Source: an uncultured Acidobacteriaceae bacterium
GTDB taxonomy: Bacteria > Acidobacteriota > Terriglobia > Terriglobales > Acidobacteriaceae
Direction: 5' to 3'
DNA: 64,000 bases
Assembly (NCBI GenBank): GCA_963844905.1
Contig: CAWJQD010000003.1
Coordinates: 14,785-78,784 of the forward strand
Part shown: one piece after another, positions 1 to 64,000 of the stretch
Layout of the letters: every line of letters starts with the position of its first letter
Numbering within the stretch: the stretch's first letter is position 1
Position numbers and translations under genes: made by a program
The notes under the pieces: model-generated
Seen by the model: the letters and a program-made list of their open reading frames with translations, nothing else
Told to the model about the DNA's origin: nothing
Database searches by the model: none

Positions 1-383
1 TGCCGCAGCATGAAGAACCACACGGCAATCAAAAGCACAAACGGGCCCGCATTGATCAGCAAGGGAATCAGGACGTTGTTTTGCGGTTCCTTGATGGAGA
101 AGTTGACCTTGGCGGCGATCATCGCCTTCAACAGGTCGTCATAATTCGACGGCAGCGTGGTGTGGAATTCATCCTTGGGCGAGGTCCTCAGGTAGCCGTG
201 AAGCTCGTCGCCCTGGATGGTGGCGCTCTGCACCTGGCCGCTCGTCACCTTGTCGTAGAGATCGGAGTAGCTATACTCCGCCTCTTTGCCCATGTTTGCG
301 CCTCTCTCCACCACGGCAAATAACATCACCAGGCAGATGATGATAAAGGCCCAAAACATGATTGTTTTAACGCTCGAATTCAC
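1..383 (-). CDS. ftsH: ATP-dependent zinc metalloprotease FtsH, N-terminal part (runs off the window start)
   Basis: Manual translation from GTG at 383 (GGAG 6 nt upstream): MNSSVKTIMFWAFIIICLVMLFAVVERG...SYSDLYDKV...LLIAVWFFMLRQ. This matches the FtsH TM1-periplasmic-TM2 N-terminus, and the gene lies directly downstream of tilS. Confidence 0.88.
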   Translation of the reverse strand, partial: MNSSVKTIMFWAFIIICLVMLFAVVERGANMGKEAEYSYSDLYDKVTSGQVQSATIQGDELHGYLRTSPKDEFHTTLPSNYDDLLKAMIAAKVNFSIKEPQNNVLIPLLINAGPFVLLIAVWFFMLR

Positions 384-616
384 CAATGTCTCCTTTTCTT
401 GGGTGAAGGAGAAATAGCTACCGCAACCCCAGTCGTCGATCCCTGGCCGGCGCCACTGTTTCTTAGACGCTTACGCGCCCGGTAAAGTGGCAAAAGTACA
501 CAACCCCTTAGCGACACGCATAGCGCGCCGCCTCAGGAGGAGTATCCAGATTGTACTCCCAAGGCTGAGAAAGTTGGAGTGATGCAAATGCTACGAAAGA
601 GTCAGAATCGTAGTCG

Positions 617-2116
617 TCACCTTGGCTCCGCTTTTGCCTCAGGAGACGCTTCCGCGCCGCTGCCACCTGTAGGAATAGACACCGAAATCGCCATCCCCGG
701 CTCCGGCTCCAGCTCTACGCCTCGCATCCATACGATCCGCCCGTCGACCTCCAGAACCGGCCAGACGGCGCGTTCGGTTCCCGTAACCCGCAGACGTTCC
801 AGCACTTCCTTCACTTTGCGTGAGCCCCCGGAGTAGCGGAGCCGGACCCGGTCGCCGGGCTTCCAGTTGCGCAAAGTGGCCACCTTGCCCAGAAGGCCAC
901 TGCGGCCATCCCGGCTCACCTTGGCCGCTGCCCCAGCCGGGACCCCAACCGAAAAATCGATCCGGAAGCGAAGGCCGAAGGCCGGGGCTTCGATCTCCCC
1001 CGGAATCGCCGCGCAGTACTCGGGAATAGCGGCTTGCGCCGCACCCTCGTTTGGGCCGGCCGCCGGTCCGGCCGTCAGGCGCAGCTCGCGCGCCGTCCTC
1101 TCCGCGCGTAAACCCTGCGGCAGCGTGAGCTTCTGCCCGGCCCGGCCGGTAAGAGCCAGAGCCCGCACCTCTTCGGTTGCCGCAAAATCGAGCGCCGCGC
1201 CGAACTGCTCTGCCGCATAGCGCACCAGCCGCCTTTGCATCGCCGGAGCGAGCGTAGCCAGCCGGTTCGCTTCGATGGCCAAACCCGCGCCGGAACCCTC
1301 GCCTGCAGCGCGTCCGCCTCCCCGCGCCGGACGCCCCGGCAGCAACAACTGCGGCGCCAGCCGTGCCAGCTCAGCCTGCCACCATGCCTCCTCATCGCGA
1401 GCTATGGCGGCCATTTGCGCCATGTGCTCGCGTAAACGCGGATTCCAGCCCTCCAGCAGCGGCAGCAACTCGTGCCGGATGCGATTACGGGTATAAGTCA
1501 AGTGGCGATTCGACGTGTCTTCGCGCCAATCCTGACCCAAGTCACCCAGATACGCCTCAATCTCGGTGCGGGTTGCGCCCAGCAGCGGGCGCACGATGCG
1601 GCCCTCGGAAAACTCCAGCATAGGATGGATTCCTGCCAGCCCCTCGGTCCACGCTCCGCGCAGGAACTTGGCCAGAACCGTCTCGGCCTGGTCATCGAGC
1701 GTGTGCGCCGTAGCGACTGCGTCCAGTGGAATTTCGGCCATCAGTCTGCGGAACCACGCGTAGCGCAGTCGCCGCGCGGCTTCCTCAATCGTCTCGGCAG
1801 CTTTGCCCGGCTGCGAATCCGCCTGCGCTTCCCGCGCCGTATCGACGCGCGCCTCGTGGAAGGGAAGGCCGAGCTTTGCCGCCAGCGCACGGCAAAAAGC
1901 GAGATCGCCGTCGGCTTCCTCTGCGCGCAGGCCATGGTGCAGGTGTGCCACGTGGAGCGCGAGTCCCAGCTCGCCGCTTCGCTCCGCCAGCAGACGCAGC
2001 AGGGCCACCGAATCCGCGCCGCCCGAAAGCGCAACAGCCACGCGCAATCCGGGCTTGAGCAGGGGAGTGTCGAGCGGCAGGCCCGCAGCGGATTGCGACT
2101 TGGGCAGACGGGGCAC
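617..2116 (-). CDS. tilS: tRNA(Ile)-lysidine synthetase
   Basis: PP-loop motif VALSGGADS, AHTLDDQAET, RNRIRH and a C-terminal TilS_C-like segment; tilS-ftsH synteny. Confidence 0.95.
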   Translation of the reverse strand: MPRLPKSQSAAGLPLDTPLLKPGLRVAVALSGGADSVALLRLLAERSGELGLALHVAHLHHGLRAEEADGDLAFCRALAAKLGLPFHEARVDTAREAQADSQPGKAAETIEEAARRLRYAWFRRLMAEIPLDAVATAHTLDDQAETVLAKFLRGAWTEGLAGIHPMLEFSEGRIVRPLLGATRTEIEAYLGDLGQDWREDTSNRHLTYTRNRIRHELLPLLEGWNPRLREHMAQMAAIARDEEAWWQAELARLAPQLLLPGRPARGGGRAAGEGSGAGLAIEANRLATLAPAMQRRLVRYAAEQFGAALDFAATEEVRALALTGRAGQKLTLPQGLRAERTARELRLTAGPAAGPNEGAAQAAIPEYCAAIPGEIEAPAFGLRFRIDFSVGVPAGAAAKVSRDGRSGLLGKVATLRNWKPGDRVRLRYSGGSRKVKEVLERLRVTGTERAVWPVLEVDGRIVWMRGVELEPEPGMAISVSIPTGGSGAEASPEAKAEPR

Positions 2117-2468
2117 GAGAGGATGATAGCGCGCCGGCGCCGGCCCGCCAGACCTTCAGTTTCTCGATACACGGTCCTGCTTCAAGTCGCAGTGAGTTCC
2201 ATCGCCGAACTGGTAACTTCCGAATCGCCGGTAACACGCCCGGAATCATGACGTCAATGCCTTGTCCATACAAGGTCACCGCTTCGTTTTGGCAGGCTAC
2301 GAGGTAGGCATAGGTACACGAGGGCATGGAGGGCAAGCCGGGTACTCGTTCCAATCCGCTCCACAGTCAGCTTGGGTGGGATGATATCTTCGATACACTC
2401 ATATCAGCAGCTTGAGGCCGCTCGGGAGTCAAGAGACAGCAGGGGCCTTCGCGCATCGAGGAGGAGTC

Positions 2469-3065
2469 GTGGATACCTTTCTTGAGTTGGAGAACCGACA
2501 CACGGGAGAGATCCTGCGGATGCGTCGAGCGCGTGACGTCGAGGGGCACACGATTCTGACCATCGATGGTTCGTTGCCCCCGGGAACGAGCGGCCCGCCA
2601 CCGCATGTGCATTTCCATGAGCGTGAGAAAGGGAGCGTCAAGGCGGGAACACTCGGAACCCGAGTCGGAAACAGAAAGATCGTTGTGCCAGCCGGAGGGA
2701 CCGCAGTCTTTCCTGTTCGGGTCGTTCACACTTGGTGGAACGCCGGGGAAGATATGTTGGAATTTAGCGGTCAGGTAATTCCGGTCGTTGACCTGGATCG
2801 CTACCTCCAGGCGATGTTTGCGGTTCTCAACGCCAGCGCATCCGGTAGACCGTCCATCTTCTACTTGGCCCACGTGTTGTGGCGGCACCGGCACACACAG
2901 GCAGTTGCAAGGCCTCCACGAGCCATTCAGCGGATCGTTTTTCCTTTGGTTGTGCTGGTCGGCTACACGCTGGGCAAATACCGGGGAGATGGCTGGCCCG
3001 GTTCACCCGCATCGTGCCCGGGTGCGCCGGAGGTTAACGCTGCGAATGCTCATCCCCTCCAATGA
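2469..3065 (+). CDS. Cupin domain-containing protein
   Basis: GPPPHVHFHERE cupin motif 1 and VVHTWWN motif 2. Likely GTG start at 2469 after GAGGAG; the ORF track start is 2412. Confidence 0.75.
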   Translation: MDTFLELENRHTGEILRMRRARDVEGHTILTIDGSLPPGTSGPPPHVHFHEREKGSVKAGTLGTRVGNRKIVVPAGGTAVFPVRVVHTWWNAGEDMLEFSGQVIPVVDLDRYLQAMFAVLNASASGRPSIFYLAHVLWRHRHTQAVARPPRAIQRIVFPLVVLVGYTLGKYRGDGWPGSPASCPGAPEVNAANAHPLQ

Positions 3066-3243
3066 GCGTCCTGTCCACGGAAGGACCGTGCCCGGCATCG
3101 AATTTGAGTTACCAGGGGATCATTGCTGGATCGTCGGCGATCCGGAAGTAACTTTTTTTATAGCATCAGTCTGACCAACGACCGAATGCATTGAATTCAG
3201 GCTCGCCGGCCGCAAGCCCGCCCAGTGCTATACTCGCAGAGCC

Positions 3244-3945
3244 ATGCAAGTCTTTGCCATTCTTCCCGCTGCCGGCCTGGGCACCCGGATGGCCGGCCCG
3301 CAGCCCAAGCAGTTTCTGGCGCTTGATGGTGTCCCCATCCTCATTCATTCGCTGCGCGCCTTTGCCGCGGTGCCGCGCGTGACGGCCATCTATGTGGCCG
3401 TGCGCAAACCGGAGATGGAGCGCGTCGAGACCCAGGTCGCCGAGTACGGCTTCGCCGGACGCGTCCGCGTGGTCGAGGGCGGCGACAAGCGCCAGGAGTC
3501 GGTGGCCAACGCACTCAACGCGCTCCCTGCCCTGCCTGACGACATCGTTCTGGTGCACGACGCCGTGCGTCCGCTCATCGACGCAGCCACCATCGAGCGC
3601 ACCATCGATGCGGTGGCCGAATACGGCGCGGCCATCGTCGGCCTGCCCGCCGTGGACACCATCAAGCAGGTGGAGCGCACCGCTCACGGAGCGCTGATCA
3701 CCGCAACCATTCCGCGCGAGTTTATCGTGCTGGCGCAGACCCCGCAGGGCTTCCGCTTCGGGCTGCTCCAGCGCGCCTTTGCCGAGGCCACCGCGGACGG
3801 CTTTATAGGCACCGACGAAGCCTCGCTCCTGGAGCGCGCCGGCCTTCCCGTAGCCGTCGTTCACGGTTCTCAGGTTAATCTGAAGATTACACAGCCGGGC
3901 GACCTGGAACTGGCCGAGTTCTATCTGCGGAAACGCACGCTCTAG
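3244..3945 (+). CDS. ispD: 2-C-methyl-D-erythritol 4-phosphate cytidylyltransferase
   Basis: AAGLGTRM..PKQFL, RQESV, LVHDAVRP and QTPQGF motifs. Confidence 0.96.
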   Translation: MQVFAILPAAGLGTRMAGPQPKQFLALDGVPILIHSLRAFAAVPRVTAIYVAVRKPEMERVETQVAEYGFAGRVRVVEGGDKRQESVANALNALPALPDDIVLVHDAVRPLIDAATIERTIDAVAEYGAAIVGLPAVDTIKQVERTAHGALITATIPREFIVLAQTPQGFRFGLLQRAFAEATADGFIGTDEASLLERAGLPVAVVHGSQVNLKITQPGDLELAEFYLRKRTL

Positions 3946-4016
3946 AGACGCCCCGATCAAACGGCAGAACAGCGACCGGGACGCCCGACCGTCAGGCACG
4001 GAGATCAAAGCGGATC

Positions 4017-4634
4017 ATGGACACACGCATCGGATTTGGCTATGACTCGCACGAATTCAAGTCCGGCGTGCCGCTGCGCCTCGGCGGCATGACGCTGGAC
4101 CATCCCGAAGGCCTGGCCGGCCACTCGGACGGCGACGTGCTGCTGCATGCCATCACCGACGCACTGCTGGGCGCCGTGGCCGCCGGCGACATCGGCAGTT
4201 TCTTCCCTCCCGGCGATCCGCGCTGGAAGGACGCCGATTCCGCCATCTTTCTCAATCTCGCGCTCGAAGAGCTGCAACACTCCGGCTACCGCATCGTCAA
4301 CATCGACACCACGCTGGTCCTTGCTGCGCCGAAGATTGCGCCCATCGCCGCCGAGATGTGCTCCCGGATTGCCGATCTCCTCGGCATCGGTATCGATCAA
4401 GTGAGCATCAAGGCCAAAACTCCCGAGGGCCTCAACCTGGATCGCGTGGCCCAGTGCCATGCCGTGGCCCTGGTGGAGCGCGTGCAGGAGCCGGAAGAGC
4501 TCAAAAGCATGAGCGAAGTCGTCGAGAGCCAGCGCCAGCTTGAGGACGTGGTCGACGACCTGCTCAGCTCTGTCCACGGCGTGCCCAAAAAGCGCATCAT
4601 CCAGCCCGTCTACGACACCGAGGACATCACCTAA
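4017..4634 (+). CDS. ispF: 2-C-methyl-D-erythritol 2,4-cyclodiphosphate synthase with acidic C-terminal extension
   Basis: RIGFGYDSH, GHSDGDVLLHAITDALLGA and GDIG motifs; follows ispD. Confidence 0.95.
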   Translation: MDTRIGFGYDSHEFKSGVPLRLGGMTLDHPEGLAGHSDGDVLLHAITDALLGAVAAGDIGSFFPPGDPRWKDADSAIFLNLALEELQHSGYRIVNIDTTLVLAAPKIAPIAAEMCSRIADLLGIGIDQVSIKAKTPEGLNLDRVAQCHAVALVERVQEPEELKSMSEVVESQRQLEDVVDDLLSSVHGVPKKRIIQPVYDTEDIT

Positions 4635-4749
4635 AGCCCGCTGCCACCATCCGGCCGCGTAAAACGGCCGCAAAGTTTTTCGTTGCGGATTCTCGCCGTT
4701 TGGCTTTACCTTGGCAGGGGATCCCTTGTCGCACCCTGGAGCGTACTGT

Positions 4750-5061
4750 ATGCACGAATTAGCGTTCTTCCTGCAAAACCAGCCCAGTCCCGAAGTTGTT
4801 CAGCGCATCTTGATGACGATCATACCCATCGTGCTCGCCCTCTACCTGGTCGCGATTGTCATCGTCATGATTCCGTGCTGGTTCATCCTGAAAAAGGCAG
4901 GCTTCACGCCATGGCTCGCACTGTTGTGTATCGTTCCCTCGCTCGGCACGCTGGTCCTGCTCTACGTGCTGGCCTTTGTTGAGTGGAAGGTTGTGCCGGC
5001 GCCTCAGGCCGCTTGGCCGCCGCCGCCCCAACCGCCGCCGCCGCTTCCGCCCCAGGCTTGA
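4750..5061 (+). CDS. Small membrane protein with Pro-rich C-terminus
   Basis: ATG at 4750, 2-3 hydrophobic segments, a KAGF..W..LL..VP pattern and a Pro-rich tail; host-like codon usage. Confidence 0.65.
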   Translation: MHELAFFLQNQPSPEVVQRILMTIIPIVLALYLVAIVIVMIPCWFILKKAGFTPWLALLCIVPSLGTLVLLYVLAFVEWKVVPAPQAAWPPPPQPPPPLPPQA

Positions 5062-5119
5062 GCCTCGGAACGCGGTCCGCAAGCGAGCCGTGCTGTAGCA
5101 TCGTGAATAGAACTTGACG

Positions 5120-6613
5120 ATGTTCGACACGACTCCCTCCGCATCTCCGCGCGTCCGTTTTGCGCCCTCGCCCACCGGCTTCCTGCACGTGGGCAGCGCC
5201 CGCACCTTTATCTTCAATTGGCTCTATGCCCGCCATAACCACGGAACCATGGTGTTGCGTCTGGACGACACCGATGTCGAGCGCAACACCGAGGCCAGTC
5301 TCCGGTCCATCTTCGAGGGACTGCGCTGGCTGGGTCTCGGCTGGGACGAAGAGTACAAGCAATCCGAACGCCTCGCCCTGCACCGCCAACAGGCCGAAGC
5401 CGTCTTCTTGAAGGGCCTTGCTTATCGCGACTTCACCCCCGCCCACTCGGGTGACGATATCCAGTCTTCCTCTTCGCAGGGCGCATGGTTGTGCAATCCA
5501 GGTATGCGCGATCTCTCCCGCGAGGAGAGCGACCGGCGCGCCGCCTCGGGTGAGCCGTTCGCTCTTCGCTATCGCGTGCCGCGCGGACACGGCCGGACTT
5601 TGCACTTCACCGATGGCGTTTATGGCGGGCAATCCAAGCTCGCCGACGAGGTGGAGGATTTCGCCCTGCTGCGGTCTGACGGATTGCCCACTTACCACCT
5701 CGCCTCGTGCGCCGACGACGCCGATCTCGGCATCAGCCACATCATCCGCGGCCAGGATCACCTCACCAACACCTTTAAGCACCTGCTCATCTTCGAGGCC
5801 CTCGGCGTCCCGCCGCCCCAGTTCGCACATCTTCCCCTGCTCGTCGCCCCCGATGGCGCCAAACTCTCCAAGCGCCTTCATGGCCCCGTGGTCAGCGTCA
5901 CCACCTATCGTGACGCCGGCTTCCTCCCCCAGGCCTTCGTCAACTTCCTCTGCCTCCTCGGCTGGTCGCCCAAAGACGACCGCCAGTTCCTTACTGTCGA
6001 CGAGCTTGTTGGCGCTTTCACTCTCGAAGGCGTCAACCGCGCCAACGCCGTAGTCAATTTTTCTGAAACAGCCTTGAGCTCTTCGGATTTCGCGCCATTC
6101 GATCCCAAAGCCGTCCATCTTAACGGCGAGCATATCCGCGCCCTGCCTATCGCCGAGCTCAGCCCCCTCCTCCAGCCCTTCTTTGAGCAGGCCGGTTTCC
6201 ATCCCTCGCCGGAAAAGCTCCTCGCCGTCGCCCCGCTCATCCGCGAGCGCATAAAACTCCTCAAGGACGCCGTCTCCGCCGCCGACTTCTTCTTTCTCGA
6301 TCAGCTCGCTCCCTACGATCCCGCCGAGCTGATTCCTAAAAATGGCGATGCCGCGCTCGCCCGCCGCGTGCTCCAACACGCCGAGCAGGTCCTCGCCACC
6401 ACCCCTTTCGATCACGATTCGTTGGACCAAGCCCTGCGCCAGGCCGCCGACCAGCTCGGCCTCAAGGCCGGTCAAATGTTTCAGCCCATCCGCGTCGCCG
6501 TGTGCGGACGCAAGAACGCGCCGCCGCTCTTTGAAACCATGGCCGTCCTCGGCCGCGACGTTTGCCTCGCCCGCATCCGCCAGGCCGAAGAAAGCCTGCA
6601 ATCGCTCGGTTGA
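5120..6613 (+). CDS. gltX: Glutamate--tRNA ligase
   Basis: [19 protein letters not shown] (HIGH), [13 protein letters not shown] (KMSKS) and an anticodon-binding C-terminus. Confidence 0.95.
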
Positions 6614-6671
6614 CTACAGAACCATCCGTACACCGGGCGCGGCGAGCGGCCCTCGGCTTGAGGCGCGGGCG

Positions 6672-6713
6672 GTTTCATCCTGGGCCCCAAAAGGCGGGGC
6701 CTGGGGCGCCCGC
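6672..6713 (-). repeat. REP-like palindrome, family A (GGG-N-GCCCCA / hairpin / TGGGAGAG type)
   Basis: Reverse complement gcgggcgccccaggccccgccttttggggcccaggatgaaac resembles the copies at 8066, 12072, 12244, 26813, 58608 and 61092. Confidence 0.6.
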
Positions 6714-6760
6714 ATCATTTGCCAACGATCACGATGCGTAAAATCGGCTAGAGGTCCCAG

Positions 6761-7483
6761 ATGAACGACGAATCATTCGTCTTGTACAAATTCAGAGCGA
6801 TCAATAAACACCTGATCGAATCTTTGGTTAGCCAAAGCCTATATTTCGCCAGGCCCGACGCCCTGAACGACCCGTTCGACTGCCAAATCGATCTAAAAGC
6901 TGCCCTCAAACGAGCCGAATCGTCCGCCGCTGGCGACCGAAAGAGTCTTCTCTCGTCATTTTTAGGCAATCAGAAATTTTTCGATAATTGGAAATCTGTA
7001 GTCGATAATTTCGGCGTGTGTTCGTTCTCAAGAGAGAATCGGGATACACTGCTATGGTCACGTTATGCCGACGAGCACAGGGGCGTGTGCCTAAAATACC
7101 AATTCCGAGAGTCCTATTTCTTAACTGACGAATTCCAGTTTGCTGCTGCGGGTGACGTTGAGTACCTCGATGAGCCACTGACGGAGTGGCTGAAAAACGC
7201 GCCTACAGATATGGAGGATTTCGTTATAGGACTTATTCATAAGTACCTTAAAACAAAAAGCCTTGCTTGGAAGTACGAAAAGGAAGCGAGAATAATTCGA
7301 CGCGAACATGGCGTTTTCAAATTCAGCGAGCCAGTCTTGAATCAGGTCTGTTTCGGCTTACAAACGCCGGACGACGACATTAAACTCATTAAAGATTTGG
7401 CTCGGACGTACGCCGGTTGCACTGGGTTCAGTCAGATGGTCCGCGACGAAACAGAATTCGGATTTACGGAGAAAGCGCTATAA
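6761..7483 (+). CDS. DUF2971 domain-containing protein (accessory, AT-richer than flanks)
   Basis: LYKFR, LNDPFDC, LWSRYADEHRGVCL and K..AWKYEKEAR match the DUF2971 signature pattern. Confidence 0.8.
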   Translation: MNDESFVLYKFRAINKHLIESLVSQSLYFARPDALNDPFDCQIDLKAALKRAESSAAGDRKSLLSSFLGNQKFFDNWKSVVDNFGVCSFSRENRDTLLWSRYADEHRGVCLKYQFRESYFLTDEFQFAAAGDVEYLDEPLTEWLKNAPTDMEDFVIGLIHKYLKTKSLAWKYEKEARIIRREHGVFKFSEPVLNQVCFGLQTPDDDIKLIKDLARTYAGCTGFSQMVRDETEFGFTEKAL

Positions 7484-7502
7484 GCACGAATAGGGTCGGC
7501 TG

Positions 7503-8063
7503 GTGGGCCAGCGCTTGGCCGACCAAGGCCGGCTGGGACGCCGGCCCCCAGCCAAGGGGAGATTCCAGGTGAGACTTTCCATTGAGCAACTTCTCTACGA
7601 CCCCTGCGAGGGTCTCAACGACGACCCAACACCGCCTACTCACGTTCGCGAATGCTATGAAATCCTCGCAGGCCCTATGGTAAATCTTCCAATTCAAATC
7701 CAATGGAACAACGAGAGAATGGCTAAGGCCAAAGAGATAGTAGCTAGAGCCGATGAGAGAATAGCTAAGGCCAATGGGAGAAGAGCTAACACCAGTGGGA
7801 AACTGTCTAAAACCAGCCAGAGGGTAGTCAAAGCCAATGAGAGGATAGCTGAGGCCAATAAGAGAATAGCTGAGGCCAAAGCTTACCTTTGCGACGCCGT
7901 CGAACGGTGTAAGGCCACATACGGCGAAGCTGATACTGTCGTCGCCTTTGAGGCTCTTTTGGAAAAGCTGGGCACTCCAGCCATGAGTTGCCGAGAAAGC
8001 GGGGATCCCCGTAAGTCCGCACTTTTGCCGGCGGGTGACCTAAGTGTGACCACCTTAAAATGA
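7503..8063 (+). CDS. Hypothetical coiled-coil protein with 8 tandem heptads (start uncertain)
   Basis: 21-bp tandem repeats at 7713-7880 encode ERMAKAK/EIVARAD/ERIAKAN/.../KRIAEAK in frame. Confidence 0.55.
   Translation: MGQRLADQGRLGRRPPAKGRFQVRLSIEQLLYDPCEGLNDDPTPPTHVRECYEILAGPMVNLPIQIQWNNERMAKAKEIVARADERIAKANGRRANTSGKLSKTSQRVVKANERIAEANKRIAEAKAYLCDAVERCKATYGEADTVVAFEALLEKLGTPAMSCRESGDPRKSALLPAGDLSVTTLK
7713..7880 (+). repeat. 8 x 21-bp imperfect tandem repeat (consensus gagagaatagctaaggccaat)
   Basis: Units are directly readable starting at 7713 and every 21 nt up to 7860. Confidence 0.9.
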
Positions 8064-8065
8064 AT

Positions 8066-8110
8066 GGGTGCCCAGGTCCGGATTTTTGGACCTGGGAGAG
8101 TATCAACCTC
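8066..8110 (+). repeat. REP-like palindrome, family A
   Basis: gggtg-cccaggtcc-ggattttt-ggacctggg-agagtatcaacctc, a perfect 9-bp stem. Confidence 0.75.
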
Positions 8111-8124
8111 CCGCGCGGCTGATA

Positions 8125-8221
8125 TTGAGCGCAGCCCTTCCGTGAAATAATTAACCATAATCATGAGCAACGGAAATTCGGAATGCACGGAAACCCGCAC
8201 CCCTTCCAACTTCCTCCGCGA
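8125..8221 (+). pseudogene. Relic 1 of the glnS 5' end and upstream region
   Basis: ATG 8163 gives MSNGNSECTETRTPSNFLRD. aacttcctccgcga is identical to glnS 10163-10176, and cagcccttccgtgaaa is shared with relic 2. Confidence 0.7.
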
Positions 8222-8277
8222 TGCAACGCGCCGCGACGCATATTTATGGCGTCTGGGGGTGGCGACGCATTTTCCTG

Positions 8278-8832
8278 CTAGTTCTTCGTTGCGCTTGGCT
8301 TAGCCTTTACAAACTTCGCTTCCCAGAAGGGTGTCCACGTATCCCCGTCGGTCGAGAATTCACCCTTAGACGTGCCACTCATGAAGTCTGGCGTGCATAC
8401 GAATGTCTCCCGGTACTGATAAATCATTCCTTTAATTTCCAACGGGCCCGCCCAAACAAACGTGTTTCCCGAGATCGTCAACGTTCCCGAGTATCTGCTC
8501 CCATCCGACTGGTACCAGTCCGTGTCGAACTCCTTGTTTACAGGGTCGTATGATACGATGCCGATCACGTGCAACTCTCCCGCGCCGATTTTTTCGCTCT
8601 CTTCCACCTGCAGGAAAAAACCGCCCAGGATCGTGTGTGCGTCCCAGACGCCTTTGACTTTACCTCCGCCGCCCAGCGGTCCGGGCTTGTACTCTCCTTC
8701 GTACGTCCAATGTCCGACCAGCCCATTCAATTCCTTCAGTTCGGAATCAGGCTTGTGAAAGCTTGTTTGGGCTCGTAGCGGGGCAACGAGGCAAATGACG
8801 ATCAGCGATAACAGAAGACTGGTTCGTTGCAT
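8278..8832 (-). CDS. DUF1579 family secreted protein
   Basis: ATG 8832 with GGAGG RBS, a signal peptide (MQRTSLLLSLIVICLVAPLRA), and LVGHW...LGGFFLQ...SYDPVNK. Confidence 0.75.
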   Translation of the reverse strand: MQRTSLLLSLIVICLVAPLRAQTSFHKPDSELKELNGLVGHWTYEGEYKPGPLGGGGKVKGVWDAHTILGGFFLQVEESEKIGAGELHVIGIVSYDPVNKEFDTDWYQSDGSRYSGTLTISGNTFVWAGPLEIKGMIYQYRETFVCTPDFMSGTSKGEFSTDGDTWTPFWEAKFVKAKPSATKN

Positions 8833-9023
8833 GGCCTTCCTCCTTAGCTGATACGGCGCGGCAAATACGTCAAAGTGTGCGCAACTCGACAAGCGGCAGC
8901 GGCTCTTCCGTGAGGCAAAAGGGATTATAGCGCCTCCACCCATGCTACTGCGTTGCAAGCCAAACTGGGACCCATGGCGGTATAGTGCAGGAACGAGCGG
9001 CCGCATTCATCCATTACCAGTTG

Positions 9024-9268
9024 TTGAGCGCAGCTGCTCGGTTAAGCACAGCCCTTCCGTGAAAGAATATGGAAAAAGGCAGTTATGGCAACCCCAAATC
9101 CGGAAAGCCCGGACGTTCGCGCTATCGACGCTCGCATTCCCTCCAACAACTTCCTCCGCGACGTGATCGCCGAGGATGCGCACACCAGAAAGTTCCGCGA
9201 CGCCCAAATCCAGACGCGCTTTCCACCCGAGCACAACAGCCATCGTCATGCCAGGGCAAGATCATCGA
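9024..9268 (+). pseudogene. Relic 2 of the glnS 5' end and upstream region
   Basis: ATG 9085 gives ...[33 protein letters not shown], against gln[34 protein letters not shown]. The HIGH motif region is deleted or degraded. Confidence 0.9.
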
Positions 9269-9324
9269 AAAGTAGGAAATGGAGACAACTCCTCTTATCT
9301 CCCTCGAAGCCCTATGATTAGGTC

Positions 9325-9999
9325 ATGAAGAGTCCGATGGCAAAAATGTGGCTCAAGCTTGTCGTAACTCTGGTTCTTATGGGATTCGCTTTGTTCCTTG
9401 CGGCGGGGACTTTCAATTATTGGCAGGCGTGGATTTTTCTCGGAGTAGGCGGCGTAGCAAACGTCCTTCTCAACCTCTCCATGATAAGAAACCCGGCGCT
9501 TCTTGAAAACAGGAGCAAGTGGGGGCCGGCGGCAGAGAAACGAACCACCCAAAAGATCATCCTTTTATGCGCGATGATCCCGGCCTTCGCCACGTTTATT
9601 ATTCCCGCGCTTGACCGTCGTTTCGGCTGGTCAAACGTGCCTTATTGGCTTTCCATAGCGGGCTTCCTCTTGATCCTGACCGGCCTGCGGATGGTATTCA
9701 TCGTGTTCAAAGCAAACTCCTTCGCCTCCGCAACCATCGAGATCGTCAATCATCAAAAGGTGATTTCTACTGGTCCGTACGCCATCGTGCGGAACCCGAT
9801 GTATGCCAGTGCGGTAGTGTACTTGATTGCGACACCTCTGGCGCTAGGTTCCTATTGGGGGCTCATTGCGGCCATCCTCACGGTCCTCGGCTTCGTTTGG
9901 CGGCTCTTCGACGAAGAAAAACTCCTTGCTCAAGATTTGCCCGGCTATACGGAATATTGTGCCAAAGTGCATTGGCACCTGATCCCGGGTGTTTTCTGA
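9325..9999 (+). CDS. Isoprenylcysteine carboxylmethyltransferase (ICMT/PEMT) family membrane protein
   Basis: Multiple TM helices plus HQKVISTGPYAIVRNPMY and EE..L...LPGYTEY motifs. Confidence 0.88.
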   Translation: MKSPMAKMWLKLVVTLVLMGFALFLAAGTFNYWQAWIFLGVGGVANVLLNLSMIRNPALLENRSKWGPAAEKRTTQKIILLCAMIPAFATFIIPALDRRFGWSNVPYWLSIAGFLLILTGLRMVFIVFKANSFASATIEIVNHQKVISTGPYAIVRNPMYASAVVYLIATPLALGSYWGLIAAILTVLGFVWRLFDEEKLLAQDLPGYTEYCAKVHWHLIPGVF

Positions 10000-10117
10000 C
10001 GTTTGGATTCGGTTCGGATCCTGAATCGAACACACGCCCTCACGTTAAAAAATCCGTTTGATTATCTCAATAATTTGCGAACACAAAGCTGCGGCAGTTG
10101 AGTTAGGAATCGCACCA

Positions 10118-11824
10118 ATGACCAAGACGAACTCGGAAAGTCAGGGCAATCTTACTCACACGAACTTCCTCCGCGACATCATCGCCGAGGATGTCCGCAC
10201 CAAAAAGTTCCGCGACGCCCAAATCCAGACCCGCTTTCCTCCCGAGCCCAACGGCTACCTCCACATCGGCCACGCCAAGGCCATTTGCATCGACTTCGGC
10301 CTCGCCGACGAGTTCGGCGGCAAGACCAACCTGCGCTTCGACGACACCAATCCCGAGAAGGAAGAGACGGAGTACGTCGAATCGATCATGGCCGACGTGC
10401 GCTGGCTGGGCTTCGATTGGGACCGCCTCTGCTACGCCTCCGACTACTTTGGCCAGCTCTACGAGTGGGCTTTGCAGCTCATCAAAGCCGGCAAGGCCTA
10501 CGTCGACGACCTCAGTGCCGACGAGATTCGCCAGCACCGCGGCACGCTCACCGAGCCCGGACGGGACAGCTCCTTTCGCAACCGGTCAGTCGAAGAGAAT
10601 CTTGACCTGTTTACCCGCATGAAGCAGGGCGAGTTCCCCGACGGCAGCCGCGTCCTCCGCGCCAAAATCGACATGGCCTCGCCCAACCTCAACATGCGCG
10701 ATCCCGTGATGTACCGCATCCTGCATGCGACGCACCATCGCACCGGCGACGAGTGGTGCATCTACCCCATGTACGACTACGCCCACGGCCAGTCCGACTC
10801 CATCGAGCAAGTCACCCACTCCATGTGCACGCTCGAATTCGCCGACCACCAGCCCCTCTACAAGTGGTATATTGCCCAGCTCGGAATCTTTCCCTCCGAG
10901 CAAATCGAATTCGACCGCCTCAACCTCACCTACACCATTCTCTCTAAACGGAAGCTACTGCAGCTGGTGAACGAAAAGCATGTGAACGGCTGGGACGATC
11001 CGCGCATGCCCACCCTCTCCGGCATTCGCCGCCGCGGCTTTACCCCCGAGGCCATCCGCGCCTTCTGCGCGCAGATCGGCGCCTCGCGCACAAATGGGGT
11101 CACGGATATCGAGATGCTCGAGCACTTCCAGCGCGACGACCTCAACCGCCGCTCTTCCCGCGCCATGGCCGTCCTGCACCCCCTCAAGCTAGTCATCGAC
11201 AACTACCCCGAGGGCAAAGAGGAATCTGTGGAAGTGGCCAACAACCCCGAAGACCCCTCCGCTGGAACGCGCCAGGTGCCCTTTTCCCGCGAGCTCTACA
11301 TCGAGCAGGATGATTTCCGCGAGACTCCTCCGCCCAAGTACTACCGCCTCTCTCCCGGCAAGGAGGTCCGCCTTCGCAACGCCTACTTCGTCACCGCCCA
11401 GCGCGTGGTCAAAGACGCGGCCGGCAACATCGTCGAAGTCCACTGTACCTATGATCCGGCCAGCCGCGGCGGCAACTCGCCCGACGGCCGCAAGGTGAAG
11501 TCCACCATGCACTGGGTCTCGATCTCCCACGCCATCTCCGCCGAAATCCGTCTCTACGACAAGCTCTTCTTGAAGGCCGATCCATACGACATAGCGGAAG
11601 GCGAGGACGTCCTCTCGAATCTCAACCCCAACTCCCTCGAGATCCTCCGGGGCGCAAAGCTTGAGCCCTCTCTCGCCGGCGCCAAACCCGGCGACCGCTT
11701 CCAGTTCGAGCGGGTCGGCTACTTCTGCCTCGATCCCGACTCGGCTCCGGGCAAGCTGGTGTTCAACCGGACGCTGCCGCTGAAAGACACTTGGGCGAAG
11801 ATCGAGAAGAAGGCGGGCGCGTAG
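10118..11824 (+). CDS. glnS: Glutamine--tRNA ligase
   Basis: [39 protein letters not shown] and FQFERVGYF; ATG at 10118. Confidence 0.97.
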
Positions 11825-11858
11825 GGTATACTTGCTCCGAATTTCGAGGACTGACCAA

Positions 11859-12041
11859 ATGGCTGATCAAATCAAAGCGGGCGATGTCGTTGTCCTGAAG
11901 TCTGGCGGACCAGATATGACTGTCAAATGGGTTAACGGATCAGAATGTTACTGCGAGTGGTTCGACGGGAAAAAAGTAATAGGAGGGTCCTTCGATACCA
12001 TTCAACTTCGCTCAAATGAAGAAAGTCCAAGGGATCGCTGA
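11859..12041 (+). CDS. YodC/DUF2158 family small protein
   Basis: IKAGDVVVLKSGGPDMTV...CEWFDG pattern; GAGG RBS before ATG 11859. Confidence 0.8.
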   Translation: MADQIKAGDVVVLKSGGPDMTVKWVNGSECYCEWFDGKKVIGGSFDTIQLRSNEESPRDR

Positions 12042-12071
12042 GGCATGCGGTCCAATTCTCAGAGGCGCCCG

Positions 12072-12126
12072 CGTGCCCCATCTTTCGCGCGTTTTTTTGC
12101 ACGAAGGGGTGGGAGAGCAAGGACCT
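12072..12126 (+). repeat. REP-like palindrome, family A
   Basis: cgtgccccatctttcgcgcgtttttttgcacgaaggggtgggagagcaagg. Confidence 0.7.
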
Positions 12127-12149
12127 AGACGACTGTGCCTTCGTCAGGC

Positions 12150-12220
12150 CCGGCACCCTCGCCTTCAACCGCACCCTCCCCCTCAAAGACACCTCGGCAG
12201 GGATTTAGAAGAAGGCGGGC
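12150..12220 (+). pseudogene. Relic of the glnS 3' end
   Basis: Translates [23 protein letters not shown], against the glnS C-terminus [24 protein letters not shown] (11746-11818). Confidence 0.88.
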
Positions 12221-12243
12221 AGCTGCTCAGCGGCTGGTTTACG

Positions 12244-12287
12244 TTTGTGCTCTCTCGCGTCTCAAGGCTGGGACGCTGGGCCACCCG
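12244..12287 (-). repeat. REP-like palindrome, family A (inverted relative to the 12072 copy)
   Basis: Reverse complement gggtggcccagcgtcccagccttgagacgcgagagagcacaaac shares both flanks with the other copies. Confidence 0.6.
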
Positions 12288-12331
12288 GCGTTGGGCTCGG
12301 AATGCACTGCGGGTCCGTCAGGAGCAATTCG

Positions 12332-13414
12332 GTGGAACTTTGCGTTTTTAAATTCAACCATGTAATTCACTGGAAGCTCTCCCCATCGGACCCGTTGCTT
12401 TACGACATTCAACCATACCCAGGGGTTCGGCTCGTTGCACCGCTGCTCTTCCCTGGCATCGAAGGTCTGATGGACGCCAAGCGAGCCGACGCAGAAGGCC
12501 TCAATTCCGAAAGCTATATTGGGCCCTTATGCCTGATCGAGACTGACGGGATTGCGTTCTCCATAGATGACGCACATGTCGCCCAGTACAAGCCCAAAGA
12601 CGTCGCTCGGTTTGCGTGCTTTAGATCCGACAGTCCCCCGCTGGATGCCGTCCTCACTCTTCTTCTAAATGCCCTAAGACATTTCAGCAAACAGGCGGAC
12701 TTGCCAACGAGCCCCGACGACGTCAACATTTGGGAATGGCTGAACCCGCCCGAGATGCCGACTATCGGAGCCCCACGCTCGAGCAAACTGATTCGGGCCG
12801 TTGCCAAATCAATTGTAGAAACAGCTATCACAAGAAAACACATTGAATCTGCGTGCAGCTGCGGCTCGGACTTCAGCGCTCCTATCTTCGACACACTAAT
12901 GCTCGACGCTATCAGCGCCCACGCTTCGCACGACTACCGAAAATCGATTCTGTACTCGGCAATTGCCGTAGAATCGGCGGCCTCGATTGTGTTGGAGGAC
13001 CAATTTGAGAAACACGTGCAAATGTCCGACTCGCCAAATTGGCGTGTAGTTGAAATCCCGCAATCGGGAGGAAAGGTAGTCCGGAAAGACCCCATCTGGT
13101 CCTACCTAAGAAGACGGGAAGACGCCAACGCGCTCCTGCATGAGGGTGCCCTCTACGTTTTAGGACGTTCGCTGATGCTCGAAAACGATCCCCTATACCA
13201 ACTCATGGAGCGTCTGAGGTCGACTCGAAACAAAATCGTTCATCTTGGCGAGCCGCCTGAGCAGAACCCAAGCCAATATTTGTCAATTGACCAACAGGGC
13301 TCTTCGGACGCTCTAAATTGCGCGAATGAAGTGCTCAACTGGTTAGGCGTGGGCAACGAATACAAGCTTCATGAAAGCGGGCTGGTCAATGTCTCAAATG
13401 CTCCAACAGAATAG
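12332..13414 (+). CDS. Hypothetical protein with a C-terminal HEPN-like Rx4H motif
   Basis: GTG 12332 follows AGGAG; SAIAVESAA helix and RNKIVH at 13226-13243; AT-richer than the host genes. Confidence 0.65.
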   Translation: MELCVFKFNHVIHWKLSPSDPLLYDIQPYPGVRLVAPLLFPGIEGLMDAKRADAEGLNSESYIGPLCLIETDGIAFSIDDAHVAQYKPKDVARFACFRSDSPPLDAVLTLLLNALRHFSKQADLPTSPDDVNIWEWLNPPEMPTIGAPRSSKLIRAVAKSIVETAITRKHIESACSCGSDFSAPIFDTLMLDAISAHASHDYRKSILYSAIAVESAASIVLEDQFEKHVQMSDSPNWRVVEIPQSGGKVVRKDPIWSYLRRREDANALLHEGALYVLGRSLMLENDPLYQLMERLRSTRNKIVHLGEPPEQNPSQYLSIDQQGSSDALNCANEVLNWLGVGNEYKLHESGLVNVSNAPTE

Positions 13415-13474
13415 AAGTCCAGTCGGCTTCCCCAGGCCTCGCTTCTGAGCAAGGGGATCTCCGCACACTCCCGC

Positions 13475-13867
13475 TTACGGAATCAGATACGCCCCCGGAA
13501 TCCCCTCGTCCAGCGTCGCCAGAACCGCTCCATTCGCGCTTGCCAGTTGCACGAGATGGCCGTCCGTGGTCTGCGCCGGGCTTTTTGCCCACTTCGGCAA
13601 GAATGAAATGTCATTCCCGTCGTTTATGAATTCGAGCGGGAACTCTTTCCACGCCTTCAGTTCCTGCAATAGGGATTTTGCGTGTGCCACGTCCATGCCG
13701 TAGGTTCGAACATTCCCAAGCACGCGAACGAATCCAAGCTCGGTGATAGAACATGTCAGGAAGCGATCGCCCTTTCGGGATCGAATCCAGGCGCCAACCC
13801 GATCGTGGAAATCATGCTGCCTGAATCCATAGGCGATGAGCGCGTTGACGTCCAGAAGGTACCTCAT
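13475..13867 (-). CDS. vapC: PIN domain (VapC) toxin
   Basis: YLLDVNALIA, ITELGFVR, TTDGHL and LATLDEG provide the acidic PIN residues. Confidence 0.9.
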   Translation of the reverse strand: MRYLLDVNALIAYGFRQHDFHDRVGAWIRSRKGDRFLTCSITELGFVRVLGNVRTYGMDVAHAKSLLQELKAWKEFPLEFINDGNDISFLPKWAKSPAQTTDGHLVQLASANGAVLATLDEGIPGAYLIP

Positions 13868-14124
13868 GGAAAGTCAACGAGCAGTTCTCGGACCATCTTG
13901 CTGGTCAGAATCGGCGCATCAGGGCCCAGGTCAATCACCGGAAAACCCGTGATGGGGTCTTTAATGATTCTGGCCTTGGAGCGCGTCCCCTTTTTGGGGG
14001 CTGTCAGAACAATCCGATCCTTCTCGATGGCAATATCGAGTGGATCGCCGGCGCGGAGGCCCAGCCTGCGGCGCAGCGGCGTGGGGATCACGATCTGGCC
14101 TTTGGTGGAAACCCGGGTCTGCAT
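13864..14124 (-). CDS. AbrB/MazE/SpoVT family antitoxin (VapB-type)
   Basis: TRVSTKGQIVIP..LRRRLGLRAGD swapped-hairpin motif; 4-nt overlap with the PIN gene. Confidence 0.9.
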   Translation of the reverse strand: MQTRVSTKGQIVIPTPLRRRLGLRAGDPLDIAIEKDRIVLTAPKKGTRSKARIIKDPITGFPVIDLGPDAPILTSKMVRELLVDFP

Positions 14125-14144
14125 GGTAAGACGATCTTACCATG
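14122..14144. promoter_or_regulatory. Perfect inverted repeat, candidate vapBC autoregulatory operator
   Basis: catggtaaga-cga-tcttaccatg has 10-bp arms and overlaps the antitoxin start codon. Confidence 0.65.
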
Positions 14145-14192
14145 AAATCGCCTTGCGGAGAACATGACCCGGTTCGCCGGTCTTCCCGCCTG

Positions 14193-14702
14193 CTACTTTC
14201 CCACCACATCGATCGGCACGTCGATTGTCTTCGGCGGCAGGCACTGGTTCTGGTCGCAGGCCTGGTAGCGCAGCTTGCCCTGCACCAGGTGATGGCCCGG
14301 CGTAGCCACAATCTGCGCCTGAATCACGAACTCGCCGGTATACACGCTGAGCTTGGTCGTGGGATCGGCGGGCAGCGCCATGACCGTCCCCGCCGGATAG
14401 GCCGCGGCATTCAGCCGCACGCCCATGCCGTCAGGGATCGAAAACGTTGTCGCAATCAGGAATTCGTCGCCGGGCGTGTGCGAATTGATGTGCAGCCCCT
14501 GCGCGACGCGGAAGTGCAGCGCTACCGGGCTCGCCTTGCCCGCGGGAACACTCACCTGCGCGGGAAACAGATACTGCACCGCATCCGTCTTGACGATGGA
14601 GCGATTTTGCGCGGCCGCCGGAATTACCTGCCCCCGGCCCGCCACCGCTCCCAGCGCCAAAACCGCAACCGCCGCAATACATTGCTTCTTCATCTTGACC
14701 AT
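14193..14702 (-). CDS. DsbD N-terminal (Ig-like) domain protein
   Basis: Signal peptide, VAQGLHINSH, YPAG and LRYQACDQNQCLPPK (C-x4-C); adjacent to TlpA. Confidence 0.8.
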   Translation of the reverse strand: MVKMKKQCIAAVAVLALGAVAGRGQVIPAAAQNRSIVKTDAVQYLFPAQVSVPAGKASPVALHFRVAQGLHINSHTPGDEFLIATTFSIPDGMGVRLNAAAYPAGTVMALPADPTTKLSVYTGEFVIQAQIVATPGHHLVQGKLRYQACDQNQCLPPKTIDVPIDVVGK

Positions 14703-14794
14703 CGACCTCAAGTCTTGGGCTTTCCTTTTCGCCTCGCTGGGGCGCCCGCTCCAACTCCGCTAACTCCGCTAACACCGTTAACTCGCTGACTCCC

Positions 14795-15445
14795 TCACTC
14801 CCCCAGCGCCTTCCTGATGTTCCCCTCGATGTCGCTCTCTGACGTCAACCCCACCTGCGCCGCCACGACCTTCCCCTCGCGGTCCACAAAGAACGACGCG
14901 GGCAAATCGTCCAGCCCGCCGTAGTCGCGGCTGATGCTGTCGCCGTCCAGCAGCACCGGGTACGGAACTTTCATCTCCGTCACGAACTTGCTCGCGTTGG
15001 CTTGTTCCTTCTCCCATCCGGCCTTGTCGCTCTTCTCAAGGTCGTCGCCTTCGGTGTCCACGCCCAGCACTTCGAAGCCCTGCGCCGCATACTTGTTGCG
15101 CAGCTCGATCAGCCACGGCGTCTCCACCTTGCACGGACCGCACCACGTCGCCCAGAAGTTGATCAGCACGGCCTTGCCCCGATAGTTCTCGAGCGAAACC
15201 TTCTTACCGCTCAGGTCGTCGAGCGCAAACGCCGGTGCCGGCTTGCCGTTGAGCGGAGAAACGTATTGCAGTGTGTCACCCCCGGGAACAGGCACCAGCT
15301 CGCCTTGTGCGGCCCCGGCCAGCAAGCGCTCGGCGGCCTGCTGGCGATACTCCCAGTTGGCCCACCCCGCCCAGGCAAAGATGGCCAGAATCGCAAGCAC
15401 AGCGGTAAGAACCAGCGTGTTGCGACGCACCGGGAAGGACTTCAT
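14795..15445 (-). CDS. TlpA-type thiol:disulfide oxidoreductase
   Basis: N-terminal TM anchor, APAFALDDLSGKKVSL, NFWATWCGPC and LPASFFVDREG. Confidence 0.9.
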   Translation of the reverse strand: MKSFPVRRNTLVLTAVLAILAIFAWAGWANWEYRQQAAERLLAGAAQGELVPVPGGDTLQYVSPLNGKPAPAFALDDLSGKKVSLENYRGKAVLINFWATWCGPCKVETPWLIELRNKYAAQGFEVLGVDTEGDDLEKSDKAGWEKEQANASKFVTEMKVPYPVLLDGDSISRDYGGLDDLPASFFVDREGKVVAAQVGLTSESDIEGNIRKALGE

Positions 15446-15620
15446 GGCTCCATTGTACGAGCCTGAGCGATGAGCAAAGAACCGCACAGAGTGCCCGGCC
15501 GCTGCCGCTCGTCGTTCTCCGTTCCCTCTTCCCTATTCCTTTGTCCCTTGTTTCCTCGCTCGCTAGTCCCTACGTCCCTAATCCCTACGTCCCGGCCTTT
15601 GCTGTTACCATCAAAAGCCA

Positions 15621-16628
15621 ATGACCAAGCCCAACCCCAACGATCGCGAACCAAGCGCCTCTGGCCCCGCAGATCTGGTCCGCACCGAGGCCGCCGCGCT
15701 CGAAGCCCTCGCCGCCCGCCTCGACGGGCCCATGTCAGAACCGTTCAGCCGCGCTGTCGAAATGATCCTCCATTGCGGCGAGTCCCACGGCCGAGTGGTG
15801 GTCACCGGCATGGGCAAGAGCGGCATCATCGCGCAAAAAATCGCCGCCACGCTCAGCTCCACGGGCTCTCCGGCACTGTTCCTTCATCCGGCCGAGGCGG
15901 TCCACGGCGACCTGGGTGTTTTGATGCCCGGCGACGTGGTCATTGCCCTCTCGGCCAGCGGCGAAACCGAGGAGATCCTGCGCCTGCTGGCCACGCTCAA
16001 GCGCAAGGGCGACGCGCTCATCAGCTTCTGCTGCAACCTGCGGTCGACCCTGGCGCAGGCCAGCGACGTGGCTCTCGATTGCTCCGTCGAGCGCGAAGCC
16101 TGCGGGCTGAACCTTTCGCCCACGGCCTCCACCACCGCCATGCTGGCACTGGGCGACGCCCTCGCCGTCGCCGTCAGCCTGCGCAAGGGTTTCCGCGCCG
16201 AGGATTTCGCCGAGCTGCACCCCGGCGGCAAGCTTGGCAAGCAACTCGCCAAGGTCCGCGACCTGATGCACACCGGTGAAGACGTCCCAGCCGTCGCGCC
16301 ATCCACGCCCATGGCCGATGTGATCTTCGAGATGTCGTCCAAAAAGCTCGGCATCACGACAGTTCAGGACGCTGGCCTCTTGCGCGGCGTAATTAGCGAC
16401 GGTGATCTCCGCCGCTTGCTCGAGCGCGAGGGCGGCGCTGCGCTCAGCAAGACGGCGGGCGAAGCGATGAACGCGAATCCGCGCACCATCGGCGGTGAAG
16501 AACTGGCCGCTAAAGCGCTGGCCATCCTCGAAGAGCGCAAGATTACGTCGCTCATCGTCGTCGATGCCGATCAGCACGTCGAAGGCGTGGTGCATCTGCA
16601 CGATCTTTGGGGCGTGGAGTTGATTTGA
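15621..16628 (+). CDS. kdsD: KpsF/GutQ family arabinose-5-phosphate isomerase (SIS + CBS)
   Basis: VTGMGKSG, HPAEAVHGDLG, PTASTT, HPGGKLG and two CBS domains. Confidence 0.88.
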   Translation: MTKPNPNDREPSASGPADLVRTEAAALEALAARLDGPMSEPFSRAVEMILHCGESHGRVVVTGMGKSGIIAQKIAATLSSTGSPALFLHPAEAVHGDLGVLMPGDVVIALSASGETEEILRLLATLKRKGDALISFCCNLRSTLAQASDVALDCSVEREACGLNLSPTASTTAMLALGDALAVAVSLRKGFRAEDFAELHPGGKLGKQLAKVRDLMHTGEDVPAVAPSTPMADVIFEMSSKKLGITTVQDAGLLRGVISDGDLRRLLEREGGAALSKTAGEAMNANPRTIGGEELAAKALAILEERKITSLIVVDADQHVEGVVHLHDLWGVELI

Positions 16629-16714
16629 AAAAGAGGTAGACAGTTTGAAAAGATGCGCGGTGACCTCGGACTGAATCCGATCGCGAAAAGCGAACAAGGC
16701 TGAAAGGGGGTTGC

Positions 16715-17608
16715 ATGGGGAGGTGCCACTATTGTGGAGCGTGGGCCGGACTATTCAAGCACGCACACCCCGGTTGTGAGGAGGCGCATGTCCAGGAAGA
16801 GAATGCTCGCCAGGCACGGGAGCGCGAAGAATCAGATAAGGTGAACCAAATATGCTCTCTAATCTCATCTGCGCCCGATGGACATGTCTCTGTTGATGAG
16901 CTTGCCGGCCTCATTGCGCCGATCGCCCCGGAGGGGAGCGGACTCATTTGGCAATCGCTCTGTGCATGGGTAAAGAAGCTTGCAGTAGGCACGGACGACC
17001 ATCCTTTCCCAACCCCAGAAGAAGAAGCGCTACTGACGGCAATTTGCAAGCATTACGGGTTCAAAGGCACCGACCTCCCTGACAATACATGGGATCGTAT
17101 CGTCAGGTGCTGCGCAGCAAGGGACCTTCAGGAGGGGAAGATTCCTGACCGCGTACAAGTCGCGGGAGATCTCCCATTCATTCTCGAAGCCGCCGAGCGC
17201 GTTGTATGGCTGTTTTCCAATGCTGAATATTTGGAGGACCGCGTCGTTCATGCATCGGTCCGCCCTTACGCCGGAATCAGCGTTCGCGTCGTCTCCGGAC
17301 TGTACCTGCACACTGGCGGGTTAGGGCGGTTGCCAGATCAGGAGGGATTTGTCCTAGTTGATTCAGGCTTGCTTGCTCTGACGGATCAGGCGATTCTCTT
17401 CCATGGCACGCACAAATCGCTGCGGCTGAGGTTCCGCGATCTCGTGTCAATTGATCGATACGACTGTGGTTTTGCGGTGTGCAAAGGGACGCAGAGCGCC
17501 CGCAACCAAGGCTTCCAGGCACAGGATGTGTTCCCTGGCTTCCCGTACCTGCTTGCAAGAGAACTGAGCCGGCTTGCGGCGGAATCCGCGGCAAAGCCCC
17601 GTCATTAA
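16715..17608 (+). CDS. Hypothetical accessory protein (N-terminal CxxC; C-terminal PH-like LALTDQAILF segment)
   Basis: 297-aa ORF with lower GC, sitting between kdsD and proS; MGRCHYCG start. Confidence 0.6.
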   Translation: MGRCHYCGAWAGLFKHAHPGCEEAHVQEENARQAREREESDKVNQICSLISSAPDGHVSVDELAGLIAPIAPEGSGLIWQSLCAWVKKLAVGTDDHPFPTPEEEALLTAICKHYGFKGTDLPDNTWDRIVRCCAARDLQEGKIPDRVQVAGDLPFILEAAERVVWLFSNAEYLEDRVVHASVRPYAGISVRVVSGLYLHTGGLGRLPDQEGFVLVDSGLLALTDQAILFHGTHKSLRLRFRDLVSIDRYDCGFAVCKGTQSARNQGFQAQDVFPGFPYLLARELSRLAAESAAKPRH

Positions 17609-17805
17609 GGCGGCGGGCACACGACTCTGGCGTATGGCTCCGCTCGCTGCCAACAGCCTTCTACAGAGTCTCTTAGCGCAATTCGGGGTATGATTGAGGC
17701 CGTCAAGTCGCTCCAGGGCCCGACTCCCCCAACATTTAGAATGAGAGTTGCTATCATTTGCCCTGCGTTCGCCGCGGCGGACGAGAAAGTACGCTTACCT
17801 CTTTT

Positions 17806-19626
17806 ATGCATCGTTGGTCGAAACTGTTTATCCCTACTCTGCGCGAGGCCCCGGCGGACGCCGAAGTGGCCAGCCACAAGTTTCTCGTCCGCGCCGGCTA
17901 TATTCGACAGCTTGGCGCTGGCATCTACAACTACATCTTCCTCGGCCAGCGCTCACTGAACAAGATCGTCGCCATCGTGCGCGAGGAGATGGACAAGATC
18001 GGCCAGGAGTTCTATCTGCCGGGCATTCTCCCCAAGGAGCCATGGGCCGAGAGCGGCCGCTGGACAACGATAGGCGACAACATGTTCCGGCTCAAGGACC
18101 GCAAGGGAGCCGACTTCTGCCTGGGCTTTACGCACGAAGAGATCATGACCACCATAGCGCGCGGCGAACTCCGTAGTTACAAGCAGTTGCCGCAGATCTG
18201 GTACCAGATCCAGACCAAGTTCCGCGACGAGCCGCGGCCCAAGTCGGGTCTCCTGCGCGTGCGCCAGTTCATCATGAAAGACAGCTATTCCTTCGACATC
18301 GACAAGGCCGGCCTCGACCGCAGCTTCGACGAGCACGACCGCGTTTATCGCGCCATCTTCACCCGCTGTGGGCTCAACTTCGTTGCCGTCGAAGCCGATT
18401 CCGGGGCCATGGGCGGCTCGCAGTCGCAGGAATTCATGGTCTACTCCGATGCCGGCGAGGACCTGATCGCCAGCTGCCCGGTCTGCGGCTACGCGGCGAA
18501 TCTCGAGAAGGCCGTTTCACGGCTTGACCCTTTGGTCGAGATGGAGCCCAGTGGGGACGGCAAGCCGGAGCTCGTGCGCACGCCGGGGTGCGCGGCCATC
18601 GCCGATGTGGCCGCGTTTTTCAAAATCTCTCCGGCGTCCGATATCAAGTGCGTCGCCTACATGGCCAAGCGCGGCTTTACCGGCGATGGCAAGGAGATAT
18701 GGCTGCCCGTCGCGGCATTTCTGCGCGGCGACCACTCCGTCAATGAAACCAAATTGCTTGGACTCATCGGCGCCGGCGAATTGCGTCCTATGCAGGCCGA
18801 AGAATTGGAAAAGTACTTCCATGGTCCCGCTGGCTATTTGGGGCCGGTTGGTCTGGCCCCCAAAGAAGTCGTGAATGCCGGCGGCTCGCCTCTGGCATTT
18901 TCAGGAAATGGGGATCTTGTCGTCATCGTCGACCGCTCGCTCGAAGGCCGCAGGAACATGGTCTGCGGCGCCAACAAGCCCGACTACCACTTGCGCAACG
19001 TGACCCCCGGCCGCGACTTCGGCTGGACCCTCGCCGCCGATATCCGCAGCGTGAACGAAGGCGAGGGCTGCCCGAAGGAAAACTGCGCCGGCAGGCTCGC
19101 CGTCGGCAAAGCCGTCGAAGTCGGTCACATCTTCAAGCTCGGCTACAAGTACTCCGAGTCGATGGGCGCGCGCGTCCTCGACGAGAACGGGAAAGAAGTG
19201 ACGCCGATCATGGGCAGCTATGGCATCGGCATCGAGCGCATCTTGACCGCGGCCATCGAGCAGTCGAACGACGCCAACGGCTTCTGGCTGCCGGCTTCTA
19301 TCGCGCCCTTCACCGTGGTCGTCACCATCACAAACGTAGCCGACCAATTGCTTCGCTCGACCGGCGAAAGGCTCGCAGCCGATCTCGAATCCGCCAGCCT
19401 CGATGTGCTTCTCGATGACCGCGACGTGCGCGCGGGCGTCAAATTCAAGGATGCGGACTTGGTAGGCATTCCCTACCGCATCAACGTGGGCAAAAAGGCC
19501 GCCGCGGGCCAGGTGGAACTGGTGACACGCGCCACGAGCGCCAGCGTGGATGTACCCTTGAGCGAAGTGGTCGCGCTGGTCAGGAAGCGCGTCGAGGAAG
19601 AATTGCTGCTGGAAGCCAGCTTTTAG
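17806..19626 (+). CDS. proS: Proline--tRNA ligase (bacterial type with INS editing domain)
   Basis: [33 protein letters not shown] and [10 protein letters not shown]; ATG at 17806. Confidence 0.97.
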
Positions 19627-19732
19627 CCTGTTTTGAGAGACACTTGGTACTTTTTCCCACCGTAGCAACTCTTAGGACGGACGAGCTAAAGGCTGGAAGC
19701 TAAGAGCTGGAAGCTGTTTTTCAGGAGCAGCG

Positions 19733-22126
19733 ATGGCGTTACGAATCCGATTCGCGAAGCCCGCACCGGTGCATCACCTGAAGTTGCGGATTCTGATCGC
19801 TCTGCTCGCGGCCTGCGCCGTCCTTGCTGTGGCGGGCGCCTCTGTCTTCGCCTGGTTCTACGTCAAATACCAAGGCATCGTGGACGCGCGGCTCAAGCAG
19901 CCGATCTTCGCCAACACCGCCAAAATCTACGCCGCGCCGCGCGAGGTCCGTCCCGGACAAAAGCTGACCGTCCACTGGATCGCGGATGAACTCCGCGAGG
20001 CCGGCTACACCGGCGACGGCGCCCCGCAACCCTCTCCGCTGGGAACCTTCAGCGAAGGCGTCCAGCAAATTACGGCGCAGCCTGGCCCGCAGTCCTACCA
20101 CGCGCCCGATAGCGCCACCATTCACGTCAGCAGCGGCGTGGTCGACTCGATCACCGACGCAAAAGGCCAGCAGCTTTCCAGCTACGAGCTCGAACCCCTG
20201 CTCATCACTGGCCTGAGCGAGAGTGCAAACCGCATCAAGCGCCGTCTGCTCACCTACGAAGAGATCCCGCCGAATCTGGTTCAGGCGGTCATCGCCATTG
20301 AAGACCGCCGCTTCTTCGAGCACGGCGGCATCGATTATGTTCGCATCCTGGGCGCGCTGCGCAACGATATCTTCCACCTTCATCGTTACGAGGAAGGCGC
20401 TTCCACTCTTACCCAGCAGTTGGCGCGCGGATTCTTCCTCACTCCTGAGCGCACCTATTCGCGCAAAGCGCGCGAAGCCGTCATCAGCATCATCCTCGAG
20501 CACCGCTTCACCAAGCAGCAGATCTTCGCCATGTACGCCAACGAGATCAATCTCGGACAGCGTGGCAGCTTCTCCATCGACGGCTTCGGCGAGGCGGCGC
20601 AGGCTTATTTCGGCAAAGATGTGCGCCAGCTCGACCTGGCGGAGTGCGCGCTGCTCGCCGGGCTCATCCAAAGCCCCAATTACCTCAATCCCTTCCGTCA
20701 TCCCAATCGCGCCATCGATCGCCGCAACCTGGTGCTCGATTCCATGGTCGACACCGGCGCCATCACCAAGGAACAGGCTGAAGCCGCGAAGGCCGAGCCG
20801 CTGCACCTTGTGGCTGCCAGCGTGGACGAAAGCGAGGCGCCCTACTTCGTCGATTTGGTTCACGATCAGCTCACGCAAAGACTTGGCGATCGCGACTTCA
20901 ACCGCGAGGGTTTGCGCATTTACACCTCCCTCGATCCCGATCTGCAGCGCCTGGCGACACAGGCGGTGAACCAGACGATTCACGTGGTGGACGCGCAGGT
21001 GGACAAGCTCCACGCCCGCGACCGGAAGCTCGGCAAGCCGTATATCTATCCGCAAGTGGCGCTGGTTGCGCTCGACCCTCACACCGGCCAGGTGCTGGCT
21101 CTCGTGGGAGGGCGCAGCTACGGCACGTCGCAGTTGAACCACGCCGTGGCCGATAGGCCCACCGGCTCCATCTTCAAACCGTTTGTTTATGCCACCGCGT
21201 TTCAAACCGCCGTTGAGGGCACCCTCCTGCCGGGTCAGACAAAGCTGTTTTCGCCCGTAACCATGCTGAACGACGCGCAAACCACATACGGCGAAGGAAC
21301 TCCCTATGAGTACACGCCGCGCAACTTTGAAAATGAGTATTACGGCGTGATCATTGCCCGTTACGCGCTCATGCGCTCGGACAACAACGCCACCATCGGG
21401 CTGGCCAGCATGGTGGGCTTCGATCGCGTGGCTGCACTGGCTCGCGACGCGGGCATCAAGAATGCGCAGGGCACGCCTTCGATGGCGATTGGCTCCTACG
21501 ACGCTACGCCCCTCGAGATGGCCGGCGCATATACCTCCTTCTCCAATGGCGGCCTGCACATCGATCCCTGGATGCTGGCCAGCGTGCGCACAGCCACCGG
21601 CGACATCATCGACGACTACTCGCCGGTCACCCGTCAGGTGCTCGATCCGCGCGTGGCCTTTCTTACCACTTACATGATGGAATCCGTGTTGCAAGACGAT
21701 GGAACCGGCGCCGGCGTGCGCAACATGGGATTCACCGCTCCGGCCGCGGGCAAGACCGGGACCAGCCATGACGCGTGGTTCGCCGGCTTCACCAGCAGCC
21801 TGCTCTGCGTCGTGTGGGTGGGCAACGACGACTACACCGACATCGACCTTCAGGGCGCGCATGCCGCCGCCCCCATCTGGGCCGATTTCATGAAGCAGGC
21901 AATCCTGCTGCCGCAGTACTCCGACACCAACGAATTCACGCCGCCGGAAGGCGTGCAAATTGTCACCCTCGACAAGAACACCAACCTGCTGGCCGACGCA
22001 GCCTGTCCCGACGATTACACCGCGGCCTTTCTCGACGGCACCGCGCCCACCGACACCTGCGACCACCCCGCCGACCACCGCAACATCCTGCAAAAAATCT
22101 TTGGCCTGGGCAAACCGGGGAACTGA
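19733..22126 (+). CDS. Class A penicillin-binding protein (transglycosylase/transpeptidase, PBP1A/1B type)
   Basis: EDRRFFEH, GASTLTQQL, SIFK (SxxK), SDN (SxN) and KTG motifs. Confidence 0.93.
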   Translation: MALRIRFAKPAPVHHLKLRILIALLAACAVLAVAGASVFAWFYVKYQGIVDARLKQPIFANTAKIYAAPREVRPGQKLTVHWIADELREAGYTGDGAPQPSPLGTFSEGVQQITAQPGPQSYHAPDSATIHVSSGVVDSITDAKGQQLSSYELEPLLITGLSESANRIKRRLLTYEEIPPNLVQAVIAIEDRRFFEHGGIDYVRILGALRNDIFHLHRYEEGASTLTQQLARGFFLTPERTYSRKAREAVISIILEHRFTKQQIFAMYANEINLGQRGSFSIDGFGEAAQAYFGKDVRQLDLAECALLAGLIQSPNYLNPFRHPNRAIDRRNLVLDSMVDTGAITKEQAEAAKAEPLHLVAASVDESEAPYFVDLVHDQLTQRLGDRDFNREGLRIYTSLDPDLQRLATQAVNQTIHVVDAQVDKLHARDRKLGKPYIYPQVALVALDPHTGQVLALVGGRSYGTSQLNHAVADRPTGSIFKPFVYATAFQTAVEGTLLPGQTKLFSPVTMLNDAQTTYGEGTPYEYTPRNFENEYYGVIIARYALMRSDNNATIGLASMVGFDRVAALARDAGIKNAQGTPSMAIGSYDATPLEMAGAYTSFSNGGLHIDPWMLASVRTATGDIIDDYSPVTRQVLDPRVAFLTTYMMESVLQDDGTGAGVRNMGFTAPAAGKTGTSHDAWFAGFTSSLLCVVWVGNDDYTDIDLQGAHAAAPIWADFMKQAILLPQYSDTNEFTPPEGVQIVTLDKNTNLLADAACPDDYTAAFLDGTAPTDTCDHPADHRNILQKIFGLGKPGN

Positions 22127-22179
22127 TTTTGCGCTCGCACGCGCTCGGCGGGTTTAGCCGTTTGTCCTACGGCCGTGAT

Positions 22180-22608
22180 TCACCCATCTTGGACGATGCG
22201 AAAAGACGCCGTGATCGGCGTTGCGCCTTTGAGCATGTTCCACACAGGACAGAGCTGCTCTTCAGATGCTTTGAGGGACTTTTCGACGGCTTCGGGAGCC
22301 ACAGAGCCCCGCACGACGAATTCCAGAGATATTTTGGTGAGGACAGTAGGGTGCTCCGCGCGCCGCAAGCCTCGGGCATAGACATCGAGGCCGCTCACAG
22401 GCTGATTCAACTTGACCTTCAAGAGCGCCAGGACACTGTTTGCGGCGCAGGTCGCCAGGCTGGAGAGTAGTAGTTCCAGACTAGTGAGGCCCTCGGTCCG
22501 CGCTCCTGCCGGTAGAGGATAATCGGTGAGAACCTGGTGGTTGCCGCTTTCGGCAAGGACACGCATTCCGCCCAGGTGGACGGCATGAACAGATAGTTCG
22601 TTCGTCAT
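22180..22608 (-). CDS. OsmC/Ohr family protein
   Basis: ELLLSSLATC and EQLCPV conserved cysteines. Confidence 0.85.
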   Translation of the reverse strand: MTNELSVHAVHLGGMRVLAESGNHQVLTDYPLPAGARTEGLTSLELLLSSLATCAANSVLALLKVKLNQPVSGLDVYARGLRRAEHPTVLTKISLEFVVRGSVAPEAVEKSLKASEEQLCPVWNMLKGATPITASFRIVQDG

Positions 22609-22681
22609 TTGGAGTTCTCTTCGGAGTTATTGCTAATGATTATAGGCAGCTCAGAGAAGGAGACGCGGTGTTGCCATGCCA

Positions 22682-23539
22682 TCAGCCGTCCACGTCGCTG
22701 CCGTCGGGCATCGGCTGGCAGCGCGCGCACCAGAACGTCACGCGCGCATCCGAGCCCTGCGCGCGGCGGCGAATCGGCTCTCCGCAGCGCCGGCACGGCT
22801 CGCCGGCCCGTCCATAGACCCACAAGCTGGCGCCGGGATCGGATGCGTGCGTGGTGCGCCGTTGCTGCCCGCGATAGGTCACGATGCTGTCGACGGAGTC
22901 TTCGAGCACATTGGCCCGCAGCAATTGCCGTGCGCTGGCGATCGCCGCCGCCGCTTCGCCGCGCTTGAGCGTCTTGACCCTGCGAAACGGGTTGAGCGCG
23001 TTGACAAAACAGATCTCCGATTTGAACACATTGCCCACGCCCGCCAGCACCGCCTGATCGAGCAGCACATCCGCGATAGCTTCGCCGTGCCGCGCCATCA
23101 GTCTCTCCAGCGCAGCTTCGCGGTCAAATTCAGCGCTCAGCAGGTCGTTTTCCGCGCGAGCGATGTGCAGATCGCGTTCCAGTGTCTGCGCTGTGTGCAT
23201 ACGCGCCACGGGCACGCGAAAGCCCACCGCCTGGTACTGGCTGTTCTCGATCGCGATGCGCATGTGGATCCGCGCAAGCTGCCAGCGCTCGCCCTGCCGG
23301 TAGATATGCCAGCGGCCGTTCATCAGCAAATGCGAAGCCAGAATGCCGCCGCCGGAAAACGAGATCAGCAGCCATTTGCCGCGCGCTTCGACGCGATCGA
23401 CCGTCTGCCCGATGAGCGGCGTATCGTCGTTGAATCTCGCCAGCCATGGGAAGGTGGAACGAAAGCCGGTCACCGGCTTGCCCACCAGTGCGCGGCCCAG
23501 GTTGCGCGCGGTGCGAAAGATGGTATCGCCTTCGGGCAT
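22682..23539 (-). CDS. nei: Fpg/Nei family DNA glycosylase (Nei-like)
   Basis: N-terminal MPEGD, RGKWLL, LDQ...AGVGNVFKSE and the zinc finger CRRC...CARC; directly downstream of lhr. Confidence 0.9.
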   Translation of the reverse strand: MPEGDTIFRTARNLGRALVGKPVTGFRSTFPWLARFNDDTPLIGQTVDRVEARGKWLLISFSGGGILASHLLMNGRWHIYRQGERWQLARIHMRIAIENSQYQAVGFRVPVARMHTAQTLERDLHIARAENDLLSAEFDREAALERLMARHGEAIADVLLDQAVLAGVGNVFKSEICFVNALNPFRRVKTLKRGEAAAAIASARQLLRANVLEDSVDSIVTYRGQQRRTTHASDPGASLWVYGRAGEPCRRCGEPIRRRAQGSDARVTFWCARCQPMPDGSDVDG

Positions 23540-23542
23540 GGG

Positions 23543-26500
23543 TTATTGCACGTCTCCGGCGTGTGCGTCGCGTGCATGCTGCCCCAACGGCAGCGGAATG
23601 CGCCGCAGGTGCATCCCCAGCGGACCGGGATGAAAGCCCGCATCCATGAGGAAGCGCGCCATGAAATGCGCCGCCACCGGCTGGCCGTTGATGGTCGTGA
23701 TCAGCACGCCTTCATGGCTGTTCGCTCGCATCCTCTCCTGCCCGCGCGAGCAGAGAAAATGCGCCAGCCCCGCTGCTGCTTGCGACCGCTCCGGCTCTTC
23801 GGCAGGCAAAAAGATCAGCAGGTTGGGATTGCCGCGACGCAGCCACGCCACCAATTGGCCGTTGCGCAAAATGACCTCCGCATAGGCCGCGCGCGTCAAT
23901 ACGCGCGGCGCGCTCTCCGTATCCTCCTCGGCCACCGGAAGATCGGGCCAGCGCAGCACCGAGCCATACGGATTGGCGGGGTCGGCCGCGGCCAACTGCA
24001 CAAATTCCGGCTTTTCCGCCGGAGGCTCGGTCCGCAACTGCCGCAGCAGGTCCACCGCAGCCGACAGTGCAAACTGCGTGGCGCCTAATCCGCCTACAAA
24101 ATAGCCACGGCGAATCCGCCCGCTCTCTTCGAGCGCCTTCAGCACGTCATACACCGCGCTGAATCCGCCGGGCACGTTTTCCGCCGCCACTTGCTCGCGC
24201 AACAGCACGCCGTAGCGGTGGAGCAACTGCAGCGCGAGAGCGTGGCTGCGATGAGTAGTTGTTGCCTCACCGCTTTTGTTCAGGAAGGCTGCTGCATGCA
24301 ATGCCCAGCGCCCTTGCGCGGTGGGCGGCGTGGTGCGGCGCGAACGGAAGACCACGCCTGTCTGGTAGCGGCGCGGCGTTCGCGCGCTCTCGGGCTTCGC
24401 GATATAGGCGCGCAATGCGTGCAGCGAGTCGTTGGTGATCAGCCCGCGCCACACCAGGCTCCAAAGTGCATCCATCGTCTCGCCGGGATAGCCGCCGCCC
24501 GCGGCCTGGTGCAGCGGTTCGAAGAAGCTCGCGCCCGTCGACCCCAGCACGGCAACCAACTTTTCCTCGCGCTCCGTCAGCGGTTCCAAAAGCGGCCGTT
24601 GTTGGGCCAGCAGCGGCAACTTGTCCGCGAGAAACAGCGCGATGCGCCCATCGCGCTCGCCGATCGGCTCGACCCCGGCCCACGCCACCTCGCCCGCAGC
24701 GATCAGCGTGTCGAGCCCCGCCGGTGTGTAATCGGCAATGCGCGCCGGCAGAATCGAAGTCTCCAGCAGCGAAGCGGGCAAGGGCGCGCCTTGCAGAGAT
24801 TCAATCGCGTCAAGCAGTGCATCCAAATGCGCTGATCCGGTTCGGCGCGGCGCCAGCAGGCCCTGCCAGTGGGTGAGGAAGCGCGCCAGCGTGTGCTGCT
24901 CCACCGGCTCGACCTCGCGGCGCAGCCTGGCCAGCGACTTTCTTCGGATTTGCCGCAGAATCTCCGCGTCGCACCACTCACGGTGAAGGCCGGCGGGACG
25001 GAAACCGCCTTCGAGCACGCGGCCTTCCTGCGCAAGCTGCCGCAGCGCTCCCTCTACCGCGCTCGCGTCAAGCGCAAATCGATCCGCGGCCTCGCGCAGC
25101 GTAAACGGTCCGTGCGTGCGCGCGTAACGCCGCACCAGCTCTAGCACCGGATGCGCCACCGGTTCCAACAGCGCAGCCGCCAATCCCGGCGGCAGCGGAA
25201 TCCCTAGCCCGTCGCGGTACCGCGCGGCGTCTTCTGCGGCAATCAACCGCTTCTCGCCGGCAATGTGCAACTCCAGCAACCGCCGTGAGCGGATAAGCCG
25301 GTCGACATGCGTCAGCAATTCCGCCGAAATCACGCGCCGGCTCAGCTCCTCGCGCGTCAGATCGCCCAGCCGCAGGCACAGATCGTGAATTCCATCGGCT
25401 GACCGCGCGCGGTAATTCTCCGCTAGGCACTGTGCCGCCCCCTCGACCTCCGCAATGGCATCGGCGTCGAGCAGCTCGCGCAGATCGGCTTCGCCCAGCA
25501 GCTCGCGCAACTGCTCCTGATCGATGGTGAGCGCCTGTGCGCGGCGCTCGGCCAGCGGCGCGTCGCCTTCGTACACAAAATTTGCCACGTAGCTGAACAG
25601 CAGCGATGACGCAAACGGCGAAGGCTTGTGCGTTTCCGCCACGTGCACGCGCACCTGCCGCTGCTCGATGGCGCGCAGCGTCTCAATCAGCGCCGGCATG
25701 TCGAACACGTCGCGCAGGCACTCCCGATAGGCTTCCAGCAGCAGCGGAAACTTGGGATAGCGCGAGGCCACGCTGAGCAAATCGTAAGACCGCTTGCGCA
25801 ACTGCCACAGCGGCGAGCGTTGGTCGGCGCGGCGCCGCGGCAGCAGCAGCGCGCGGCCCGCCGCCTCGCGAAAGCGCCCGGCAAACAGCGCCGTCGATCC
25901 CAACTGGCGCAGCACAAGCTGCATGGCCTCGGCCGATTCCACCAGAATCCAATCCGCATCGGGCGGCTCTTCCGTGTCAGGAAAACGCAGCACAAAGCCG
26001 TCGTCGCCCCACAGCGTTTCCACCTCAGGCCCGCCTGCGCCGCGGATGCGCGCGCTCACCGCCATCGCCCAGGGAATGTGGATGCGGCTGCCGAAGGGCG
26101 TCAGCACGCAGATGCGCCAATCGCCCAGCTCGTCGCGGCAGCGCTCCACCACGATCGTCCGGTCGTCCGGAACCTGGCCCGTCGCATCGGCTTGGTCGGC
26201 GAGAAAACGCAGCAAATTCTCCGCGGCTCCGGGATCGAGATCATGCTCGTTGACGAGGCGCGTGAGGGCCGCCGCTTGCGGCAGCGCGCGCAGCTCGCGC
26301 ACCATGGCGCCGATGCGCCGGCCGAATTCGAGCGGGCGTCCCGGTCCGTCGCCTTTCCAGAACGGCATCTTGCCCGGCTCGCCGGGCGCGGGCGTCACCA
26401 GCACGCGGTCGTGCGTGATGTCCGTGATGCGCCATGTCGACGCGCCAAGAACAAACGTCTCGTTAGGGTGCGACTCGAAGACCATCTCTTCGTCGAGCTC

Positions 26501-28617
26501 GCCCACGCGCACCGCCTTGCCCTCGGTGAAGGCGAGGAAGACGCCGTAAAGGCCGCGATCGGGGATCGTCCCGGCGTTCAGAATCGCCAGCCGCGCCGCG
26601 CCGTCGCGCGCCGTCACCACGTTGCGCACGCGGTCCCACGTCAGCCGCGGCCGCAGCTCGGCGAACTCGTCGGAGGGGTAGCGCCCGCTCAACAGGTCGA
26701 GCACGCCCTCGAAGGCCGAGCGCGAAAGCGACGCGAACGGCGCCGCCCCACGCACCAGGTCGAAGAGAAAATCGACAGAGACTTCAGGATGAGCGGGGTC
26801 AGCGGGGCTTGCGGAGTTCGTGCTCTTCCAGGTCTCAAAATCGAGACCTGGGGTGCCCGCAGCGGCTACCTCTGCGGCAGTTTGCTTGTTCCCTCGTTCC
26901 CTCGTTCCCTTGTTCCCTGTCTTCCGCGCCGCCGCCACAATCGCCACCAATTGCTGCGCCAGCACGTCCAGCGGATTGCGCGGAAACCGCGTCGATTCGA
27001 TCTGTCCCTCGTGCATGGCGCGTGTCACCGCAGCGCAGGCCACCAGATCGGCGCGATACTTGGGAAAGATCACGCCTTCGCTGACCGCGTCCACGTGATG
27101 CCCGGCGCGCCCGATGCGCTGCATCCCGCTGGCCACCGACGGCGGCGACTCAATCTGGATCACGAGATCCACTGCGCCCATGTCGATGCCCAGCTCCAGC
27201 GTCGAAGTCGCGCACAGCGCGCGAATCTGCCCGGCCTTCAGTTGCTCTTCGATCACCGCGCGCTGCGCTGCCGCCAACGAACCGTGATGTGCGCGCGCAA
27301 TGGGCTCTCCGGCCAGGTCGTTCAGCGCCCCGGCCAGCCGCTCGGCAGTCTGCCGCGCGTTTACAAACAAAATCGTCGAGTTGCGCTCGCGGATGATTTC
27401 GAGCAGCCGGGGATGGATCGCATTCCAGATCGAGACGCGCCGCGGCGTCTGCGAGGCCGGGCCGGAGGGGATCTCCTCCATCTCGCCCAGCCGCGCCATG
27501 TCTTCCACCGGAACCTCGATGCGCAGCTTGAGCCACTTTGGCGCGGCGGCATTCACAATGGTGACGGGACGGTAGCGCAGAGCAGCGGCATCGTCAACGC
27601 CGCCCAATTCAGCGCTGTCATCCTGAGCGACCGGAGCGGAAGCGGAGGGAGTCGAAAGCCTGCCCTGAGCGGAGATCGCGAAAGCGATCGCAGACGAATG
27701 GGGATCTGCGGTTGCTCTTAAGCAGCCTTGCGAAGGCGCACGGCCCTCCACTGAAGGCAAAGCCGTCGGATCGCGCCTCGCCAGTTCCTCTGACGCCAAC
27801 TGACTTGCTGACTTGCCGGCTTGCTGACTCGCTGACTCGCCTTTCAACCCTCGCTCAATCTCAATGCCCCCAAGAAACCGCGCCACTTCTTCCAGCGGCC
27901 GCTGCGTAGCCGAGAGGCCAATGCGCTGCAGCGGCTTTGCCGTCAGCGCCTGCAGTCGCTCCAGCGTCAGCGCCAGATGCGCGCCGCGCTTCGTGGGCAC
28001 CAGCGCGTGAATCTCGTCCACTATCACGGTGTCTACGGTGCGCAGCGCCTCGGCCGCCTGCGAGGTCAGCAGCAAATACAGCGACTCCGGCGTGGTGATG
28101 AGAATCTCGGCGGGATGCCGCGCGAACCGTGCCCGCTCCCGCTGCGGCGTGTCGCCGGTGCGCACGCTGATCAGCGGTTCATGGAACTCGACCCTCATGC
28201 GCCGCGCCATCTGGCCATTCCGGCCAAAGGCGAGCGCAGGTTCCGTTCCACGTCCACCGCCAGCGCTTTCAGCGGCGAAACGTAAACGATCCGGCAGCCC
28301 CGCTGTTCGTCCCCAGTCTTCTGACCCCTGATCTCCGTTCCCTGATCCCTGTTTTCTCGTTCCCTGGGTCCCTGGGTCCCTTGGTCCCTGTTTTCCAGCA
28401 TCAGCCGGTCCAGGCACCACAAGAACGCGGCCAGCGTTTTGCCGGTGCCCGTCGGCGCCAGGATCAGCGCATTCTCGCCGCGCGCAATCACCGGCCAGCC
28501 CATCCGCTGCGGCGCAGTCGGCTCGTCAAAGACAGCCTTGAACCACGCCGCAGTCACCGGGTGAAAGCAGGCAAACGGATCGGAGATTTCCAACGGATTT
28601 GACGGGTGAGGAGGCAT
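23543..28617 (-). CDS. lhr: Lhr superfamily 2 helicase (long form), with a 1-nt frameshift near 28212 (sequence error or pseudogene)
   Basis: The N-terminal ORF 28195-28617 carries APTGTGKT and YVSPLKAL. The other frame continues with RTGDT, DEIH, SAT, LELGIDMG, QRIGRAGH and the long Lhr C-terminal domains. Confidence 0.9.
26813..26860 (-). repeat. REP-like palindrome, family A, inside the lhr CDS (in frame)
   Basis: Reverse complement gcgggcaccccaggtctcgattttgagacctggaagagcacgaactcc encodes GTPGLDFETWKSTNS and resembles the intergenic copy at 8066. Confidence 0.75.
27616..27718 (+). repeat. GTCATCCTGAGC-type palindromic element (family B) inside the lhr CDS
   Basis: Shares the identical 31-mer gtcgaaagcctgccctgagcggagatcgcga and both ends with the intergenic copy at 63882-63990. 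Confidence 0.85.
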
Positions 28618-28732
28618 ACTGCTCTATCGAGAGTAACGCAACCGGCATGGCGAATACAAAGCGAATAGATCTCGATCAATGCAGAGAATGAATCGCCCCG
28701 GACTCACCACGGTGATTTGCCGCCGGTTCCCG

Positions 28733-28790
28733 TTTCCTACTTCCTGTTCCCTATTCCCTATTCCCTATTCCCTATTCCCTATTCCCTGCC
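28733..28790. repeat. Heptamer tandem repeat (TTCCCTA)n at the 3' end of the YihY gene
   Basis: ttccctattccctattccctattccctattccctattccctg is preceded by degenerate units. Confidence 0.9.
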
Positions 28791-29744
28791 TCTTTGTCCC
28801 CACCGCGACACGCTGAACTGTGCTCCCGCAAACAGAATCAGCCCCGAGACATAAGCCCAGAACAGCAGCCCGACGGAAACGAAAAACGGTCCATACAGCG
28901 ACTGCAAATCCAGGTGCGGCAGCGCCGTCGCAAAGATGAATCGCGCAATCAGCCAGATGATTCCCGTAATAATCGATGTCCGCAGCACCGGCCGCCACGG
29001 CACCTTGCGATTGGGAAGCACGTAGTAGACCGAGAAGAAAAACAGGATCGAGGCAATGCCGGTGGAAGCGGCCAGCCAGAGATGGCTCCAAACATAGTTG
29101 ATTCCCTTGAATACGATGTTCCCTGTGTGATGAAAAAACACCACCGGGAGAAAGCTCTGCGCCGCCACATTTACAACCATGCTGATGACACCCAGTGCTA
29201 CCATCAGCAGCGCCAATCCGACGGCAATTGTCTGGTTGAATAGATAATTCCGGCTCTTGCGCACGCCCCACGCCTGGTTCAGCGCGACTTCCAGCGGCAG
29301 AAAGATGCCCGTGCACGAGATCAGAATCATCACCAGCGAGAAAGCCTGCGCGCCGTGCCGCTTCAATAACGGCGCCACGGCTTCCGCCACAATGGTGCGC
29401 GTCACCCAATCCGATTGTTTGGTGGCCGAGGGCAGATAATAGTTCACCATATCGTTCACCACTCCCACCATGGCTTGCGAGTGGAAGACCGAGAGCGCCA
29501 GCGTGTAGAGAAGGACCACAAACGGAATAAACGAGATGATGGCATTGGCCGCCACGCTGAAAGCAAAGGTGTGCACCTCGCTGTCGAGCAGGTAGGCAAT
29601 CAGCGCGGTGCCCTCTTTTCGCCACAGGTACCACTTCGATTTTGTGACGGGTTCAGCAGGGCCGGTCGCGGCGGCGGCAAGTGCGGCCCCGGCGGTCTGG
29701 ATGTCGGCTGCAACATCGGATGCGGACTTCGATTCATCAGCCAC
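28779..29744 (-). CDS. YihY/virulence factor BrkB family membrane protein
   Basis: ALNQAWGV, YYVLPN and YGPFFVSVGLLFWAYVSGLILFAGA. Confidence 0.88.
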   Translation of the reverse strand: MADESKSASDVAADIQTAGAALAAAATGPAEPVTKSKWYLWRKEGTALIAYLLDSEVHTFAFSVAANAIISFIPFVVLLYTLALSVFHSQAMVGVVNDMVNYYLPSATKQSDWVTRTIVAEAVAPLLKRHGAQAFSLVMILISCTGIFLPLEVALNQAWGVRKSRNYLFNQTIAVGLALLMVALGVISMVVNVAAQSFLPVVFFHHTGNIVFKGINYVWSHLWLAASTGIASILFFFSVYYVLPNRKVPWRPVLRTSIITGIIWLIARFIFATALPHLDLQSLYGPFFVSVGLLFWAYVSGLILFAGAQFSVSRWGQRGRE

Positions 29745-29888
29745 GTGTCAGTCCTTCTTACGGTCAAGAACTCCCTGCGGTTCTGCGCGATGATCCAGTT
29801 GCAGGAAGGTGCTGACTTTCAGGATAGTCGCTCCGGCACATGCGTCGCTGCGACGCCCAGAACGGCGCAATCAGGGGAACGGCCGAAT

Positions 29889-31100
29889 TCATGAGCCATT
29901 CTCGGAGTTCTCCAGTCGCCGCAGCTTTGCCAGCGCCCACCGCGCGCCGGCGCGCAGACCCTCGTCCGCCGCTGAGGCCCACGTTTCGAGCAAGGGCGCA
30001 AACCGCGCCTGCCGGCTGTTGCCCATGGCGATAGCCACGTTGCGCCGCAAGCCCAGGAATCCCGCCCTGCGCACGGGCGACCCGTTGAACTGCTGCTCAA
30101 AGGACTGCTCGTCCAGCGAGCCCAACCATTCCAGCGCGGGATTGACGAGTTCCGCGCGCGCTTCGAGCTCAGCGTCCACAGCGATGGGCGCTTTCCGATT
30201 CCACGGGCACACATCCTGGCAGATGTCGCAGCCGAAGACCTGCCGCCCCATGCCTTCCGCCAACTCCTGCGCGATCGGACCTTTGTGCTCGATGGTCAGG
30301 TACGAGATGCAGCGCGTCGCATCCATCTGGTAGGGCACAACGAGCGCGTTCGTCGGGCAGGCCTCGAGGCAGCGCGTGCAACTGCCGCATCGGTCAGGAA
30401 CTTTCAGCCCCGCTCCGAAGGAAGGCCTGCGGGAATCGTTCGCCGCCGGCTCGCTGACTTGCCGGCCTGCCGACTCGCTCAGCTCCAGCGAAGTCAGCAG
30501 CACCGCCAAAAATCCAAACGACCCCAGCTTGGGATGAATCAGGCACGTGTTCTTCCCCGTCCATCCAACGCCAGCCGCACTAGCCAGCGCCCGTTCCACC
30601 ACCGGCCCGGTGTCAACATACGCGCGCGACTCGAATTCGCCAAGCCTTGCGTGAAGCTCGGCCTCGACGGCGCGAATCCGCTTCAGCAGCACCTTGTGAT
30701 AGTCGCTCGGCCGCCGCTCACCCTTCGCATCTGCCCGGCTCGTCCACGCGTAGCGCGCAATCCATCCTGCGCCCTCTGCCGCCGGCTCCGTCGACCGCGC
30801 CTGCGCGGTGTAGTAATTCGCAAAGCAAACCAGCGCCGAGCGTGCCCACGGAAACAAAACTCCCACGCGCACCCGCGCCAACCGCCCGTCCTCCGTCGTC
30901 CGCTTCAGGTAGCGCATCGTTCCCGCGCGCCCCCTGCCCACCCAATCGCGAAAGCGGCCGGCGTCGCGCGCCTCGTCCGCGTGGGGAAGCGCCACCACGC
31001 CCGCCTCGGCAAAGCCTGCTGCCAGCGCCAAGGCGCGCGCCTGTTCCCGTGTCAGTCGGCCCGCGCGCATAGTGGATGAAACGACCACGGAACTTTCCAT
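29889..31100 (-). CDS. queG: tRNA epoxyqueuosine(34) reductase
   Basis: YVDTGPVVER, CGSCTRCLEACPT, RCISYLTIE and FGCDICQDVCPWN. Confidence 0.95.
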   Translation of the reverse strand: MESSVVVSSTMRAGRLTREQARALALAAGFAEAGVVALPHADEARDAGRFRDWVGRGRAGTMRYLKRTTEDGRLARVRVGVLFPWARSALVCFANYYTAQARSTEPAAEGAGWIARYAWTSRADAKGERRPSDYHKVLLKRIRAVEAELHARLGEFESRAYVDTGPVVERALASAAGVGWTGKNTCLIHPKLGSFGFLAVLLTSLELSESAGRQVSEPAANDSRRPSFGAGLKVPDRCGSCTRCLEACPTNALVVPYQMDATRCISYLTIEHKGPIAQELAEGMGRQVFGCDICQDVCPWNRKAPIAVDAELEARAELVNPALEWLGSLDEQSFEQQFNGSPVRRAGFLGLRRNVAIAMGNSRQARFAPLLETWASAADEGLRAGARWALAKLRRLENSENGS

Positions 31101-31356
31101 GCCTCCCCTGCGTATCGAATACCGTTGTTCATTTGCGGACGCGCAGATCGAAATCGCACACTCGCTGCCGCGTCGGCCGACGGCAAGAGCGCTCAGGCGC
31201 CCTGCAGATTCAGCATATTCCCCAACCGCGGCGCTTTTTTGGTTTGGCCCGCCGCATGCGTATCAGTAAGCCAGGCGAGCCGTAAACCCGCCTGCCAGCA
31301 AGCGCGCTAATGGCGCTTGCAAGGGTTCGCGGATCATCGCGGGCAAGGAGATCCTT

Positions 31357-31701
31357 ATGAACACCAACCCGGTTGAATCAGTCAAAGATGTTGTCCTCAG
31401 GATGAAAGAGCTTGTCAGGGGGGAGGAGCAAGGTTTCCTCGAAGAACTGGCGCCCATGGTTGTCCGCGAGAGCGTGGCGCTCGATTTCGGCTTGGTGGAG
31501 CGCATTGACGCCGCGGGCCTTGCCGCCCTCATCACGCTTTACACCGACGCCTGCAAGGCGGGCCACACCCTCACGGTGTCGCGGCCCTGCCGCCATGTGC
31601 GCGAGATCCTTCACCTTGTCGGCCTCGACCGGATCCTGATGGCGCGGTCCGAGGCCGCATGCGCTTTCGAGAAGATGCAAATGCAGGAATCCGCCGCCTG
31701 A
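31357..31701 (+). CDS. STAS domain protein (anti-sigma factor antagonist-like)
   Basis: VALDFGLVERIDAAGLAALI and VREILHLVGLD pattern. Confidence 0.85.
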   Translation: MNTNPVESVKDVVLRMKELVRGEEQGFLEELAPMVVRESVALDFGLVERIDAAGLAALITLYTDACKAGHTLTVSRPCRHVREILHLVGLDRILMARSEAACAFEKMQMQESAA

Positions 31702-31786
31702 ATCATCTGGCCGCCCGCTCGAGCAAGCCGCAAAAAGCGTAAAATCGTCTCGACTTCTTGAATTGAGGCAGAAATGGACGGGCCTC

Positions 31787-32347
31787 ATGCACACTAGATT
31801 GCTTCTTTCAACCGGATTTTCAATCCTGGCCATAAGCACAACCTATTTAAGCCCAGTCCGAGCGCAAGACGCGAACTCCGCGAAGAGCTTTCTTGCAGAG
31901 GCTTATACACACTACGGCAAAGGCGACAAGGGAGCCGTCCCGAGTGCTTCTAATGCCAACCGGTACATACATTCCTCCCTCCTTGCCTTGATGGATGCCG
32001 ACGAAAAGGCGGTCGGAACGGACGTTCCCATATCAGGGGATGGCGATCTTTTCTGCGACTGCCAGGAGTGGTTTGGAATCTACGACCTGAAAATCGACGT
32101 CAAGATGCTGAGTCCGTGACACGCCGAGGCTGCAGTGTCGTTTGCATTGTCCGGTTCAAAGGATCCAAAAGAGAGGGAGTTCTATTCGAGGTCGCTCCTC
32201 TTCACCCTTGTGGCCGAGAATGGAAAGTGGCGAGTTTACAACATCGTGTCCTACTCGCAGCGGGAGGCCCCATCCGACCTGCGCAAGGATATAGAGAAGG
32301 AAATTTAGGATTATGTTCAGGCGTCGAAAGGCACAGCAGTACATTAA
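31787..32347 (+). pseudogene. DUF3828-like secreted protein interrupted by in-frame stops
   Basis: Signal peptide and DLFCDCQE. The same frame continues past TGA 32117-32119 as HAEAAVSF...FTLVAENGKWRVYNI, then TAG 32306-32308, and ends at TAA 32347. Confidence 0.65.
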
Positions 32348-32657
32348 GTGACCGCGGCGGAGTTGAGGCCTCGCTGGTCATTTTCCGCTCGTGGCGTCTT
32401 GAGATGCGGTACTTTATGTTTGCAAACGGTACAATCGCCTCCCGCCACGCGTGCCGGCTGTGACCAGAAGCACACAAAATGACAGCCCTTAGACGATATT
32501 CCTGTTAACGACTCAAAAAGCCGCAAGACGCGGTCCCGTATCAGGGTCCTCGCACGCTCAGCCTGTTCCTGAACTGTCAATTGGCGCGCAGTGCCTCCGT
32601 TCCGTTACCCTTTTATGTGGACCGTAGTGCGGAATCCAACAATGGAGGCTTTATCCC

Positions 32658-35390
<2,733 letters not shown>

Positions 35391-35412
35391 TCGGAGCCTT
35401 GCTCCAACCACC

Positions 35413-35440
35413 GGGGGCGTCCCCTATTGAGGACGCCCCC
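35413..35440. terminator. GC-rich hairpin after ppdK, likely an intrinsic (possibly bidirectional) terminator
   Basis: gggggcgtcc-cctattga-ggacgccccc forms a 10-bp stem, followed by tctgcttttg. Confidence 0.7.
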
Positions 35441-35464
35441 TCTGCTTTTGCGGGCGACTTGCGG

Positions 35465-35600
35465 TCAAAAGCTACAGCGGTTCCACAATTGCTGTATGCC
35501 GAAGTAACAACAGCTAAGTGGGTTTTTCCTCAAGAAAAACCCACCTTGTGCCACCGCCGGAGACGGCTACAAGTATTGTGGAACCGCTCTAGAAGCTTGA
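35465..35600. ncRNA. Candidate structured ncRNA (rod with central bubble), strand unknown
   Basis: A 14-bp perfect stem (35476-35489/35575-35588) extends inward, then an internal bubble, then an 11-bp apical stem (35518-35528/35534-35544). Confidence 0.35.
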
Positions 35601-35861
35601 GGCTGAATAGAGGGTTGCAGAGGGCGTGACGACGACAGTGCGCCGCCCTATCCTTAAAAAAACAGAGACGCAGTGCCCAGGGCGCTCAAGTGGGGCGGCG
35701 GGCCACACGCGATTCTCTGTCCCTCAAAAAACCTTTCGCATCGACGTCTGCACCTATACTTGAAGTGCGATGCTCTTCGCAGCGAGGTTTCCCCGGAATT
35801 GAAATATTGGGTTGGGGTCAGAGGACTATTTACGCGTTTTTTCGCTTGGCTGGCGCGCCTG

Positions 35862-37247
35862 ATGCCGACGGAGCGGCAGCGGCTGCTGGCGATCACTATC
35901 GTGGCCGGTGCATTATGCGGGACGGCCGCGGTCGCATTTCACATCAGTTGCCAGATTCTGTACAAGTATCTGATCAATCGCGCCACTGCCGCTCCAGGCC
36001 ATAGCTGGATCTGGTGGACGATTTTGACTCCGGCGGTTGGCGGGTTGGTGGCTGGCGTCGGGTTGACGTATTGGGTGCCTGAGGCAGCAGGCAGCGGCAT
36101 TCCCCAGGTGAAGACGGCCTACACTTTCCGATTCGGCGCCGTTTCGATCAAGGAGGCCTTCGGCAAGTTCGTTTTGTGCGCGTTGCAGCTGGGCGCGGGA
36201 GCGTCGCTGGGCGTGGAAGGCCCGACAGTGCAGATCTGCGGTGGCGTGAGCAGTTTTCTGGCGCGCGCGGCCCGGCTGAGTCCCAAGAACCGTAGGCGCA
36301 TGGCCTCGGTCGGGATGGCGGCGGGCATTGCCGCAGCGTTCAATGCGCCGATAGCGGCGGTGACGTTTACGCTCGAGGAACTGATCGGGAGCCTGGACCA
36401 GACGATGCTTTCGGGAGTGATTGTGGCAGCGCCGCTGGCGGCAGTGGTAGAACACAGCATCATGGGCTCGAGCCCCATCTTCTACGTGCCGCGCCTGCAG
36501 ACGTTCACGCTCGGCAATGCTTCGTCGCTGGTGTGGTACGCGCTGCTCGGCCCACCAGCGGCCATCATCTCGGTGGCGTTTACGGATTCGCTGCTCTGGC
36601 TGCGCGCCTGGTTCAAACGTCTGACCAACGTTCCCAAGTGGGTGCATCCGGCCATCGGCGGCGCGGCCGCGGGGAGCTTTGCGGTGGTGGCGATCCTGTT
36701 CTTTCACGTGAACGGGATCGCCGGCAATCCCTATCCCACGCTCACACTGGCGCTGCTCGGCAATCTGCCGGTTATTGCCATGGCGGTATTGTGTGTACTC
36801 AAGCTGGCCGCGACGGTCACGTCTTACTCGAGCGGCGGCTCGGGCGGCATCTTTGCCCCGGCACTGTTTATGGGCGGGATGCTGGGCGGCGCGGTGGGCT
36901 ATCTTGATGTGACGGTGTTTCGCCACCCGGCCGACTCGATCGGGGCCTTTGCTGTGGTGGGCATGGGCGCAGTGTTTGCCGGAATTGTGCGCGCGCCAAT
37001 GACGTCGATCCTGATTATTTTTGAAATGACAGGCGGGTACGGGTTGGTGCTGCCGCTGATGATCGCCAACATGAGCGCCTTTGCGCTGGCGCGCCACTGG
37101 CGGCACACGCCGGTGTACGAGGCGCTGCTGGAACAGGACGGCATTTACCTGGATCGAAGGCACAGGCCGCACGGTCCTGAGGGGCCCACAGCAGCGCCTG
37201 TGGCCGAGCTGCGGGCGGAGGGGACGGTTTCGCGGGCGTTGCCGTGA
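35862..37247 (+). CDS. ClC family chloride channel / H+/Cl- antiporter, no CBS domains (start may lie further upstream)
   Basis: GSGIPQ, GVEGP, FTLEE, GGIFAP and PVYEAL signature motifs. Confidence 0.92.
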   Translation: MPTERQRLLAITIVAGALCGTAAVAFHISCQILYKYLINRATAAPGHSWIWWTILTPAVGGLVAGVGLTYWVPEAAGSGIPQVKTAYTFRFGAVSIKEAFGKFVLCALQLGAGASLGVEGPTVQICGGVSSFLARAARLSPKNRRRMASVGMAAGIAAAFNAPIAAVTFTLEELIGSLDQTMLSGVIVAAPLAAVVEHSIMGSSPIFYVPRLQTFTLGNASSLVWYALLGPPAAIISVAFTDSLLWLRAWFKRLTNVPKWVHPAIGGAAAGSFAVVAILFFHVNGIAGNPYPTLTLALLGNLPVIAMAVLCVLKLAATVTSYSSGGSGGIFAPALFMGGMLGGAVGYLDVTVFRHPADSIGAFAVVGMGAVFAGIVRAPMTSILIIFEMTGGYGLVLPLMIANMSAFALARHWRHTPVYEALLEQDGIYLDRRHRPHGPEGPTAAPVAELRAEGTVSRALP

Positions 37248-37452
37248 AGAATGCAGGTTCCGGCGGAGTGCTGAGACCCTTTCCAGTGTCGTGCTGCCAC
37301 TCGAGCGTTTGCCGCTACGCAGAGATCGAGAATTGGCGAGACCGTCTGCGGGCCGCTGCAAGGGGGCCGTCCAATATCGCGAATGTTTGCAAACGAGTAA
37401 CTGAAGAGTGGGCGACCACCCGGGAGCTACCAACCGAATGGCCGGTATCAAA

Positions 37453-37659
37453 TCATCGCGGGTTGAACACCACGTATCCGGCCAGGTAGCTGATGAAGAT
37501 GCGCATGAAGAGGTTGGTCGGGAACAGCCCGTCTTGGCCGGACTTAACCGTTTCCTGCGCGCTGTTCACCGGCACAGTGAACGCAATTTCTTCCCGGATG
37601 CGCGCTTCAAGAGGGTGATTCACAGGCTCTTGCGTAGGCGTAAATTGCGACGAACTCAC
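37453..37659 (-). CDS. Small hypothetical protein
   Basis: 68-aa ORF with a hydrophobic C-terminus; no recognised motif. Confidence 0.35.
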   Translation of the reverse strand: MSSSQFTPTQEPVNHPLEARIREEIAFTVPVNSAQETVKSGQDGLFPTNLFMRIFISYLAGYVVFNPR

Positions 37660-37809
37660 TCGCGTTGGTAAGAGAGCGGCGTGACCGGTTCCGGCACGTA
37701 ATTTATGGCTCTCAAACCATAGACTCGCCGCATCCGCGGCAAACGCCCGCGGCTTCCCATCGCAGTAATGATGACCAAAAGCCTCGCAGAGCCCTTCCCC
37801 AGAAATCTC

Positions 37810-37940
37810 TCACCCGCCATCCACCTGTGATTGCCCAGAAGGGTGGTGGAGTGATTTCCCGGACCGAGATTTGGTGTCCGTACGAACTCCCAGAAGGCGC
37901 GCGACTTCCTTTGCAGTGAGCGGATGAAGAATTTGCGCCA
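37810..37940 (-). pseudogene. Possible remnant of an excisionase-like HTH gene
   Basis: ATG 37940 gives MAQILHPLTAKEVARLLGVRTDT, and GGWRV appears in another frame. Confidence 0.35.
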
Positions 37941-38328
37941 TCCGGCAGCGCGGAGCTGATGGTTGTCGCTTTCTTTGGGCGACGCGGGTTGGGAGACGTG
38001 TAGCGAGCGATGCCCGTGCGGGCGCGACTCTATCGAGTGCGATCCGCAGATTTTCCTGATCGTGCCAAAGGTGAACGCCGTTGTTTGGCCACCAGACGTG
38101 AAGTTGGGTCGGCCTGCATGCCAGCGACAGCGAAACCTGGCATAGAAACCTGTAGCGCAACTTTGGTCTGGATGCGGGGTCTAAGTCGGGGAATCCGATT
38201 TGGGCGTTGGAAAGCGATGCCAATTCCCCCTTGGCCGTTTTCAACGATCTGGCGGTAGGATGCGGCAGGGCACAGCCGTGAAAACTCTTTGCAACTCGCT
38301 TGCGAAGGCTGTTCGGCCATCGTGATCA

Positions 38329-39597
38329 GTGGGTCTGTCATCTATAGGTTGCGATTGGACCCCTGTGTCACGCAAGCTGCATCCTGTGTCACGGGGGAGA
38401 TTTGTGCTTCTGAACAAGCTTGAATCTGGCTTCTTGCTGTTCCAAACGCAGCAAGGATTAGTTGCCGTTGAACCCTCCTTTTGGCAACGCGTTTATCTGC
38501 TTTGGACCTTCCGCAACTTTCGACAGCTCTCGCTTCCCCTGTTGAACTCGCGCCAGACTGAGCTAATCAACAATCTTTTTCGCCAGCACGCGGCGGTGGT
38601 TTCGCATGAATACGAGCCATCGCTGGAGATCGGCGTAGTTGAGAACTTTGTGCCTCCGGCGATCGAGATCGGCGCTACGCTGGCCGCGAAAACTGACGCT
38701 TCGCCGGCGGTGAAAGCGAAGCTGCCTGAGCAAACGGCCGGACAATATGTCGCGCCGCCGGTAATTCCGATCGCAGCTGCGCCTGCCATGAAGGCCGATG
38801 TGCCGCCGGCCGTGAAAAAGGAAAAAGCAGAAAAGGAAGGCACTGTAATATATCGTGCGGAAATTGCGCCCAAGAATGCTCTGGACCGTTCTTTTGCGCC
38901 GATAATCTCTTGGTTGAGACTTGCATCGCCGAATCTTGCAGCGTCCAATCCGGCAGCGTCTCGACCTCAAGTGTCGAGAATTGTAATTTCCAGGTTTGCA
39001 GCCGCGATCGGCGCGCTGTCGCTGTGCGTGTGTTTCATCGTTGCATTTCATCGAATCGGGGCCGTACCTGGCTCCCAGGCGCACAGTTCGCCCCCGCAGC
39101 TCAACTCGCCGGATTCTCCTTCTGCGCCCGGACCAACTTCCGTCGCCGAGAATCCCGCCACCGTGCCTGAAGTGACTCCTCAGGCCGGCGCTAGCCCGGA
39201 CGCTGCGGTCAAGCCGGCATCGGCGAAGGTAGCATCGTCGATCACTACGACGCACCGGATGATCACACCGGAACGTGCATCTCGCGGAGCTACTGCACGT
39301 GTTGCGTCGAGGTCAAGCGGAGGGTCGCATGCTGCGGCGTTCTCGAGGGTTCCGACGTCGACATCGACTCGCCGAATGACCTTGGCGCCTGGGTCCCGTG
39401 GAGCTATGGCACGTTCCGCGCAGAGTTATTTCGATTTGGCCGACCAACAGATGCACAAGGGCAATTACGCGGCAGCAGCAGCTAACTATAAACGGGCCTG
39501 GCGAATCGAGGAGAATAGCGCCGCCGCCAAGGGCCGCCTGGTGCGCGCTCGCCGGGCGATGCAAGCGGAGAAGGAGAGCATTGCCAATCGAAGATAA
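38329..39597 (+). CDS. Hypothetical membrane-anchored protein with low-complexity linker and C-terminal TPR-like helix pair
   Basis: Single TM (AIGALSLCVCFIVAF), Pro/Ala/Ser-rich linker, and YFDLADQQMHKGNYAAAAANYKRAW; start uncertain. Confidence 0.6.
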   Translation: MGLSSIGCDWTPVSRKLHPVSRGRFVLLNKLESGFLLFQTQQGLVAVEPSFWQRVYLLWTFRNFRQLSLPLLNSRQTELINNLFRQHAAVVSHEYEPSLEIGVVENFVPPAIEIGATLAAKTDASPAVKAKLPEQTAGQYVAPPVIPIAAAPAMKADVPPAVKKEKAEKEGTVIYRAEIAPKNALDRSFAPIISWLRLASPNLAASNPAASRPQVSRIVISRFAAAIGALSLCVCFIVAFHRIGAVPGSQAHSSPPQLNSPDSPSAPGPTSVAENPATVPEVTPQAGASPDAAVKPASAKVASSITTTHRMITPERASRGATARVASRSSGGSHAAAFSRVPTSTSTRRMTLAPGSRGAMARSAQSYFDLADQQMHKGNYAAAAANYKRAWRIEENSAAAKGRLVRARRAMQAEKESIANRR

Positions 39598-39599
39598 AA

Positions 39600-40234
39600 A
39601 TGCGCGCAATGACACTACTAGTCGCCAGCATATTGTTATTAGTAGTGGGAAGTATTGCGGCTCGGACGACAAGGACACAAAATGCTCCCCGGCCGCTTTC
39701 GGCTGCCGACGTTGAACACGGTCTTAAATCCGCAGTGCCAAACGCACGCATGGCTGCGCTGGTAAGACAATGCGGAGTTGATTTCGAGCTGACTGTTGGG
39801 GTCGAGAAGGCGCTTCGAAGTGCGGGAGCCAACGACAACCTTATTCTGCAGATTGGCCGTTCGCAGGGAGTGGTTTGATCAGTGATCCCAGCCCGAGCGA
39901 AGCATATATGCCTTAGCTGAAGGCCTCTGAAATGGGCTCCGCATGGGGAGCACTCAACGTTGTAAGAATGCACGAACGCGGGATCGGTGTTTACAAGAAC
40001 CCGACTGAAGCACTGCGCTTGTACATGAAAGTGGCATCCATCAGCGGTGCGGATTTGCAGGGTCAATGGAGCGATCTTCGCTCTGAGGCCGGCGCCATAG
40101 CCAGCGCGAACTTCCGGATCGCAGACATGTATGCCGACGGCATCGGTGTTCCCCAGGGCTCCCGCGAGGCCGAAAAGTGGTATCAGCGCGGTGTGGATAT
40201 CGAATCCACCGGTGCACGGGCAGGATATCCCTAA
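39600..40234 (+). pseudogene. Degraded Sel1-like repeat secreted protein (two ORF pieces)
   Basis: Signal-peptide ORF 39600-39878, then SEAYMP*LKASEMGSAWGA...ERGIGV.KN.TEALRLY and YADGIGVPQ..REAEKWYQR Sel1 repeats. Confidence 0.55.
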
Positions 40235-40271
40235 GCACTGGACTAGTTGCGTCCCTGGTGGCGCAGTCAGA

Positions 40272-40373
40272 TTCACGGCGCTCACAGAACAGCTCGGTCT
40301 GAAACTTGTGTCTACCAGAGGGCCCGTGGACGCAATCGTCATCGACCATGTAGAGCAGCCGTCGCCGAATTAG
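40272..40373 (+). pseudogene. C-terminal fragment of a TIGR03435/DUF3738 family gene
   Basis: FTALTEQLGLKLVSTRGPVDAIVIDHVEQPSPN* is the characteristic C-terminus of this family; the rest of the gene is absent. Confidence 0.75.
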
Positions 40374-40443
40374 AACTGCGTTTCGATAACGGGTTTCGGC
40401 TTCTGGAGCAAGTGACAAATTCCCGTCGAGCACTGCGGTAGGG

Positions 40444-40499
40444 TTACCGGCAAAGCGGAAGCAACGTAAGCCAAATCACGTTAGGGACGAGTAGGCGAC
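40444..40499 (+). repeat. Direct repeat copy A
   Basis: 48/56 ungapped identity to 55214-55269. Confidence 0.85.
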
Positions 40500-40520
40500 G
40501 ATCCACTCAGAATCGCAGCG

Positions 40521-40745
40521 ATGATACAGACGACGATGTTTTCTGAATATCAACGGATTCGCCTGCGCCGCTCTGTCAGATCGGTGAAATTCGGCACGGA
40601 AGGTGTCATCGTGATGTTCTATGATTTCGCTCACCCCGCAGAGTGTGCAGTGGATTTCTTCAACCAACATGGGCAGACAATCGCGCCCCGTTTGTTTGCC
40701 GGCATTTTGCGCCTGATCGCGCAGTTGCTGATACCGGCAGGATAG
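40521..40745 (+). CDS. Small protein resembling DUF4926
   Basis: MFSEYQRIRL...GTEGVIVMFY...VDFF...GQT pattern. Confidence 0.45.
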   Translation: MIQTTMFSEYQRIRLRRSVRSVKFGTEGVIVMFYDFAHPAECAVDFFNQHGQTIAPRLFAGILRLIAQLLIPAG

Positions 40746-40995
40746 AGGACTGAAAGGGGTGACAAATCCGGGTGGAGGGAAGGCGTATGGGAAATTGCTT
40801 GAAACCAGGTTCATTGGGAATACGCGCTTTCAAATGGAGAGGCCTGCTGCTTCTTTACGCGCCGTTGCAGTGGCGCCGAAGGCCCATCCACTACAAACCT
40901 CCGTGGAACTCAGCTCCAAAGTCTATAATTCCGCCATGCTTGTCAGCCAGGACGGCAATTCAGGTTTGCAGCAAACCCCGCGGAGACAGTGAGAA

Positions 40996-41373
40996 ATGAC
41001 TGAGCAGGCTGCGGCAGCGGCTCAAGGCCGCAAGCTGATCGCGACCAAGGTGCTGCACACTGTCGTATGGGTGGTCCAGGGGGGCGGCATCTTGTCGCTG
41101 CCATTTCTGGCGTGGCGCGGCGCCTTTGGCTGGGCGGCGATGATCACGGTGTTCCTGTTGTCTCATGCAGCCGTGCTCCGGCTAAACGAGCGGCGATGCC
41201 CGTTGACCGACGTGGCAGCGAGATACACGACCGACCGGTCACCGAATTTCGATGCTTACGTGCCAATTTGGCTGGCACGGCACAATCTAGCCATTTTTGC
41301 CCCTCTTTTCGTGGTGAATGAGCTCATTGTGCTCGTGTTCTGGCTGGCCCGCCCGGTAATTTGCGCGAGGTGA
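40996..41373 (+). CDS. Small membrane protein with a CPLT motif (DUF2784-like)
   Basis: Three hydrophobic segments and RCPLT. Confidence 0.65.
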   Translation: MTEQAAAAAQGRKLIATKVLHTVVWVVQGGGILSLPFLAWRGAFGWAAMITVFLLSHAAVLRLNERRCPLTDVAARYTTDRSPNFDAYVPIWLARHNLAIFAPLFVVNELIVLVFWLARPVICAR

Positions 41374-41492
41374 AGAGTCAGTGTGGCGCGGCGATTCCGC
41401 AAATTCGCAATGGACAGAGCCACATTTGCCCGATAAACTGACGCTCAAAGTGCGCCTGACCATCTCCGCAGACGAGGAATCTTCCCAACACG

Positions 41493-42626
41493 ATGGCTAC
41501 GCAACTCTCGTTTACGGGATTCGCCTGGAAGAATCTCTGGCGCCGGCGGCTTCGTACGATGCTGACAGTGTGCGGAATCACGATAGGCATCGGCGCATTT
41601 GTAGCATTGGTGGGGTTTTCGCAAGCATTTGAGCGTGATTCGGTGCGGTTGTATACGCACGCCGGCACCGATATTGCGGTGATTCAATCCGGCTTCGTCG
41701 GCGGTTTTCTCAATCAATCCCTTGAGAGCAAGATTCAAGCCGTCCCTGACGTAGAGCGGGCGGATCCGGTGCTCTACAATCTCGTCGACCTGACGCCCGA
41801 CGTGAGTGCGCTGGTTTATGGCTGGCAGGGCAATTCGTACGAGCTTGATACGCTGACTTACCTTTCGGGCGGCCGCATTCATGACGGAAAGCCCGAAGTG
41901 ATGCTGGGTAATCTGCTCGCTGACGACGTGAAGAAGAAAGCGGGCGATACGCTTCGAATCCAGGGCACGGTCTTCACGGTGGTGGGCATCATTCATGCGG
42001 GCACGATCATTGAAGATGGCGCGATGATCATGCCGCTCGATCAGTTGCAGGCTATCTCAGGTCAGGATGGAAAGGTGACGACCTTTCACGTCAGGCTGCG
42101 ACCGGCGCCGCCGGGCGAATCGTACGACACTTACGTGAAGGATGCGGAAAAGGACATTGAGGCAGCAGTGCCGGGGGTTCACGCAGACCCGGCCGCCGAA
42201 CGGGCTGCGAATAACGTTCTGATTTCTCTGCTTCGTTCGGTTGCATGGGGAACGTCGACTATCGCTCTTTTGATCGGGATCATCGGCATTGCCAACACCA
42301 TGGCGATGTCGGTATTCGAGCGGACACGCGAAATCGGCCTTCTGCGCGCGCTCGGCTGGAAAGGCCGGGACGTCATCCTGCTTATCCTCACCGAGGCTAC
42401 AGCCTTGGGGCTGCTGGGCGGGCTTCTTGGCATAGGCGTGGGCTGGGGAGCATTGCGGGTGCTGGCGGCGCTGCCGCAAACCGCCAACGTTTTATCGACT
42501 TCAGTTCCCCCGATTCACCTGCTCGAGGCACTTTTTGTCGCAATCGCTTCCGGAATAGCCGCCGGCGCTTACCCCGCGTGGCGCGGCGCGCACCTTTCTC
42601 CGGTGGAGGCGCTGCGGTATGAGTAG
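41493..42626 (+). CDS. ABC transporter permease, MacB/FtsX family
   Basis: NLWRRRLRT, NTMAMSVFERTREIGLLRALG and YPAWR...PVEALRYE; no ATPase gene nearby. Confidence 0.92.
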   Translation: MATQLSFTGFAWKNLWRRRLRTMLTVCGITIGIGAFVALVGFSQAFERDSVRLYTHAGTDIAVIQSGFVGGFLNQSLESKIQAVPDVERADPVLYNLVDLTPDVSALVYGWQGNSYELDTLTYLSGGRIHDGKPEVMLGNLLADDVKKKAGDTLRIQGTVFTVVGIIHAGTIIEDGAMIMPLDQLQAISGQDGKVTTFHVRLRPAPPGESYDTYVKDAEKDIEAAVPGVHADPAAERAANNVLISLLRSVAWGTSTIALLIGIIGIANTMAMSVFERTREIGLLRALGWKGRDVILLILTEATALGLLGGLLGIGVGWGALRVLAALPQTANVLSTSVPPIHLLEALFVAIASGIAAGAYPAWRGAHLSPVEALRYE

Positions 42627-42694
42627 CCCAATCTTTGAAGCGCTGGCGTGGTGGAGATCGCGGCGCCGGTAGCGCTTGTCAGGAGGCTAACAGG

Positions 42695-45600
42695 ATGTGG
42701 CGAAAACGATTTCAACTCACTCTGGTGTTGCTTCTTTCCTTTGCCTTTCCACTCTTTGCCAGCGGTCCCGCGGGAACCATCACCGGGACCATCACCGATC
42801 CCAGCGGTGCGGTGATCCCGAAGGCGCGAATCGTGGTGCGCAACGAGGGAACGAATGCAACTCGCGAGGCGCAGAGCAACGGGGAGGGTGATTACACCGT
42901 TGCGCTTCTGGCGCCGGGGCGCTACAGCGTGGCCGTGGAGAGCACGGGATTTCGCCGCAGCGTGATCCACGGCGTCATCCTCGATGTGGACCAAACGGTT
43001 CGAGTGGACTTCGCCCTGGTGGTGGGCGCGGCCAGTGAGAGCGTGATTGTCAACGAGACGCCTCCCATCATACAAACCGAAACGTCAACCCTCGGGCAGG
43101 TGGTAAACAATCGCCTGGTGCAGGACTTGCCGCTCAACGAGCGCAACTTTCTTTCGTTCGCTCTGCTTGTGCCGGGGAGCGAATTACCAACGCAGGGTTC
43201 CCAGAACTCGACGCTGGGCGGCTCAATCAACGTTAACGGGGCACGCGACCAGGCGAACAACTTCCTTCTGGAGGGAGTGGACAACACCGATTCGTTTATC
43301 AACCAGTATGTTGCGCTGCCTTCGATCGATGCCATTCAGGAGTTCAAGGTTCAATCGGGCGATTATTCGGCCGAATTCGGGCGGGCCAGCGGCGCCGAGG
43401 TCAATGTGGTTCTGAAGAGCGGCACGAATTCCTTTCATGGCGGGGTTTTCGAGTTCGTGCGCAACCGGCACATGGACGCCAAGAACTATTTCGATCTCCC
43501 CGACTGCACCGCCAGTTCGGCGCCGGGCACGTGCGGCCCCATTCCGCGCCTCGATCGCAACCAGTTTGGCGGAACATTGGGCGGACCCATACGCAAGGAC
43601 AAGACATTTTTCTTCTTCTCCGACGAGCAGCTCCGCTTGCGCCAGGCAACGACCAGAGAAGCGACCGTGCCCTCGGTGAACCAATGGGCGAATGCGTGCG
43701 CCCTGGGCGAGGAGATTGGCGGGAACCCTACGCCGAATCCAGCCACGTGCAACATTGCCACCTCAATGTATCTGAATCCGGCAGGCCAGGCAGTCTACGG
43801 CCTCTATCCGGCGGCCAACGTCGGCACGGACCTGACGGATTCGAATACGTACCTTTCCGCCCCGGTCATCCGCGAATCATTGAACCTGATCTCTGCCAAG
43901 GTGGACGAGCAGGCCAGTCCCGCCGACGCGCTTTCGATCCATTACTCCGTCAGAGATGAAAACCGGTTTGATCCCTTCGATCCCCTGAACGCCTTCACAT
44001 CGCTCCCCGGTTACGGCAGTTACACGATGAATTTCGGCCAGAACGCCGGAGTGGACTGGACGCGCGTTATTCGTTCCAGCATGGTGAACGAATTCCGCTT
44101 AGGCTACAACCGGATGGGCGTCACGGTGCTGCAGCAGAGTCATGGCGAAAACATCGAGGAGCAGTTGGGCTTCCCGGATGTTCTCACCAATCCCGTCGAC
44201 CTGGGCGCTCCCAACATCAACCTGAGCGGCAACCTGAACGGCAGCCAGATCAGCTTCGACGGCATTGGCGAACCCGTGAATTACCCGCAGAACCGTCGCG
44301 ACAACACCTACCAAATCTCCGATAACCTCGCCTGGACGGTGGGCATCAACCAGCTCAATATCGGAGGCGACCTGCGGCGCATCCAGATTGGCAACTACCT
44401 GGATTTTCTGGCCCGCGGAGATTGGTTCTTCGGGGGCCAGACCATGGCAGGAATCCTGAGTGAACTCAAGGCCATGGGCGTCATTAACAATCCCACCCCC
44501 TGCACCGGGGCTCCCCCCAACGACCCAGCTACCTGCGTCCTTGGCCAGTTGCTCATCGGCGCTCCCGACTACGCCATCGCCGTCAGCGGTAGCACCTTCA
44601 ACGACATCGGGAGCCATGGCGTCAGCGCCTACATTCAGGACGATATTCACGTCATGCCGCGTTTTCTCGTCAACGCCGGGCTGCGTTACGAGTACAACAG
44701 CCCTCTGGTGGAGGCGCACAACCACTTCAGTGTTCCGGATCTTGTTTTCTGCCCCGAACCCTGTTCACTCTCGCCCCAGTTCAACCTGGCAGGGACGAAT
44801 GGTATTCCAGACGCAACTTACTTCCCGACCCGTAGAGACATTGCCCCGCGTGTTGGAATCGCGTGGCGGCCTATGAAGTCAGAGCGCTTTGTGGTCCGGT
44901 CTGCCTATGGCATCTTCTACGACGTGGCCATTGGCGACATCAATATTCTGCCGCACGGCAATCCGCCGTTCGAAAACATGGCCGCATACCTTCAAAGCCC
45001 CAACTGTCCCGGAGGACTGTGCACGGTGCAGGACCTTCTGGCCCAGACCGGACGGCAATCGGGCGTGGTGCAGGGCAACATGATCGATCCTCATTTCCGC
45101 GACGGATACATGCAGCAGTGGAACCTGGACCTGCAGTATGAGGTGGCGCCCAACTGGATGATCGACCTGGCCTATGTCGGTTCCAAGGGCACGCACCTGT
45201 CCAACGTGATCGATCGGAATCAGACTAATCCCCTAACGGGTGCGCCCTACGGCCAGTTCTCCTCGGTGCTGTACGTCGAATCGAGTTCCGCGAGCAGCTA
45301 TCACTCCATGCAGTTTCGCTCGGAAAGACGCGTAAGCCACGGCCTGGCATTCCTCGCTGCCTATACCTGGTCCCGGTCGATTGACGATGTCTCCTCCGTC
45401 TTCGCCGGAAGTGTGGGTTCAGGGCTGCCCCAGAATTCGCAGGACCTGAGCGCAGATCGCGGCCCTTCGGACTTTAACGCCACGCACCGCGTGTCCGTAA
45501 GCTCTGTGTATGACTTGCCGTTGCGCGGTCAGGGCGCCAAGGGCTCAGCCTGGAACAAAGCGCTGCTGGATGACTGGCAGGCGAGCGGCATCTTCTCGGC

Positions 45601-46123
45601 GCAGTCGGGATCGCCCTTTACTGTGGTTTTGGCGGGTTCACCCACCGCCTCCGCCGCAGCCTTTGGCAATCCGGAGCGGCCGGACCTCGTCGGTGATCCA
45701 AACAGAGCCGGAGCCGTGGCTGCTAATCCCACCTGCGTAGCGCCTACCCAGATCCGGACGCCCCAAAACTGGTTCAATCAGTGTGCCTTCGCCTCGCCTG
45801 CCACCGAGGACTTCGGCCCGGCCTTCGGCACAGAAGGGCGCAACGCCCTCACAGGCCCACCCTATGCCGATCTCGATTTCTCTCTGTCGAAAAGCTTCGC
45901 GATCCGCCACGAGAGTCAACGCCTGCAGTTTCGTGGGGAATCCTTCAATCTGCTGAATCACCCCAACTTCGATGATCCATACCATGACTTCGAGCTCGCA
46001 ACCTGCGGCGCCAACAACAACTTCCTCTGCCCAACGGCAAACTTTGGCGCTGTTTTATCTTCGAACGCCTTCGGAGACAAACCGCCCCGGCAGACTCAGT
46101 TGAGCTTCAAGTACGTTTTCTGA
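42695..46123 (+). CDS. TonB-dependent receptor with N-terminal carboxypeptidase-regulatory-like domain
   Basis: AGGAGG RBS, signal peptide, GTITGTITDPSGAVIP, LPLNERNF, EFKVQSG.YSAEFG and a C-terminal aromatic residue (KYVF). Confidence 0.92.
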   Translation: MWRKRFQLTLVLLLSFAFPLFASGPAGTITGTITDPSGAVIPKARIVVRNEGTNATREAQSNGEGDYTVALLAPGRYSVAVESTGFRRSVIHGVILDVDQTVRVDFALVVGAASESVIVNETPPIIQTETSTLGQVVNNRLVQDLPLNERNFLSFALLVPGSELPTQGSQNSTLGGSINVNGARDQANNFLLEGVDNTDSFINQYVALPSIDAIQEFKVQSGDYSAEFGRASGAEVNVVLKSGTNSFHGGVFEFVRNRHMDAKNYFDLPDCTASSAPGTCGPIPRLDRNQFGGTLGGPIRKDKTFFFFSDEQLRLRQATTREATVPSVNQWANACALGEEIGGNPTPNPATCNIATSMYLNPAGQAVYGLYPAANVGTDLTDSNTYLSAPVIRESLNLISAKVDEQASPADALSIHYSVRDENRFDPFDPLNAFTSLPGYGSYTMNFGQNAGVDWTRVIRSSMVNEFRLGYNRMGVTVLQQSHGENIEEQLGFPDVLTNPVDLGAPNINLSGNLNGSQISFDGIGEPVNYPQNRRDNTYQISDNLAWTVGINQLNIGGDLRRIQIGNYLDFLARGDWFFGGQTMAGILSELKAMGVINNPTPCTGAPPNDPATCVLGQLLIGAPDYAIAVSGSTFNDIGSHGVSAYIQDDIHVMPRFLVNAGLRYEYNSPLVEAHNHFSVPDLVFCPEPCSLSPQFNLAGTNGIPDATYFPTRRDIAPRVGIAWRPMKSERFVVRSAYGIFYDVAIGDINILPHGNPPFENMAAYLQSPNCPGGLCTVQDLLAQTGRQSGVVQGNMIDPHFRDGYMQQWNLDLQYEVAPNWMIDLAYVGSKGTHLSNVIDRNQTNPLTGAPYGQFSSVLYVESSSASSYHSMQFRSERRVSHGLAFLAAYTWSRSIDDVSSVFAGSVGSGLPQNSQDLSADRGPSDFNATHRVSVSSVYDLPLRGQGAKGSAWNKALLDDWQASGIFSAQSGSPFTVVLAGSPTASAAAFGNPERPDLVGDPNRAGAVAANPTCVAPTQIRTPQNWFNQCAFASPATEDFGPAFGTEGRNALTGPPYADLDFSLSKSFAIRHESQRLQFRGESFNLLNHPNFDDPYHDFELATCGANNNFLCPTANFGAVLSSNAFGDKPPRQTQLSFKYVF

Positions 46124-46876
46124 TCGCATTCGTGCAGTCATGACGCCCTGCCGCAAGCAACGGAGACGTGCTGTGAGCTCGTACAGCACTTCTCCTCCAG
46201 GTGTATCCCGAAACCTCTAACGTTGAGTGGTGATTCTCTTGAGGAATCGCCACTTTGCACAGCAGATGCAAAAGCTACAGGTGAAGGAGAAGTGCTCTAA
46301 GCTCTACAAACTTGCGTGAGGTTCCCGATGTTTCCATGGGCCACGGCTTACGAGGCTAACTTCTCACCGCGCTCTCATCGCTCAATTGTTCAATCATCGG
46401 AATCGTGGGCGGACGTTCCTCTTGTTGCATCTCCTGCTGCGTCTTGAGCCAAGTCCAGGGGACCCGAATCCTCATTCGCGAGCTTCTGCAAACTCGGTCG
46501 CGGGAAACGGGCCGATGGTCTCAGTTGATGCAAAATCAAGAATTCACTCTTTGACGCAGTGTTGTGGTCGCATTAACGCCCAACCGTAGATTGCCATTTG
46601 CGCATTACCTGTTCCCCTTCAGCGAAAGCCGTGGAGATACTGATGCGTGAGGGCGGTAAGGGTTCCCCTCTTGCCGAAAAGTACATCCGTCTCTTTTGGC
46701 CTTGCAATTGCCTTATGAGCGATATGATTTTAGGGAACCGGTGGCGAACAAGGAGATTCCGGCTAATCCAGCCGTGATACATTTTTGAAGCGAACCAAAA
46801 GCAACGAGTTCATGCCGCCTAAATTCAGAAATTCGTGCGCTAAGGGAGGCGGCAATTTTCCAAGACGGGAGATGAA

Positions 46877-49800
46877 ATGGAGAGACGCACGTTTCTAAAG
46901 AACTCGGCAATCGGGGTCGGGACTCTAGCCGGGGTGCATAGCGGAATTTTGAAAGCAGGCGGAGAAAGTCCGTCGCATTCCCGCTATGGTGACGTGATGA
47001 CGGAAGGAAAGGAGCCACTCGTTTGGGGAACCAACGCCGTGGTTCTCAAGTCGCCATGGAGCGGTTCGCCTTCCCTGGAGGATCTTTTGTCGGACCATGA
47101 GCACACCATAGTCTTAGACCGGTTTTATCGCGTTGGCGGTTTTAACCGTCCCGCGACGCCGACCGAATGTCGCGTTGCGCACAATAGCGACGCGCTCTAT
47201 GTGGTTTTTCGTTGCGGGGAAAGCGACATGTCTTTCCCTTATGCCAATTTGGATAAGAGTTTGTGGCCGGTGGCGGATTGGCATTCGCTGCATGGCTTGC
47301 CCTCCGCGGCAAATAACTGGCCGCCCAATCCCGATGAAGTGGACTTTTTGATTCAGTCCGATGCAGGCGTTCCCTCCTATTACCAGTTTGCGGCGACGCC
47401 ACAGGGCTTGAGCTTTGGCTGCGAACGGCAGTTGAGTTTCAGTACGGATGTGGCTGCCGATGCCGCTGCAGCTGCTCGCGATTCTTCCGTAATCGTAAGC
47501 AACGTCGAAGGGTTCGAAGCGACTGTTACCAGGGGAACCGACGAATGGCTGGTTTTCTTTGAGATACCGTGGCAGACACTGGGGGGGAAGCCGAAGTCCT
47601 ATTTTGGTTTTCTGCCCATGCGTACTCGCTGGCGCGATGGCGAGTTCTGCAGTCCGGTGGCGTTTGATATCAACGAAGCGATGCCGGTTGACCTGTTGAT
47701 CGAAACTTACTTTTCGGGCGCTGCCCAAGTCCGGGATTCACAAAGCAGCCTGTGCCAGTTGCCTTCCGGCATACTTCGTTGGCAAAGGCCGGCAGTGCTG
47801 ACTTATCCCAATGTCGACACGTGCCAACAAATCTGGCAGATGGAATCATCCTTATCCACGCCGACGGATAAGAACAATCTGGCGCAGCGGCTCTATCTCA
47901 CCGAGCGCTGGATGGGATTGATGATGCTGGAAGGGTTCACTCCCCTCCCTGGCGCCTGGGATAGTCTGCTGAAGAACAACCTGACGCTGGCGCTCTTCCG
48001 GCAAAAAGTGAACGCCGCTTTGCAGAAGAATGATCCGGAGCAGGCATACAGGCTCCTGGACACTTACCTGGGCCAGCTGGATAAGATGTCCCGATGGTGG
48101 TATGCGGATGGCTCTCCGGGAGACATTCTGAAGGATGCATGGACGCCGGTCACAAGCGCGGAAAGCCTGGAGGTGCAAGGCGGTACGCTGCTGATGCGGT
48201 GCAAGGCCGGCGGCCATCAAGTTGACTTGCGCCTAGCCCTTCCCAAAACGGGCGGCATACGAATCTACGGCAGCGAGGAAGGGTACTGGAGACCGGATAG
48301 TCTATTGCCATTAAAAGCTACCCAAACCCCAGGCTCATGTTCCATAGAAACCGCCGACGGCAAGGTTGTTATCAGCGAAACACCGTTTTCGATTACTTTC
48401 TATGACGCCGCGGGAAATGAAGTAACGCAAATCGGCGCCAATCACTTAGCTTTCCGGTTCGGCCCGGACGGCAAGATACTCGCGATCGAATTCAGAAATC
48501 ATCTTTCTCCGGACGAGGTGATTTATGGTTTTGGAGAGAAGTACGATCACTTTAATCAAAATGGAAATGTGTTGACGCTTTGGGCAGCAGATGACTGGCT
48601 CGGCAACGGGGAGGGCTTGGCGAATACGACCTACAAGGCTCTGCCCATCTTTCACAGTTCCAAGGGATATCTGGTTTTTGACAATTCGTCCTATCGTTTG
48701 CGAGCAGACATCGGAAAGACGGATCCAAACCAATATCGAATTACACAACAAGGTCCGATATTCGACCATTACTTCTGGATGGGCGCGCCGGAGAAGATAT
48801 TGCAATCCTATACAGCTCTGACGGGCAGGGTTCCGCTGCCGCCCAAGTGGGTTTTCGAGCCGTGGATGGGCGGACGCGAGGGGGCATGGGCAACCGACCG
48901 GCAGCAGCGAGCGATGGCGCTGGAAGAAAGCGTCATCCGATTCGCGGAACTGGACATCCCTCACTCCGCCGCCAATCCCGCCGGCCTTTCGCCGGAATTG
49001 AATCAATTCCTGGCGGAGCGCGGGATCAGGGCTTTAGGCTATTTTTATCCCGTGATTCCGCTGGTTCGGCAGAAACAGCTTATGCCGGAACTGAAGCAGT
49101 CTGAACTTCCCTATATGCACTTCGCAAACGGGGACGCCGCCCCCGATTCCAATGACACTTACATCGATTTCACCAACCCCAACGCCTTGGAACTCTGCCG
49201 GCGGGCGTTGCGGGAGGCTTTGGACCTTGGCCAGGCCGGAAGCATGGCGGACTACGGCGACATGACACCGGATGGCGCGGTCTTTTACGACGGCCGGCGC
49301 GGCGCCGAGATGCACAATTTTTACTACTACGACTATCAACGGGCGGTCAGTGAGGTATACCAGGAGAAGCGCGGGAACGATTTCATCTTATACGGCAGAG
49401 GGGCCGCGCCCGGTACGCAAAAGTGGGAAGGCCAATTTGCCGGCGATCACCCGGCCAACTTTAACGGGCTTCAGCACGTTGTGACCGGGGCGCTGAACTT
49501 GTGCGCCTGCGGTTATTCCCTATGGGGCAGCGACCTGGGCGGATATTTTGGTTATCCGCAGCCGGCGGTGTATATGCGCTGGTTCCAATTCGGCTGCTTC
49601 AGTCCTCTGATGAGCCCGCGCGGCACGGCGCCGCGCGAGCCGTGGTATTTCAACGAAGACGCGGTGACGAACTATAAATTCCTGGCCTGGACGCGGGAAA
49701 ACATTTTGAATTACACCTACAATGCTGCTGTTATAGCGCATGAAACAGGCATTCCCATCATGCGTTCCATGCCGGTGGCCTTTCCCGATGAAGAGCAGAT

Positions 49801-50416
49801 GGCCGCCATTGGGGATCAATACATGTTCGGGCCGGATTTGCTGGTTGCGCCGGTGGTCAGCGAAGGCACGTACAGGACCATTTCGTTTCCATCCGGCGTG
49901 TGGACGAGCTTGTGGGACGGCAAAACGGTCTCCGGGCCGGTGAAGCTCAGGGTGAGCGCGCCTCTGGATACCATTCCCGTCTATCTGAAGCCAGGGGCCG
50001 TCGTGCCGGTGCAACTCAATGAAGAATTGCAATTTGGTCAAAGCATGACCAACGAACGTGTCAGCGCGCTGATTGTAACTCCCCCCAACGGGGATAAGAC
50101 CGTGACATTGGTCATTACACTGGGCGAAACTGCAAAAGTAACTGCGCAATCCAAGACTGGCGGTTTCGCTTGGACGCTAGAGAACCTTCCTGAAACGGGC
50201 TATTTGCTGGTCTACGGCACAACTGCGGCCTCCACGGTACGAGTGGATGGCGAGGTATTGCCGAAGGTGACGGCGGCCGGCTATGGCCCGATGCCGATTG
50301 GCTGGGAAGCCGACCTGGCCGGCAACCGGCTGGTGATTCACCTGCAGACACGCCGAGTCGAACAAAGCGCGCCGAAAACGAAAATTGAAGTGGACTTCAA
50401 GCCAAGCGAGAAATAG
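46877..50416 (+). CDS. Tat-exported glycoside hydrolase family 31 protein with N-terminal CBM9/DOMON-like domain
   Basis: ERRTFLK Tat motif; IYGFGEK, PKWVF.PW, ADYGD (nucleophile region), FAGD, WGSDLGGY, RWFQFGCFSPLM and QYMFGPDLLVAPV. Confidence 0.85.
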   Translation: MERRTFLKNSAIGVGTLAGVHSGILKAGGESPSHSRYGDVMTEGKEPLVWGTNAVVLKSPWSGSPSLEDLLSDHEHTIVLDRFYRVGGFNRPATPTECRVAHNSDALYVVFRCGESDMSFPYANLDKSLWPVADWHSLHGLPSAANNWPPNPDEVDFLIQSDAGVPSYYQFAATPQGLSFGCERQLSFSTDVAADAAAAARDSSVIVSNVEGFEATVTRGTDEWLVFFEIPWQTLGGKPKSYFGFLPMRTRWRDGEFCSPVAFDINEAMPVDLLIETYFSGAAQVRDSQSSLCQLPSGILRWQRPAVLTYPNVDTCQQIWQMESSLSTPTDKNNLAQRLYLTERWMGLMMLEGFTPLPGAWDSLLKNNLTLALFRQKVNAALQKNDPEQAYRLLDTYLGQLDKMSRWWYADGSPGDILKDAWTPVTSAESLEVQGGTLLMRCKAGGHQVDLRLALPKTGGIRIYGSEEGYWRPDSLLPLKATQTPGSCSIETADGKVVISETPFSITFYDAAGNEVTQIGANHLAFRFGPDGKILAIEFRNHLSPDEVIYGFGEKYDHFNQNGNVLTLWAADDWLGNGEGLANTTYKALPIFHSSKGYLVFDNSSYRLRADIGKTDPNQYRITQQGPIFDHYFWMGAPEKILQSYTALTGRVPLPPKWVFEPWMGGREGAWATDRQQRAMALEESVIRFAELDIPHSAANPAGLSPELNQFLAERGIRALGYFYPVIPLVRQKQLMPELKQSELPYMHFANGDAAPDSNDTYIDFTNPNALELCRRALREALDLGQAGSMADYGDMTPDGAVFYDGRRGAEMHNFYYYDYQRAVSEVYQEKRGNDFILYGRGAAPGTQKWEGQFAGDHPANFNGLQHVVTGALNLCACGYSLWGSDLGGYFGYPQPAVYMRWFQFGCFSPLMSPRGTAPREPWYFNEDAVTNYKFLAWTRENILNYTYNAAVIAHETGIPIMRSMPVAFPDEEQMAAIGDQYMFGPDLLVAPVVSEGTYRTISFPSGVWTSLWDGKTVSGPVKLRVSAPLDTIPVYLKPGAVVPVQLNEELQFGQSMTNERVSALIVTPPNGDKTVTLVITLGETAKVTAQSKTGGFAWTLENLPETGYLLVYGTTAASTVRVDGEVLPKVTAAGYGPMPIGWEADLAGNRLVIHLQTRRVEQSAPKTKIEVDFKPSEK

Positions 50417-50597
50417 CACGGCTTTGTATGCCGAAAGTGAATGCCGCATATCCATGCTGGTCGCAGTGCTTCGCGCCGTATGAGTCGTTGCTATCTAGCG
50501 GCCGGCCTGTGCCCCCGGGGAGCGGCCGGAGTTTCCCGGCATAGCTCAAATAACGCAAATCGCCAACTCACTTATCTATGTCCGCGGACATACAGAA

Positions 50598-50684
50598 TGA
50601 CAAATTTCCGTGTTCCGGCCGTATTACCGGCTAACCGGACAGTGCTCGAAAATCGGGGTCATGTCCGGTTGGGCGACAAACTGG
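50598..50684 (+). repeat. Direct repeat copy C (divergent)
   Basis: Shares tgacaaatt.ccgt with copy A, and attaccggctaac.gga and ggcgac.aac.gg with copy B; contains an internal aaccggaca/tgtccggtt inverted repeat. Confidence 0.55.
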
Positions 50685-50987
50685 GAGTTGGCCAATTCAG
50701 CTACTGTCAGATGCCCAACGAGCACCTCAGTTGATGCTGGGCCTGTTACCAACAATTGACCAGCGAACTTCCAGGTTGCCCGTAATCCGCCCGCTCTGCT
50801 CGGTGAGTGACTCGGGTGCGCCAGGCGGTGGGCTTACAATGTGATCGACAAGGACGGCACCTTGCTGATCCTTCTAATAGGAATGCGGAGTCAGCTTGCG
50901 CACGCGAGCTAGGCCTGAAAGGAATCGAGCGGCTTTTGCCCGCGAAGTTCGCCAATCACTCGTTGGTTTTGGAAGTGGAGAAGCAAG

Positions 50988-51815
50988 ATGAGTTACCTGG
51001 AGCGGTTGAAAGTTTTGGCCGGGAAAAAGGTGAACCTCAAGGCTGTCGACCCCTCCTTCAAGACGGCCACCAGAGCCACGAGTCTGCGGCGGAGGAAACA
51101 GAACAGTTCCAGAAGAGGCTCCGGGAACTTCAGGACCTACTTTACGCCGAGCGGCGTCTTTCTCTTCTGATCTGCCTCCAGGCCATGGACACTGGCGGAA
51201 AAGATGGCGCAATCAAGCACGTTCTGCGTGCCATGAACCCCCAGGGTTGCCGGGTGGCGGCGTTCCGTCAACCCTCCGGGGAAGAACTGGCCCACGACTT
51301 CCTTTGGCGGGCACACAGGGCTGTCCCGGCTAGGGGAGAAGTTGTGATTTTCAACCGCTCGCATTACGAAGATGTGCTGGTCGTTCGTGTCCACAATCTT
51401 GTCCCCGAAGGTATCTGGTCCAAATGATATGACCGCATCAACGCCTTTGAGAAGGGTCTCGTCGAGCATGACACCCGAGTCCTCAAGTTTTACTTGCACA
51501 TCTCCAAAGAGGAGCAACTGAAGCGTTTCAAAGAGCGGCTGGATGATCCCGCTAAGCATTGGAAGATCAGCGAATCCGACTACAAAGAGCGGGGATTTTG
51601 GGACGATTACGTGGCAGCCTATGAAGACGCCCTATCCCGGTGCAGTACCGAGCATGCGCCGTGGTTCGTTATCCCAGCTGACCATAAGTGGTTCCGAAAC
51701 CTTGCCATCGCCCGTATCGTAGTCGAACACCTGGAGACGCTGAACATGAAATACCCCAAGCCCACCGTCGATATCGAATACATTCGTCACGAGTACCACG
51801 CGGCAAAGGAAGCTC
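50988..51815 (+). pseudogene. ppk2: Polyphosphate kinase 2 family pseudogene
   Basis: QAMDTGGKDG, FNRSHYEDVL and KFYLHISKEEQ are present. There is a 1-nt frameshift near 51062 and an in-frame TGA at 51425-51427 (WSK*YDRIN); the apparent original stop is also lost. Confidence 0.88.
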
Positions 51816-52149
51816 AATTGACAGCACCCTTCATCCTTTCGTCGAAATCGTATCCCCAAGCGGACGAATTCAAGGGGCCATATATGATCCCGCCTTGTAC
51901 GCAAGAGCTTTCTTCAATGGAGCAGCGGGAAGGAGACGCGTACAAGTGTCCGAGAAATCGCTTCGGAATGGGGCAAATCGTGGCTTTTTGGTCCTGGCAA
52001 AGGCCGTGTCGCGCACGACCGGGTCTTTGGCCTTGGAACCAATGCAAAACAGATCGCGAGCGGGGGCAACTGGGCGTATATTGTCAGCGGTCCTGAAAGC
52101 AAAATGGAAATTCCGGTCAGCACAATTCGAAGAAATAGGAGTAGTGATT

Positions 52150-54852
52150 ATGAATCGTAGAGAACTGTTGGGAATGCTTGCGCTAGTTCCTTTTTCACCA
52201 ATGCTAAGGATCACGGCCGAAGACAATCGCCGCTGGCATGTCTACGTGATTAATTTGTCTCATCTCGATGTTGGTTTCCATGACGTGCCGTCCGTCATCA
52301 AGGAAAGAATCGCCGGTTTTGTGGACGACGCAGTGCGGCTCTGCGACGCCACCAGGGACAACGCGCCCGAAAGCAGGTACATCTTCACCCTCGAAAGCAG
52401 TTGGCCCGTCGATTACTACGAGCAACACCGCACAGCAGACCAGTTTCAAAAACTGATCGATTGCTTCCGTCGTGGTCAGATGGAGTTCGGCGCCATCTAC
52501 CTTCCTATCCATACCGATCTGTGCGGGCATGAGGAGCTGGCCAGGTTAACTTATTACGCGGCCGGCGTCCGCCGCCGTTTCGATGTTCCCGTGCGCATGG
52601 CCATCATCGACGATGTGGGAGAAAGCTACTGCATGGGTTTGGCGCAGGTTCTGGCGCGCAGCGGGGTGAAGTGGTTTTGCACGGGGCCGGGGGCCAAGGC
52701 GAATGTCAAGGGCATTATCAACAAGGCGCCGCGGATCTTTTATTGGGATTCGCCGGACGGGAGCCGGGTGCTTTCGGCCTGGACGCCGGGGATATGGACT
52801 TATGCCCGTTGGAGCGCGGCGGGATTCAAGGGCAATTCCACACTGCAAGAGTTCGAGAAGCTCCCGGACTATCCCTACGACATCATGTTTCGCCATGGCG
52901 GGAAGGGAGATATCTCCAGTCCCGATCCGAAGATGCTGGAGCTGATCGACAGCTATCGGAAAGAGTGCCCCGAGGCGGATATAAAGCTTTCGACCGCGCA
53001 GGAGTTCTTTGCCGCGGTGGAGGCGAAGTACGCTGCCGACATTCCAACCTGGCGTGGCGATGTGGCGGACGCATGGGGAGATGGGGTGATCTCGTTGGCG
53101 CGCGAAACGGCGTTGCATCGCCGTACCCACTCGAAGCTGATGGCTGCAGAGATATTGGCGGCGCTAGGCGGTATCGAGGCGCGAGAGGATGTAGCCAACG
53201 CCTACCGCAATCTCCATCTCTATTCCGACCACACCTGGGGCCTCGATTTCAACACTGACAACCGGCCCGGCAAGATCACCTATTTCACCCGCATGGTAAC
53301 CAACGACAAGTCGATCCGCGTTGACGTTCCTCCTGGGGAGACGCTGGGGCCCGGATCGCCGTTGATGAAGCCCTATGAAATATCGTGGGACGCCAAGCGC
53401 CAGTACGCGATCGATGCCGGACAGATCGCCGATCGCGTGATGAACAGCGCGCTCAACCGGGTGAGCCCGCGCGCCGCAGCCTCCGGCCTGGTAGTCTGGA
53501 ACACGATGAGTTGGCCGCGCACCTCGGCGGTTCGTTTTGAGGCGCCGGCTTCCACTCCCCCCTTCAAGGCGCTGCGCGAACGGCGCTCGGGCGCGGTCAT
53601 ACCCGTGCAGCAGGACGGCTCCTCGTGGGTGTTCATTGCCTCTGATGTTCCGGCATTCGGCTTTTGCGCCTACGAACCGGTCGAAGGCTCGCCGAAGCAG
53701 GCGGAGAATTCCAAGTCCGACGCCATCGAGAACCGTTATTACTCGGTTTCCGTCGAGCTGGAGACGGCGTTGGTTCGATCGGTGATCGATCTGGAACGGA
53801 AATCGGAGTTGGTCGATCCGGGCGCTTATGGCATGGGCCAGTATATTCACGACAACGTGAACGAGTCGTACATAGGTTTTGGCATTCAGGCAGGAAACTC
53901 GGGATATGCCTACGGAGCGGGAGAGCGGCTTGTACCGGCTGCGGTTGGCGATCCCGTCGTTGAGGTCGGCCCCGTATTCTCCTCCATTACGATGAAGGCG
54001 CGGCTGGACGACGGTCCGGCGCCGGCAACTATCGGCCGGCGTGTGATTCTCTACCGCGACCTGAATCGCATCGACATGAATATCCGCGTCGAGAAACGTG
54101 CCGCCATGGAGAAGGAGCAAATCTACATTGGGTTTCCTTTTGATGTGGGCCCCGAAGTACGCTTCCGTCTCGAGTTGGCATACATGACCATGGATTGGCC
54201 GCGTGACTCGATGCCAGGCACGTGGCGCGGCTACAATGGCATGCGAAATTACGTGCGCGCGGATGGCAGGGCGAGGGGCGTGACTTGGACTTCGGTCGAC
54301 GCACCAATTGCTTGCTTTGGCGGGATCAACAGCAACCACTGGGATCCGAAGTGGCACGACAGCTTTGTGCCCAGGAATGCAAACATTTACTCGTATGTGA
54401 TGAGCAATATCTGGAATGTCAACTACCCGCTCTGGCAGGGTGGAGAGATGCAATTCGACTATTCGTTCATGAGTCACGATTCAGCTCTTCCACTTTCCGA
54501 GTCGGCGCATTTCGGTTGGGACACCGTCTCGCCGCTGATCGCTCACTGGGTAAGCAACAGTTCCGAAAAGCAGCTCTCGGCACCTGTTCGCTTTGAAATC
54601 GAACCGCAGAACGCGATGATCGCCGTGGTGAAAAGACCGGAAGCCGGCGACGGGATCGTGCTGCGCGTTTGGGAATGTGGCGGGCAAACAAACACGCTAG
54701 CCCGTATTCAGGTTGCCGGCCGTCGCACCGCGAATGTGCGCCGCCTCAACCTCGTGGAAGAAGACATCGGACCGGCAATTCTGCGGAACGGAGCGATCGA
54801 ATTGGAACTCCGTCCGCATGAACTTGCCACTCTACGAATTGAATTCGTGTGA
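52150..54852 (+). CDS. Tat-exported glycoside hydrolase family 38 (alpha-mannosidase-like) protein
   Basis: MNRRELLG Tat-like motif; SHLDVGF (HxD metal site), IDDVG nucleophile region, YSDHTWG, VWNTMSWPR and a GH38 C-terminal pattern. Confidence 0.82.
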   Translation: MNRRELLGMLALVPFSPMLRITAEDNRRWHVYVINLSHLDVGFHDVPSVIKERIAGFVDDAVRLCDATRDNAPESRYIFTLESSWPVDYYEQHRTADQFQKLIDCFRRGQMEFGAIYLPIHTDLCGHEELARLTYYAAGVRRRFDVPVRMAIIDDVGESYCMGLAQVLARSGVKWFCTGPGAKANVKGIINKAPRIFYWDSPDGSRVLSAWTPGIWTYARWSAAGFKGNSTLQEFEKLPDYPYDIMFRHGGKGDISSPDPKMLELIDSYRKECPEADIKLSTAQEFFAAVEAKYAADIPTWRGDVADAWGDGVISLARETALHRRTHSKLMAAEILAALGGIEAREDVANAYRNLHLYSDHTWGLDFNTDNRPGKITYFTRMVTNDKSIRVDVPPGETLGPGSPLMKPYEISWDAKRQYAIDAGQIADRVMNSALNRVSPRAAASGLVVWNTMSWPRTSAVRFEAPASTPPFKALRERRSGAVIPVQQDGSSWVFIASDVPAFGFCAYEPVEGSPKQAENSKSDAIENRYYSVSVELETALVRSVIDLERKSELVDPGAYGMGQYIHDNVNESYIGFGIQAGNSGYAYGAGERLVPAAVGDPVVEVGPVFSSITMKARLDDGPAPATIGRRVILYRDLNRIDMNIRVEKRAAMEKEQIYIGFPFDVGPEVRFRLELAYMTMDWPRDSMPGTWRGYNGMRNYVRADGRARGVTWTSVDAPIACFGGINSNHWDPKWHDSFVPRNANIYSYVMSNIWNVNYPLWQGGEMQFDYSFMSHDSALPLSESAHFGWDTVSPLIAHWVSNSSEKQLSAPVRFEIEPQNAMIAVVKRPEAGDGIVLRVWECGGQTNTLARIQVAGRRTANVRRLNLVEEDIGPAILRNGAIELELRPHELATLRIEFV

Positions 54853-55213
54853 ACGGCGCGTCTGGTTGGTCTTAGTGGCCGCTCTGAGGCCGGTAACACC
54901 TTCGGAATGGCTGTAATGTAGTCTTGATCCCAACGTGCTTAAGCGACCGAACCTTAGGAAGTTGAGTCGCATGGAGACGATCGCAGTAAGCGAGATTGCG
55001 GGAACGAACATCAGGCTGTTGTGGATCTTGTTCGCGTCCTACTTTACCTTTGGCATCGTGCTGAATGTAGTCTCAATTGGGATGTCTGTCATTTCCGAGG
55101 CCTACTGCCTAAGCGCGCCTACGCCTTGCTGTGCGATTGGTGAAGGGAATCGAGTTGTTCTTCAGAATAGGCTTTTCGAACCTTTTCGAGGCCCCGACGT
55201 AGTTCTGGGTGAA

Positions 55214-55269
55214 TTACCGGCTAACTGGAAGCAACGTAAGCCGGATCACGTTGGGGACGGATAGGCGAC
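55214..55269 (+). repeat. Direct repeat copy B
   Basis: 48/56 ungapped identity to 40444-40499. Confidence 0.85.
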
Positions 55270-55284
55270 CAACCGGACGGAGCG

Positions 55285-56882
55285 TCAATGATACTGTTCG
55301 TCCACTCGAAACGGGAGGTGCAACACATCATCCGCCGACGTATAGGTGGAAATAATGGGATCGGTCGATCCGCGCAGCATCTCACGGATTTCGGGCGCAT
55401 CTGCGCCCGGAGCCGCCAAAGGCATAAGCGTCCCCTTTTTTGCCCGCGCGGTCAGGGAATTCTTTGTCTGGTCATTCATCTTTCTGCTGGCATTGATCAG
55501 TTTTTTGAAAAGATGAAGCCACGCGACGGGATTGTCCTTCTGCATGCCGTTGAGAGTCAGATAATCCAACTCTGCGTACACCGCTTTCTCCAATTCGGAT
55601 CCGGGCGGGAGCAATTGAACCAATACAGTCAGCAATGCTCCCTTTGCCTCAAAATCGCAGACAGGGCACTCGTCGGCGGCGGGTTGGAGGGAGACGGCAT
55701 ACCGAATCACGTCGTCCACGTCTGAAAACTCTGGGACAATTGTGCTCGGCTGGCCGTTGCGGTACGCCTCCGTAGACCCTGCCGCCTGAGCCGTCGCGAT
55801 TCGGTACAGCTTCGTCATCAAGGGTGCATCGTAGGGGACGGTTTGCCTGGGAGCCGAGGCTCCCTTCGATTGTGGTTCCAGTTGTGCAGCAGAGAGCGGC
55901 GCCAAATCGGGCGAACTTGCGAGTGAGCCGGGGACCAATGCATTAAAGCTCCGCGTGATTGCGGCCCGGTCGAGAGAGCGGTCTGAACAGCTTTCAGCAG
56001 TCAGGCTTCGGACCAGGAAGCGGCGGTACGCCGCGAGCAGACGTCCTGGATAAACACCCGCTTGTGCGAACTTTGAGGAAAGTAGGTCAATAGCGCGAGT
56101 TAAGTTTCCATCATCTTCAGCGGCTGTCATCTCGCGGTCAGAGGCCGTGATCCTACTCAGTGCGGAATCGAAGGCACCCTCGATCCGACCCAACTGATCA
56201 GGCGGGAGAGGAACGCTGGCAATCAGCTGTGCCAGCGGAGCGATCTCGGCCGGAATTCTCATATCGGCGACGAGGCTCGACAGATACGATTCTTTGTCCT
56301 CGCCGAAAACGGTCGTGATTCTTCGATCCTCAATGATCTTCGCGACGATGAGGTAGAACGGCGCAACGTTTTCTACATTGGCGTCGGTGCAGGATGCGCG
56401 ATCTTCCTTTAGCTTCATCTCCTCGAACAGTTGGCCCGCAAATTGTGGCGTGAGGGCAACGCGCGCTCAATTACTCGAGTTTGGATTTCCAAGGTGTCGA
56501 GTTTGGAATTGCTGAGCAGGCCTGCCACCAGATCGGATTGAATAATCTGGGCTGATGCTTGTGTCAGGCCGTAGGGGTAGTGGGATCTCACAGCACTGTG
56601 AAATATATCGTCAAGAAGGGATCGCCGTTGCGCAGGAGAAAGCGAGGCCGCCGGCGCGTCCAGGATGGTGAATCCCAGGTCTGCTTTGTACTCAGGCGGG
56701 AAGGAGGAGACGCGGTCCAGCAGAACGTCAAATTCCTTTTGCTCCGGTGTGGATTCGACCGTTGGGTCGGGAGCGGGTTGCTGCGCCGACCCTACCGTCG
56801 CGCAAATCAAGAAAAGTTGCAGCACAAGGATCGATTTAAGCATTTCTTTCTCCGGTCTTGTGAGTGGACCGTCCCGATTCAT
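55285..56882 (-). pseudogene. Secreted hypothetical protein split by a 1-nt frameshift (ORFs 56415-56882 and 55285-56418)
   Basis: Adding one C at ttg ccc tc acg (about 56456) joins ...ERALP to LTPQFAGQLFEEMKLKEDR...; signal peptide at the N-terminus. Confidence 0.6.
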
Positions 56883-57206
56883 GCGCGATGGTCCTCGGCA
56901 CCAACACGCTGCGAATCGATGCCGGAAAACGCATATTTTCGCAGAGACGCCACTCCGCGATCACACCAAATCTACACCTGCGTGGTGTAGTTGTCTGTGA
57001 TTAGGAATTCGCTTCGGGGGCGGAATTGGATCGGAGTATCTCGGGTTCCGAGTGATTACGACCAACCCATCAGTTACTGGTTCGATACCATCCCGGATCA
57101 CTTCCTGCGCGGCTAAAGCTTTCCATGCCGGCTTGCAGCCTTTGCCGGCGGCGCTCCAACTCCATGAAGATTGCAATTGCTCGCGAGTTGCGCTGACCGA
57201 GACTAG

Positions 57207-58337
57207 CTATCGCGGCTCCATATTGTAGAGGAAGTAGGCGCGGAGTTCGAGGTACGGGCCGTGGAATTCCCGAGGCAGGGCGGGATAGCTGGAGCCGGTG
57301 ATGGCGCCCCAGGCTGCGCGGTCCAGGCCGGTGTCGCCGGAGCGGCCGTCCAACTGCATGTCGATGACCTGGCCATTGGGGAGAACCTTGAAGCGGATGG
57401 CCACCACGCCGGATTTGAGGATGGGCGGGTTGACCTCGTCGGGGATCAAAGGATCCCAGGTCATCTGTGTGATGTAGTGCCAGCGCGCCAGCCAGGAGCT
57501 GAAGTCGACTCCCTGGGTGTCGGAGAGAATGTCGGGCGCGCCGGTGCCCGCGCCGGGGTGCATCGACAGCCCGCCTGAACCCCGGTCGCCATAGGTCTGC
57601 TGGCCGCGGTTGCGCATGGCGTTACGCATGTCCTGCTGCAACTGATCGGCGGGATTCTGCGAGCCCATGGCAAAGTTTGGTTTGGCCGGGACGGCTGCGG
57701 GACGCGGCGCCTCAACCTGCGACTGAGGATTGGGCGGAATGGGCTGCGCAGGCTCGGGTTTGGGCTGGACCGGAGCCGGGATCTGCTCTTGCTGCGAGGG
57801 CGGCGGAGGCGGCGCCTCGCGGTTCAGCTCGTCGAGAGTCTGTTTGTCGATGAGAGGCTTGTTGGGCAGGGGCTTGGGAGCAACCTTCGGCTTGAGCTCG
57901 CGCAAGGCGTCGGGTGGCAGATCGAGGTAGGCCAGATCCTTACGATGTTGGATGACGTCGAAGGGATCGACAACTTTGGGCACCTTGAAGAGGTAAGTCG
58001 GAATCCAGGTGATGGCGGAGAAAAAGAGTATGTGGATGAGGAGGGCGAGCCAGAATCCCTCCCGCAAGCGGGACCAACGCCGTTCGTCCTCGAGCTCACT
58101 GAGCATCTCCAGCAGCTCGTGGGTGTCGTAGTCGCCCCAGCGCGAACCGCGCACGATGGGGGAAAACAGCTCGCCCGGTTCCGAGTCGCGCGGTTTCAGG
58201 TCGCGCTCGGAGAAGGTGTCGAGCCCCAAAATCGAACCTGTGATAGGGGTTTCCTTTGCGGGGCTGTCCGATTGCGAGCTCGGCTCGGCTGGTCCCTTGG
58301 GCTCGTTCACTTCGGGTGGCGCTTCGCTGATGGGCAT
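57207..58337 (-). CDS. TonB family (energy transducer, TonB C-terminal domain) protein
   Basis: Single TM, Pro-rich linker, and VAIRFKVLPNGQV...SGDTGLDRAAWGAI...YP.LP. Confidence 0.85.
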   Translation of the reverse strand: MPISEAPPEVNEPKGPAEPSSQSDSPAKETPITGSILGLDTFSERDLKPRDSEPGELFSPIVRGSRWGDYDTHELLEMLSELEDERRWSRLREGFWLALLIHILFFSAITWIPTYLFKVPKVVDPFDVIQHRKDLAYLDLPPDALRELKPKVAPKPLPNKPLIDKQTLDELNREAPPPPPSQQEQIPAPVQPKPEPAQPIPPNPQSQVEAPRPAAVPAKPNFAMGSQNPADQLQQDMRNAMRNRGQQTYGDRGSGGLSMHPGAGTGAPDILSDTQGVDFSSWLARWHYITQMTWDPLIPDEVNPPILKSGVVAIRFKVLPNGQVIDMQLDGRSGDTGLDRAAWGAITGSSYPALPREFHGPYLELRAYFLYNMEPR

Positions 58338-58474
58338 TCGATTGCAGGGAGCCTCTCAAGACACGCGCGCGTCCCTGGCCGGCTCCGGATTCGAGTCCTT
58401 CCTGACTATTCTCTCACCCCTGACGATCATCTGCGCGATTCGGTAGTGGGTCAGTTTGCAAGGCCACTTCCCGC

Positions 58475-58536
58475 AGCGGCTAAAGCCCGCAGTGATTTGA
58501 GCCAGTTGATGTGCCCGCTTAAGCCCGTACCCTTCA
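58475..58536 (+). repeat. GGCTAAAGC-type palindromic repeat (family C)
   Basis: gcggctaaagcc...aagcccgtacccttca; the last 16 nt are identical to 61551-61566. Confidence 0.65.
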
Positions 58537-58607
58537 GAAACAGAAACTACGGCAAAACCAGAGTTGCTGTTTCCTGTTTGGCTGTCTTAAAGGTCGCCGC
58601 TCCCTGT

Positions 58608-58650
58608 TGCTCCCACCCCAACGACGAAAATCTGTCGTTGGGGACCCCGG
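58608..58650 (-). repeat. REP-like palindrome, family A
   Basis: ccccaacgac-gaaaatct-gtcgttgggg forms a 10-bp stem with family-A flanks. Confidence 0.65.
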
Positions 58651-58790
58651 GTTGGTTGCGTCGACTTGAGTGCTGTGGCTCCGAAATAAACCTACTCTGG
58701 TTTTGCGATAGCCGGCTCACCAGCCGAATACACGCCCCGTACAATGGATTCTATTGAATTGACGCAGAAAGCGCCGGAAGGGGACTGTGT

Positions 58791-59411
58791 TTGAAGCAGT
58801 TTTTTGCGCACATCGCGGCGGAATGGAAGCTGGTGATTGTGCCGGTGCTGATGAAGTTGGGGATTTGGGGGGTGGGTGCCATCGCGGTGCTGGACTCTTC
58901 GAGCATCCCGGTACCTATCGACGCGGTAATTGCCCTTTATGTGTGGAATGACAAGGGCCATTTTTGGCTTTATGTCCTGATGGCGGCAGCGGGCTCTGCG
59001 ATCGGAGGCCTGCTGCCTTACTGGCTGGGCCGCGCCGGGGGCGAACTGTTCCTGCTGAAGCGCGTGGACAGGGCGAAGTTCGACCGGATGCGCGACCGCT
59101 TTCGGCGCCAGGAGTTCCTCGCCGTCATGATTCCTTCGATGATGCCGCCCCCGGCGCCGTGGAAGATCTTTGTTCTTGCCGCCGGCGTGTTTGAGATGCG
59201 CGTCGCGTCGTTTCTTCTCGCCGTTACGTTGGGAAGGTCGGTGCGCTGGTTTGTGCTGGCTCTGCTGGTGCTCAAGCTGGGGCCGGGCGCAGTGGACCTG
59301 GTGGCGCACCACGCGCTCGCCACGGTTTTGATCGTGGGTGCGCTGGCGGTTCTGGGATTTGTAGGGTGGTGGCAGCGGAAGAAGCGATCGGGCAAGCTGC
59401 TGCAGGATTGA
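58791..59411 (+). CDS. DedA/VTT domain membrane protein
   Basis: LDSSSIPVPIDA, AAGSAIGG..PYWLGR, MPPPAPWKIFVLAAG and GRSVRW. Confidence 0.85.
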   Translation: MKQFFAHIAAEWKLVIVPVLMKLGIWGVGAIAVLDSSSIPVPIDAVIALYVWNDKGHFWLYVLMAAAGSAIGGLLPYWLGRAGGELFLLKRVDRAKFDRMRDRFRRQEFLAVMIPSMMPPPAPWKIFVLAAGVFEMRVASFLLAVTLGRSVRWFVLALLVLKLGPGAVDLVAHHALATVLIVGALAVLGFVGWWQRKKRSGKLLQD

Positions 59412-59480
59412 CGCGCCTTCGGCAGCGAATCAATTCAATCGGGTGCTTCCGTGCGCCCTGGAACTCGATTCCACGATCCG

Positions 59481-60035
59481 TCAGAGTGAGTTCTTCACTT
59501 CCCCGGCCAGTGCCTCCTGCGCGCGACCCGGGTTCATTCGTCGCACCAGCGCAGGCACGCCAAGCGCCAGAGCGAGAACGATGGAAGTTGCGGCGAGATC
59601 GTTGCGGTAAAAGGGCACGCCGGCCAAGTAGCAAGTCCCGAGCCCGGCGAGGGTGTGCGGATAGCCGTTGAAGCCGCTAGCCCAGACGCCGAAGTTGGAA
59701 ACGAGGAAGAACGAAGTGGGTCCCAGGAGCGCGCCTGCGGCTCCGCGGGCGAAAGTAACCCGCTTGCGAAGCAGGATCGAGCCCAGCGCCATCGCCGCCA
59801 CAAGCCCGATCCAGTTGAACGCGTAGTCCTGCCAACGGAAGCTGTAGTGGTAGACGAAGTTCGTGAGGTAGTAGTCGGTGGCGATGAGAGCGGCGAAGGG
59901 AACGAACATTTCGCGCCAGGGACGCCGCGCGCCGAAGTAGAGAAGGCCGCCGGTCACAGCGGTAAAGTTCCACCACCCCGCGTGGGGCAGGACACGGGAC
60001 AAGACAGCAACCAACAAGATTAGATAAGCGATCAT
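59481..60035 (-). CDS. DUF6580 family putative transporter component
   Basis: ATG 60035 with GAGGT RBS; SRVLPH..NFTAV..LYFGA, FFLVSNFGVW, YP.T.AGL..CY.AG.PF.RN. Confidence 0.8.
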   Translation of the reverse strand: MIAYLILLVAVLSRVLPHAGWWNFTAVTGGLLYFGARRPWREMFVPFAALIATDYYLTNFVYHYSFRWQDYAFNWIGLVAAMALGSILLRKRVTFARGAAGALLGPTSFFLVSNFGVWASGFNGYPHTLAGLGTCYLAGVPFYRNDLAATSIVLALALGVPALVRRMNPGRAQEALAGEVKNSL

Positions 60036-60206
60036 GACCACCTCATGGTTATGGGTTACGAGAAATCGCGATCCGAGCCAAAGATTTCGCGAGTCGAGCC
60101 TTTGATCCGGCAAGCCGGGGCTTATTTCATTCTGCGGTCCAGGAGCCGCGCGGTCAACCCAAACCGTTCCACGAGACGAACAAAATTTTCTGCTGGAACA
60201 AATCAT

Positions 60207-61406
60207 CTACCGCTGCTCGCGGTCATCCATTGCCTCGCCGGCCTCGTCACGGCCGTCAACGATGTAGACCCAGCCAGTGAGCGGTGCGCGAGCCGTGGCG
60301 CTGCGGGTTCCGATGAAGGGATAGTCGAAGCGGAGGTCGGTGAACTCGACGGTTGTCCAGGAGCGATTGGGCGGGAAATCGGGAGGGTTCAAGCCGGGGA
60401 TTGGGCCTGGAATCGGTTCGGGGCCGAGGTCGCGCACCACGGCCCAGGTCCCCCAATCGAGATAGACCTGGCCCAGCAGCGTACGCTTGGCGGCTTCGAC
60501 GGCGGGTGTATCGGCAGGCTTGTAGAGCACGTCGCGTAGCGGGTCGCTGTTGATGGAGCCGGTTCGCGTATCGATCTCCGCGGTCTGGTAGAAATCGGCA
60601 GTTTCCAGGATGGCGTGCCAGCGGAAGGGATTGACTGGGTATGGCTCGGCGGCCATGCGCAGCACCGGCTCGGAGGCGATGTTGGTGTTGTCGAGCAGGG
60701 CCAGAGCCCGGGCGTGCTCGGCCCAGCGCCAGCAACCCAGGACGAACATTCCGGCGAGGGCGAAGATGGCCCAGCCGCGCCCGCGGAACGGCTTTCGGCG
60801 CGCGCCGATCTCGCGGTCGGACAGGCCGAGCACCCACGGCATGAAGAAGGCCAGGAAAAAGAGGGCCCAGAGCACCGGCTCTGCAATGAACATGAAGCTG
60901 CCTGCATACCAGCGGGGATTGAAGGGAAAGAACGGACGGAGGCCGTAGTTGTTGCTCCAGTCGAGCGGCAGGTGAGTGAGCGCGGCGACGAAGGCCGTTG
61001 CGTAGAGCCAGCCCCAGTGGATGGGTTGGCGTAATGGAGGCCGAATGTCCGGGACAGTGCCGGTTCGAGATTGGAATTCCGAGATTTGCGCCATCCCACC
61101 CTTTTCACGATGAAGCCGTGAAAAGGATGGGGCGCCCCCGGTACCCCCGGTCCGTGCTCCGCGCAAGCGATGGAATAGCCACACCGCGCCGACGACGACC
61201 GCGGCCACCACTGGGACGGCCCAGAACGTATGCGTGATGCCGCGATGGTGTTTGAGCTCTTCCACCGGCCCGGCGAATCCCCAAAAAACATCCAGATCGG
61301 CGGCCTCGGCGGCCAGCACAGCGGCCAGGGTGGCGTAAGCCGTCTTGCGGTTGAATCCGGCGCGGCCCAGGCAGGCTCCGGTGAGGAAATGAGTGACGGG
61401 TTCCAT
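60207..61406 (-). CDS. YdjM-like membrane-bound metal-dependent hydrolase
   Basis: MEPVTH, ADLD, HHRGITH, THLPLD.SN.YG and PFFPF. Confidence 0.85.
   Translation of the reverse strand: MEPVTHFLTGACLGRAGFNRKTAYATLAAVLAAEAADLDVFWGFAGPVEELKHHRGITHTFWAVPVVAAVVVGAVWLFHRLRGARTGGTGGAPSFSRLHREKGGMAQISEFQSRTGTVPDIRPPLRQPIHWGWLYATAFVAALTHLPLDWSNNYGLRPFFPFNPRWYAGSFMFIAEPVLWALFFLAFFMPWVLGLSDREIGARRKPFRGRGWAIFALAGMFVLGCWRWAEHARALALLDNTNIASEPVLRMAAEPYPVNPFRWHAILETADFYQTAEIDTRTGSINSDPLRDVLYKPADTPAVEAAKRTLLGQVYLDWGTWAVVRDLGPEPIPGPIPGLNPPDFPPNRSWTTVEFTDLRFDYPFIGTRSATARAPLTGWVYIVDGRDEAGEAMDDREQR
61092..61139 (-). repeat. REP-like palindrome, family A, inside the hydrolase CDS (in frame)
   Basis: Reverse complement gggggcgccccatccttttcacggcttcatcgtgaaaagggtgggatgg encodes GGAPSFSRLHREKGGM. 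Confidence 0.7.
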
Positions 61407-61504
61407 GAAGGCGGCGGTTCCTTCTCAAGAATGGCACATCGCCGTGCCGGCGGGGCGAGCGCTCTGACCGGGAGCGAGATAATTTGAGCACGACCGCCCC
61501 ATTA

Positions 61505-61566
61505 GGGGCTAAAGCTTCTGATGATTTCATGCCATTGGATGTTCGGGCAAAAGCCCGTACCCTTCA
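61505..61566 (+). repeat. GGCTAAAGC-type palindromic repeat (family C)
   Basis: ggggctaaagc...aagcccgtacccttca. Confidence 0.65.
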
Positions 61567-61652
61567 GGACTCGTTGGAAATGATCCGCTGGCAGGGCGGT
61601 TCGCCTACAATCGCAAATGGGTTGATAGGCCATTCGAGGGGCACACACCACA

Positions 61653-63827
61653 ATGATGCAAATACAGATTGACTGGATAAAGAAAAGGCTCTTCATCACA
61701 GGTGTCTCAATCGCCTTGAGCGCCGTTGCCGCCGGAGCCTGCGCTGCGCAGACGCAGAACGCGGGCACGAGCCTCGGTCCAGGCAATCCCTTTTACGCAC
61801 CCAGCACGCTGCCGTTTCAGGCGCCGCCATTCGACAAGATCAAGGACAACGACTACCAGCCAGCCATCGACGCGGGCATGGCGCAGCAGAGGATTGAGGT
61901 GGAGGCGATCGCAGACAATCCCGCACCGCCGACGTTCGATAACACGCTGGCGGCGCTGGAGCGCTCGGGGCAGTTGCTCGACCGCGCATGGAACGCATTC
62001 AACTGTGTGACCGCCGCGAATACCGACGACGCGCTCCAAAAGGTGCAGGAGTACGAAGCGCCGCGGAAGGCCGCGCAAGACGACGCGATATATCTGAATG
62101 CCAGGCTCTTCGCCCGGGTGAAGGCGATTTATGACAAGCGTGAGACGCTGCATCTCGATGCGGAGTCGCTGCGGCTGGTGGAACACGAATACCAGCAGTT
62201 TGTGAAGGCGGGCGCGAATTTGTCCGATGCGGACAAGGCAAAACTCAAGAAGATCGACGAAGAAGATTCGACGCTCGAAAACACGTTTATGATCAAGCTG
62301 CTTGCCGCCGCCGCGGCGGGCGCGTACTCGACGACAAACGCGAGTGCGCTGATGGGACTGAACGAGCAGCAAATGGCGGCGGCAGCGGAGGCCGCGAAGG
62401 AGCGCAAGCAGCAGGGTTGGCTGTTGCCGCTCGAGAACACCACGCAGCAGCGCGATCTGACCTATTTGACGGACCGCGCCACGCGGCAGGCGCTCTTCGA
62501 GGACTCGTGGAACCGCGCCGAGCGGGGCGACGCCAACGACACGCGCTCGACGATTGCAAGGCTGGCGCAGCTTCGCGCAGAGAAAGGCGCGCTGCTGGGC
62601 TTCCCGAACTATGCAGCGTGGACGCTGACCGACCAGATGGCCAAGACGCCGGAGGCGGTGAATCACTTTCTGGGCGCGCTGGTTCCGGCCTCGACGGCAA
62701 AGGTGGCCAGCGAAGCCAAAGACATTCAGGCGCTGATTGACGCCCAGCATGGAGGGTTCACGCTGGAACCATGGGACTGGGAGTTTTATTCAGAGCAGGT
62801 GCGCAAAGCCAGATACGATCTGGACGAAGCGCAAGAGAAGCCCTACTTCGAGCTGAACAATGTGCTCGAAAATGGCGTCTTCTATGCGGCGCACGAGCTC
62901 TACGGGCTGACCTTCAAGGAACGCAAGGACATTCCGGTGTGGCAGCCGGACGTGCGCGTGTTCGAGGTCTTTGATGCGGATGGCACGCCGCTGGCGCTGT
63001 GGTATTGCGACTATTTCAAGCGCGACAACAAGAACGGGGGAGCGTGGGAGGACTCGTTGGTGGACGAGTCAAAGCTGCTGGGCACGCTGCCCGCGGTCTA
63101 CAATGTGGCCAACTTCGAGAAGCCGGCGCCGGGGCAGCCGGCGCTGCTCAGTTTCGACGATGTGACGACGATGTTCCACGAATTCGGCCACGCGCTGCAC
63201 GCCATGTTCGCCAACACTGTGTATCCGAGCCTTTCGGGCACGAATGTGCCGCTCGATTTTGTCGAGTTCCCTTCGCAATTCAACGAGCACTGGGCCAGCT
63301 ATCCCGCAGTGCTTGCGCACTACGCGCGGAACTACAAGACCGGCGAACCCATGCCCGCAGAGCTGGCGGACAAAATCAGGAAGGCCGCGACGTTCAACCA
63401 GGGCTATGACCTGACGGAAATCCTTGCCGCAGCCCGCCTGGACATGGAGTGGCACATGCTGCAGGCGAGCGCACCGCTTGAGAATCCGGACACCTTCGAG
63501 ACCGAGGCACTGAAGCGGACGCACCTCTTGATCAGCTACGTGCCGCCGCGCTACCGCTCCAGCTACTTTTTGCATATTTGGAACGAGGGCTACCAGGCGG
63601 GCTACTACGCTTACCTGTGGAGCGAGATGCTGGACGACGATGCGTTCCAGTGGTTTGAGGATCACGGCGGAATAACGCGGGCCAATGGCGACCGCTTCAG
63701 GAAGATGGTGCTATCGCGCGGCAACACCGAGGACTTGCCGAAGATGTACGCGGCGTGGCTGGGCGGCGAGCCGAGCATCGAGCCGATGCTGAAGTTCCGG
63801 GGGCTGGAAGATGGGGGTGGGAAGTGA
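61653..63827 (+). CDS. dcp: Peptidyl-dipeptidase Dcp (M3A metallopeptidase) with signal peptide
   Basis: NPF...STLPFQAPPFDKI, KNGGAW, FHEFGHALH, DFVEFPSQ and GYYAYLWSE. Confidence 0.93.
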   Translation: MMQIQIDWIKKRLFITGVSIALSAVAAGACAAQTQNAGTSLGPGNPFYAPSTLPFQAPPFDKIKDNDYQPAIDAGMAQQRIEVEAIADNPAPPTFDNTLAALERSGQLLDRAWNAFNCVTAANTDDALQKVQEYEAPRKAAQDDAIYLNARLFARVKAIYDKRETLHLDAESLRLVEHEYQQFVKAGANLSDADKAKLKKIDEEDSTLENTFMIKLLAAAAAGAYSTTNASALMGLNEQQMAAAAEAAKERKQQGWLLPLENTTQQRDLTYLTDRATRQALFEDSWNRAERGDANDTRSTIARLAQLRAEKGALLGFPNYAAWTLTDQMAKTPEAVNHFLGALVPASTAKVASEAKDIQALIDAQHGGFTLEPWDWEFYSEQVRKARYDLDEAQEKPYFELNNVLENGVFYAAHELYGLTFKERKDIPVWQPDVRVFEVFDADGTPLALWYCDYFKRDNKNGGAWEDSLVDESKLLGTLPAVYNVANFEKPAPGQPALLSFDDVTTMFHEFGHALHAMFANTVYPSLSGTNVPLDFVEFPSQFNEHWASYPAVLAHYARNYKTGEPMPAELADKIRKAATFNQGYDLTEILAAARLDMEWHMLQASAPLENPDTFETEALKRTHLLISYVPPRYRSSYFLHIWNEGYQAGYYAYLWSEMLDDDAFQWFEDHGGITRANGDRFRKMVLSRGNTEDLPKMYAAWLGGEPSIEPMLKFRGLEDGGGK

Positions 63828-63881
63828 GCGGGTCAGATTGTTGCTGTGCGGACGAGATTCGTACCGTCACCGTTGGCACCA

Positions 63882-63990
63882 AAGAGCAACAGCAGGTCCC
63901 TATTCAACTTCGATCGCCGTCGCGATCTCCGCTCAGGGCAGGCTTTCGACTGCGTTTGGCGCAAGAAGCGCAAAGCTCCGCTCAGGATGA
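63882..63990 (-). repeat. GTCATCCTGAGC-type palindromic element (family B), intergenic copy
   Basis: Reverse complement tcatcctgagcgg...gtcgaaagcctgccctgagcggagatcgcga...gttgctctt matches 27616-27718. Confidence 0.85.
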
Positions 63991-64000
63991 GAAGTCATTC

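Follow-up and report, generated by a model that had tools for sequence, protein, structure and literature searches.

Truncated glnS ends around an intact glnS gene in an uncultured Acidobacteriaceae bacterium: a footprint of gene exchange at the gltX–glnS hotspot

How an intact, essential gene comes to stand in a row of its own cut-off ends, with unrelated genes in between, is the question raised by the glnS locus of an uncultured Acidobacteriaceae bacterium. In a preliminary description of the window (the whole 64,000-nt stretch of DNA analysed), two displaced copies of the glnS 5' end were reported upstream of the intact gene and read as an age-ordered array. Below, loci of relatives and matching contigs carry L numbers, sequencing runs carry X numbers, and coordinates are those of the window. 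The features are as follows.

5114–6613, plus strand: gltX (glutamyl-tRNA synthetase), left core gene of the islet (Pfam tRNA-synt_1c and Anticodon_2; synteny ispD-ispF-gltX-glnS kept in relatives)
6614–6633, plus strand: remnant right behind the gltX stop, the start of a native leader or spacer (aligns with spacer starts of L084, L088 and L089)
6761–7483, plus strand: cargo gene for a DUF2971 protein (Pfam PF11185; PADLOC PDC-S31, E=3.8e-41)
7503–8063, plus strand: cargo gene p186, 186 aa with heptad repeats (78% aa identity to L001), followed by a hairpin at 8071–8096
8115–8221, plus strand: relic 1, native glnS leader (8115–8162) and codons 1–20 (8163–8221), found by nhmmer and colinear with L001 to codon 20
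8217–8222, no strand: joint J1, glnS codon 19–20 to the 3' flank of the DUF1579 segment, microhomology CGCGA
8222–8952, minus strand: DUF1579 cargo segment, gene at 8278–8832 on the minus strand (Pfam PF07617; 85% nt identity to L149–L151)
9034–9046, plus strand: 13-nt copy of the gltX terminus (CTGCTCGGTTAA) before leader 2, read directly in the sequence and from the gltX end alignment
9047–9239, plus strand: relic 2, native-type glnS leader (9047–9084) and codons 1–51 (9085–9239), found by nhmmer
9233–9240, no strand: joint J2, glnS codon 50–51 (CCCGAGC) to the first bases of the ICMT-type spacer after the gltX stop (GAGCACAAC), microhomology GAGC
9240–9324, plus strand: native gltX-ICMT spacer (73–76% identity to spacers of L083, L084, L087, L088 and L089)
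9325–9999, plus strand: ICMT/PEMT-family membrane methyltransferase gene (Pfam PF04191, PF04140)
10000–10117, plus strand: ICMT-type leader of the current glnS, without the native leader motif (78–81% identity to L004, L088 and L089)
10118–11824, plus strand: intact glnS (glutaminyl-tRNA synthetase), 568 aa, all three Pfam domains
11826–13429, no strand: strain-variable segment right behind the glnS stop (an unrelated 1668-nt segment in its place in a sister contig)
11859–12041, plus strand: cargo gene for a small DUF2158 protein (Pfam PF09926)
12152–12236, plus strand: glnS 3' relic (12152–12220) with an in-frame TAG and a terminator-like hairpin (12220–12236), from nhmmer, tblastn and a terminator scan
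12245–13414, plus strand: cargo ORF p389 of unassigned function, 389 aa, or 308 aa if a later start is used (Pfam and PADLOC gave no match)
13475–13867, minus strand: vapC (PIN toxin, Pfam PIN), right border of the downstream variable segment

An nhmmer profile made from the leader and glnS 5' end of nine relatives detects both displaced 5' copies on the plus strand, as first described. Relic 1 matches at 8115–8222 (E=1.6e-16). It shares an exact block of only 15 nt with glnS, and the match is significant nonetheless because the native glnS leader (CAGCCCTTCCGTGAAAnAAT) and codons 1–20 are kept, in agreement with the extent originally given (upstream region and about 20 codons). The match of relic 2 covers 9028–9259 (E=1.2e-37), and its positions 9148–9240 align with glnS 10163–10255 at 89% identity over 93 nt, ungapped. 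The residues before NFLRD are unlike in all three copies, which also accords with the preliminary description. Downstream, the 3' relic is recognised by nhmmer (E=1.7e-11) and tblastn (76% over 25 aa). The scars of glnS ends, two truncated 5' ends upstream and one truncated 3' end downstream, are thereby confirmed as real. Elsewhere in the 64-kb window, self-BLAST for other gene-end relics returned only two unrelated dispersed repeats. An Rfam scan detected no known RNA family in the window, and the leader therefore belongs to no described riboswitch or T-box class.

The samples contain several related strains side by side, and a chimeric contig merging them could in principle produce such an array, but this explanation is next to impossible. 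The array recurs in a second assembly, a 684-kb ENA contig (L081/L082). A single 2845-nt short-read contig of run X2 covers 6526–9370 with zero mismatches and spans relic 1, the DUF1579 segment and relic 2, and the junctions, like the segment with the 3' relic, are covered by contigs of X1, X4 and X5. Every junction is spanned by independent short-read contigs, which come from four runs, and the misassembly once considered as a refutation is ruled out.

Among relatives in Terracidiphilus, the gltX–glnS interval is a hypervariable islet that ranges from nothing to about 3.7 kb, an integration hotspot in the sense reportedly set out by Oliveira et al. in 2017. The two genes are adjacent in L005, L006 and L008, and other relatives hold 0.9–3.7 kb of unlike cargo between them: toxin-antitoxin, candidate-defence and other small modules in varying order. 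Cargo differs between relatives, as had been predicted. A glnS 5' relic was found in none of 90 species-level loci, which gives no sign of a recurring glnS cassette system. In at least 14 related species, by comparison, a displaced gltX 3' end of about 105–150 nt follows a HigBA, ParDE or membrane-protein gene. The gltX relic boundaries of these three cargo types cluster within about 13 nt and all relics are short (<200 nt), which would be unexpected under purely random illegitimate joints. Such clustered short relics would require that they arose once, long ago, and that their cargo was exchanged later, or else that recombination removed long relics.

The farther relic can be traced to a relative. 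Window positions 7503–8221 are colinear with positions 17–734 of L001 (83.75% over 720 nt), where p186 lies directly upstream of glnS and the gene continues intact. Judged by this colinearity, relic 1 represents the severed end of a p186-glnS arrangement that is still whole in L001. Pfam gave no match for p186. At J1, the sequence changes to a DUF1579 segment whose closest relatives, the metagenome contigs L149–L151, match 8217/8220–8929/8952 at 85% nt identity in contexts without gltX or glnS, and this homology begins exactly at the joint. With L150 as proxy parent (...att/CGCGATTCAGTGCGCC) the microhomology is 5 nt (CGCGA), and with L149 only GA (2 nt); both proxies are just 85% identical to the window. 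The preliminary description had paired DUF1579 with a homologous glnS 5' end. This pairing did not survive, as the closest relatives lie in unrelated contexts and, of the 85 relatives found (80 on metagenome contigs, the other 5 in species genomes), not one has DUF1579 adjoining glnS or gltX. Arrival with a glnS 5' end from an orthologous locus is not supported; the segment stems from an unrelated locus. A third leader-like motif at 8899–8924 was rejected as a relic; it is part of the sequence that natively precedes DUF1579 and recurs in L150 and L151.

Relic 2 is a real glnS 5' relic, but it is shorter than initially stated. The part at 9241–9268, described as a decayed HIGH region, is better read as native gltX-ICMT spacer, being homologous to the spacers of L084, L087, L088 and L089, and the relic ends near codon 51 (~9239). 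The similarity of 9241–9268 to glnS reaches a score that 60 of 500 shuffles also reach and is not significant. Reading the gltX-ICMT spacer in general as an old relic of the glnS HIGH region was likewise rejected, the similarity being marginal (score reached in 7 of 500 shuffles for L084 and 60 of 500 for the window, the others not significant), and no profile match to this region occurs in these spacers; the spacer start does resemble the native leader start. At J2, the microhomology is GAGC, and 10 of 12 bases match in comparison with L084 and L088–L091. Upstream of leader 2, a gltX 3' relic was considered and dropped, as the gltX 3' profile has no significant match there. Only the 13-nt terminus copy is visible, which is too short for a statistical test.

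The next unit was originally taken as the newest cargo of an age-ordered array. The order gltX-ICMT-glnS, however, is widespread, being found in 11 species-level genomes, and relic 2 borders directly on the spacer native to this order. It therefore cannot be demonstrated that ICMT is the newest cargo, nor can the units be ranked by age. The same structure would arise if a block from ICMT-less relatives had entered between gltX and ICMT. ICMT is 90.4% identical to L004, slightly above the identity of most flanking genes to any relative, and it is absent from L259, the nearest relative by the flanks. Neighbour-joining (NJ) trees of glnS and gltX were uninformative for polarising ICMT gain versus loss. 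The trees are star-like, the presence of ICMT is patchy and L259 lacks it, so the event on the ICMT side may have run in either direction. Relatives with single units, which had been predicted, do exist: L001 has p186-leader-glnS, and eleven species, L004 among them, have ICMT-leader-glnS. A promoter-like site is present at 10045–10074 in the current glnS leader.

Of all glnS sequences compared, the window's own is the one nearest to relic 2, and the two have in common a G>C change (FRDAQIQ) seen in none of 33 relatives. A distinct donor for each end had been expected. Relic 1 matches L001 and the current leader matches L004, L088 and L089; the likeness of relic 2 to the live gene points to gene conversion rather than to a distinct donor. 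The gltX relics independently show gene conversion, and it accounts for the shared substitution. In 14 genomes each gltX relic is more alike to the intact copy of its own genome than to the average of the other relics, and in most of these genomes the similarity to its own copy also exceeds that to the closest other relic. Sliding-window comparison of glnS with 13 relatives (80–92% identical) gave no clean mosaic breakpoint, these relatives being too divergent to place crossovers. Per-segment best hits at the same identities likewise located no homologous crossover.

The downstream side provides an example of replacement at strain level. On its two flanks the sister contig L081 matches the window at 99.99% and 99.95% identity, and the segment between them is unalignable. 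The joint 11825>13430 occurs in X1 and X2, and the window's version is confirmed by X4 contigs. Because a 99.99% identical contig carries a different 1.7-kb segment from the first base past the glnS stop, the exchange must be recent. No relatives of DUF2158 or p389 were found among the fetched loci. A gene for a MazE-type antitoxin adjoins vapC.

The best explanation, to which we assign a probability of roughly 0.6, is homology-facilitated illegitimate recombination (HFIR) between alternative hotspot alleles, followed by gene conversion. Related Terracidiphilus lineages hold different small modules between gltX and glnS and just after glnS: toxin-antitoxin pairs, a candidate defence gene, a methyltransferase and ORFs of unassigned function. 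Incoming DNA of another lineage would use the strongly conserved termini of both essential synthetase genes for pairing, the second crossover would be non-homologous, and the incoming piece would be sealed at a few bases of microhomology. Only products with one complete gltX and one complete glnS would survive, and an illegitimate joint inside a glnS or gltX end would leave a truncated copy of 60–190 nt as a scar. The array may then be seen as three alternative junction alleles, head to tail: allele A (gltX-DUF2971-p186-leader-glnS), cut at codon 20 and followed by the DUF1579 segment from elsewhere; allele B (gltX end-leader-glnS), cut at codon 51; and allele C (spacer-ICMT-leader-glnS), intact. 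The 3' relic could be the product of a mirror-image event, and the scars would later exchange sequence with the live gene through gene conversion. Allele A is intact in L001, colinear over 720 nt to the exact end of relic 1, and allele C is intact in 11 species. Both J1 and J2 are illegitimate joints at short microhomology between unrelated sequences; they lie at different glnS codons, have unrelated partners and use 2–5 nt (J1) and 4 nt (J2). Conserved gltX and glnS flank the inserts, although the sliding-window comparison gave no clean mosaic breakpoint in glnS. The anatomy, the colinear relatives, the microhomologies, the lack of an integrase, the replacement at strain level and the mark of concerted evolution are shown directly; the route of DNA uptake, the anchor by RecA and the order and direction of events in this scheme are what we infer. 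The search yielded no donor genome close to identity, and none of the events can therefore be retraced base by base.

That glnS ends were displaced by recombination was already proposed in the preliminary description; what changed is the manner. Its own version, in which units of cargo plus a glnS 5' end recombined serially in the NFLRD..TRFPPE segment with ICMT as the newest, could also run via small circles integrated by RecA and looped out between relic and live gene. We regard it as unlikely. Its topology agrees with the array, the distances of 940 and 1015 nt between the repeats would correspond to the unit sizes, the 10-of-12 match between the ICMT spacer start and glnS codons 50–53 could close a circle, and the lack of ICMT in L259 together with 90.4% identity to L004 is compatible with late acquisition. 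However, the relics end at two different illegitimate joints (CGCGA at codon 19–20 and GAGC at codon 50–51) and not at a common homologous crossover in the proposed block, DUF1579 stands beside glnS in 0 of 85 relatives, ICMT-glnS with gltX directly upstream is widespread, and the 90 species loci hold no other glnS 5' relic. The joints of 1015- and 940-nt deletions are also absent from the read contigs, in which rare variants are dropped. A further variant is improbable: small modules (toxin-antitoxin pairs, defence genes) would carry a 60–190 nt copy of an essential gene's terminus as a mobile homology arm, recombination of the relic with the live end would release circles of gene end and cargo that re-enter any relative by RecA alone, and gene conversion would keep the arm matched to the host. 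If true, such integrase-free cassettes would amount to parasitism of aaRS gene ends, and their footprint would be the gltX-HigBA-gltX relic arrangement in at least 14 species, with clustered boundaries and concerted evolution.

A regenerated target with a displaced fragment is the classical signature of integrase islands (PMC4383910), and the tight clustering of gltX relic boundaries across three cargo types would suit decayed elements of this kind. These would have targeted the 5' and 3' ends of glnS and the 3' end of gltX in tandem, carried the replacement gene end in attP, and lost their integrases to leave CIME-like remnants. This is distinctly improbable, as no integrase, recombinase or transposase domain occurs among called genes within 8 kb on either side of the array (precomputed Pfam), which agrees with what was first claimed, and none occurs in Pfam scans of the cargo proteins. 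Integrases are absent from the inspected hotspot cargo of relatives, where L009 alone has a recombinase-like gene, encoding an IS200-like Y1 transposase. Moreover, the two glnS 5' joints lie at different codons with different partners and no shared core, and the units measure only 0.4–1 kb. A single tandem duplication that copied the glnS region inside the lineage, with later deletions and insertions, would explain why the conserved block of relic 2 is closest to its own glnS and has a unique substitution in common with it. Copies made in this way should be closest over their whole length including the leader, but among the three copies neither the leaders nor the N-terminal codons are related to each other, and they match different relatives, relic 1 matching L001 over 720 nt and the current leader L004, L088 and L089. 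Cargo varies between relatives, the colinearity with foreign alleles contradicts a whole-gene duplication, and gene conversion explains the shared substitution. Such a duplication is highly improbable.

The process is known (PMC5361080, PMC2884548), and the claim of an undescribed system is not supported. HFIR was reported by de Vries & Wackernagel 2002, Prudhomme et al. 2002 and Meier & Wackernagel 2003 (via PMC5361080 and PMC2884548). In these accounts, one end is anchored in conserved sequence, the other is sealed at microhomology, and insertion needs no element-encoded enzyme, as in the present reading. There, the demonstration is experimental and in naturally transformable model species only, whereas here the process is read from scars, the anchors are termini of essential aaRS genes, and outcomes are filtered by selection for an intact gene. 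Displacement of Rhs C-termini, orphan cdiA-CT/cdiI modules and T6SS effector-immunity arrays also form without an integrase, and HFIR has been proposed for them (PMC5361080). There, a conserved gene receives a new end with linked cargo, the old end is displaced as an orphan, and repetition builds an array; in the window, two 5' relics and one 3' relic line up in gene orientation beside the conserved glnS body. In these systems, in contrast, the variable end is a functional toxin tip, and the retained immunity genes provide the array with a selective basis. The glnS relics are functionless housekeeping scraps at both ends, the cargo is unrelated to the gene, the serial order is not established, and Pfam found no toxin tip or immunity pair in the DUF1579, ICMT and DUF2158 cargo.

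Islander-type islands (PMC4383910) and tycheposons (bioRxiv 10.1101/2020.12.28.424599) resemble the locus in the intact gene end beside the insert, the displaced fragment at the far side, and tandem arrays of fragment and cargo. They differ in that the window has no integrase, att core or common crossover position, and its units are 0.4–1 kb versus several kb. No identical att core occurs as a direct repeat at the unit ends, relic 1 ending at codon 20 and relic 2 at codon 51. Integron features are missing as well, with no integrase and no repeated hairpin bounding the units (repeat search, hairpin count). Core-gene hotspots, in which one interval holds different accessory genes in relatives (e.g. 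Touchon et al. 2009, PMC2617782), come close: accessory, defence or toxin-antitoxin genes occupy one interval and are swapped via flanking core genes. The standard description does not include scars within core-gene termini, nor that such scars evolve in concert with the live gene. The finding is real, yet it amounts to a fairly ordinary trace of gene exchange at a hotspot and is no new cassette system.

For uncultured Acidobacteria of soil and peat, the locus illustrates cleanly how accessory genes, including toxin-antitoxin pairs and a candidate phage-defence gene, amass between essential genes without mobile-element machinery. The truncated gene ends are datable scars that record which alleles were joined, and could be used in genome screens for homology-anchored illegitimate recombination. 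Scars kept similar to the live gene by gene conversion call for caution in pseudogene dating. A displaced end, the signature by which integrase islands are sought, can also be produced when no integrase is involved.

A repeat search found no boundary motif shared between units. The hairpin at 8071–8096 occurs a single time in the window, and a REP- or attC-like boundary element was rejected, as the CCCAGGTCC...GGACCTGGG hairpin is present only once. The GGCACGACT...AGTCGTGCC hairpins were also discarded as boundary elements, being confined to L003, L009 and L016. The DUF2971 protein matches the PADLOC candidate defence family PDC-S31, and its module (6736–7500) is 78.6% identical to L238, where HigA precedes DUF2971. 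The 47 nt upstream of DUF2971 correspond to the sequence downstream of ICMT in L090.

The array comprises an intact glnS, three truncated copies of its ends and the genes that lie between and beyond them. The order in the window is as follows.

upstream of gltX: ispD and ispF
5114-6613: gltX
6761-7483: DUF2971 gene
7503-8063: gene for p186, a 186-aa repeat protein
8115-8222 (by profile): relic 1, the first truncated glnS start
8278-8832: DUF1579 gene, on the strand opposite to its neighbours
9028-9259 (by profile): relic 2, the second truncated glnS start
9325-9999: ICMT/PEMT-family methyltransferase gene
10118-11824: intact glnS
11859-12041: DUF2158 gene
12152-12220: truncated glnS 3' end
12245-13414: p389, an ORF without assigned function
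last in the array: vapC/mazE-type toxin-antitoxin pair

A profile built from the glnS leader and 5' end of nine relatives detects both relic 2 (E=1.2e-37) and relic 1 (E=1.6e-16). Relic 2 matches glnS over 93 bases without gaps at 89% identity, and relic 1 has only a 15-nt exact block in common with it. The motif CAGCCCTTCCGTGAAAnAAT lies 5' of the ATG in both relics and also precedes glnS in many relatives; it therefore represents the native glnS leader or promoter region. Displaced glnS ends, noticed in the preliminary description from sequence alone, are thus confirmed, and the observation is extended by a 3' relic absent from that description. The latter is recovered with a glnS 3'-end profile (E=1.7e-11) and has an in-frame stop; a hairpin resembling a terminator comes next (12220-12236). 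Directly 5' of leader 2, the native-type glnS leader at 9047-9084, 13 nt of the gltX terminus recur, and about 20 nt after the real gltX stop resemble the start of a spacer or leader. Relic 2 and the adjoining spacer form an unbroken 78-codon ORF (9085-9321), called as a gene in the ENA annotation, whose stop (9319-9321) is separated by 3 nt from the ICMT start at 9325. The displaced leader 2 may now drive ICMT.

The array is real and not a misassembly, as independent assemblies agree on it. It recurs in a 684-kb contig of an ENA assembly at 99.99% identity, and in run X2 one short-read contig of 2845 nt matches 6526-9370 without a mismatch. Runs X1, X4 and X5 supply contigs over the other junctions and the segment with the 3' relic. 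A loose end at 8207 in run X4 represents a co-occurring strain with the same relic 1/DUF1579 joint that reads …LLDARTPS before NFLRD, where the window has …CTETRTPS; the relic 1 region is therefore polymorphic.

The pieces of the array can be traced to different sources. Window 7503-8221, which comprises p186, a hairpin, the leader and the first 20 glnS codons, aligns colinearly with positions 17-734 of the relative L001 at 83.75% identity over 720 nt. The alignment stops exactly at the end of relic 1, and glnS of L001 runs on intact. Three metagenome contigs (L149-L151) match the window at 85% identity between 8217/8220 and 8929/8952; in them, the surroundings of the DUF1579 gene contain neither gltX nor glnS. 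The homologous flank in L150 starts ...att/CGCGATTCAG, and J1, the downstream joint of relic 1, reads TTCCTCCGCGA/TGCAACG, so that the microhomology at J1 is CGCGA; if L149 is the proxy, it shrinks to GA. For relic 2, the downstream partner belongs to the order gltX-spacer-ICMT-leader-glnS, which eleven species-level genomes share (L004, L083-L091 and L103); their gltX-ICMT spacers are homologous to the 85-90 nt 5' of the window ICMT. In L084 the spacer begins right after the gltX stop with GCACAACAGCTATCG, and in the window the same spacer start follows glnS codon 51 (CCACCCGA/GCACAACAGCCATCG), so that J2, the downstream joint of relic 2, falls in GAGC. Ten of the 12 flanking bases agree when glnS codons 50-53 are set against the boundary of gltX stop and spacer. 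The stretch 9241-9268, previously taken for a decayed HIGH region at the end of relic 2, is better read as gltX-ICMT spacer, because it is homologous to those spacers and joined at J2 after codon 51; its resemblance to glnS does not reach significance.

The window ICMT is closest to that of L004 (90.4%), and the window flanks are closest to L259, which has no ICMT. Gene trees are star-like, with ICMT-bearing genomes scattered over them. L004 and L088 belong to the same MAG, JBAVYF01, and are two differing ICMT-glnS junction contigs whose ICMT genes match the window at 90% and 75% identity; either two strains share one bin or a tandem ICMT duplication broke the assembly.

Several features argue that the joints are illegitimate. 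The 5' relics are cut at different points (codon 20 in relic 1 and codon 51 in relic 2), their joint partners are unrelated, and microhomology is short (2-5 nt at J1 and 4 nt at J2). The two 5' relic joints have no common core, boundary repeat or hairpin family, and no integrase or transposase domain was found in called genes within 8 kb of the array. Most simply, the array consists of three alleles of one junction placed head to tail, and the first joint also took up a DUF1579 segment. Each illegitimate joint would be accompanied by a homologous crossover within the conserved synthetase gene alongside, a combination known as homology-facilitated illegitimate recombination (HFIR). Only products with one complete gltX and one complete glnS would be viable, and the 3' relic would be the mirror-image event at the other side of glnS. 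The preliminary description was thus right in kind in proposing homology-anchored recombination that displaces gene ends without an integrase. Its crossovers within the conserved block are wrong or unproven, given where the relics end, and so is the pairing of cargo with glnS ends, given the surroundings of DUF1579 in L149-L151. The same applies to its age-ordered array: ICMT and a new glnS start may have been added last, as it proposed, or, equally, a block from ICMT-less relatives may have been put between gltX and a resident ICMT, and both orders give the same structure.

Over a 93-nt block, relic 2 matches the window's own glnS at 83/93 positions and 33 relatives at 81/93 or fewer. A G>C change (Gly to Arg, FRDAQIQ) is common to relic 2 and live glnS and occurs in 0/33 relatives. 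Relic 2 and live glnS differ in type in their leaders and N-terminal codons. Sequence exchange between relic 2 and live glnS would best explain this pattern, in which the conserved block is own-like and the leader and N-terminal codons are not.

In relatives, the interval between gltX and glnS is a hotspot of variable content. The two genes adjoin in L005, L006 and L008, and are 0.9-3.7 kb apart in other relatives. The cargo includes Gp49/HI1420-type HigBA pairs, one ParDE pair, an IS200-like Y1 transposase, membrane proteins, a dehydrogenase and a radical-SAM enzyme. Module order differs from genome to genome: in L238 the DUF2971 module comes after HigA, and its 47-nt upstream flank is found downstream of ICMT in L090. 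The region after glnS is equally variable, with a glnS-vapC gap of 45 nt in L083 and 1-3 kb in other relatives. In the sister contig L081, whose flanks are 99.99% and 99.95% identical to the window, an unrelated 1668-nt segment (9709-11376) replaces window 11826-13429, from the first base past the glnS stop to 45 nt before vapC. The 9.7-kb upstream flank has a single mismatch, 42 nt before the glnS end. This cassette-like swap of 1.6-1.7 kb took place very recently.

When 90 species-level loci were scanned with profiles, no further glnS 5' relic came up; L083 and L088-L091 proved to have a displaced gltX 3' end. A second scan, seeded with HigA, added more species with the order gltX-HigBA-gltX relic-(ICMT)-glnS, so that at least 14 genomes carry an intact gltX and a relic copy (L083, for example at 3193-3316, L088-L091, L230, L233-L235, L239, L243, L248, L254, L256 and L259). 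These relics (about 105-150 nt) immediately follow a module of HigBA, ParDE or membrane-protein type, and their starts agree within about 13 nt for all three cargo types; a single old event with later turnover of the cargo is the simplest explanation. Identity between a relic and the intact gltX of its own genome is 71-99%, against an average of 66-80% with the relics of other genomes, which argues for ongoing gene conversion (concerted evolution). The last 25 nt differ between relic and intact copy, as expected if the live gltX tail arrived with the cargo.

A regenerated gene beside a displaced fragment is the classical signature of integrase islands (PMC4383910); their defining integrase and att core are absent from the window array. 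The closest functional analogy is provided by displacement arrays at Rhs, CDI and T6SS effector loci, for which HFIR has been proposed and the parallel to an integron without integrase already drawn (PMC5361080). Another proposal makes HFIR a main origin of the variable segments of bacterial genomes (PMC2884548). Unlike in those arrays, the anchors here are termini of essential aminoacyl-tRNA synthetase genes, the displaced ends are functionless, relics occur at both glnS ends and at the gltX 3' end, and conversion holds them similar to the live gene. The window array is a fresh instance of genome dynamics of a known kind, and the earlier claim of novelty is wrong or unproven, since comparable displacement arrays had been described.

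Some cargo genes have features of their own. In PADLOC, the DUF2971 protein hits the candidate defence family PDC-S31 (E=3.8e-41). The p186 gene contains at least six tandem 21-nt (heptad) repeats at 7709-7879 encoding AKANERI-like units; p186 has no family match, and fragments of its gene lie between HigA and glnS in L242. In acidobacterial contigs from metagenomes (L145, L164, L166, L175 and others), DUF1579 genes mostly form tandem paralogue arrays with as many as six copies, which makes the single window copy an outlier in context. Two dispersed repeat pairs, 63882-63951/27650-27719 (inverted) and 55214-55269/40444-40499 (direct), are unrelated to glnS; they measure 56-70 nt at 86-89% identity and have no family match in Rfam.

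Further variation was observed around glnS in relatives. In L009, the IS200-like Y1 transposase (RAYT-like, 5364-5864) between gltX and glnS is flanked by GGCACGACT..AGTCGTGCC hairpins at 5278-5297 and 5901-5920, and single hairpins of this type lie 5' of glnS in L003 (176-195) and L016 (5887-5906). The 12-30 residues ahead of NFLRD are hypervariable in length and sequence between species, and in L083, L084, L091, L006 and L248 the glnS start resembles a short in-frame duplication, ATGACCGAAGCAAATGCAGCC then ATGAGCCAATCGAATCCGGAA. In L052, an Ignavibacteriota MAG, the glnS 3' end is directly duplicated over about 190 nt just 3' of the gene, at 90.7% identity (3867-4000 and 4168-4302).

Follow-up and report, generated by a model that had tools for sequence, protein, structure and literature searches.

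Introduction

Integrative islands insert into the ends of genes, such as the 3′ ends of tRNA genes or the 5′ end of dusA, and carry a replacement for the end into which they insert. DNA that is homologous to its target on one side only reportedly also integrates in experiments, at a low rate; the natural footprints of such one-sided integration have been documented mostly at toxin loci. At the rhs, cdiA and T6SS effector loci, C-terminal displacement is accompanied by orphan 3′ ends and arrays of immunity genes, and homology-facilitated illegitimate recombination has been proposed to explain the T6SS/Rhs orphan 3′ ends (PMC5361080; PMC3150448). Cassettes are also known from the minimal mobile elements of Neisseria and from recombination hotspots between core genes (PMC3787668; PMC1797815).

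The locus described here, the glnS gene of a soil acidobacterium, resembles each of these systems in part. As at rhs, cdiA and the T6SS loci, the conserved part of a gene would serve as an anchor, an incoming end with its cargo would replace the resident end, and the old end would be left downstream as an orphan fragment that retains a stretch of homology; in both cases arrays would be built by repeated events, and no recombinase is involved. Unlike those loci, the anchor is not a polymorphic toxin but a housekeeping gene, essential and with ends of equivalent function, it has been hit at both its 5′ and its 3′ end, and its cargo consists of unrelated small genes (YodC-like, orphan, methyltransferase and DUF1579) and not of immunity genes. 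With minimal mobile elements the locus has in common that one site, bounded by the same conserved genes, is filled by alternative cassettes in near-identical strains, that there are no mobility genes, that the borders lie at the ends of the flanking genes and that homologous recombination would take place in the flanks. Replacement of that kind leaves no duplicated gene ends, unlike what is seen at glnS, and the displaced gene ends found there (referred to below as relics) therefore need an additional, one-sided event. As with integrative islands, the incoming DNA supplies an end that keeps the gene intact, and the old one comes to lie on the far side; unlike them, the glnS locus has no integrase and no identical att core at a consistent position, its displaced segment measures 0.4 kb and its cut points vary. 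The kind of event is already known. What is new is a housekeeping gene hit at both ends, inside a hotspot of cassette swapping.

Results

The glnS gene and its setting

The window, by which is meant the whole 64-kb stretch of DNA that was analysed, comes from a Terracidiphilus-like acidobacterium. Its glnS gene (10118–11824, + strand) is intact and encodes a glutamine–tRNA ligase (GlnRS) of 568 amino acids, which aligns over residues 36–561 with the curated equivalog model TIGR00440 at 728.9 bits (cut-off 425.8) and is a full-length member of that family. The most similar GlnRS proteins, from Terracidiphilus metagenome-assembled genomes (MAGs), are 87% identical in amino acid sequence, and the protein cluster of the window GlnRS at 90% identity has a single member, itself. 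In relatives gltX lies immediately 5′ of glnS, and dsbD_N/tlpA are found downstream at a variable distance. The GC content of glnS is 0.62; that of the two islets that flank it, at 6.6–10.1 kb and 11.8–14.1 kb, is around 0.53. The islets contain a DUF2971 gene, a gene for a repeat protein, a DUF1579 gene, an ICMT-family methyltransferase gene, a YodC-like DUF2158 gene, an orphan gene and a vapBC pair. No gene or domain of a recombinase, integrase or transposase was found between 6.6 and 14.2 kb, a region that takes in both islets, and a literature search gave nothing relevant on glnS as an integration site for islands.

Some of the islet genes are of interest in themselves. The match of the DUF2971 protein (6761–7483) is to PDC-S31, a candidate defence family in PADLOC (E = 4e-41); with a gene of this type on one side and vapBC on the other, the flanks of glnS resemble small defence or toxin–antitoxin islets. 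The open reading frame at 7503–8063 contains around seven tandem repeats of 21 nt (7 amino acids) at 7694–7899, and a homologue that is 78% identical lies directly upstream of glnS in the related locus L001.

In a sliding comparison the body of glnS is closest to L001 and L004 (84% overall). Two segments, 10328–10460 and 10643–10780, are most similar to L038 (0.90–0.93), and the remainder is closest to L001, L003 and L004. The gene is thus a mosaic in general, beyond its tail.

The 3′ tail of glnS differs from the gene body

At four-fold degenerate sites the body of glnS has C 197 times and G 44 times; from 11741 to the stop codon the counts are C 2 and G 12 (Fisher p = 3e-7 against the body), with codons such as CGG ACG CTG CCG CTG. 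Position 11741 is the maximum-likelihood change point of the codon profile along the gene, and it agrees well with the first-pass annotation of this DNA, which had set a G-ending tail of the last ~27 codons against a C-ending body. None of the 21 other high-GC3 open reading frames in the window has a shift between tail and body below p = 0.03, so the switch, which is unique among the 22, is not normal gene-end variation. The identity to L005 and L007, whose glnS genes are G3-rich throughout, rises from 0.61–0.73 in segments starting at 11543–11633 to 0.88 in the tail, and the identity to L001, the best match for the body, falls from 0.84 to 0.79. Because codon usage shifts and the nearest relatives switch from L001/L004 to L005/L007, the present tail is foreign to the gene body; glnS is an intact gene with an end of other origin than its body. 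The recombinant tail is taken to run from 11729 to 11824 (+), as the alleles in the population diverge from 11729.

A relic of a C-ending tail lies behind yodC

Part of the functional tail (11747–11818, +) is repeated downstream, at 12149–12220 (+), as a 72-nt direct repeat of 75% identity (local blastn E = 6e-9; tblastn E = 4e-7). The longest identical run of the two copies is 14 nt, AGAAGAAGGCGGGC, at the distal end of both, and apart from the glnS-end relics, 5′ and 3′, the 64-kb window has no dispersed direct repeats of 45 nt or more. The downstream copy uses C-ending codons (CGC ACC CTC CCC CTC); its four-fold sites, with C 12 and G 3, are like those of the body (p = 0.74), and the earlier description of a relic whose codons match the body of glnS is therefore correct. 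It contains an in-frame stop and the changes W>S and K>G, and both the final codon and the native stop are gone. Third codon positions hold 12 of the 18 differences between tail and relic, so each copy diverged while it was part of a working gene, in a lineage of its own, and not by local duplication followed by decay.

The relic-type tail sequence includes CTCGCCTTCAACCGCACCCTCCCCCTC. Over its first 45 nt the relic is most similar to L001, a C-rich relative (84%), and functional C-type tails that are 94% identical to the relic core over 36 nt exist in co-occurring strains (X10 contig). Since independent short-read contigs from X1 (12163–12386) and X2 (12094–12281) cover it, together with spacer and downstream sequence, and have no mismatch, the relic is not an assembly artefact. 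It descends from a genuine C-ending functional tail of glnS. The proposal that it is the native tail of this very gene is upheld to that extent but not further, as C-ending tails are common in relatives and C-ending codons do not prove nativeness.

A pattern scan of the genome collection found no relic-type tail that forms a functional gene end, and the sequence after the relic has nothing in common with the regions downstream of glnS in relatives. Among 80 glnS loci, copies of the tail were found in the window and in L052 only. The latter, from an Ignavibacteriota MAG, is a plain tandem duplication of ~300 nt at 3850–4330, 93% identical, that comprises the last ~50 codons of glnS and downstream sequence. 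A joint of 11743 to 12158 in X5/X7 was considered as a possible pre-insertion form and was rejected, as it belongs to a distant glnS homologue.

When the JGI metagenomes were scanned for the relic-type tail, the only find was another displaced relic, in L161/L162 (contigs Ga0182018_10102341 and Ga0209908_10027676, merged to 2428 nt). Here an internal fragment of glnS (amino acids 244–262) is followed by higB in truncated form and by higA; then come a glnS tail that is C-ending and has its stop, a DUF5677 gene and vapC. The first 33 nt of this displaced tail are identical to the window relic at 31 of 33 positions.

Two displaced heads lie upstream of glnS

The first-pass annotation had further stated that the 3′ end mirrors an array at the 5′ end, and two glnS heads are indeed displaced upstream of the gene. 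Relic A (8125–8221, +) comprises the glnS leader, the start codon and the head up to NFLRD, and stands after the 7503–8063 gene as the corresponding sequence does in L001. Relic B (9024–9268, +) comprises a leader with start codon and a head, of which 9148–9240 are 89% identical to 10163–10255 (93 nt); the similarity decays beyond. An ICMT/PEMT-family methyltransferase gene and the leader of the current glnS head follow at 9325–10117 (+), in an arrangement syntenic with L004. The contexts are thus syntenic with different relatives, that of relic A being of the L001 type and that of the current head of the L004 type. A 2845-nt contig from X3 covers 6526–9370, and with it both 5′ relics, with no mismatch. 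Each of the three relics is truncated at another point (NFLRD, PPEHN, and PG of the tail), so there is no fixed cut site, and at both ends of glnS an older, truncated and decaying gene end lies beyond the cargo.

This region also varies between strains. Another strain, in X3, has a different insert, of 1380 nt, between the end of gltX and glnS (window 6619–10163), which rejoins the window exactly at 10163, the start of the conserved NFLRD block. In the leader of relic A, at 8102–8207, the sequences of X2 and X10 are not those of the window.

The cassette between glnS and vapC

The sequence that follows glnS, cassette K1 (11826–13429, +; 1604 nt, GC 0.54), consists of yodC, a spacer, the relic and an orphan gene. 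The small YodC-like protein (DUF2158; 11859–12041, +; 60 amino acids) has a GAGGA ribosome-binding site upstream and belongs to PF09926, with 47.8 bits against a gathering score of 22.3; no record of the exact protein was found. A terminator scan found no terminator-like site between glnS and yodC. The spacer (12042–12148, +) has no homology to glnS and meets the relic at its right end. Directly 3′ of the relic there is a terminator-like hairpin with a T-rich run (12220–12236, +), the folding energy of which is no better than that of shuffled sequences; the search for RNA families gave no Rfam match and no fold better than shuffles. The orphan gene (12302–13414, +) encodes 370–389 amino acids, depending on a start between 12245 and 12302, and has neither a family match nor relatives in the genome contigs searched. 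At 13210–13240 (LRSTRNKIVHLGE) it contains an R-x4-H motif of the HEPN-like kind, which, with no family-model match, is a lead only. The conserved right flank (13430–14124, − strand) is common to all haplotypes and carries vapC (PIN, 13475–13867) and vapB (MazE/AbrB, 13864–14124).

Of the yodC loci in the genome collection the closest, L081 and L082 (69–73% amino acid identity), have nothing in common with the window beyond the open reading frame itself, and their flanks are unrelated.

Tails and cassettes in the population

The species of the window is contained in the metagenome runs X1, X2 and X3, and four forms can be told apart. In addition a 684,759-bp ENA contig, L163, is identical to the window over 5118–11825 (1 mismatch) and 13430–16760 (2 mismatches), which makes the flanks 99.98% identical. 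It has the same G-ending tail and then an unrelated cassette of 1668 nt (L163 6709–8376) with two unknown genes, of 111 and 308 amino acids, that replaces 11826–13429; yodC and the relic are both missing. The borders between the window and the L163 cassette are sharp, with no shared letters. Shorter contigs of this haplotype, termed H2, come from X1 (1907 nt, depth 7.3) and X3 (2054 nt, depth 8.3); they have the G-ending tail with one difference (11782), continue into unrelated sequence after 11825 and rejoin the window at 13430, and their full form is that of L163.

In another haplotype, H3 (X1, depth 5.0; X2, depth 4.3), a yodC cassette identical to that of the window stands after a third tail allele, tail′, and is followed by a diverged right flank (13435–13559). 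This allele has 13 substitutions between 11729 and 11818, contains FCVDPDSVPGHLVFNRTLALKDSW, and is G-leaning too (C 6, G 9; p = 7e-4 against the body). Further alternative continuations are found at 11817–11825, 13430 and 13476 in X3, X4 and X10. A single population thus holds three tail alleles of glnS, and the short-read contigs link them to cassettes: tail′ with yodC, and the G-ending tail with the other cassette. Replacement of a whole cassette between conserved flanks is directly visible in near-identical genomes (window and L163; X1/X3), with different cassettes at one site and borders at the ends of the flanking genes, as at minimal mobile elements.

An octamer, CCACCTGC, stands directly after the glnS stop codon in L004, L009, L011, L163 and the X3/X4 contigs, where the sequences farther downstream differ. 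It is missing after the window's own glnS stop.

These haplotypes speak against one part of the earlier interpretation, according to which the present tail had arrived together with yodC. L163, a close relative, and the X1/X3 contigs carry the G-ending tail without yodC, which is the case that the first-pass annotation had named as its own refutation, and in X1/X2 yodC follows the other tail allele. Nor was a donor found: none of 80 yodC loci in the genome collection has a glnS–yodC junction.

The junction of tail and yodC in the window

It is most likely that the G-ending tail and the yodC cassette are not an original pairing, and that the window owes it either to a later swap or to the consensus of two strains. 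The simplest reading is that two strains were collapsed into one sequence; the alternative may be a real but unusually precise swap. The former we regard as somewhat the better bet: the flanks would come from a dominant strain (G-ending tail, other cassette) and the cassette from a minor one (tail′, yodC). In the alignable flanks the window is equal to L163 (H2) up to a distance from the cassette of 7 nt on the left and 5 nt on the right, and inside the cassette it is equal to the yodC haplotype of X1/X2, which differs from the window at 13 positions of the tail and at at least 12 positions in 13435–13505. Both strains are found together in X1, at depths of 7.3 and 5.0. Neither of the window-specific junctions is present in any contig, the two junction words sampled are in no indexed run, and position 11782 of the window bears the letter of the other strain. 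Against this, a real strain with the pairing of the window may exist in a run that is not indexed. Even if the strains have been collapsed, both the relic and a foreign tail exist in reality, in the tail′ haplotype.

Discussion

The best reading of the locus, and the one towards which we incline on balance, is that ordinary cassette replacement and terminal displacement have both acted at the ends of glnS. The gene stands between two low-GC islets, the small accessory genes of which pass between related Terracidiphilus-like strains. Ordinary replacement is directly visible here: the whole cassette between glnS and vapC is swapped by homologous recombination in the conserved flanks. As the left crossover falls inside the last ~100 nt of glnS, each swap can import a new tail, and the codon usage and nearest relatives of the tail therefore differ from those of the body.

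The relics, we infer, arose by one-sided homologous anchoring in glnS, that is, by terminal displacement. Occasionally, incoming DNA that is homologous on the glnS side only would pair within glnS and bring its own gene end and cargo (here a tail and yodC), and its far end would be joined illegitimately inside the resident gene end. glnS would stay intact, the resident tail would be pushed downstream as a non-functional fragment (12149–12220), and the same process at the 5′ end would have left the two displaced heads. Relics may accumulate beside glnS because the gene is essential and only products in which it is intact survive.

Several lines of evidence point this way. The tail is set apart from the body by its codons (p = 3e-7, in one of 22 open reading frames) and by the switch of nearest relatives, and it differs from the relic mostly at third positions (12/18), while functional C-type tails 94% identical to the relic core co-occur in other strains. 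The cassette swap is seen directly between the window and L163 (1604 against 1668 nt), alternative junctions recur at 11817–11825, 13430 and 13476 in X3, X4 and X10, and tail alleles are linked to cassettes in short-read contigs. The 6.6–14.2 kb region lacks a recombinase gene, the three relics are truncated at different points, and relic A and the current head have synteny of the L001 and the L004 type respectively. L161/L162 provide an independent case, and the same model has been proposed for the orphan 3′ ends of T6SS/Rhs loci (PMC5361080). On the other side, the search of 80 yodC loci yielded no donor, and a pre-displacement haplotype, with the glnS body, a relic-type tail and the orphan gene, was not found. 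The relic is without its last codon and stop, a loss that calls for at least one small event more. The event would also be rare, given that among 80 glnS loci a tail copy is present only in the window and, as a tandem duplication, in L052.

The main rival to terminal displacement, which we consider unlikely, is that the relic came from the glnS tail of a donor and entered as a fragment along with the orphan gene downstream. The vapC side would have been the anchor of the incoming DNA; the other end of this DNA, which lay within the donor's glnS, would have been joined illegitimately behind yodC, and the foreign working tail would be the product of a separate recombination. The relic-bearing cassette does move as a unit, and, C-ending tails being common in relatives, the codons of the relic do not prove it native; moreover GCC-TTC (Ala-Phe) is common to the relic and the L161 relic, and the tabulated tails of relatives have Val/Ile-Phe. 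This reading requires two events, however, against one for displacement. All three relics in the window are ends of glnS and none is from gltX or vapC, which points to glnS as the anchor, and 5′ relic A retains its native upstream synteny.

It is rather improbable that glnS ends serve in Acidobacteriota as a dedicated site at which capture recurs, with precise exchange at fixed borders (stop+1 on the left and 13430 on the right) by a mechanism so far unrecognised that does without a recombinase in cis. On such a view, and with as little likelihood, precise exchange would really have produced the window's combination of H2 flanks and H3 cassette and would have left the displaced ends as its footprints.

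More doubtful still, to the point of being very improbable, is a site-specific element or cassette system (with a tyrosine or serine recombinase, integron-like or Tn7-like) that targets the 3′ end of glnS, the tail and the relic being attL and attR. Sharp cassette borders do recur at stop+1 and 13430, and the 14-nt identical run AGAAGAAGGCGGGC ends both repeat copies. Yet neither islet has a recombinase or transposase, the segment between the repeats is only 402 nt, and the joint has neither a target duplication nor shared letters. Had a crossover taken place in the 14-nt run, the C-ending part would belong to the element and the host gene would have no stop. No border motif is common to the two cassettes, and the 5′ relics are cut at different codons.

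Particular forms of such a system were also taken up as candidates and rejected: an integrative element with attL/attR, for want of an integrase gene and of an identical core placed so as to restore the host gene; an integron, for want of genes, core or target duplication; and a Tn7-like insertion, for want of transposition genes, of shared letters at the joint and of inverted repeats bounding the cassette.

Local tandem duplication of the gene end with divergence in place (the ~300-nt duplication in the Ignavibacteriota locus L052 demonstrates that one including the glnS tail is possible), chance similarity and normal codon drift at a gene end are scarcely credible, being contradicted by the unrelated sequence downstream of the two copies, by systematic C-to-G changes at third positions in the copy under selection, by E-values of 1e-7 to 1e-9, and by a codon shift found in no other open reading frame.

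In metagenome assemblies of mixed strains, a gene end and the cassette next to it may stem from different strains, and codon-based inferences as to what arrived with what therefore need linkage at the level of reads. For the organism itself, glnS bears footprints at both ends of an essential housekeeping gene. With several haplotypes of the same species present in metagenomes, the build-up of accessory genes beside core genes, here a candidate defence gene, a toxin–antitoxin pair and orphan genes beside glnS, becomes readable almost stepwise.

Follow-up and report, generated by a model that had tools for sequence, protein, structure and literature searches.

Families of 7-nt tandem units, the STRR heptamers, occur genome-wide in heterocystous cyanobacteria, where they are highly abundant and mostly intergenic. 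The term STRR is used in PMC4748335 and PMC2670836. Rickettsia palindromic elements (RPEs) are inserted within protein-coding genes without breaking the frame (Ogata et al. 2000, via PMC10969869), and in some families about half of the copies are intragenic (PMC10969869). Intragenic fusions of MITEs and REPs are described for other bacteria (BOX, ERIC, QMITE1 and Anabaena MITEs) and are mostly single insertions (PMC10969869), and simple-sequence contingency loci of Neisseria and Haemophilus use non-triplet repeats for phase variation, with homopolymeric tracts described in, for example, PMC3723659. The crystal structure of the M. smegmatis helicase Lhr contains surface loops that are disordered at aa 70-74, 301-326 and 490-495 (PMC5758891). 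In the literature we found no description of the acidobacterial repeats reported here or of a repeat-bearing Lhr. We analyzed a 64,000-nt stretch of DNA (hereafter the window) in which the lhr gene of a soil acidobacterium, whose lineage was named in the analysis as Terracidiphilus, carries repeat-derived segments at three places, and we conclude that this repeat-bearing Lhr clearly adds a case to a process already known, in which repeats are read as protein, and does not represent a new type of system.

The minus-strand reading frames match M. smegmatis Lhr in four collinear blocks (7LHL, E=1.7e-259; 5V9X, E=7e-244), and the lhr product is 100% identical to the 1691-aa P0001, for which precomputed Pfam assignments list DEAD and Helicase_C together with WHD_Lhr, DEAD_assoc and WHD 2nd, 3rd and 4th_Lhr, the matches that mark the C-terminal winged-helix modules (Lhr-CTD). 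Helicase motifs I (GTGKT), II (DEIH), III (SAT) and VI (QRIGRAGH) are intact in the translation and invariant among orthologues. Full-length similarity, which takes in Lhr-Core (two RecA modules, WH and domain 4), motifs and Lhr-CTD together identify the predicted product as Lhr (large helicase-related), an SF2 helicase. The window copy is not a single uninterrupted ORF, since one nucleotide is missing at 28211, a position not within the repeats, and the N-terminal ORF is cut after 140 aa. The affected N136 and the adjacent M137 are invariant across 22 orthologues. An earlier note on this DNA had claimed that the inserts keep the reading frame; the segments themselves are indeed read in frame, but the note overlooked that the gene around them is split. 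This truncation would suit a dead gene in which frames stay open through the inserts by chance, an outcome that the note had named as fatal to its own proposal. Against such a reading, 28211 is the sole small indel over 10.2 kb between the window and L001, a 99.9%-identical MAG contig with an intact lhr. Contigs of public runs X1 and X2 show, at full depth, an A put in plus a C>T change at this position, and run X3 also has the intact MANM, so that the intact frame is present in three public runs. The ~5 kb of lhr 3' of the frameshift are still open, ~190 orthologues keep the frame through differing inserts, and the lhr core (three sites excluded) has a dN/dS of 0.06-0.09 across species at a dS of 0.65-1.0, which is near saturation. 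This ratio means that lhr is no old pseudogene, and selection of this strength means that the frame kept through the inserts is not due to chance. We rejected the pseudogene reading on the intact L001 and X1-X3 copies and on dN/dS, and give it a next to negligible probability. Strong purifying selection outside the three sites, and relatives in which the frame is unbroken, mark lhr as functional, and frame conservation and dN/dS suggest that the inserts are translated into protein.

Alignment to the solved M. smegmatis Lhr leaves three lhr segments unmatched, exactly where the earlier note had placed its proposed insertions, and all three sit at alignment gaps of 0-3 residues. Site 1 has 37 aa (MLENRDQGTQGPRERENRDQGTEIRGQKTGDEQRGCR), site 2 about 99 aa and site 3, which lies ~55 aa past motif VI, about 50 aa, where the mycobacterial protein has 12, 2 and 3 aa, respectively; SAQGRLSTPSASAPVAQDDSAELGGVDDAAALR is an example of the peptide sequence in an insert region. 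The prediction that the inserts would map to surface loops held for site 1, which coincides with the aa 70-74 loop, disordered in the crystal structure (PMC5758891), whereas sites 2 and 3 could be placed only at gaps between alignment blocks and are probably disordered. An AlphaFold (AF2) model of the Lhr was too poor for loop mapping (mean pLDDT 37.9, pTM 0.30) and was kept out of the evidence. The M. smegmatis Lhr has a loop expansion of its own at aa 296-329, absent from the protein studied here in the alignment. Feature coordinates are collected in Table 1.

Table 1. Coordinates of lhr, its three variable sites and the associated repeats in the window
Feature	Position	Strand	Details
lhr (Lhr-Core + Lhr-CTD)	23543..28617	minus	PDB match to M. 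smegmatis Lhr; ~1691 aa when intact
lhr as split in the window	ORF 28617-28195 + ORF ...-23543	minus	N-terminal ORF ends at 28195, remainder in another frame
Frameshift	28210..28212	minus	gccAGatgg in the window, gccAATatgg in intact relatives; codon N136, motif AGMANMARR
Site 1 insert (E75-R106)	28300..28395	minus	RecA1 loop, from Walker A helix (APTGTGKT) to motif Ia strand (VSPLKALA)
Site 1 array, imperfect	28321..28390	minus	7/8-nt AGGGAMC-type units; TRF CTGATCC/TCCCTGGG; regex scan; family D2
Site 2 segment	27584..27865	minus	~95-99 aa; past motif III (SAT) and EEVARFLGG helix, before last RecA1 strand
Site 2 octamer array (GAGTCAGC)n	27796..27841	minus	encodes ESASQQAGKSASQ; TRF 27800-27837, CTGACTTG x4.8; family D4
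Element B (~100 nt) in site 2	27618..27719	minus	AAGAGCAAC...TTCGCTCAGGGCAGGCTTTCGAC...CGCTCAGGATGA; encodes ATADPHSS..SAQGRLSTPS..VAQDD
Site 3 segment	26789..26938	minus	about 50 aa; within WH domain, between helices 1 and 2 (limits from PMC5758891)
Site 3 octamer array (AGGGAACR)x4	26888..26918	minus	encodes GNKGTRERGNK; TRF GTTCCCTC x3.9, 95% matches
Family-A REP-like hairpin in site 3	26828..26851	minus	CCAGGTCTCGATTTTGAGACCTGG; encodes PGLDFETW; fold z=-3.87
Second hairpin in site 3	26852-26883	minus	
Family-A hairpin, intergenic copy	8068..8100 (8073-8094 for CAGGTCCGGATTTTTGGACCTG)	plus	CAGGTCCGGATTTTTGGACCTG; stem pattern
Element B, intergenic copy	63882..63990	plus	just past an ORF stop
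Intergenic (AGGGAAT)n array upstream of lhr	28727..28801	minus	TRF; GGGAAC-type
Intergenic GGGA-type 7/8-mer arrays	15516..15593	minus	between divergent genes; TRF; regex scan
Octamer array in frame in queG	30444..30479	minus	SESAGRQVSEPAA; family D4 (copy at 30450-30479), CTGACTTG octamer

All three lhr sites contain 7/8-nt tandem arrays, reported by Tandem Repeats Finder (TRF). The site 1 array is G-rich on the coding strand, and its family, D2, also has intergenic arrays. Non-coding counterparts in the window, which the earlier note had claimed for each insert, exist for element B, family A and the GGGAAC arrays, but the sole other window copy of the CTGACTTG octamer lies inside the gene queG, where it belongs to about 21 aa that have no counterpart in B. 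subtilis QueG. The window holds four intragenic repeat sites, three of them in lhr. Intragenic and intergenic arrays have the unit type in common at an identity of just 63-73%, and the intragenic arrays may therefore have grown in place. Array length is unstable outside the gene: the intergenic array upstream of lhr differs by 28 nt (4 units) from that of the 99.9%-identical L001, and in run X2 its k-mer depth is 2157-3440, compared with about 10.

This polymorphism next to lhr, the 95% regularity of the site 3 array over 4 units, and the fact that one 7-8-nt unit more or less would shift the ORF frame could all be taken to indicate a phase-variable contingency locus in which gain and loss of units in the non-triplet intragenic arrays toggle lhr. 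However, L001 and the Logan contigs of X1-X4 show no intragenic array with a changed number of units (rare variants are lost from assembled contigs), the arrays themselves are short as well as imperfect, and the frameshift at 28211 is not located in a repeat. Apparent frameshifts in four orthologue loci lie in site 3 (L021), in site 2 (L079) and in the CTD (L060 and L078); an N-run gap at the position in L079 blocks its evaluation, and those in L021, L060 and L078 are possibly assembly errors because they come from single-copy MAG contigs. We hold a phase-variable lhr to be very improbable.

Element B, the family-A hairpin and the arrays are dispersed multi-copy families. The element B copy in lhr and the one 36 kb away share an identical run of 32 nt, and their identity over 70 nt is 89%. 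Two occurrences of the core 20-mer were counted in the window where 0.02 would be expected, and an exact 21-mer is found in at least 120 metagenome contigs; k-mer depth at the place of element B in lhr is 261 against about 10 (run X2). With an intragenic call defined as a coding-like ORF with at least 80 aa on each side, only 2 of 123 copies are inside coding-like ORFs and ~98% are extragenic, from which it follows that insertion into proteins is rare. Neither the two-copy alignment nor a consensus built from 111 copies shows the marks of a MITE, terminal inverted repeats and a target-site duplication, at the ends of the element, and its fold does not exceed that of shuffled sequences (z=-0.29 and +0.38). 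A word-index protein search with a 48-aa element-B peptide returned no candidate, and HMMER, run exhaustively against 1.84 billion representatives with a 46-aa peptide, gave one match (E=8e-4); at that peptide length its sensitivity is too low for any conclusion on the number of carrier proteins.

For family A, the pattern CAGGTC-N6-16-GACCTG occurs three times in the window against 0.03 expected. A second copy in the window was not found with exact or 3-mismatch searches and emerged with a looser stem pattern; both of its stem arms are changed relative to CCAGGTCTCGATTTTGAGACCTGG and pairing is kept. The hairpin is present in 20 of 201 loci, some of them outside lhr, and also at another lhr site, and the site 3 motif LxFExW forms a strong hairpin in the window and in L034, where changes in the stem compensate each other, but also exists in decayed versions, a series that points to decay of older insertions. 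No Rfam family reached its gathering score in the window, the only match in 26500-29000 being at chance level. The claim that one gene combines at least three repeat families is upheld, as the segments, repeat-derived and read in frame, come from at least four families with copies outside genes too.

Comparison of ~190 acidobacterial orthologues places variable-length segments at the same three places in all of them. Segment lengths of 14-94, 34-124 and 46-90 aa, with unrelated content, were recorded at sites 1, 2 and 3, and among 120 orthologues at 80-86% identity the columns outside the sites are nearly all invariant. Across 73 species-level genes, the share of nucleotides in 7/8-nt tandem arrays is 7.4%, 3.4% and 2.3% at sites 1, 2 and 3, compared with 0.02% in the remainder of the gene. 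The orthologue sites hold GGGAAC arrays in both orientations (peptides RDQGTKGTRE and SLVPSPxVP), GAGTCAGC arrays, element B, and palindromic units encoding HPSDKNKDVARVGHP, TPASTDRSPGxPAG and SHPxEQRSxAGDPG; such palindromic REP-like units recur at other loci in both orientations, and the window contains no copy of the HPSDKN, TPASTDRSPG or SHPSEQ units. Across the ~190 genes, the same three loops bear at least six unrelated repeat families, and the remainder of the protein, 1,500 residues in length, changes little. The supposition that the inserts are strain-specific was not borne out: the inserts are also present in a nearly identical MAG contig and in related strains from other samples, and content differs between species.

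The orthologues also qualify the claim that three insertions were absorbed. Site 1 has a baseline of 13-14 aa, with 14 aa and no insert in many Terracidiphilus, so that the 37 aa found here represent a true gain of about 23 aa. At site 2, Acidobacteriaceae without these repeats have an acidic linker of 26-88 aa, and at site 3 many Terracidiphilus without recognisable repeats have a basic linker of 35-52 aa, compared with 56 aa here. Equally long loops in repeat-free orthologues, which the earlier note had said would count against it, thus exist for site 3 and in part for site 2. The alignments point to a clear net gain only at site 1; at sites 2 and 3 the repeats appear to have overwritten existing linkers and not to have lengthened them.

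Since linkers at sites 2 and 3 are present in all Acidobacteriaceae, even where repeats are not recognisable, the segments might be home-grown, that is, old unconstrained loops shaped in place by slippage and point mutation whose likeness to extragenic repeats reflects shared mutational bias and no import. The modest identity of the array units to intergenic arrays and the near-saturated dS would fit this account. It is nevertheless unlikely, given the long identical run and high identity that element B shares with its distant copy, the wide recurrence of its exact 21-mer almost entirely outside coding-like ORFs, and the recurrence of REP-like units and the family-A hairpin at other loci in both orientations.

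A selected function, in which the inserts are kept as charged disordered linkers (DNA binding or oligomerisation) or as a G-quadruplex or hairpin regulating lhr via DNA or mRNA, also has points in its favor. The site 3 repeat frame (KTGNKGTRERGNK) retains the basic character of the linker it replaced (PKAARPAKARKSTRRGK), the window and L034 differ by compensatory stem changes in the family-A hairpin at the same site, and GGGAAC arrays such as that of site 3 fit the G3N5 quadruplex motif, for which the ViennaRNA gquad option puts a G-quadruplex in the MFE structure. The predicted G-quadruplex stabilisation is, however, modest and at site 1 not above shuffles; insert content, length and even presence vary freely between species, as in the many Terracidiphilus with a minimal site 1, and no conserved residues were found within the inserts among orthologues. 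We consider selection for such a role improbable.

The reading that we favor, and hold to be likely, is that permissive disordered loops of Lhr act as sinks for the genome's repeat DNA, with an open frame as the sole filter. Three places would be permissive: the disordered RecA1 surface loop, the loop before the last RecA1 strand and the loop between the first two WH helices. Short 7/8-nt units would grow there by replication slippage, and element B and the REP-like hairpins would arrive as copies made by the same process that disperses them between genes. Variants with a frame shift or a stop would be discarded by selection on the helicase, and the survivors, presumably close to neutral, would be translated as a hydrophilic, probably disordered linker in an otherwise almost invariant protein. 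With time inserts would decay or be overwritten, which would explain why related species differ in repeats at the same three sites. Against this reading, we saw no insertion in progress. Synonymous sites are near saturation, and an unconstrained linker would seem hypervariable without any special turnover. A bolder variant holds that the three loops, with a fourth in the CTD, are preferred landing pads and not merely tolerant, and that the resident non-triplet arrays make lhr reversibly switchable; G-rich or hairpin repeats might, for example, stall replication and be repaired by copy-in, so that repeat DNA would be drawn in repeatedly. This variant, to which we give little credence, would imply that acidobacterial populations possess an inherent contingency switch for a repair function. 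The orthologues form a clean natural experiment on the amount and placement of foreign repeat-derived sequence that a complex enzyme can bear. In practice, the sites may serve as permissive positions for engineering tags into Lhr, and annotators are cautioned that acidobacterial protein lengths and 'novel regions' may reflect repeat read-through.

Among described systems, the M. smegmatis Lhr offers the same loop as site 1, and both Lhrs tolerate lineage-specific loop expansions, although the mycobacterial loops are not reported as repeat-derived (PMC5758891). As in contingency loci, non-triplet repeats lie within an ORF and a neighboring array is polymorphic in copy number; the lhr arrays, in contrast, are short and degenerate, have no on/off length variants in the L001 and X1-X4 contigs, and concern a cytoplasmic repair helicase in place of a surface antigen. 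The acidobacterial arrays resemble STRRs in being abundant, mostly intergenic heptamer families, but belong to another phylum, consist of other units (AGGGAAY/AGGGAACR, GAGTCAGC) and include stop-free variants that are presumably translated within genes. In the MITE/REP fusions, too, small mobile repeats are now and then read through in frame, and the hairpin units here are REP-like; the acidobacterial repeats differ from these fusions in their recurrent hot spots and in the lack of terminal inverted repeats or target-site duplications among the sequences compared. RPEs (PMC10969869) are likewise dispersed repeats of several families per genome read as extra peptide in housekeeping proteins, at fold-compatible places, as site 1 is and sites 2 and 3 may be. 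The Rickettsia-like protein accretion proposed in the earlier note holds in kind but not in frequency, as element B lacks the large in-frame share described for some RPE families. Other differences are that element B has no significant palindrome, whereas family A and the orthologue REP-like units are palindromic and the tandem arrays are not; that non-triplet tandem arrays take part; that three sites of one gene have been colonised repeatedly across many species; and that the host is a free-living soil acidobacterium, whereas Rickettsia has a reduced intracellular genome. Protein growth via selfish repeats thus reaches beyond reduced intracellular genomes such as that of Rickettsia, here as an event that is rare per element copy.

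The translation of the large minus-strand gene matches the Mycobacterium smegmatis Lhr helicase in four collinear blocks (7LHL, E=1.7e-259; 5V9X, E=7e-244), and the alignment leaves three query segments unmatched (sites 1-3), precisely where an earlier note had placed in-frame repeat insertions in the helicase core. Every one of them has 7/8-nt arrays detected by Tandem Repeats Finder. Site 2 also holds a dispersed repeat, element B, whose two copies in the window are 89% identical over 70 nt with an identical run of 32 nt, and whose core 20-mer occurs twice in the window against 0.02 expected. Site 3 contains two hairpins (fold z=-3.87), one of which, CCAGGTCTCGATTTTGAGACCTGG, is the REP-like family A; an intergenic counterpart has both stem arms altered with pairing preserved, and the stem pattern occurs three times in the window (0.03 expected) and in 20 of 201 fetched loci, at some positions outside lhr. 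Assembler k-mer depth in the metagenome containing the window genome rises at the repeats from ~10 to 98, 261 and 2157-3440. Alignment gaps, arrays, copies elsewhere and depth jumps thus confirm three repeat-bearing segments. The non-coding counterparts also claimed for them exist for element B, family A and the GGGAAC-type arrays, but not for the GAGTCAGC octamer array, whose only other copy is in frame in queG (epoxyqueuosine reductase), in a stretch of ~21 aa for which B. subtilis QueG (5D08) has no equivalent. The 64-kb window has four intragenic repeat sites; lhr, ~9% of the coding DNA, holds three. GC skew changes from negative to positive at ~35000-36000, and every GGGA-type array found is G-rich on the minus strand and lies in the half with negative skew.

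Repeat-bearing sites and other features (window positions unless a locus is named)
Feature	Position	Strand	Remarks
Site 1	28300-28395	minus	between Walker A and motif Ia; 37 aa vs 12 aa in M. smegmatis
Site 2	27584-27865	minus	after motif III; ~99 aa vs 2 aa in M. smegmatis
Site 3	26789-26938	minus	~55 aa past motif VI; ~50 aa vs 3 aa in M. smegmatis
Site-1 array	28321-28390		Tandem Repeats Finder
Site-2 array	27800-27837		CTGACTTG x4.8; Tandem Repeats Finder
Site-3 array	26888-26918		GTTCCCTC x3.9; Tandem Repeats Finder
Element B, ~100 nt	27618-27719		within site 2
Element B, second copy	63882-63990		directly beyond an ORF stop
Family-A counterpart	8073-8094		intergenic
GGGAAC-type arrays	28727-28801; 15516-15593		intergenic
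queG	29889-31100	minus	
queG array	30444-30479		GAGTCAGC-type; encodes SESAGRQVSEPAA
Unrelated unnamed family (MSDTLYLSLWYPNL...)	L125:541-1570; L181:1668-2478	minus	in-frame element B at shared internal position
(AGGGAAT)n array	28749-28787		intergenic
Lower-G+C stretch	6-14 kb		54-55% G+C
21-nt unit x8	7709-7879		70% matches
Small ORF pair	13478-14136		
591-aa ORF	10049-11821		probably glutaminyl-tRNA synthetase
Copies of its 5' end	9148-9240/10163-10255		89%
Copies of its 3' end	11747-11818/12149-12220		75%
61-nt repeat	40444-40504/55214-55274		84% identical
28-nt repeat	46561, 50612, 55202		
Three ~1050-1190-aa ORFs	42623-46120, 46844-50413, 51688-54849		

Over the part searched, the window Lhr is identical to a public 1691-aa protein, P0001 ('MAG: DEAD/DEAH box helicase [Terracidiphilus sp.]'), encoded on contig L001 (GCA_049587515.1). 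This contig and window 28760..18543 are 99.9% identical; the window (G+C ~61%) therefore comes from a Terracidiphilus-like acidobacterium. In the window itself lhr is not a single ORF: an N-terminal ORF (28617-28195) stops at a TGA and the helicase resumes in another frame, because 'AG' at 28211 (28210-28212) replaces the 'AAT' of L001 in the codon for N136 of the invariant motif AGMANMARR. This frameshift, not mentioned in the earlier note, lies 90 nt from the nearest repeat; over the 10.2 kb common to both sequences there is no other small indel. The intact version stands at full depth in contigs of two public metagenome runs, each with 95% of the local words, and lhr is likewise intact in a more distant strain in a third. 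When the three sites are left out, comparison with eight orthologues gives dN/dS values of 0.06-0.09 (seven Terracidiphilus) and 0.20 (Acidisarcina L030, which is more distant). Intact frames and low dN/dS together mean that the defect is either an error of assembly or a lesion that a single strain acquired very recently. A dead pseudogene, in which frame preservation would be fortuitous, was rejected on the same grounds (L001, all three runs and dN/dS), and the frames open through the inserts are not due to chance despite the defect.

Comparison with orthologues drew on the best 120 proteins from a protein search (80-86% identical; full-length ones 1605-1804 aa) and on 72 intact genes from 80 further loci in a scan of species-representative genomes, in which identities were 79-89% in Terracidiphilus, 64-70% in Acidisarcina, Edaphobacter, Granulicella, Terriglobus and Bryocella, and 58-62% in more distant Acidobacteriota. 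Columns outside the three sites are almost all invariant; the sites range over 14-94, 34-124 and 46-90 aa (sites 1, 2 and 3), with unalignable content. The site-1 baseline is 13-14 aa in all lineages, many Terracidiphilus included, and is expanded in a subset only, so the 37 aa of the window are a true gain of ~23 aa. Site 2 is an acidic linker already 26-88 aa long in lineages without recognisable repeats. Site 3 measures 9 aa in the most divergent genes and 25-35 aa in those of intermediate distance; in many Terracidiphilus that show no recognisable repeats it is a basic linker of 35-52 aa (56 aa in the window). Judged by the earlier note's own test (equally long loops in orthologues that lack the repeats), the proposal of protein accretion at all three sites is refuted at site 3 and weakened at site 2 but holds at site 1; sites 2 and 3 are better read as existing linkers overwritten by repeats. 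A strong hairpin encodes the site-3 motif LxFExW both in the window and in orthologous locus L034 (there with compensatory stem changes), and progressively decayed versions encode it elsewhere, a gradient by which 'repeat-free' linkers may be older, eroded insertions. Evolution of the linkers in situ is countered by element B, which is nearly identical to its extragenic copies.

Orthologue inserts carry GGGAAC arrays in either orientation (encoding RDQGTKGTRE... or SLVPSPxVP...), GAGTCAGC arrays (SASQQVSES), full or shortened element B (TADPHSTS..SAQGRLSTP..VAQDD) and three kinds of palindromic REP-like unit (HPSDKNKDVARVGHP, TPASTDRSPGxPAG and SHPxEQRSxAGDPG). In a set of 73 genes, the share of nucleotides within 7/8-nt arrays is 7.4%, 3.4% and 2.3% at sites 1-3, compared with 0.02% in the rest of the gene. 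A fourth variable site, in the C-terminal domain of orthologues (P0001 aa ~1440-1455), is unexpanded in the window (~24250-24300) and carries a family-A hairpin at L014:5690-5724. In one Terracidiphilus orthologue (L079:2200-2850) site 2 exceeds 600 nt and contains, besides GGGA arrays, a tandem repeat of 27 nt and an N-run gap; the frame is not traceable through the site.

In the M. smegmatis Lhr crystal structure (RecA domain 1, aa 1-230; domain 2, 231-435; WH, 436-529; domain 4, 530-856), the surface loops spanning aa 70-74 and 301-326 are reported to be disordered (PMC5758891). Site 1 aligns with the loop at aa 68-79, enclosing the disordered 70-74 and bearing out the surface-loop prediction there; site 2 aligns at aa 221-224, ahead of the last strand of domain 1, and site 3 at aa 453-457, between WH helices 1 and 2. 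An AlphaFold model from a shallow alignment had a mean pLDDT of 37.9, too low for it to count as evidence.

The best-supported reading is that Lhr loops are permissive sinks for repeats: arrays would lengthen by slippage, dispersed elements would now and then be copied into loops, and selection on Lhr would retain open-frame variants only. Slippage is suggested by the neighbouring intergenic (AGGGAAT)n array, where genomes that are 99.9% identical differ by four units. As the sequence itself shows, no frame on that strand is free of stops in the intergenic AGGGAAT unit, whereas the intragenic AGGGAACR and AGGGACCN units are stop-free. Retention of inserts for a selected function is hinted at by conserved charge at site 3 and by predicted G-quadruplexes, but insert content and presence vary freely. 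Phase variation of lhr lacks support, with no intragenic array length variants seen in L001 or the run contigs (contigs only).

The (AGGGAAT)n array, 28 nt longer in the window than in L001, extends over the stop of the upstream yihY/BrkB-like gene, and its copy number thereby changes the C-terminus of that protein; its k-mer depth in metagenomes is 200-300x that of the genome. The 3' half of the BrkB-like gene (28820-29349) is only ~80% identical to L001:1-570, next to 10 kb at 99.9%, a sharp boundary suggestive of either recombination or chimerism in the MAG contig. Elsewhere, the short copies of gene ends flanking the probable glutaminyl-tRNA synthetase ORF look like duplication remnants; the lower-G+C stretch holds the 21-nt units and a small ORF pair resembling a toxin-antitoxin pair; and the 61-nt and 28-nt repeats, which adjoin the three large ORFs, had no Rfam match.

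An exact 21-mer of element B occurs in at least 120 metagenome contigs, and of 123 copies only two are inside coding-like ORFs that extend for 80 aa or more to each side; element B is thus mainly an extragenic repeat that seldom survives inside a gene. Both intragenic non-lhr copies hit an identical position in orthologues of one unrelated protein family (L125, L181), whose loop is a second hot-spot. We found no description of these acidobacterial repeat families, or of a repeat-bearing Lhr, in the literature searched. In-frame read-through of dispersed repeats is already established for Rickettsia palindromic elements (RPEs) and for BOX, ERIC, QMITE1 and Anabaena MITEs. Three things are new here: the phylum, the involvement of non-triplet tandem arrays, and the fact that many repeat families have recurrently occupied the same three loops across ~190 orthologues. 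The suggested likeness to the Rickettsia process holds in that repeats are read in frame but not in frequency, since element B, at 2/123, is unlike the RPE families, in which almost half of the copies are intragenic (PMC10969869).
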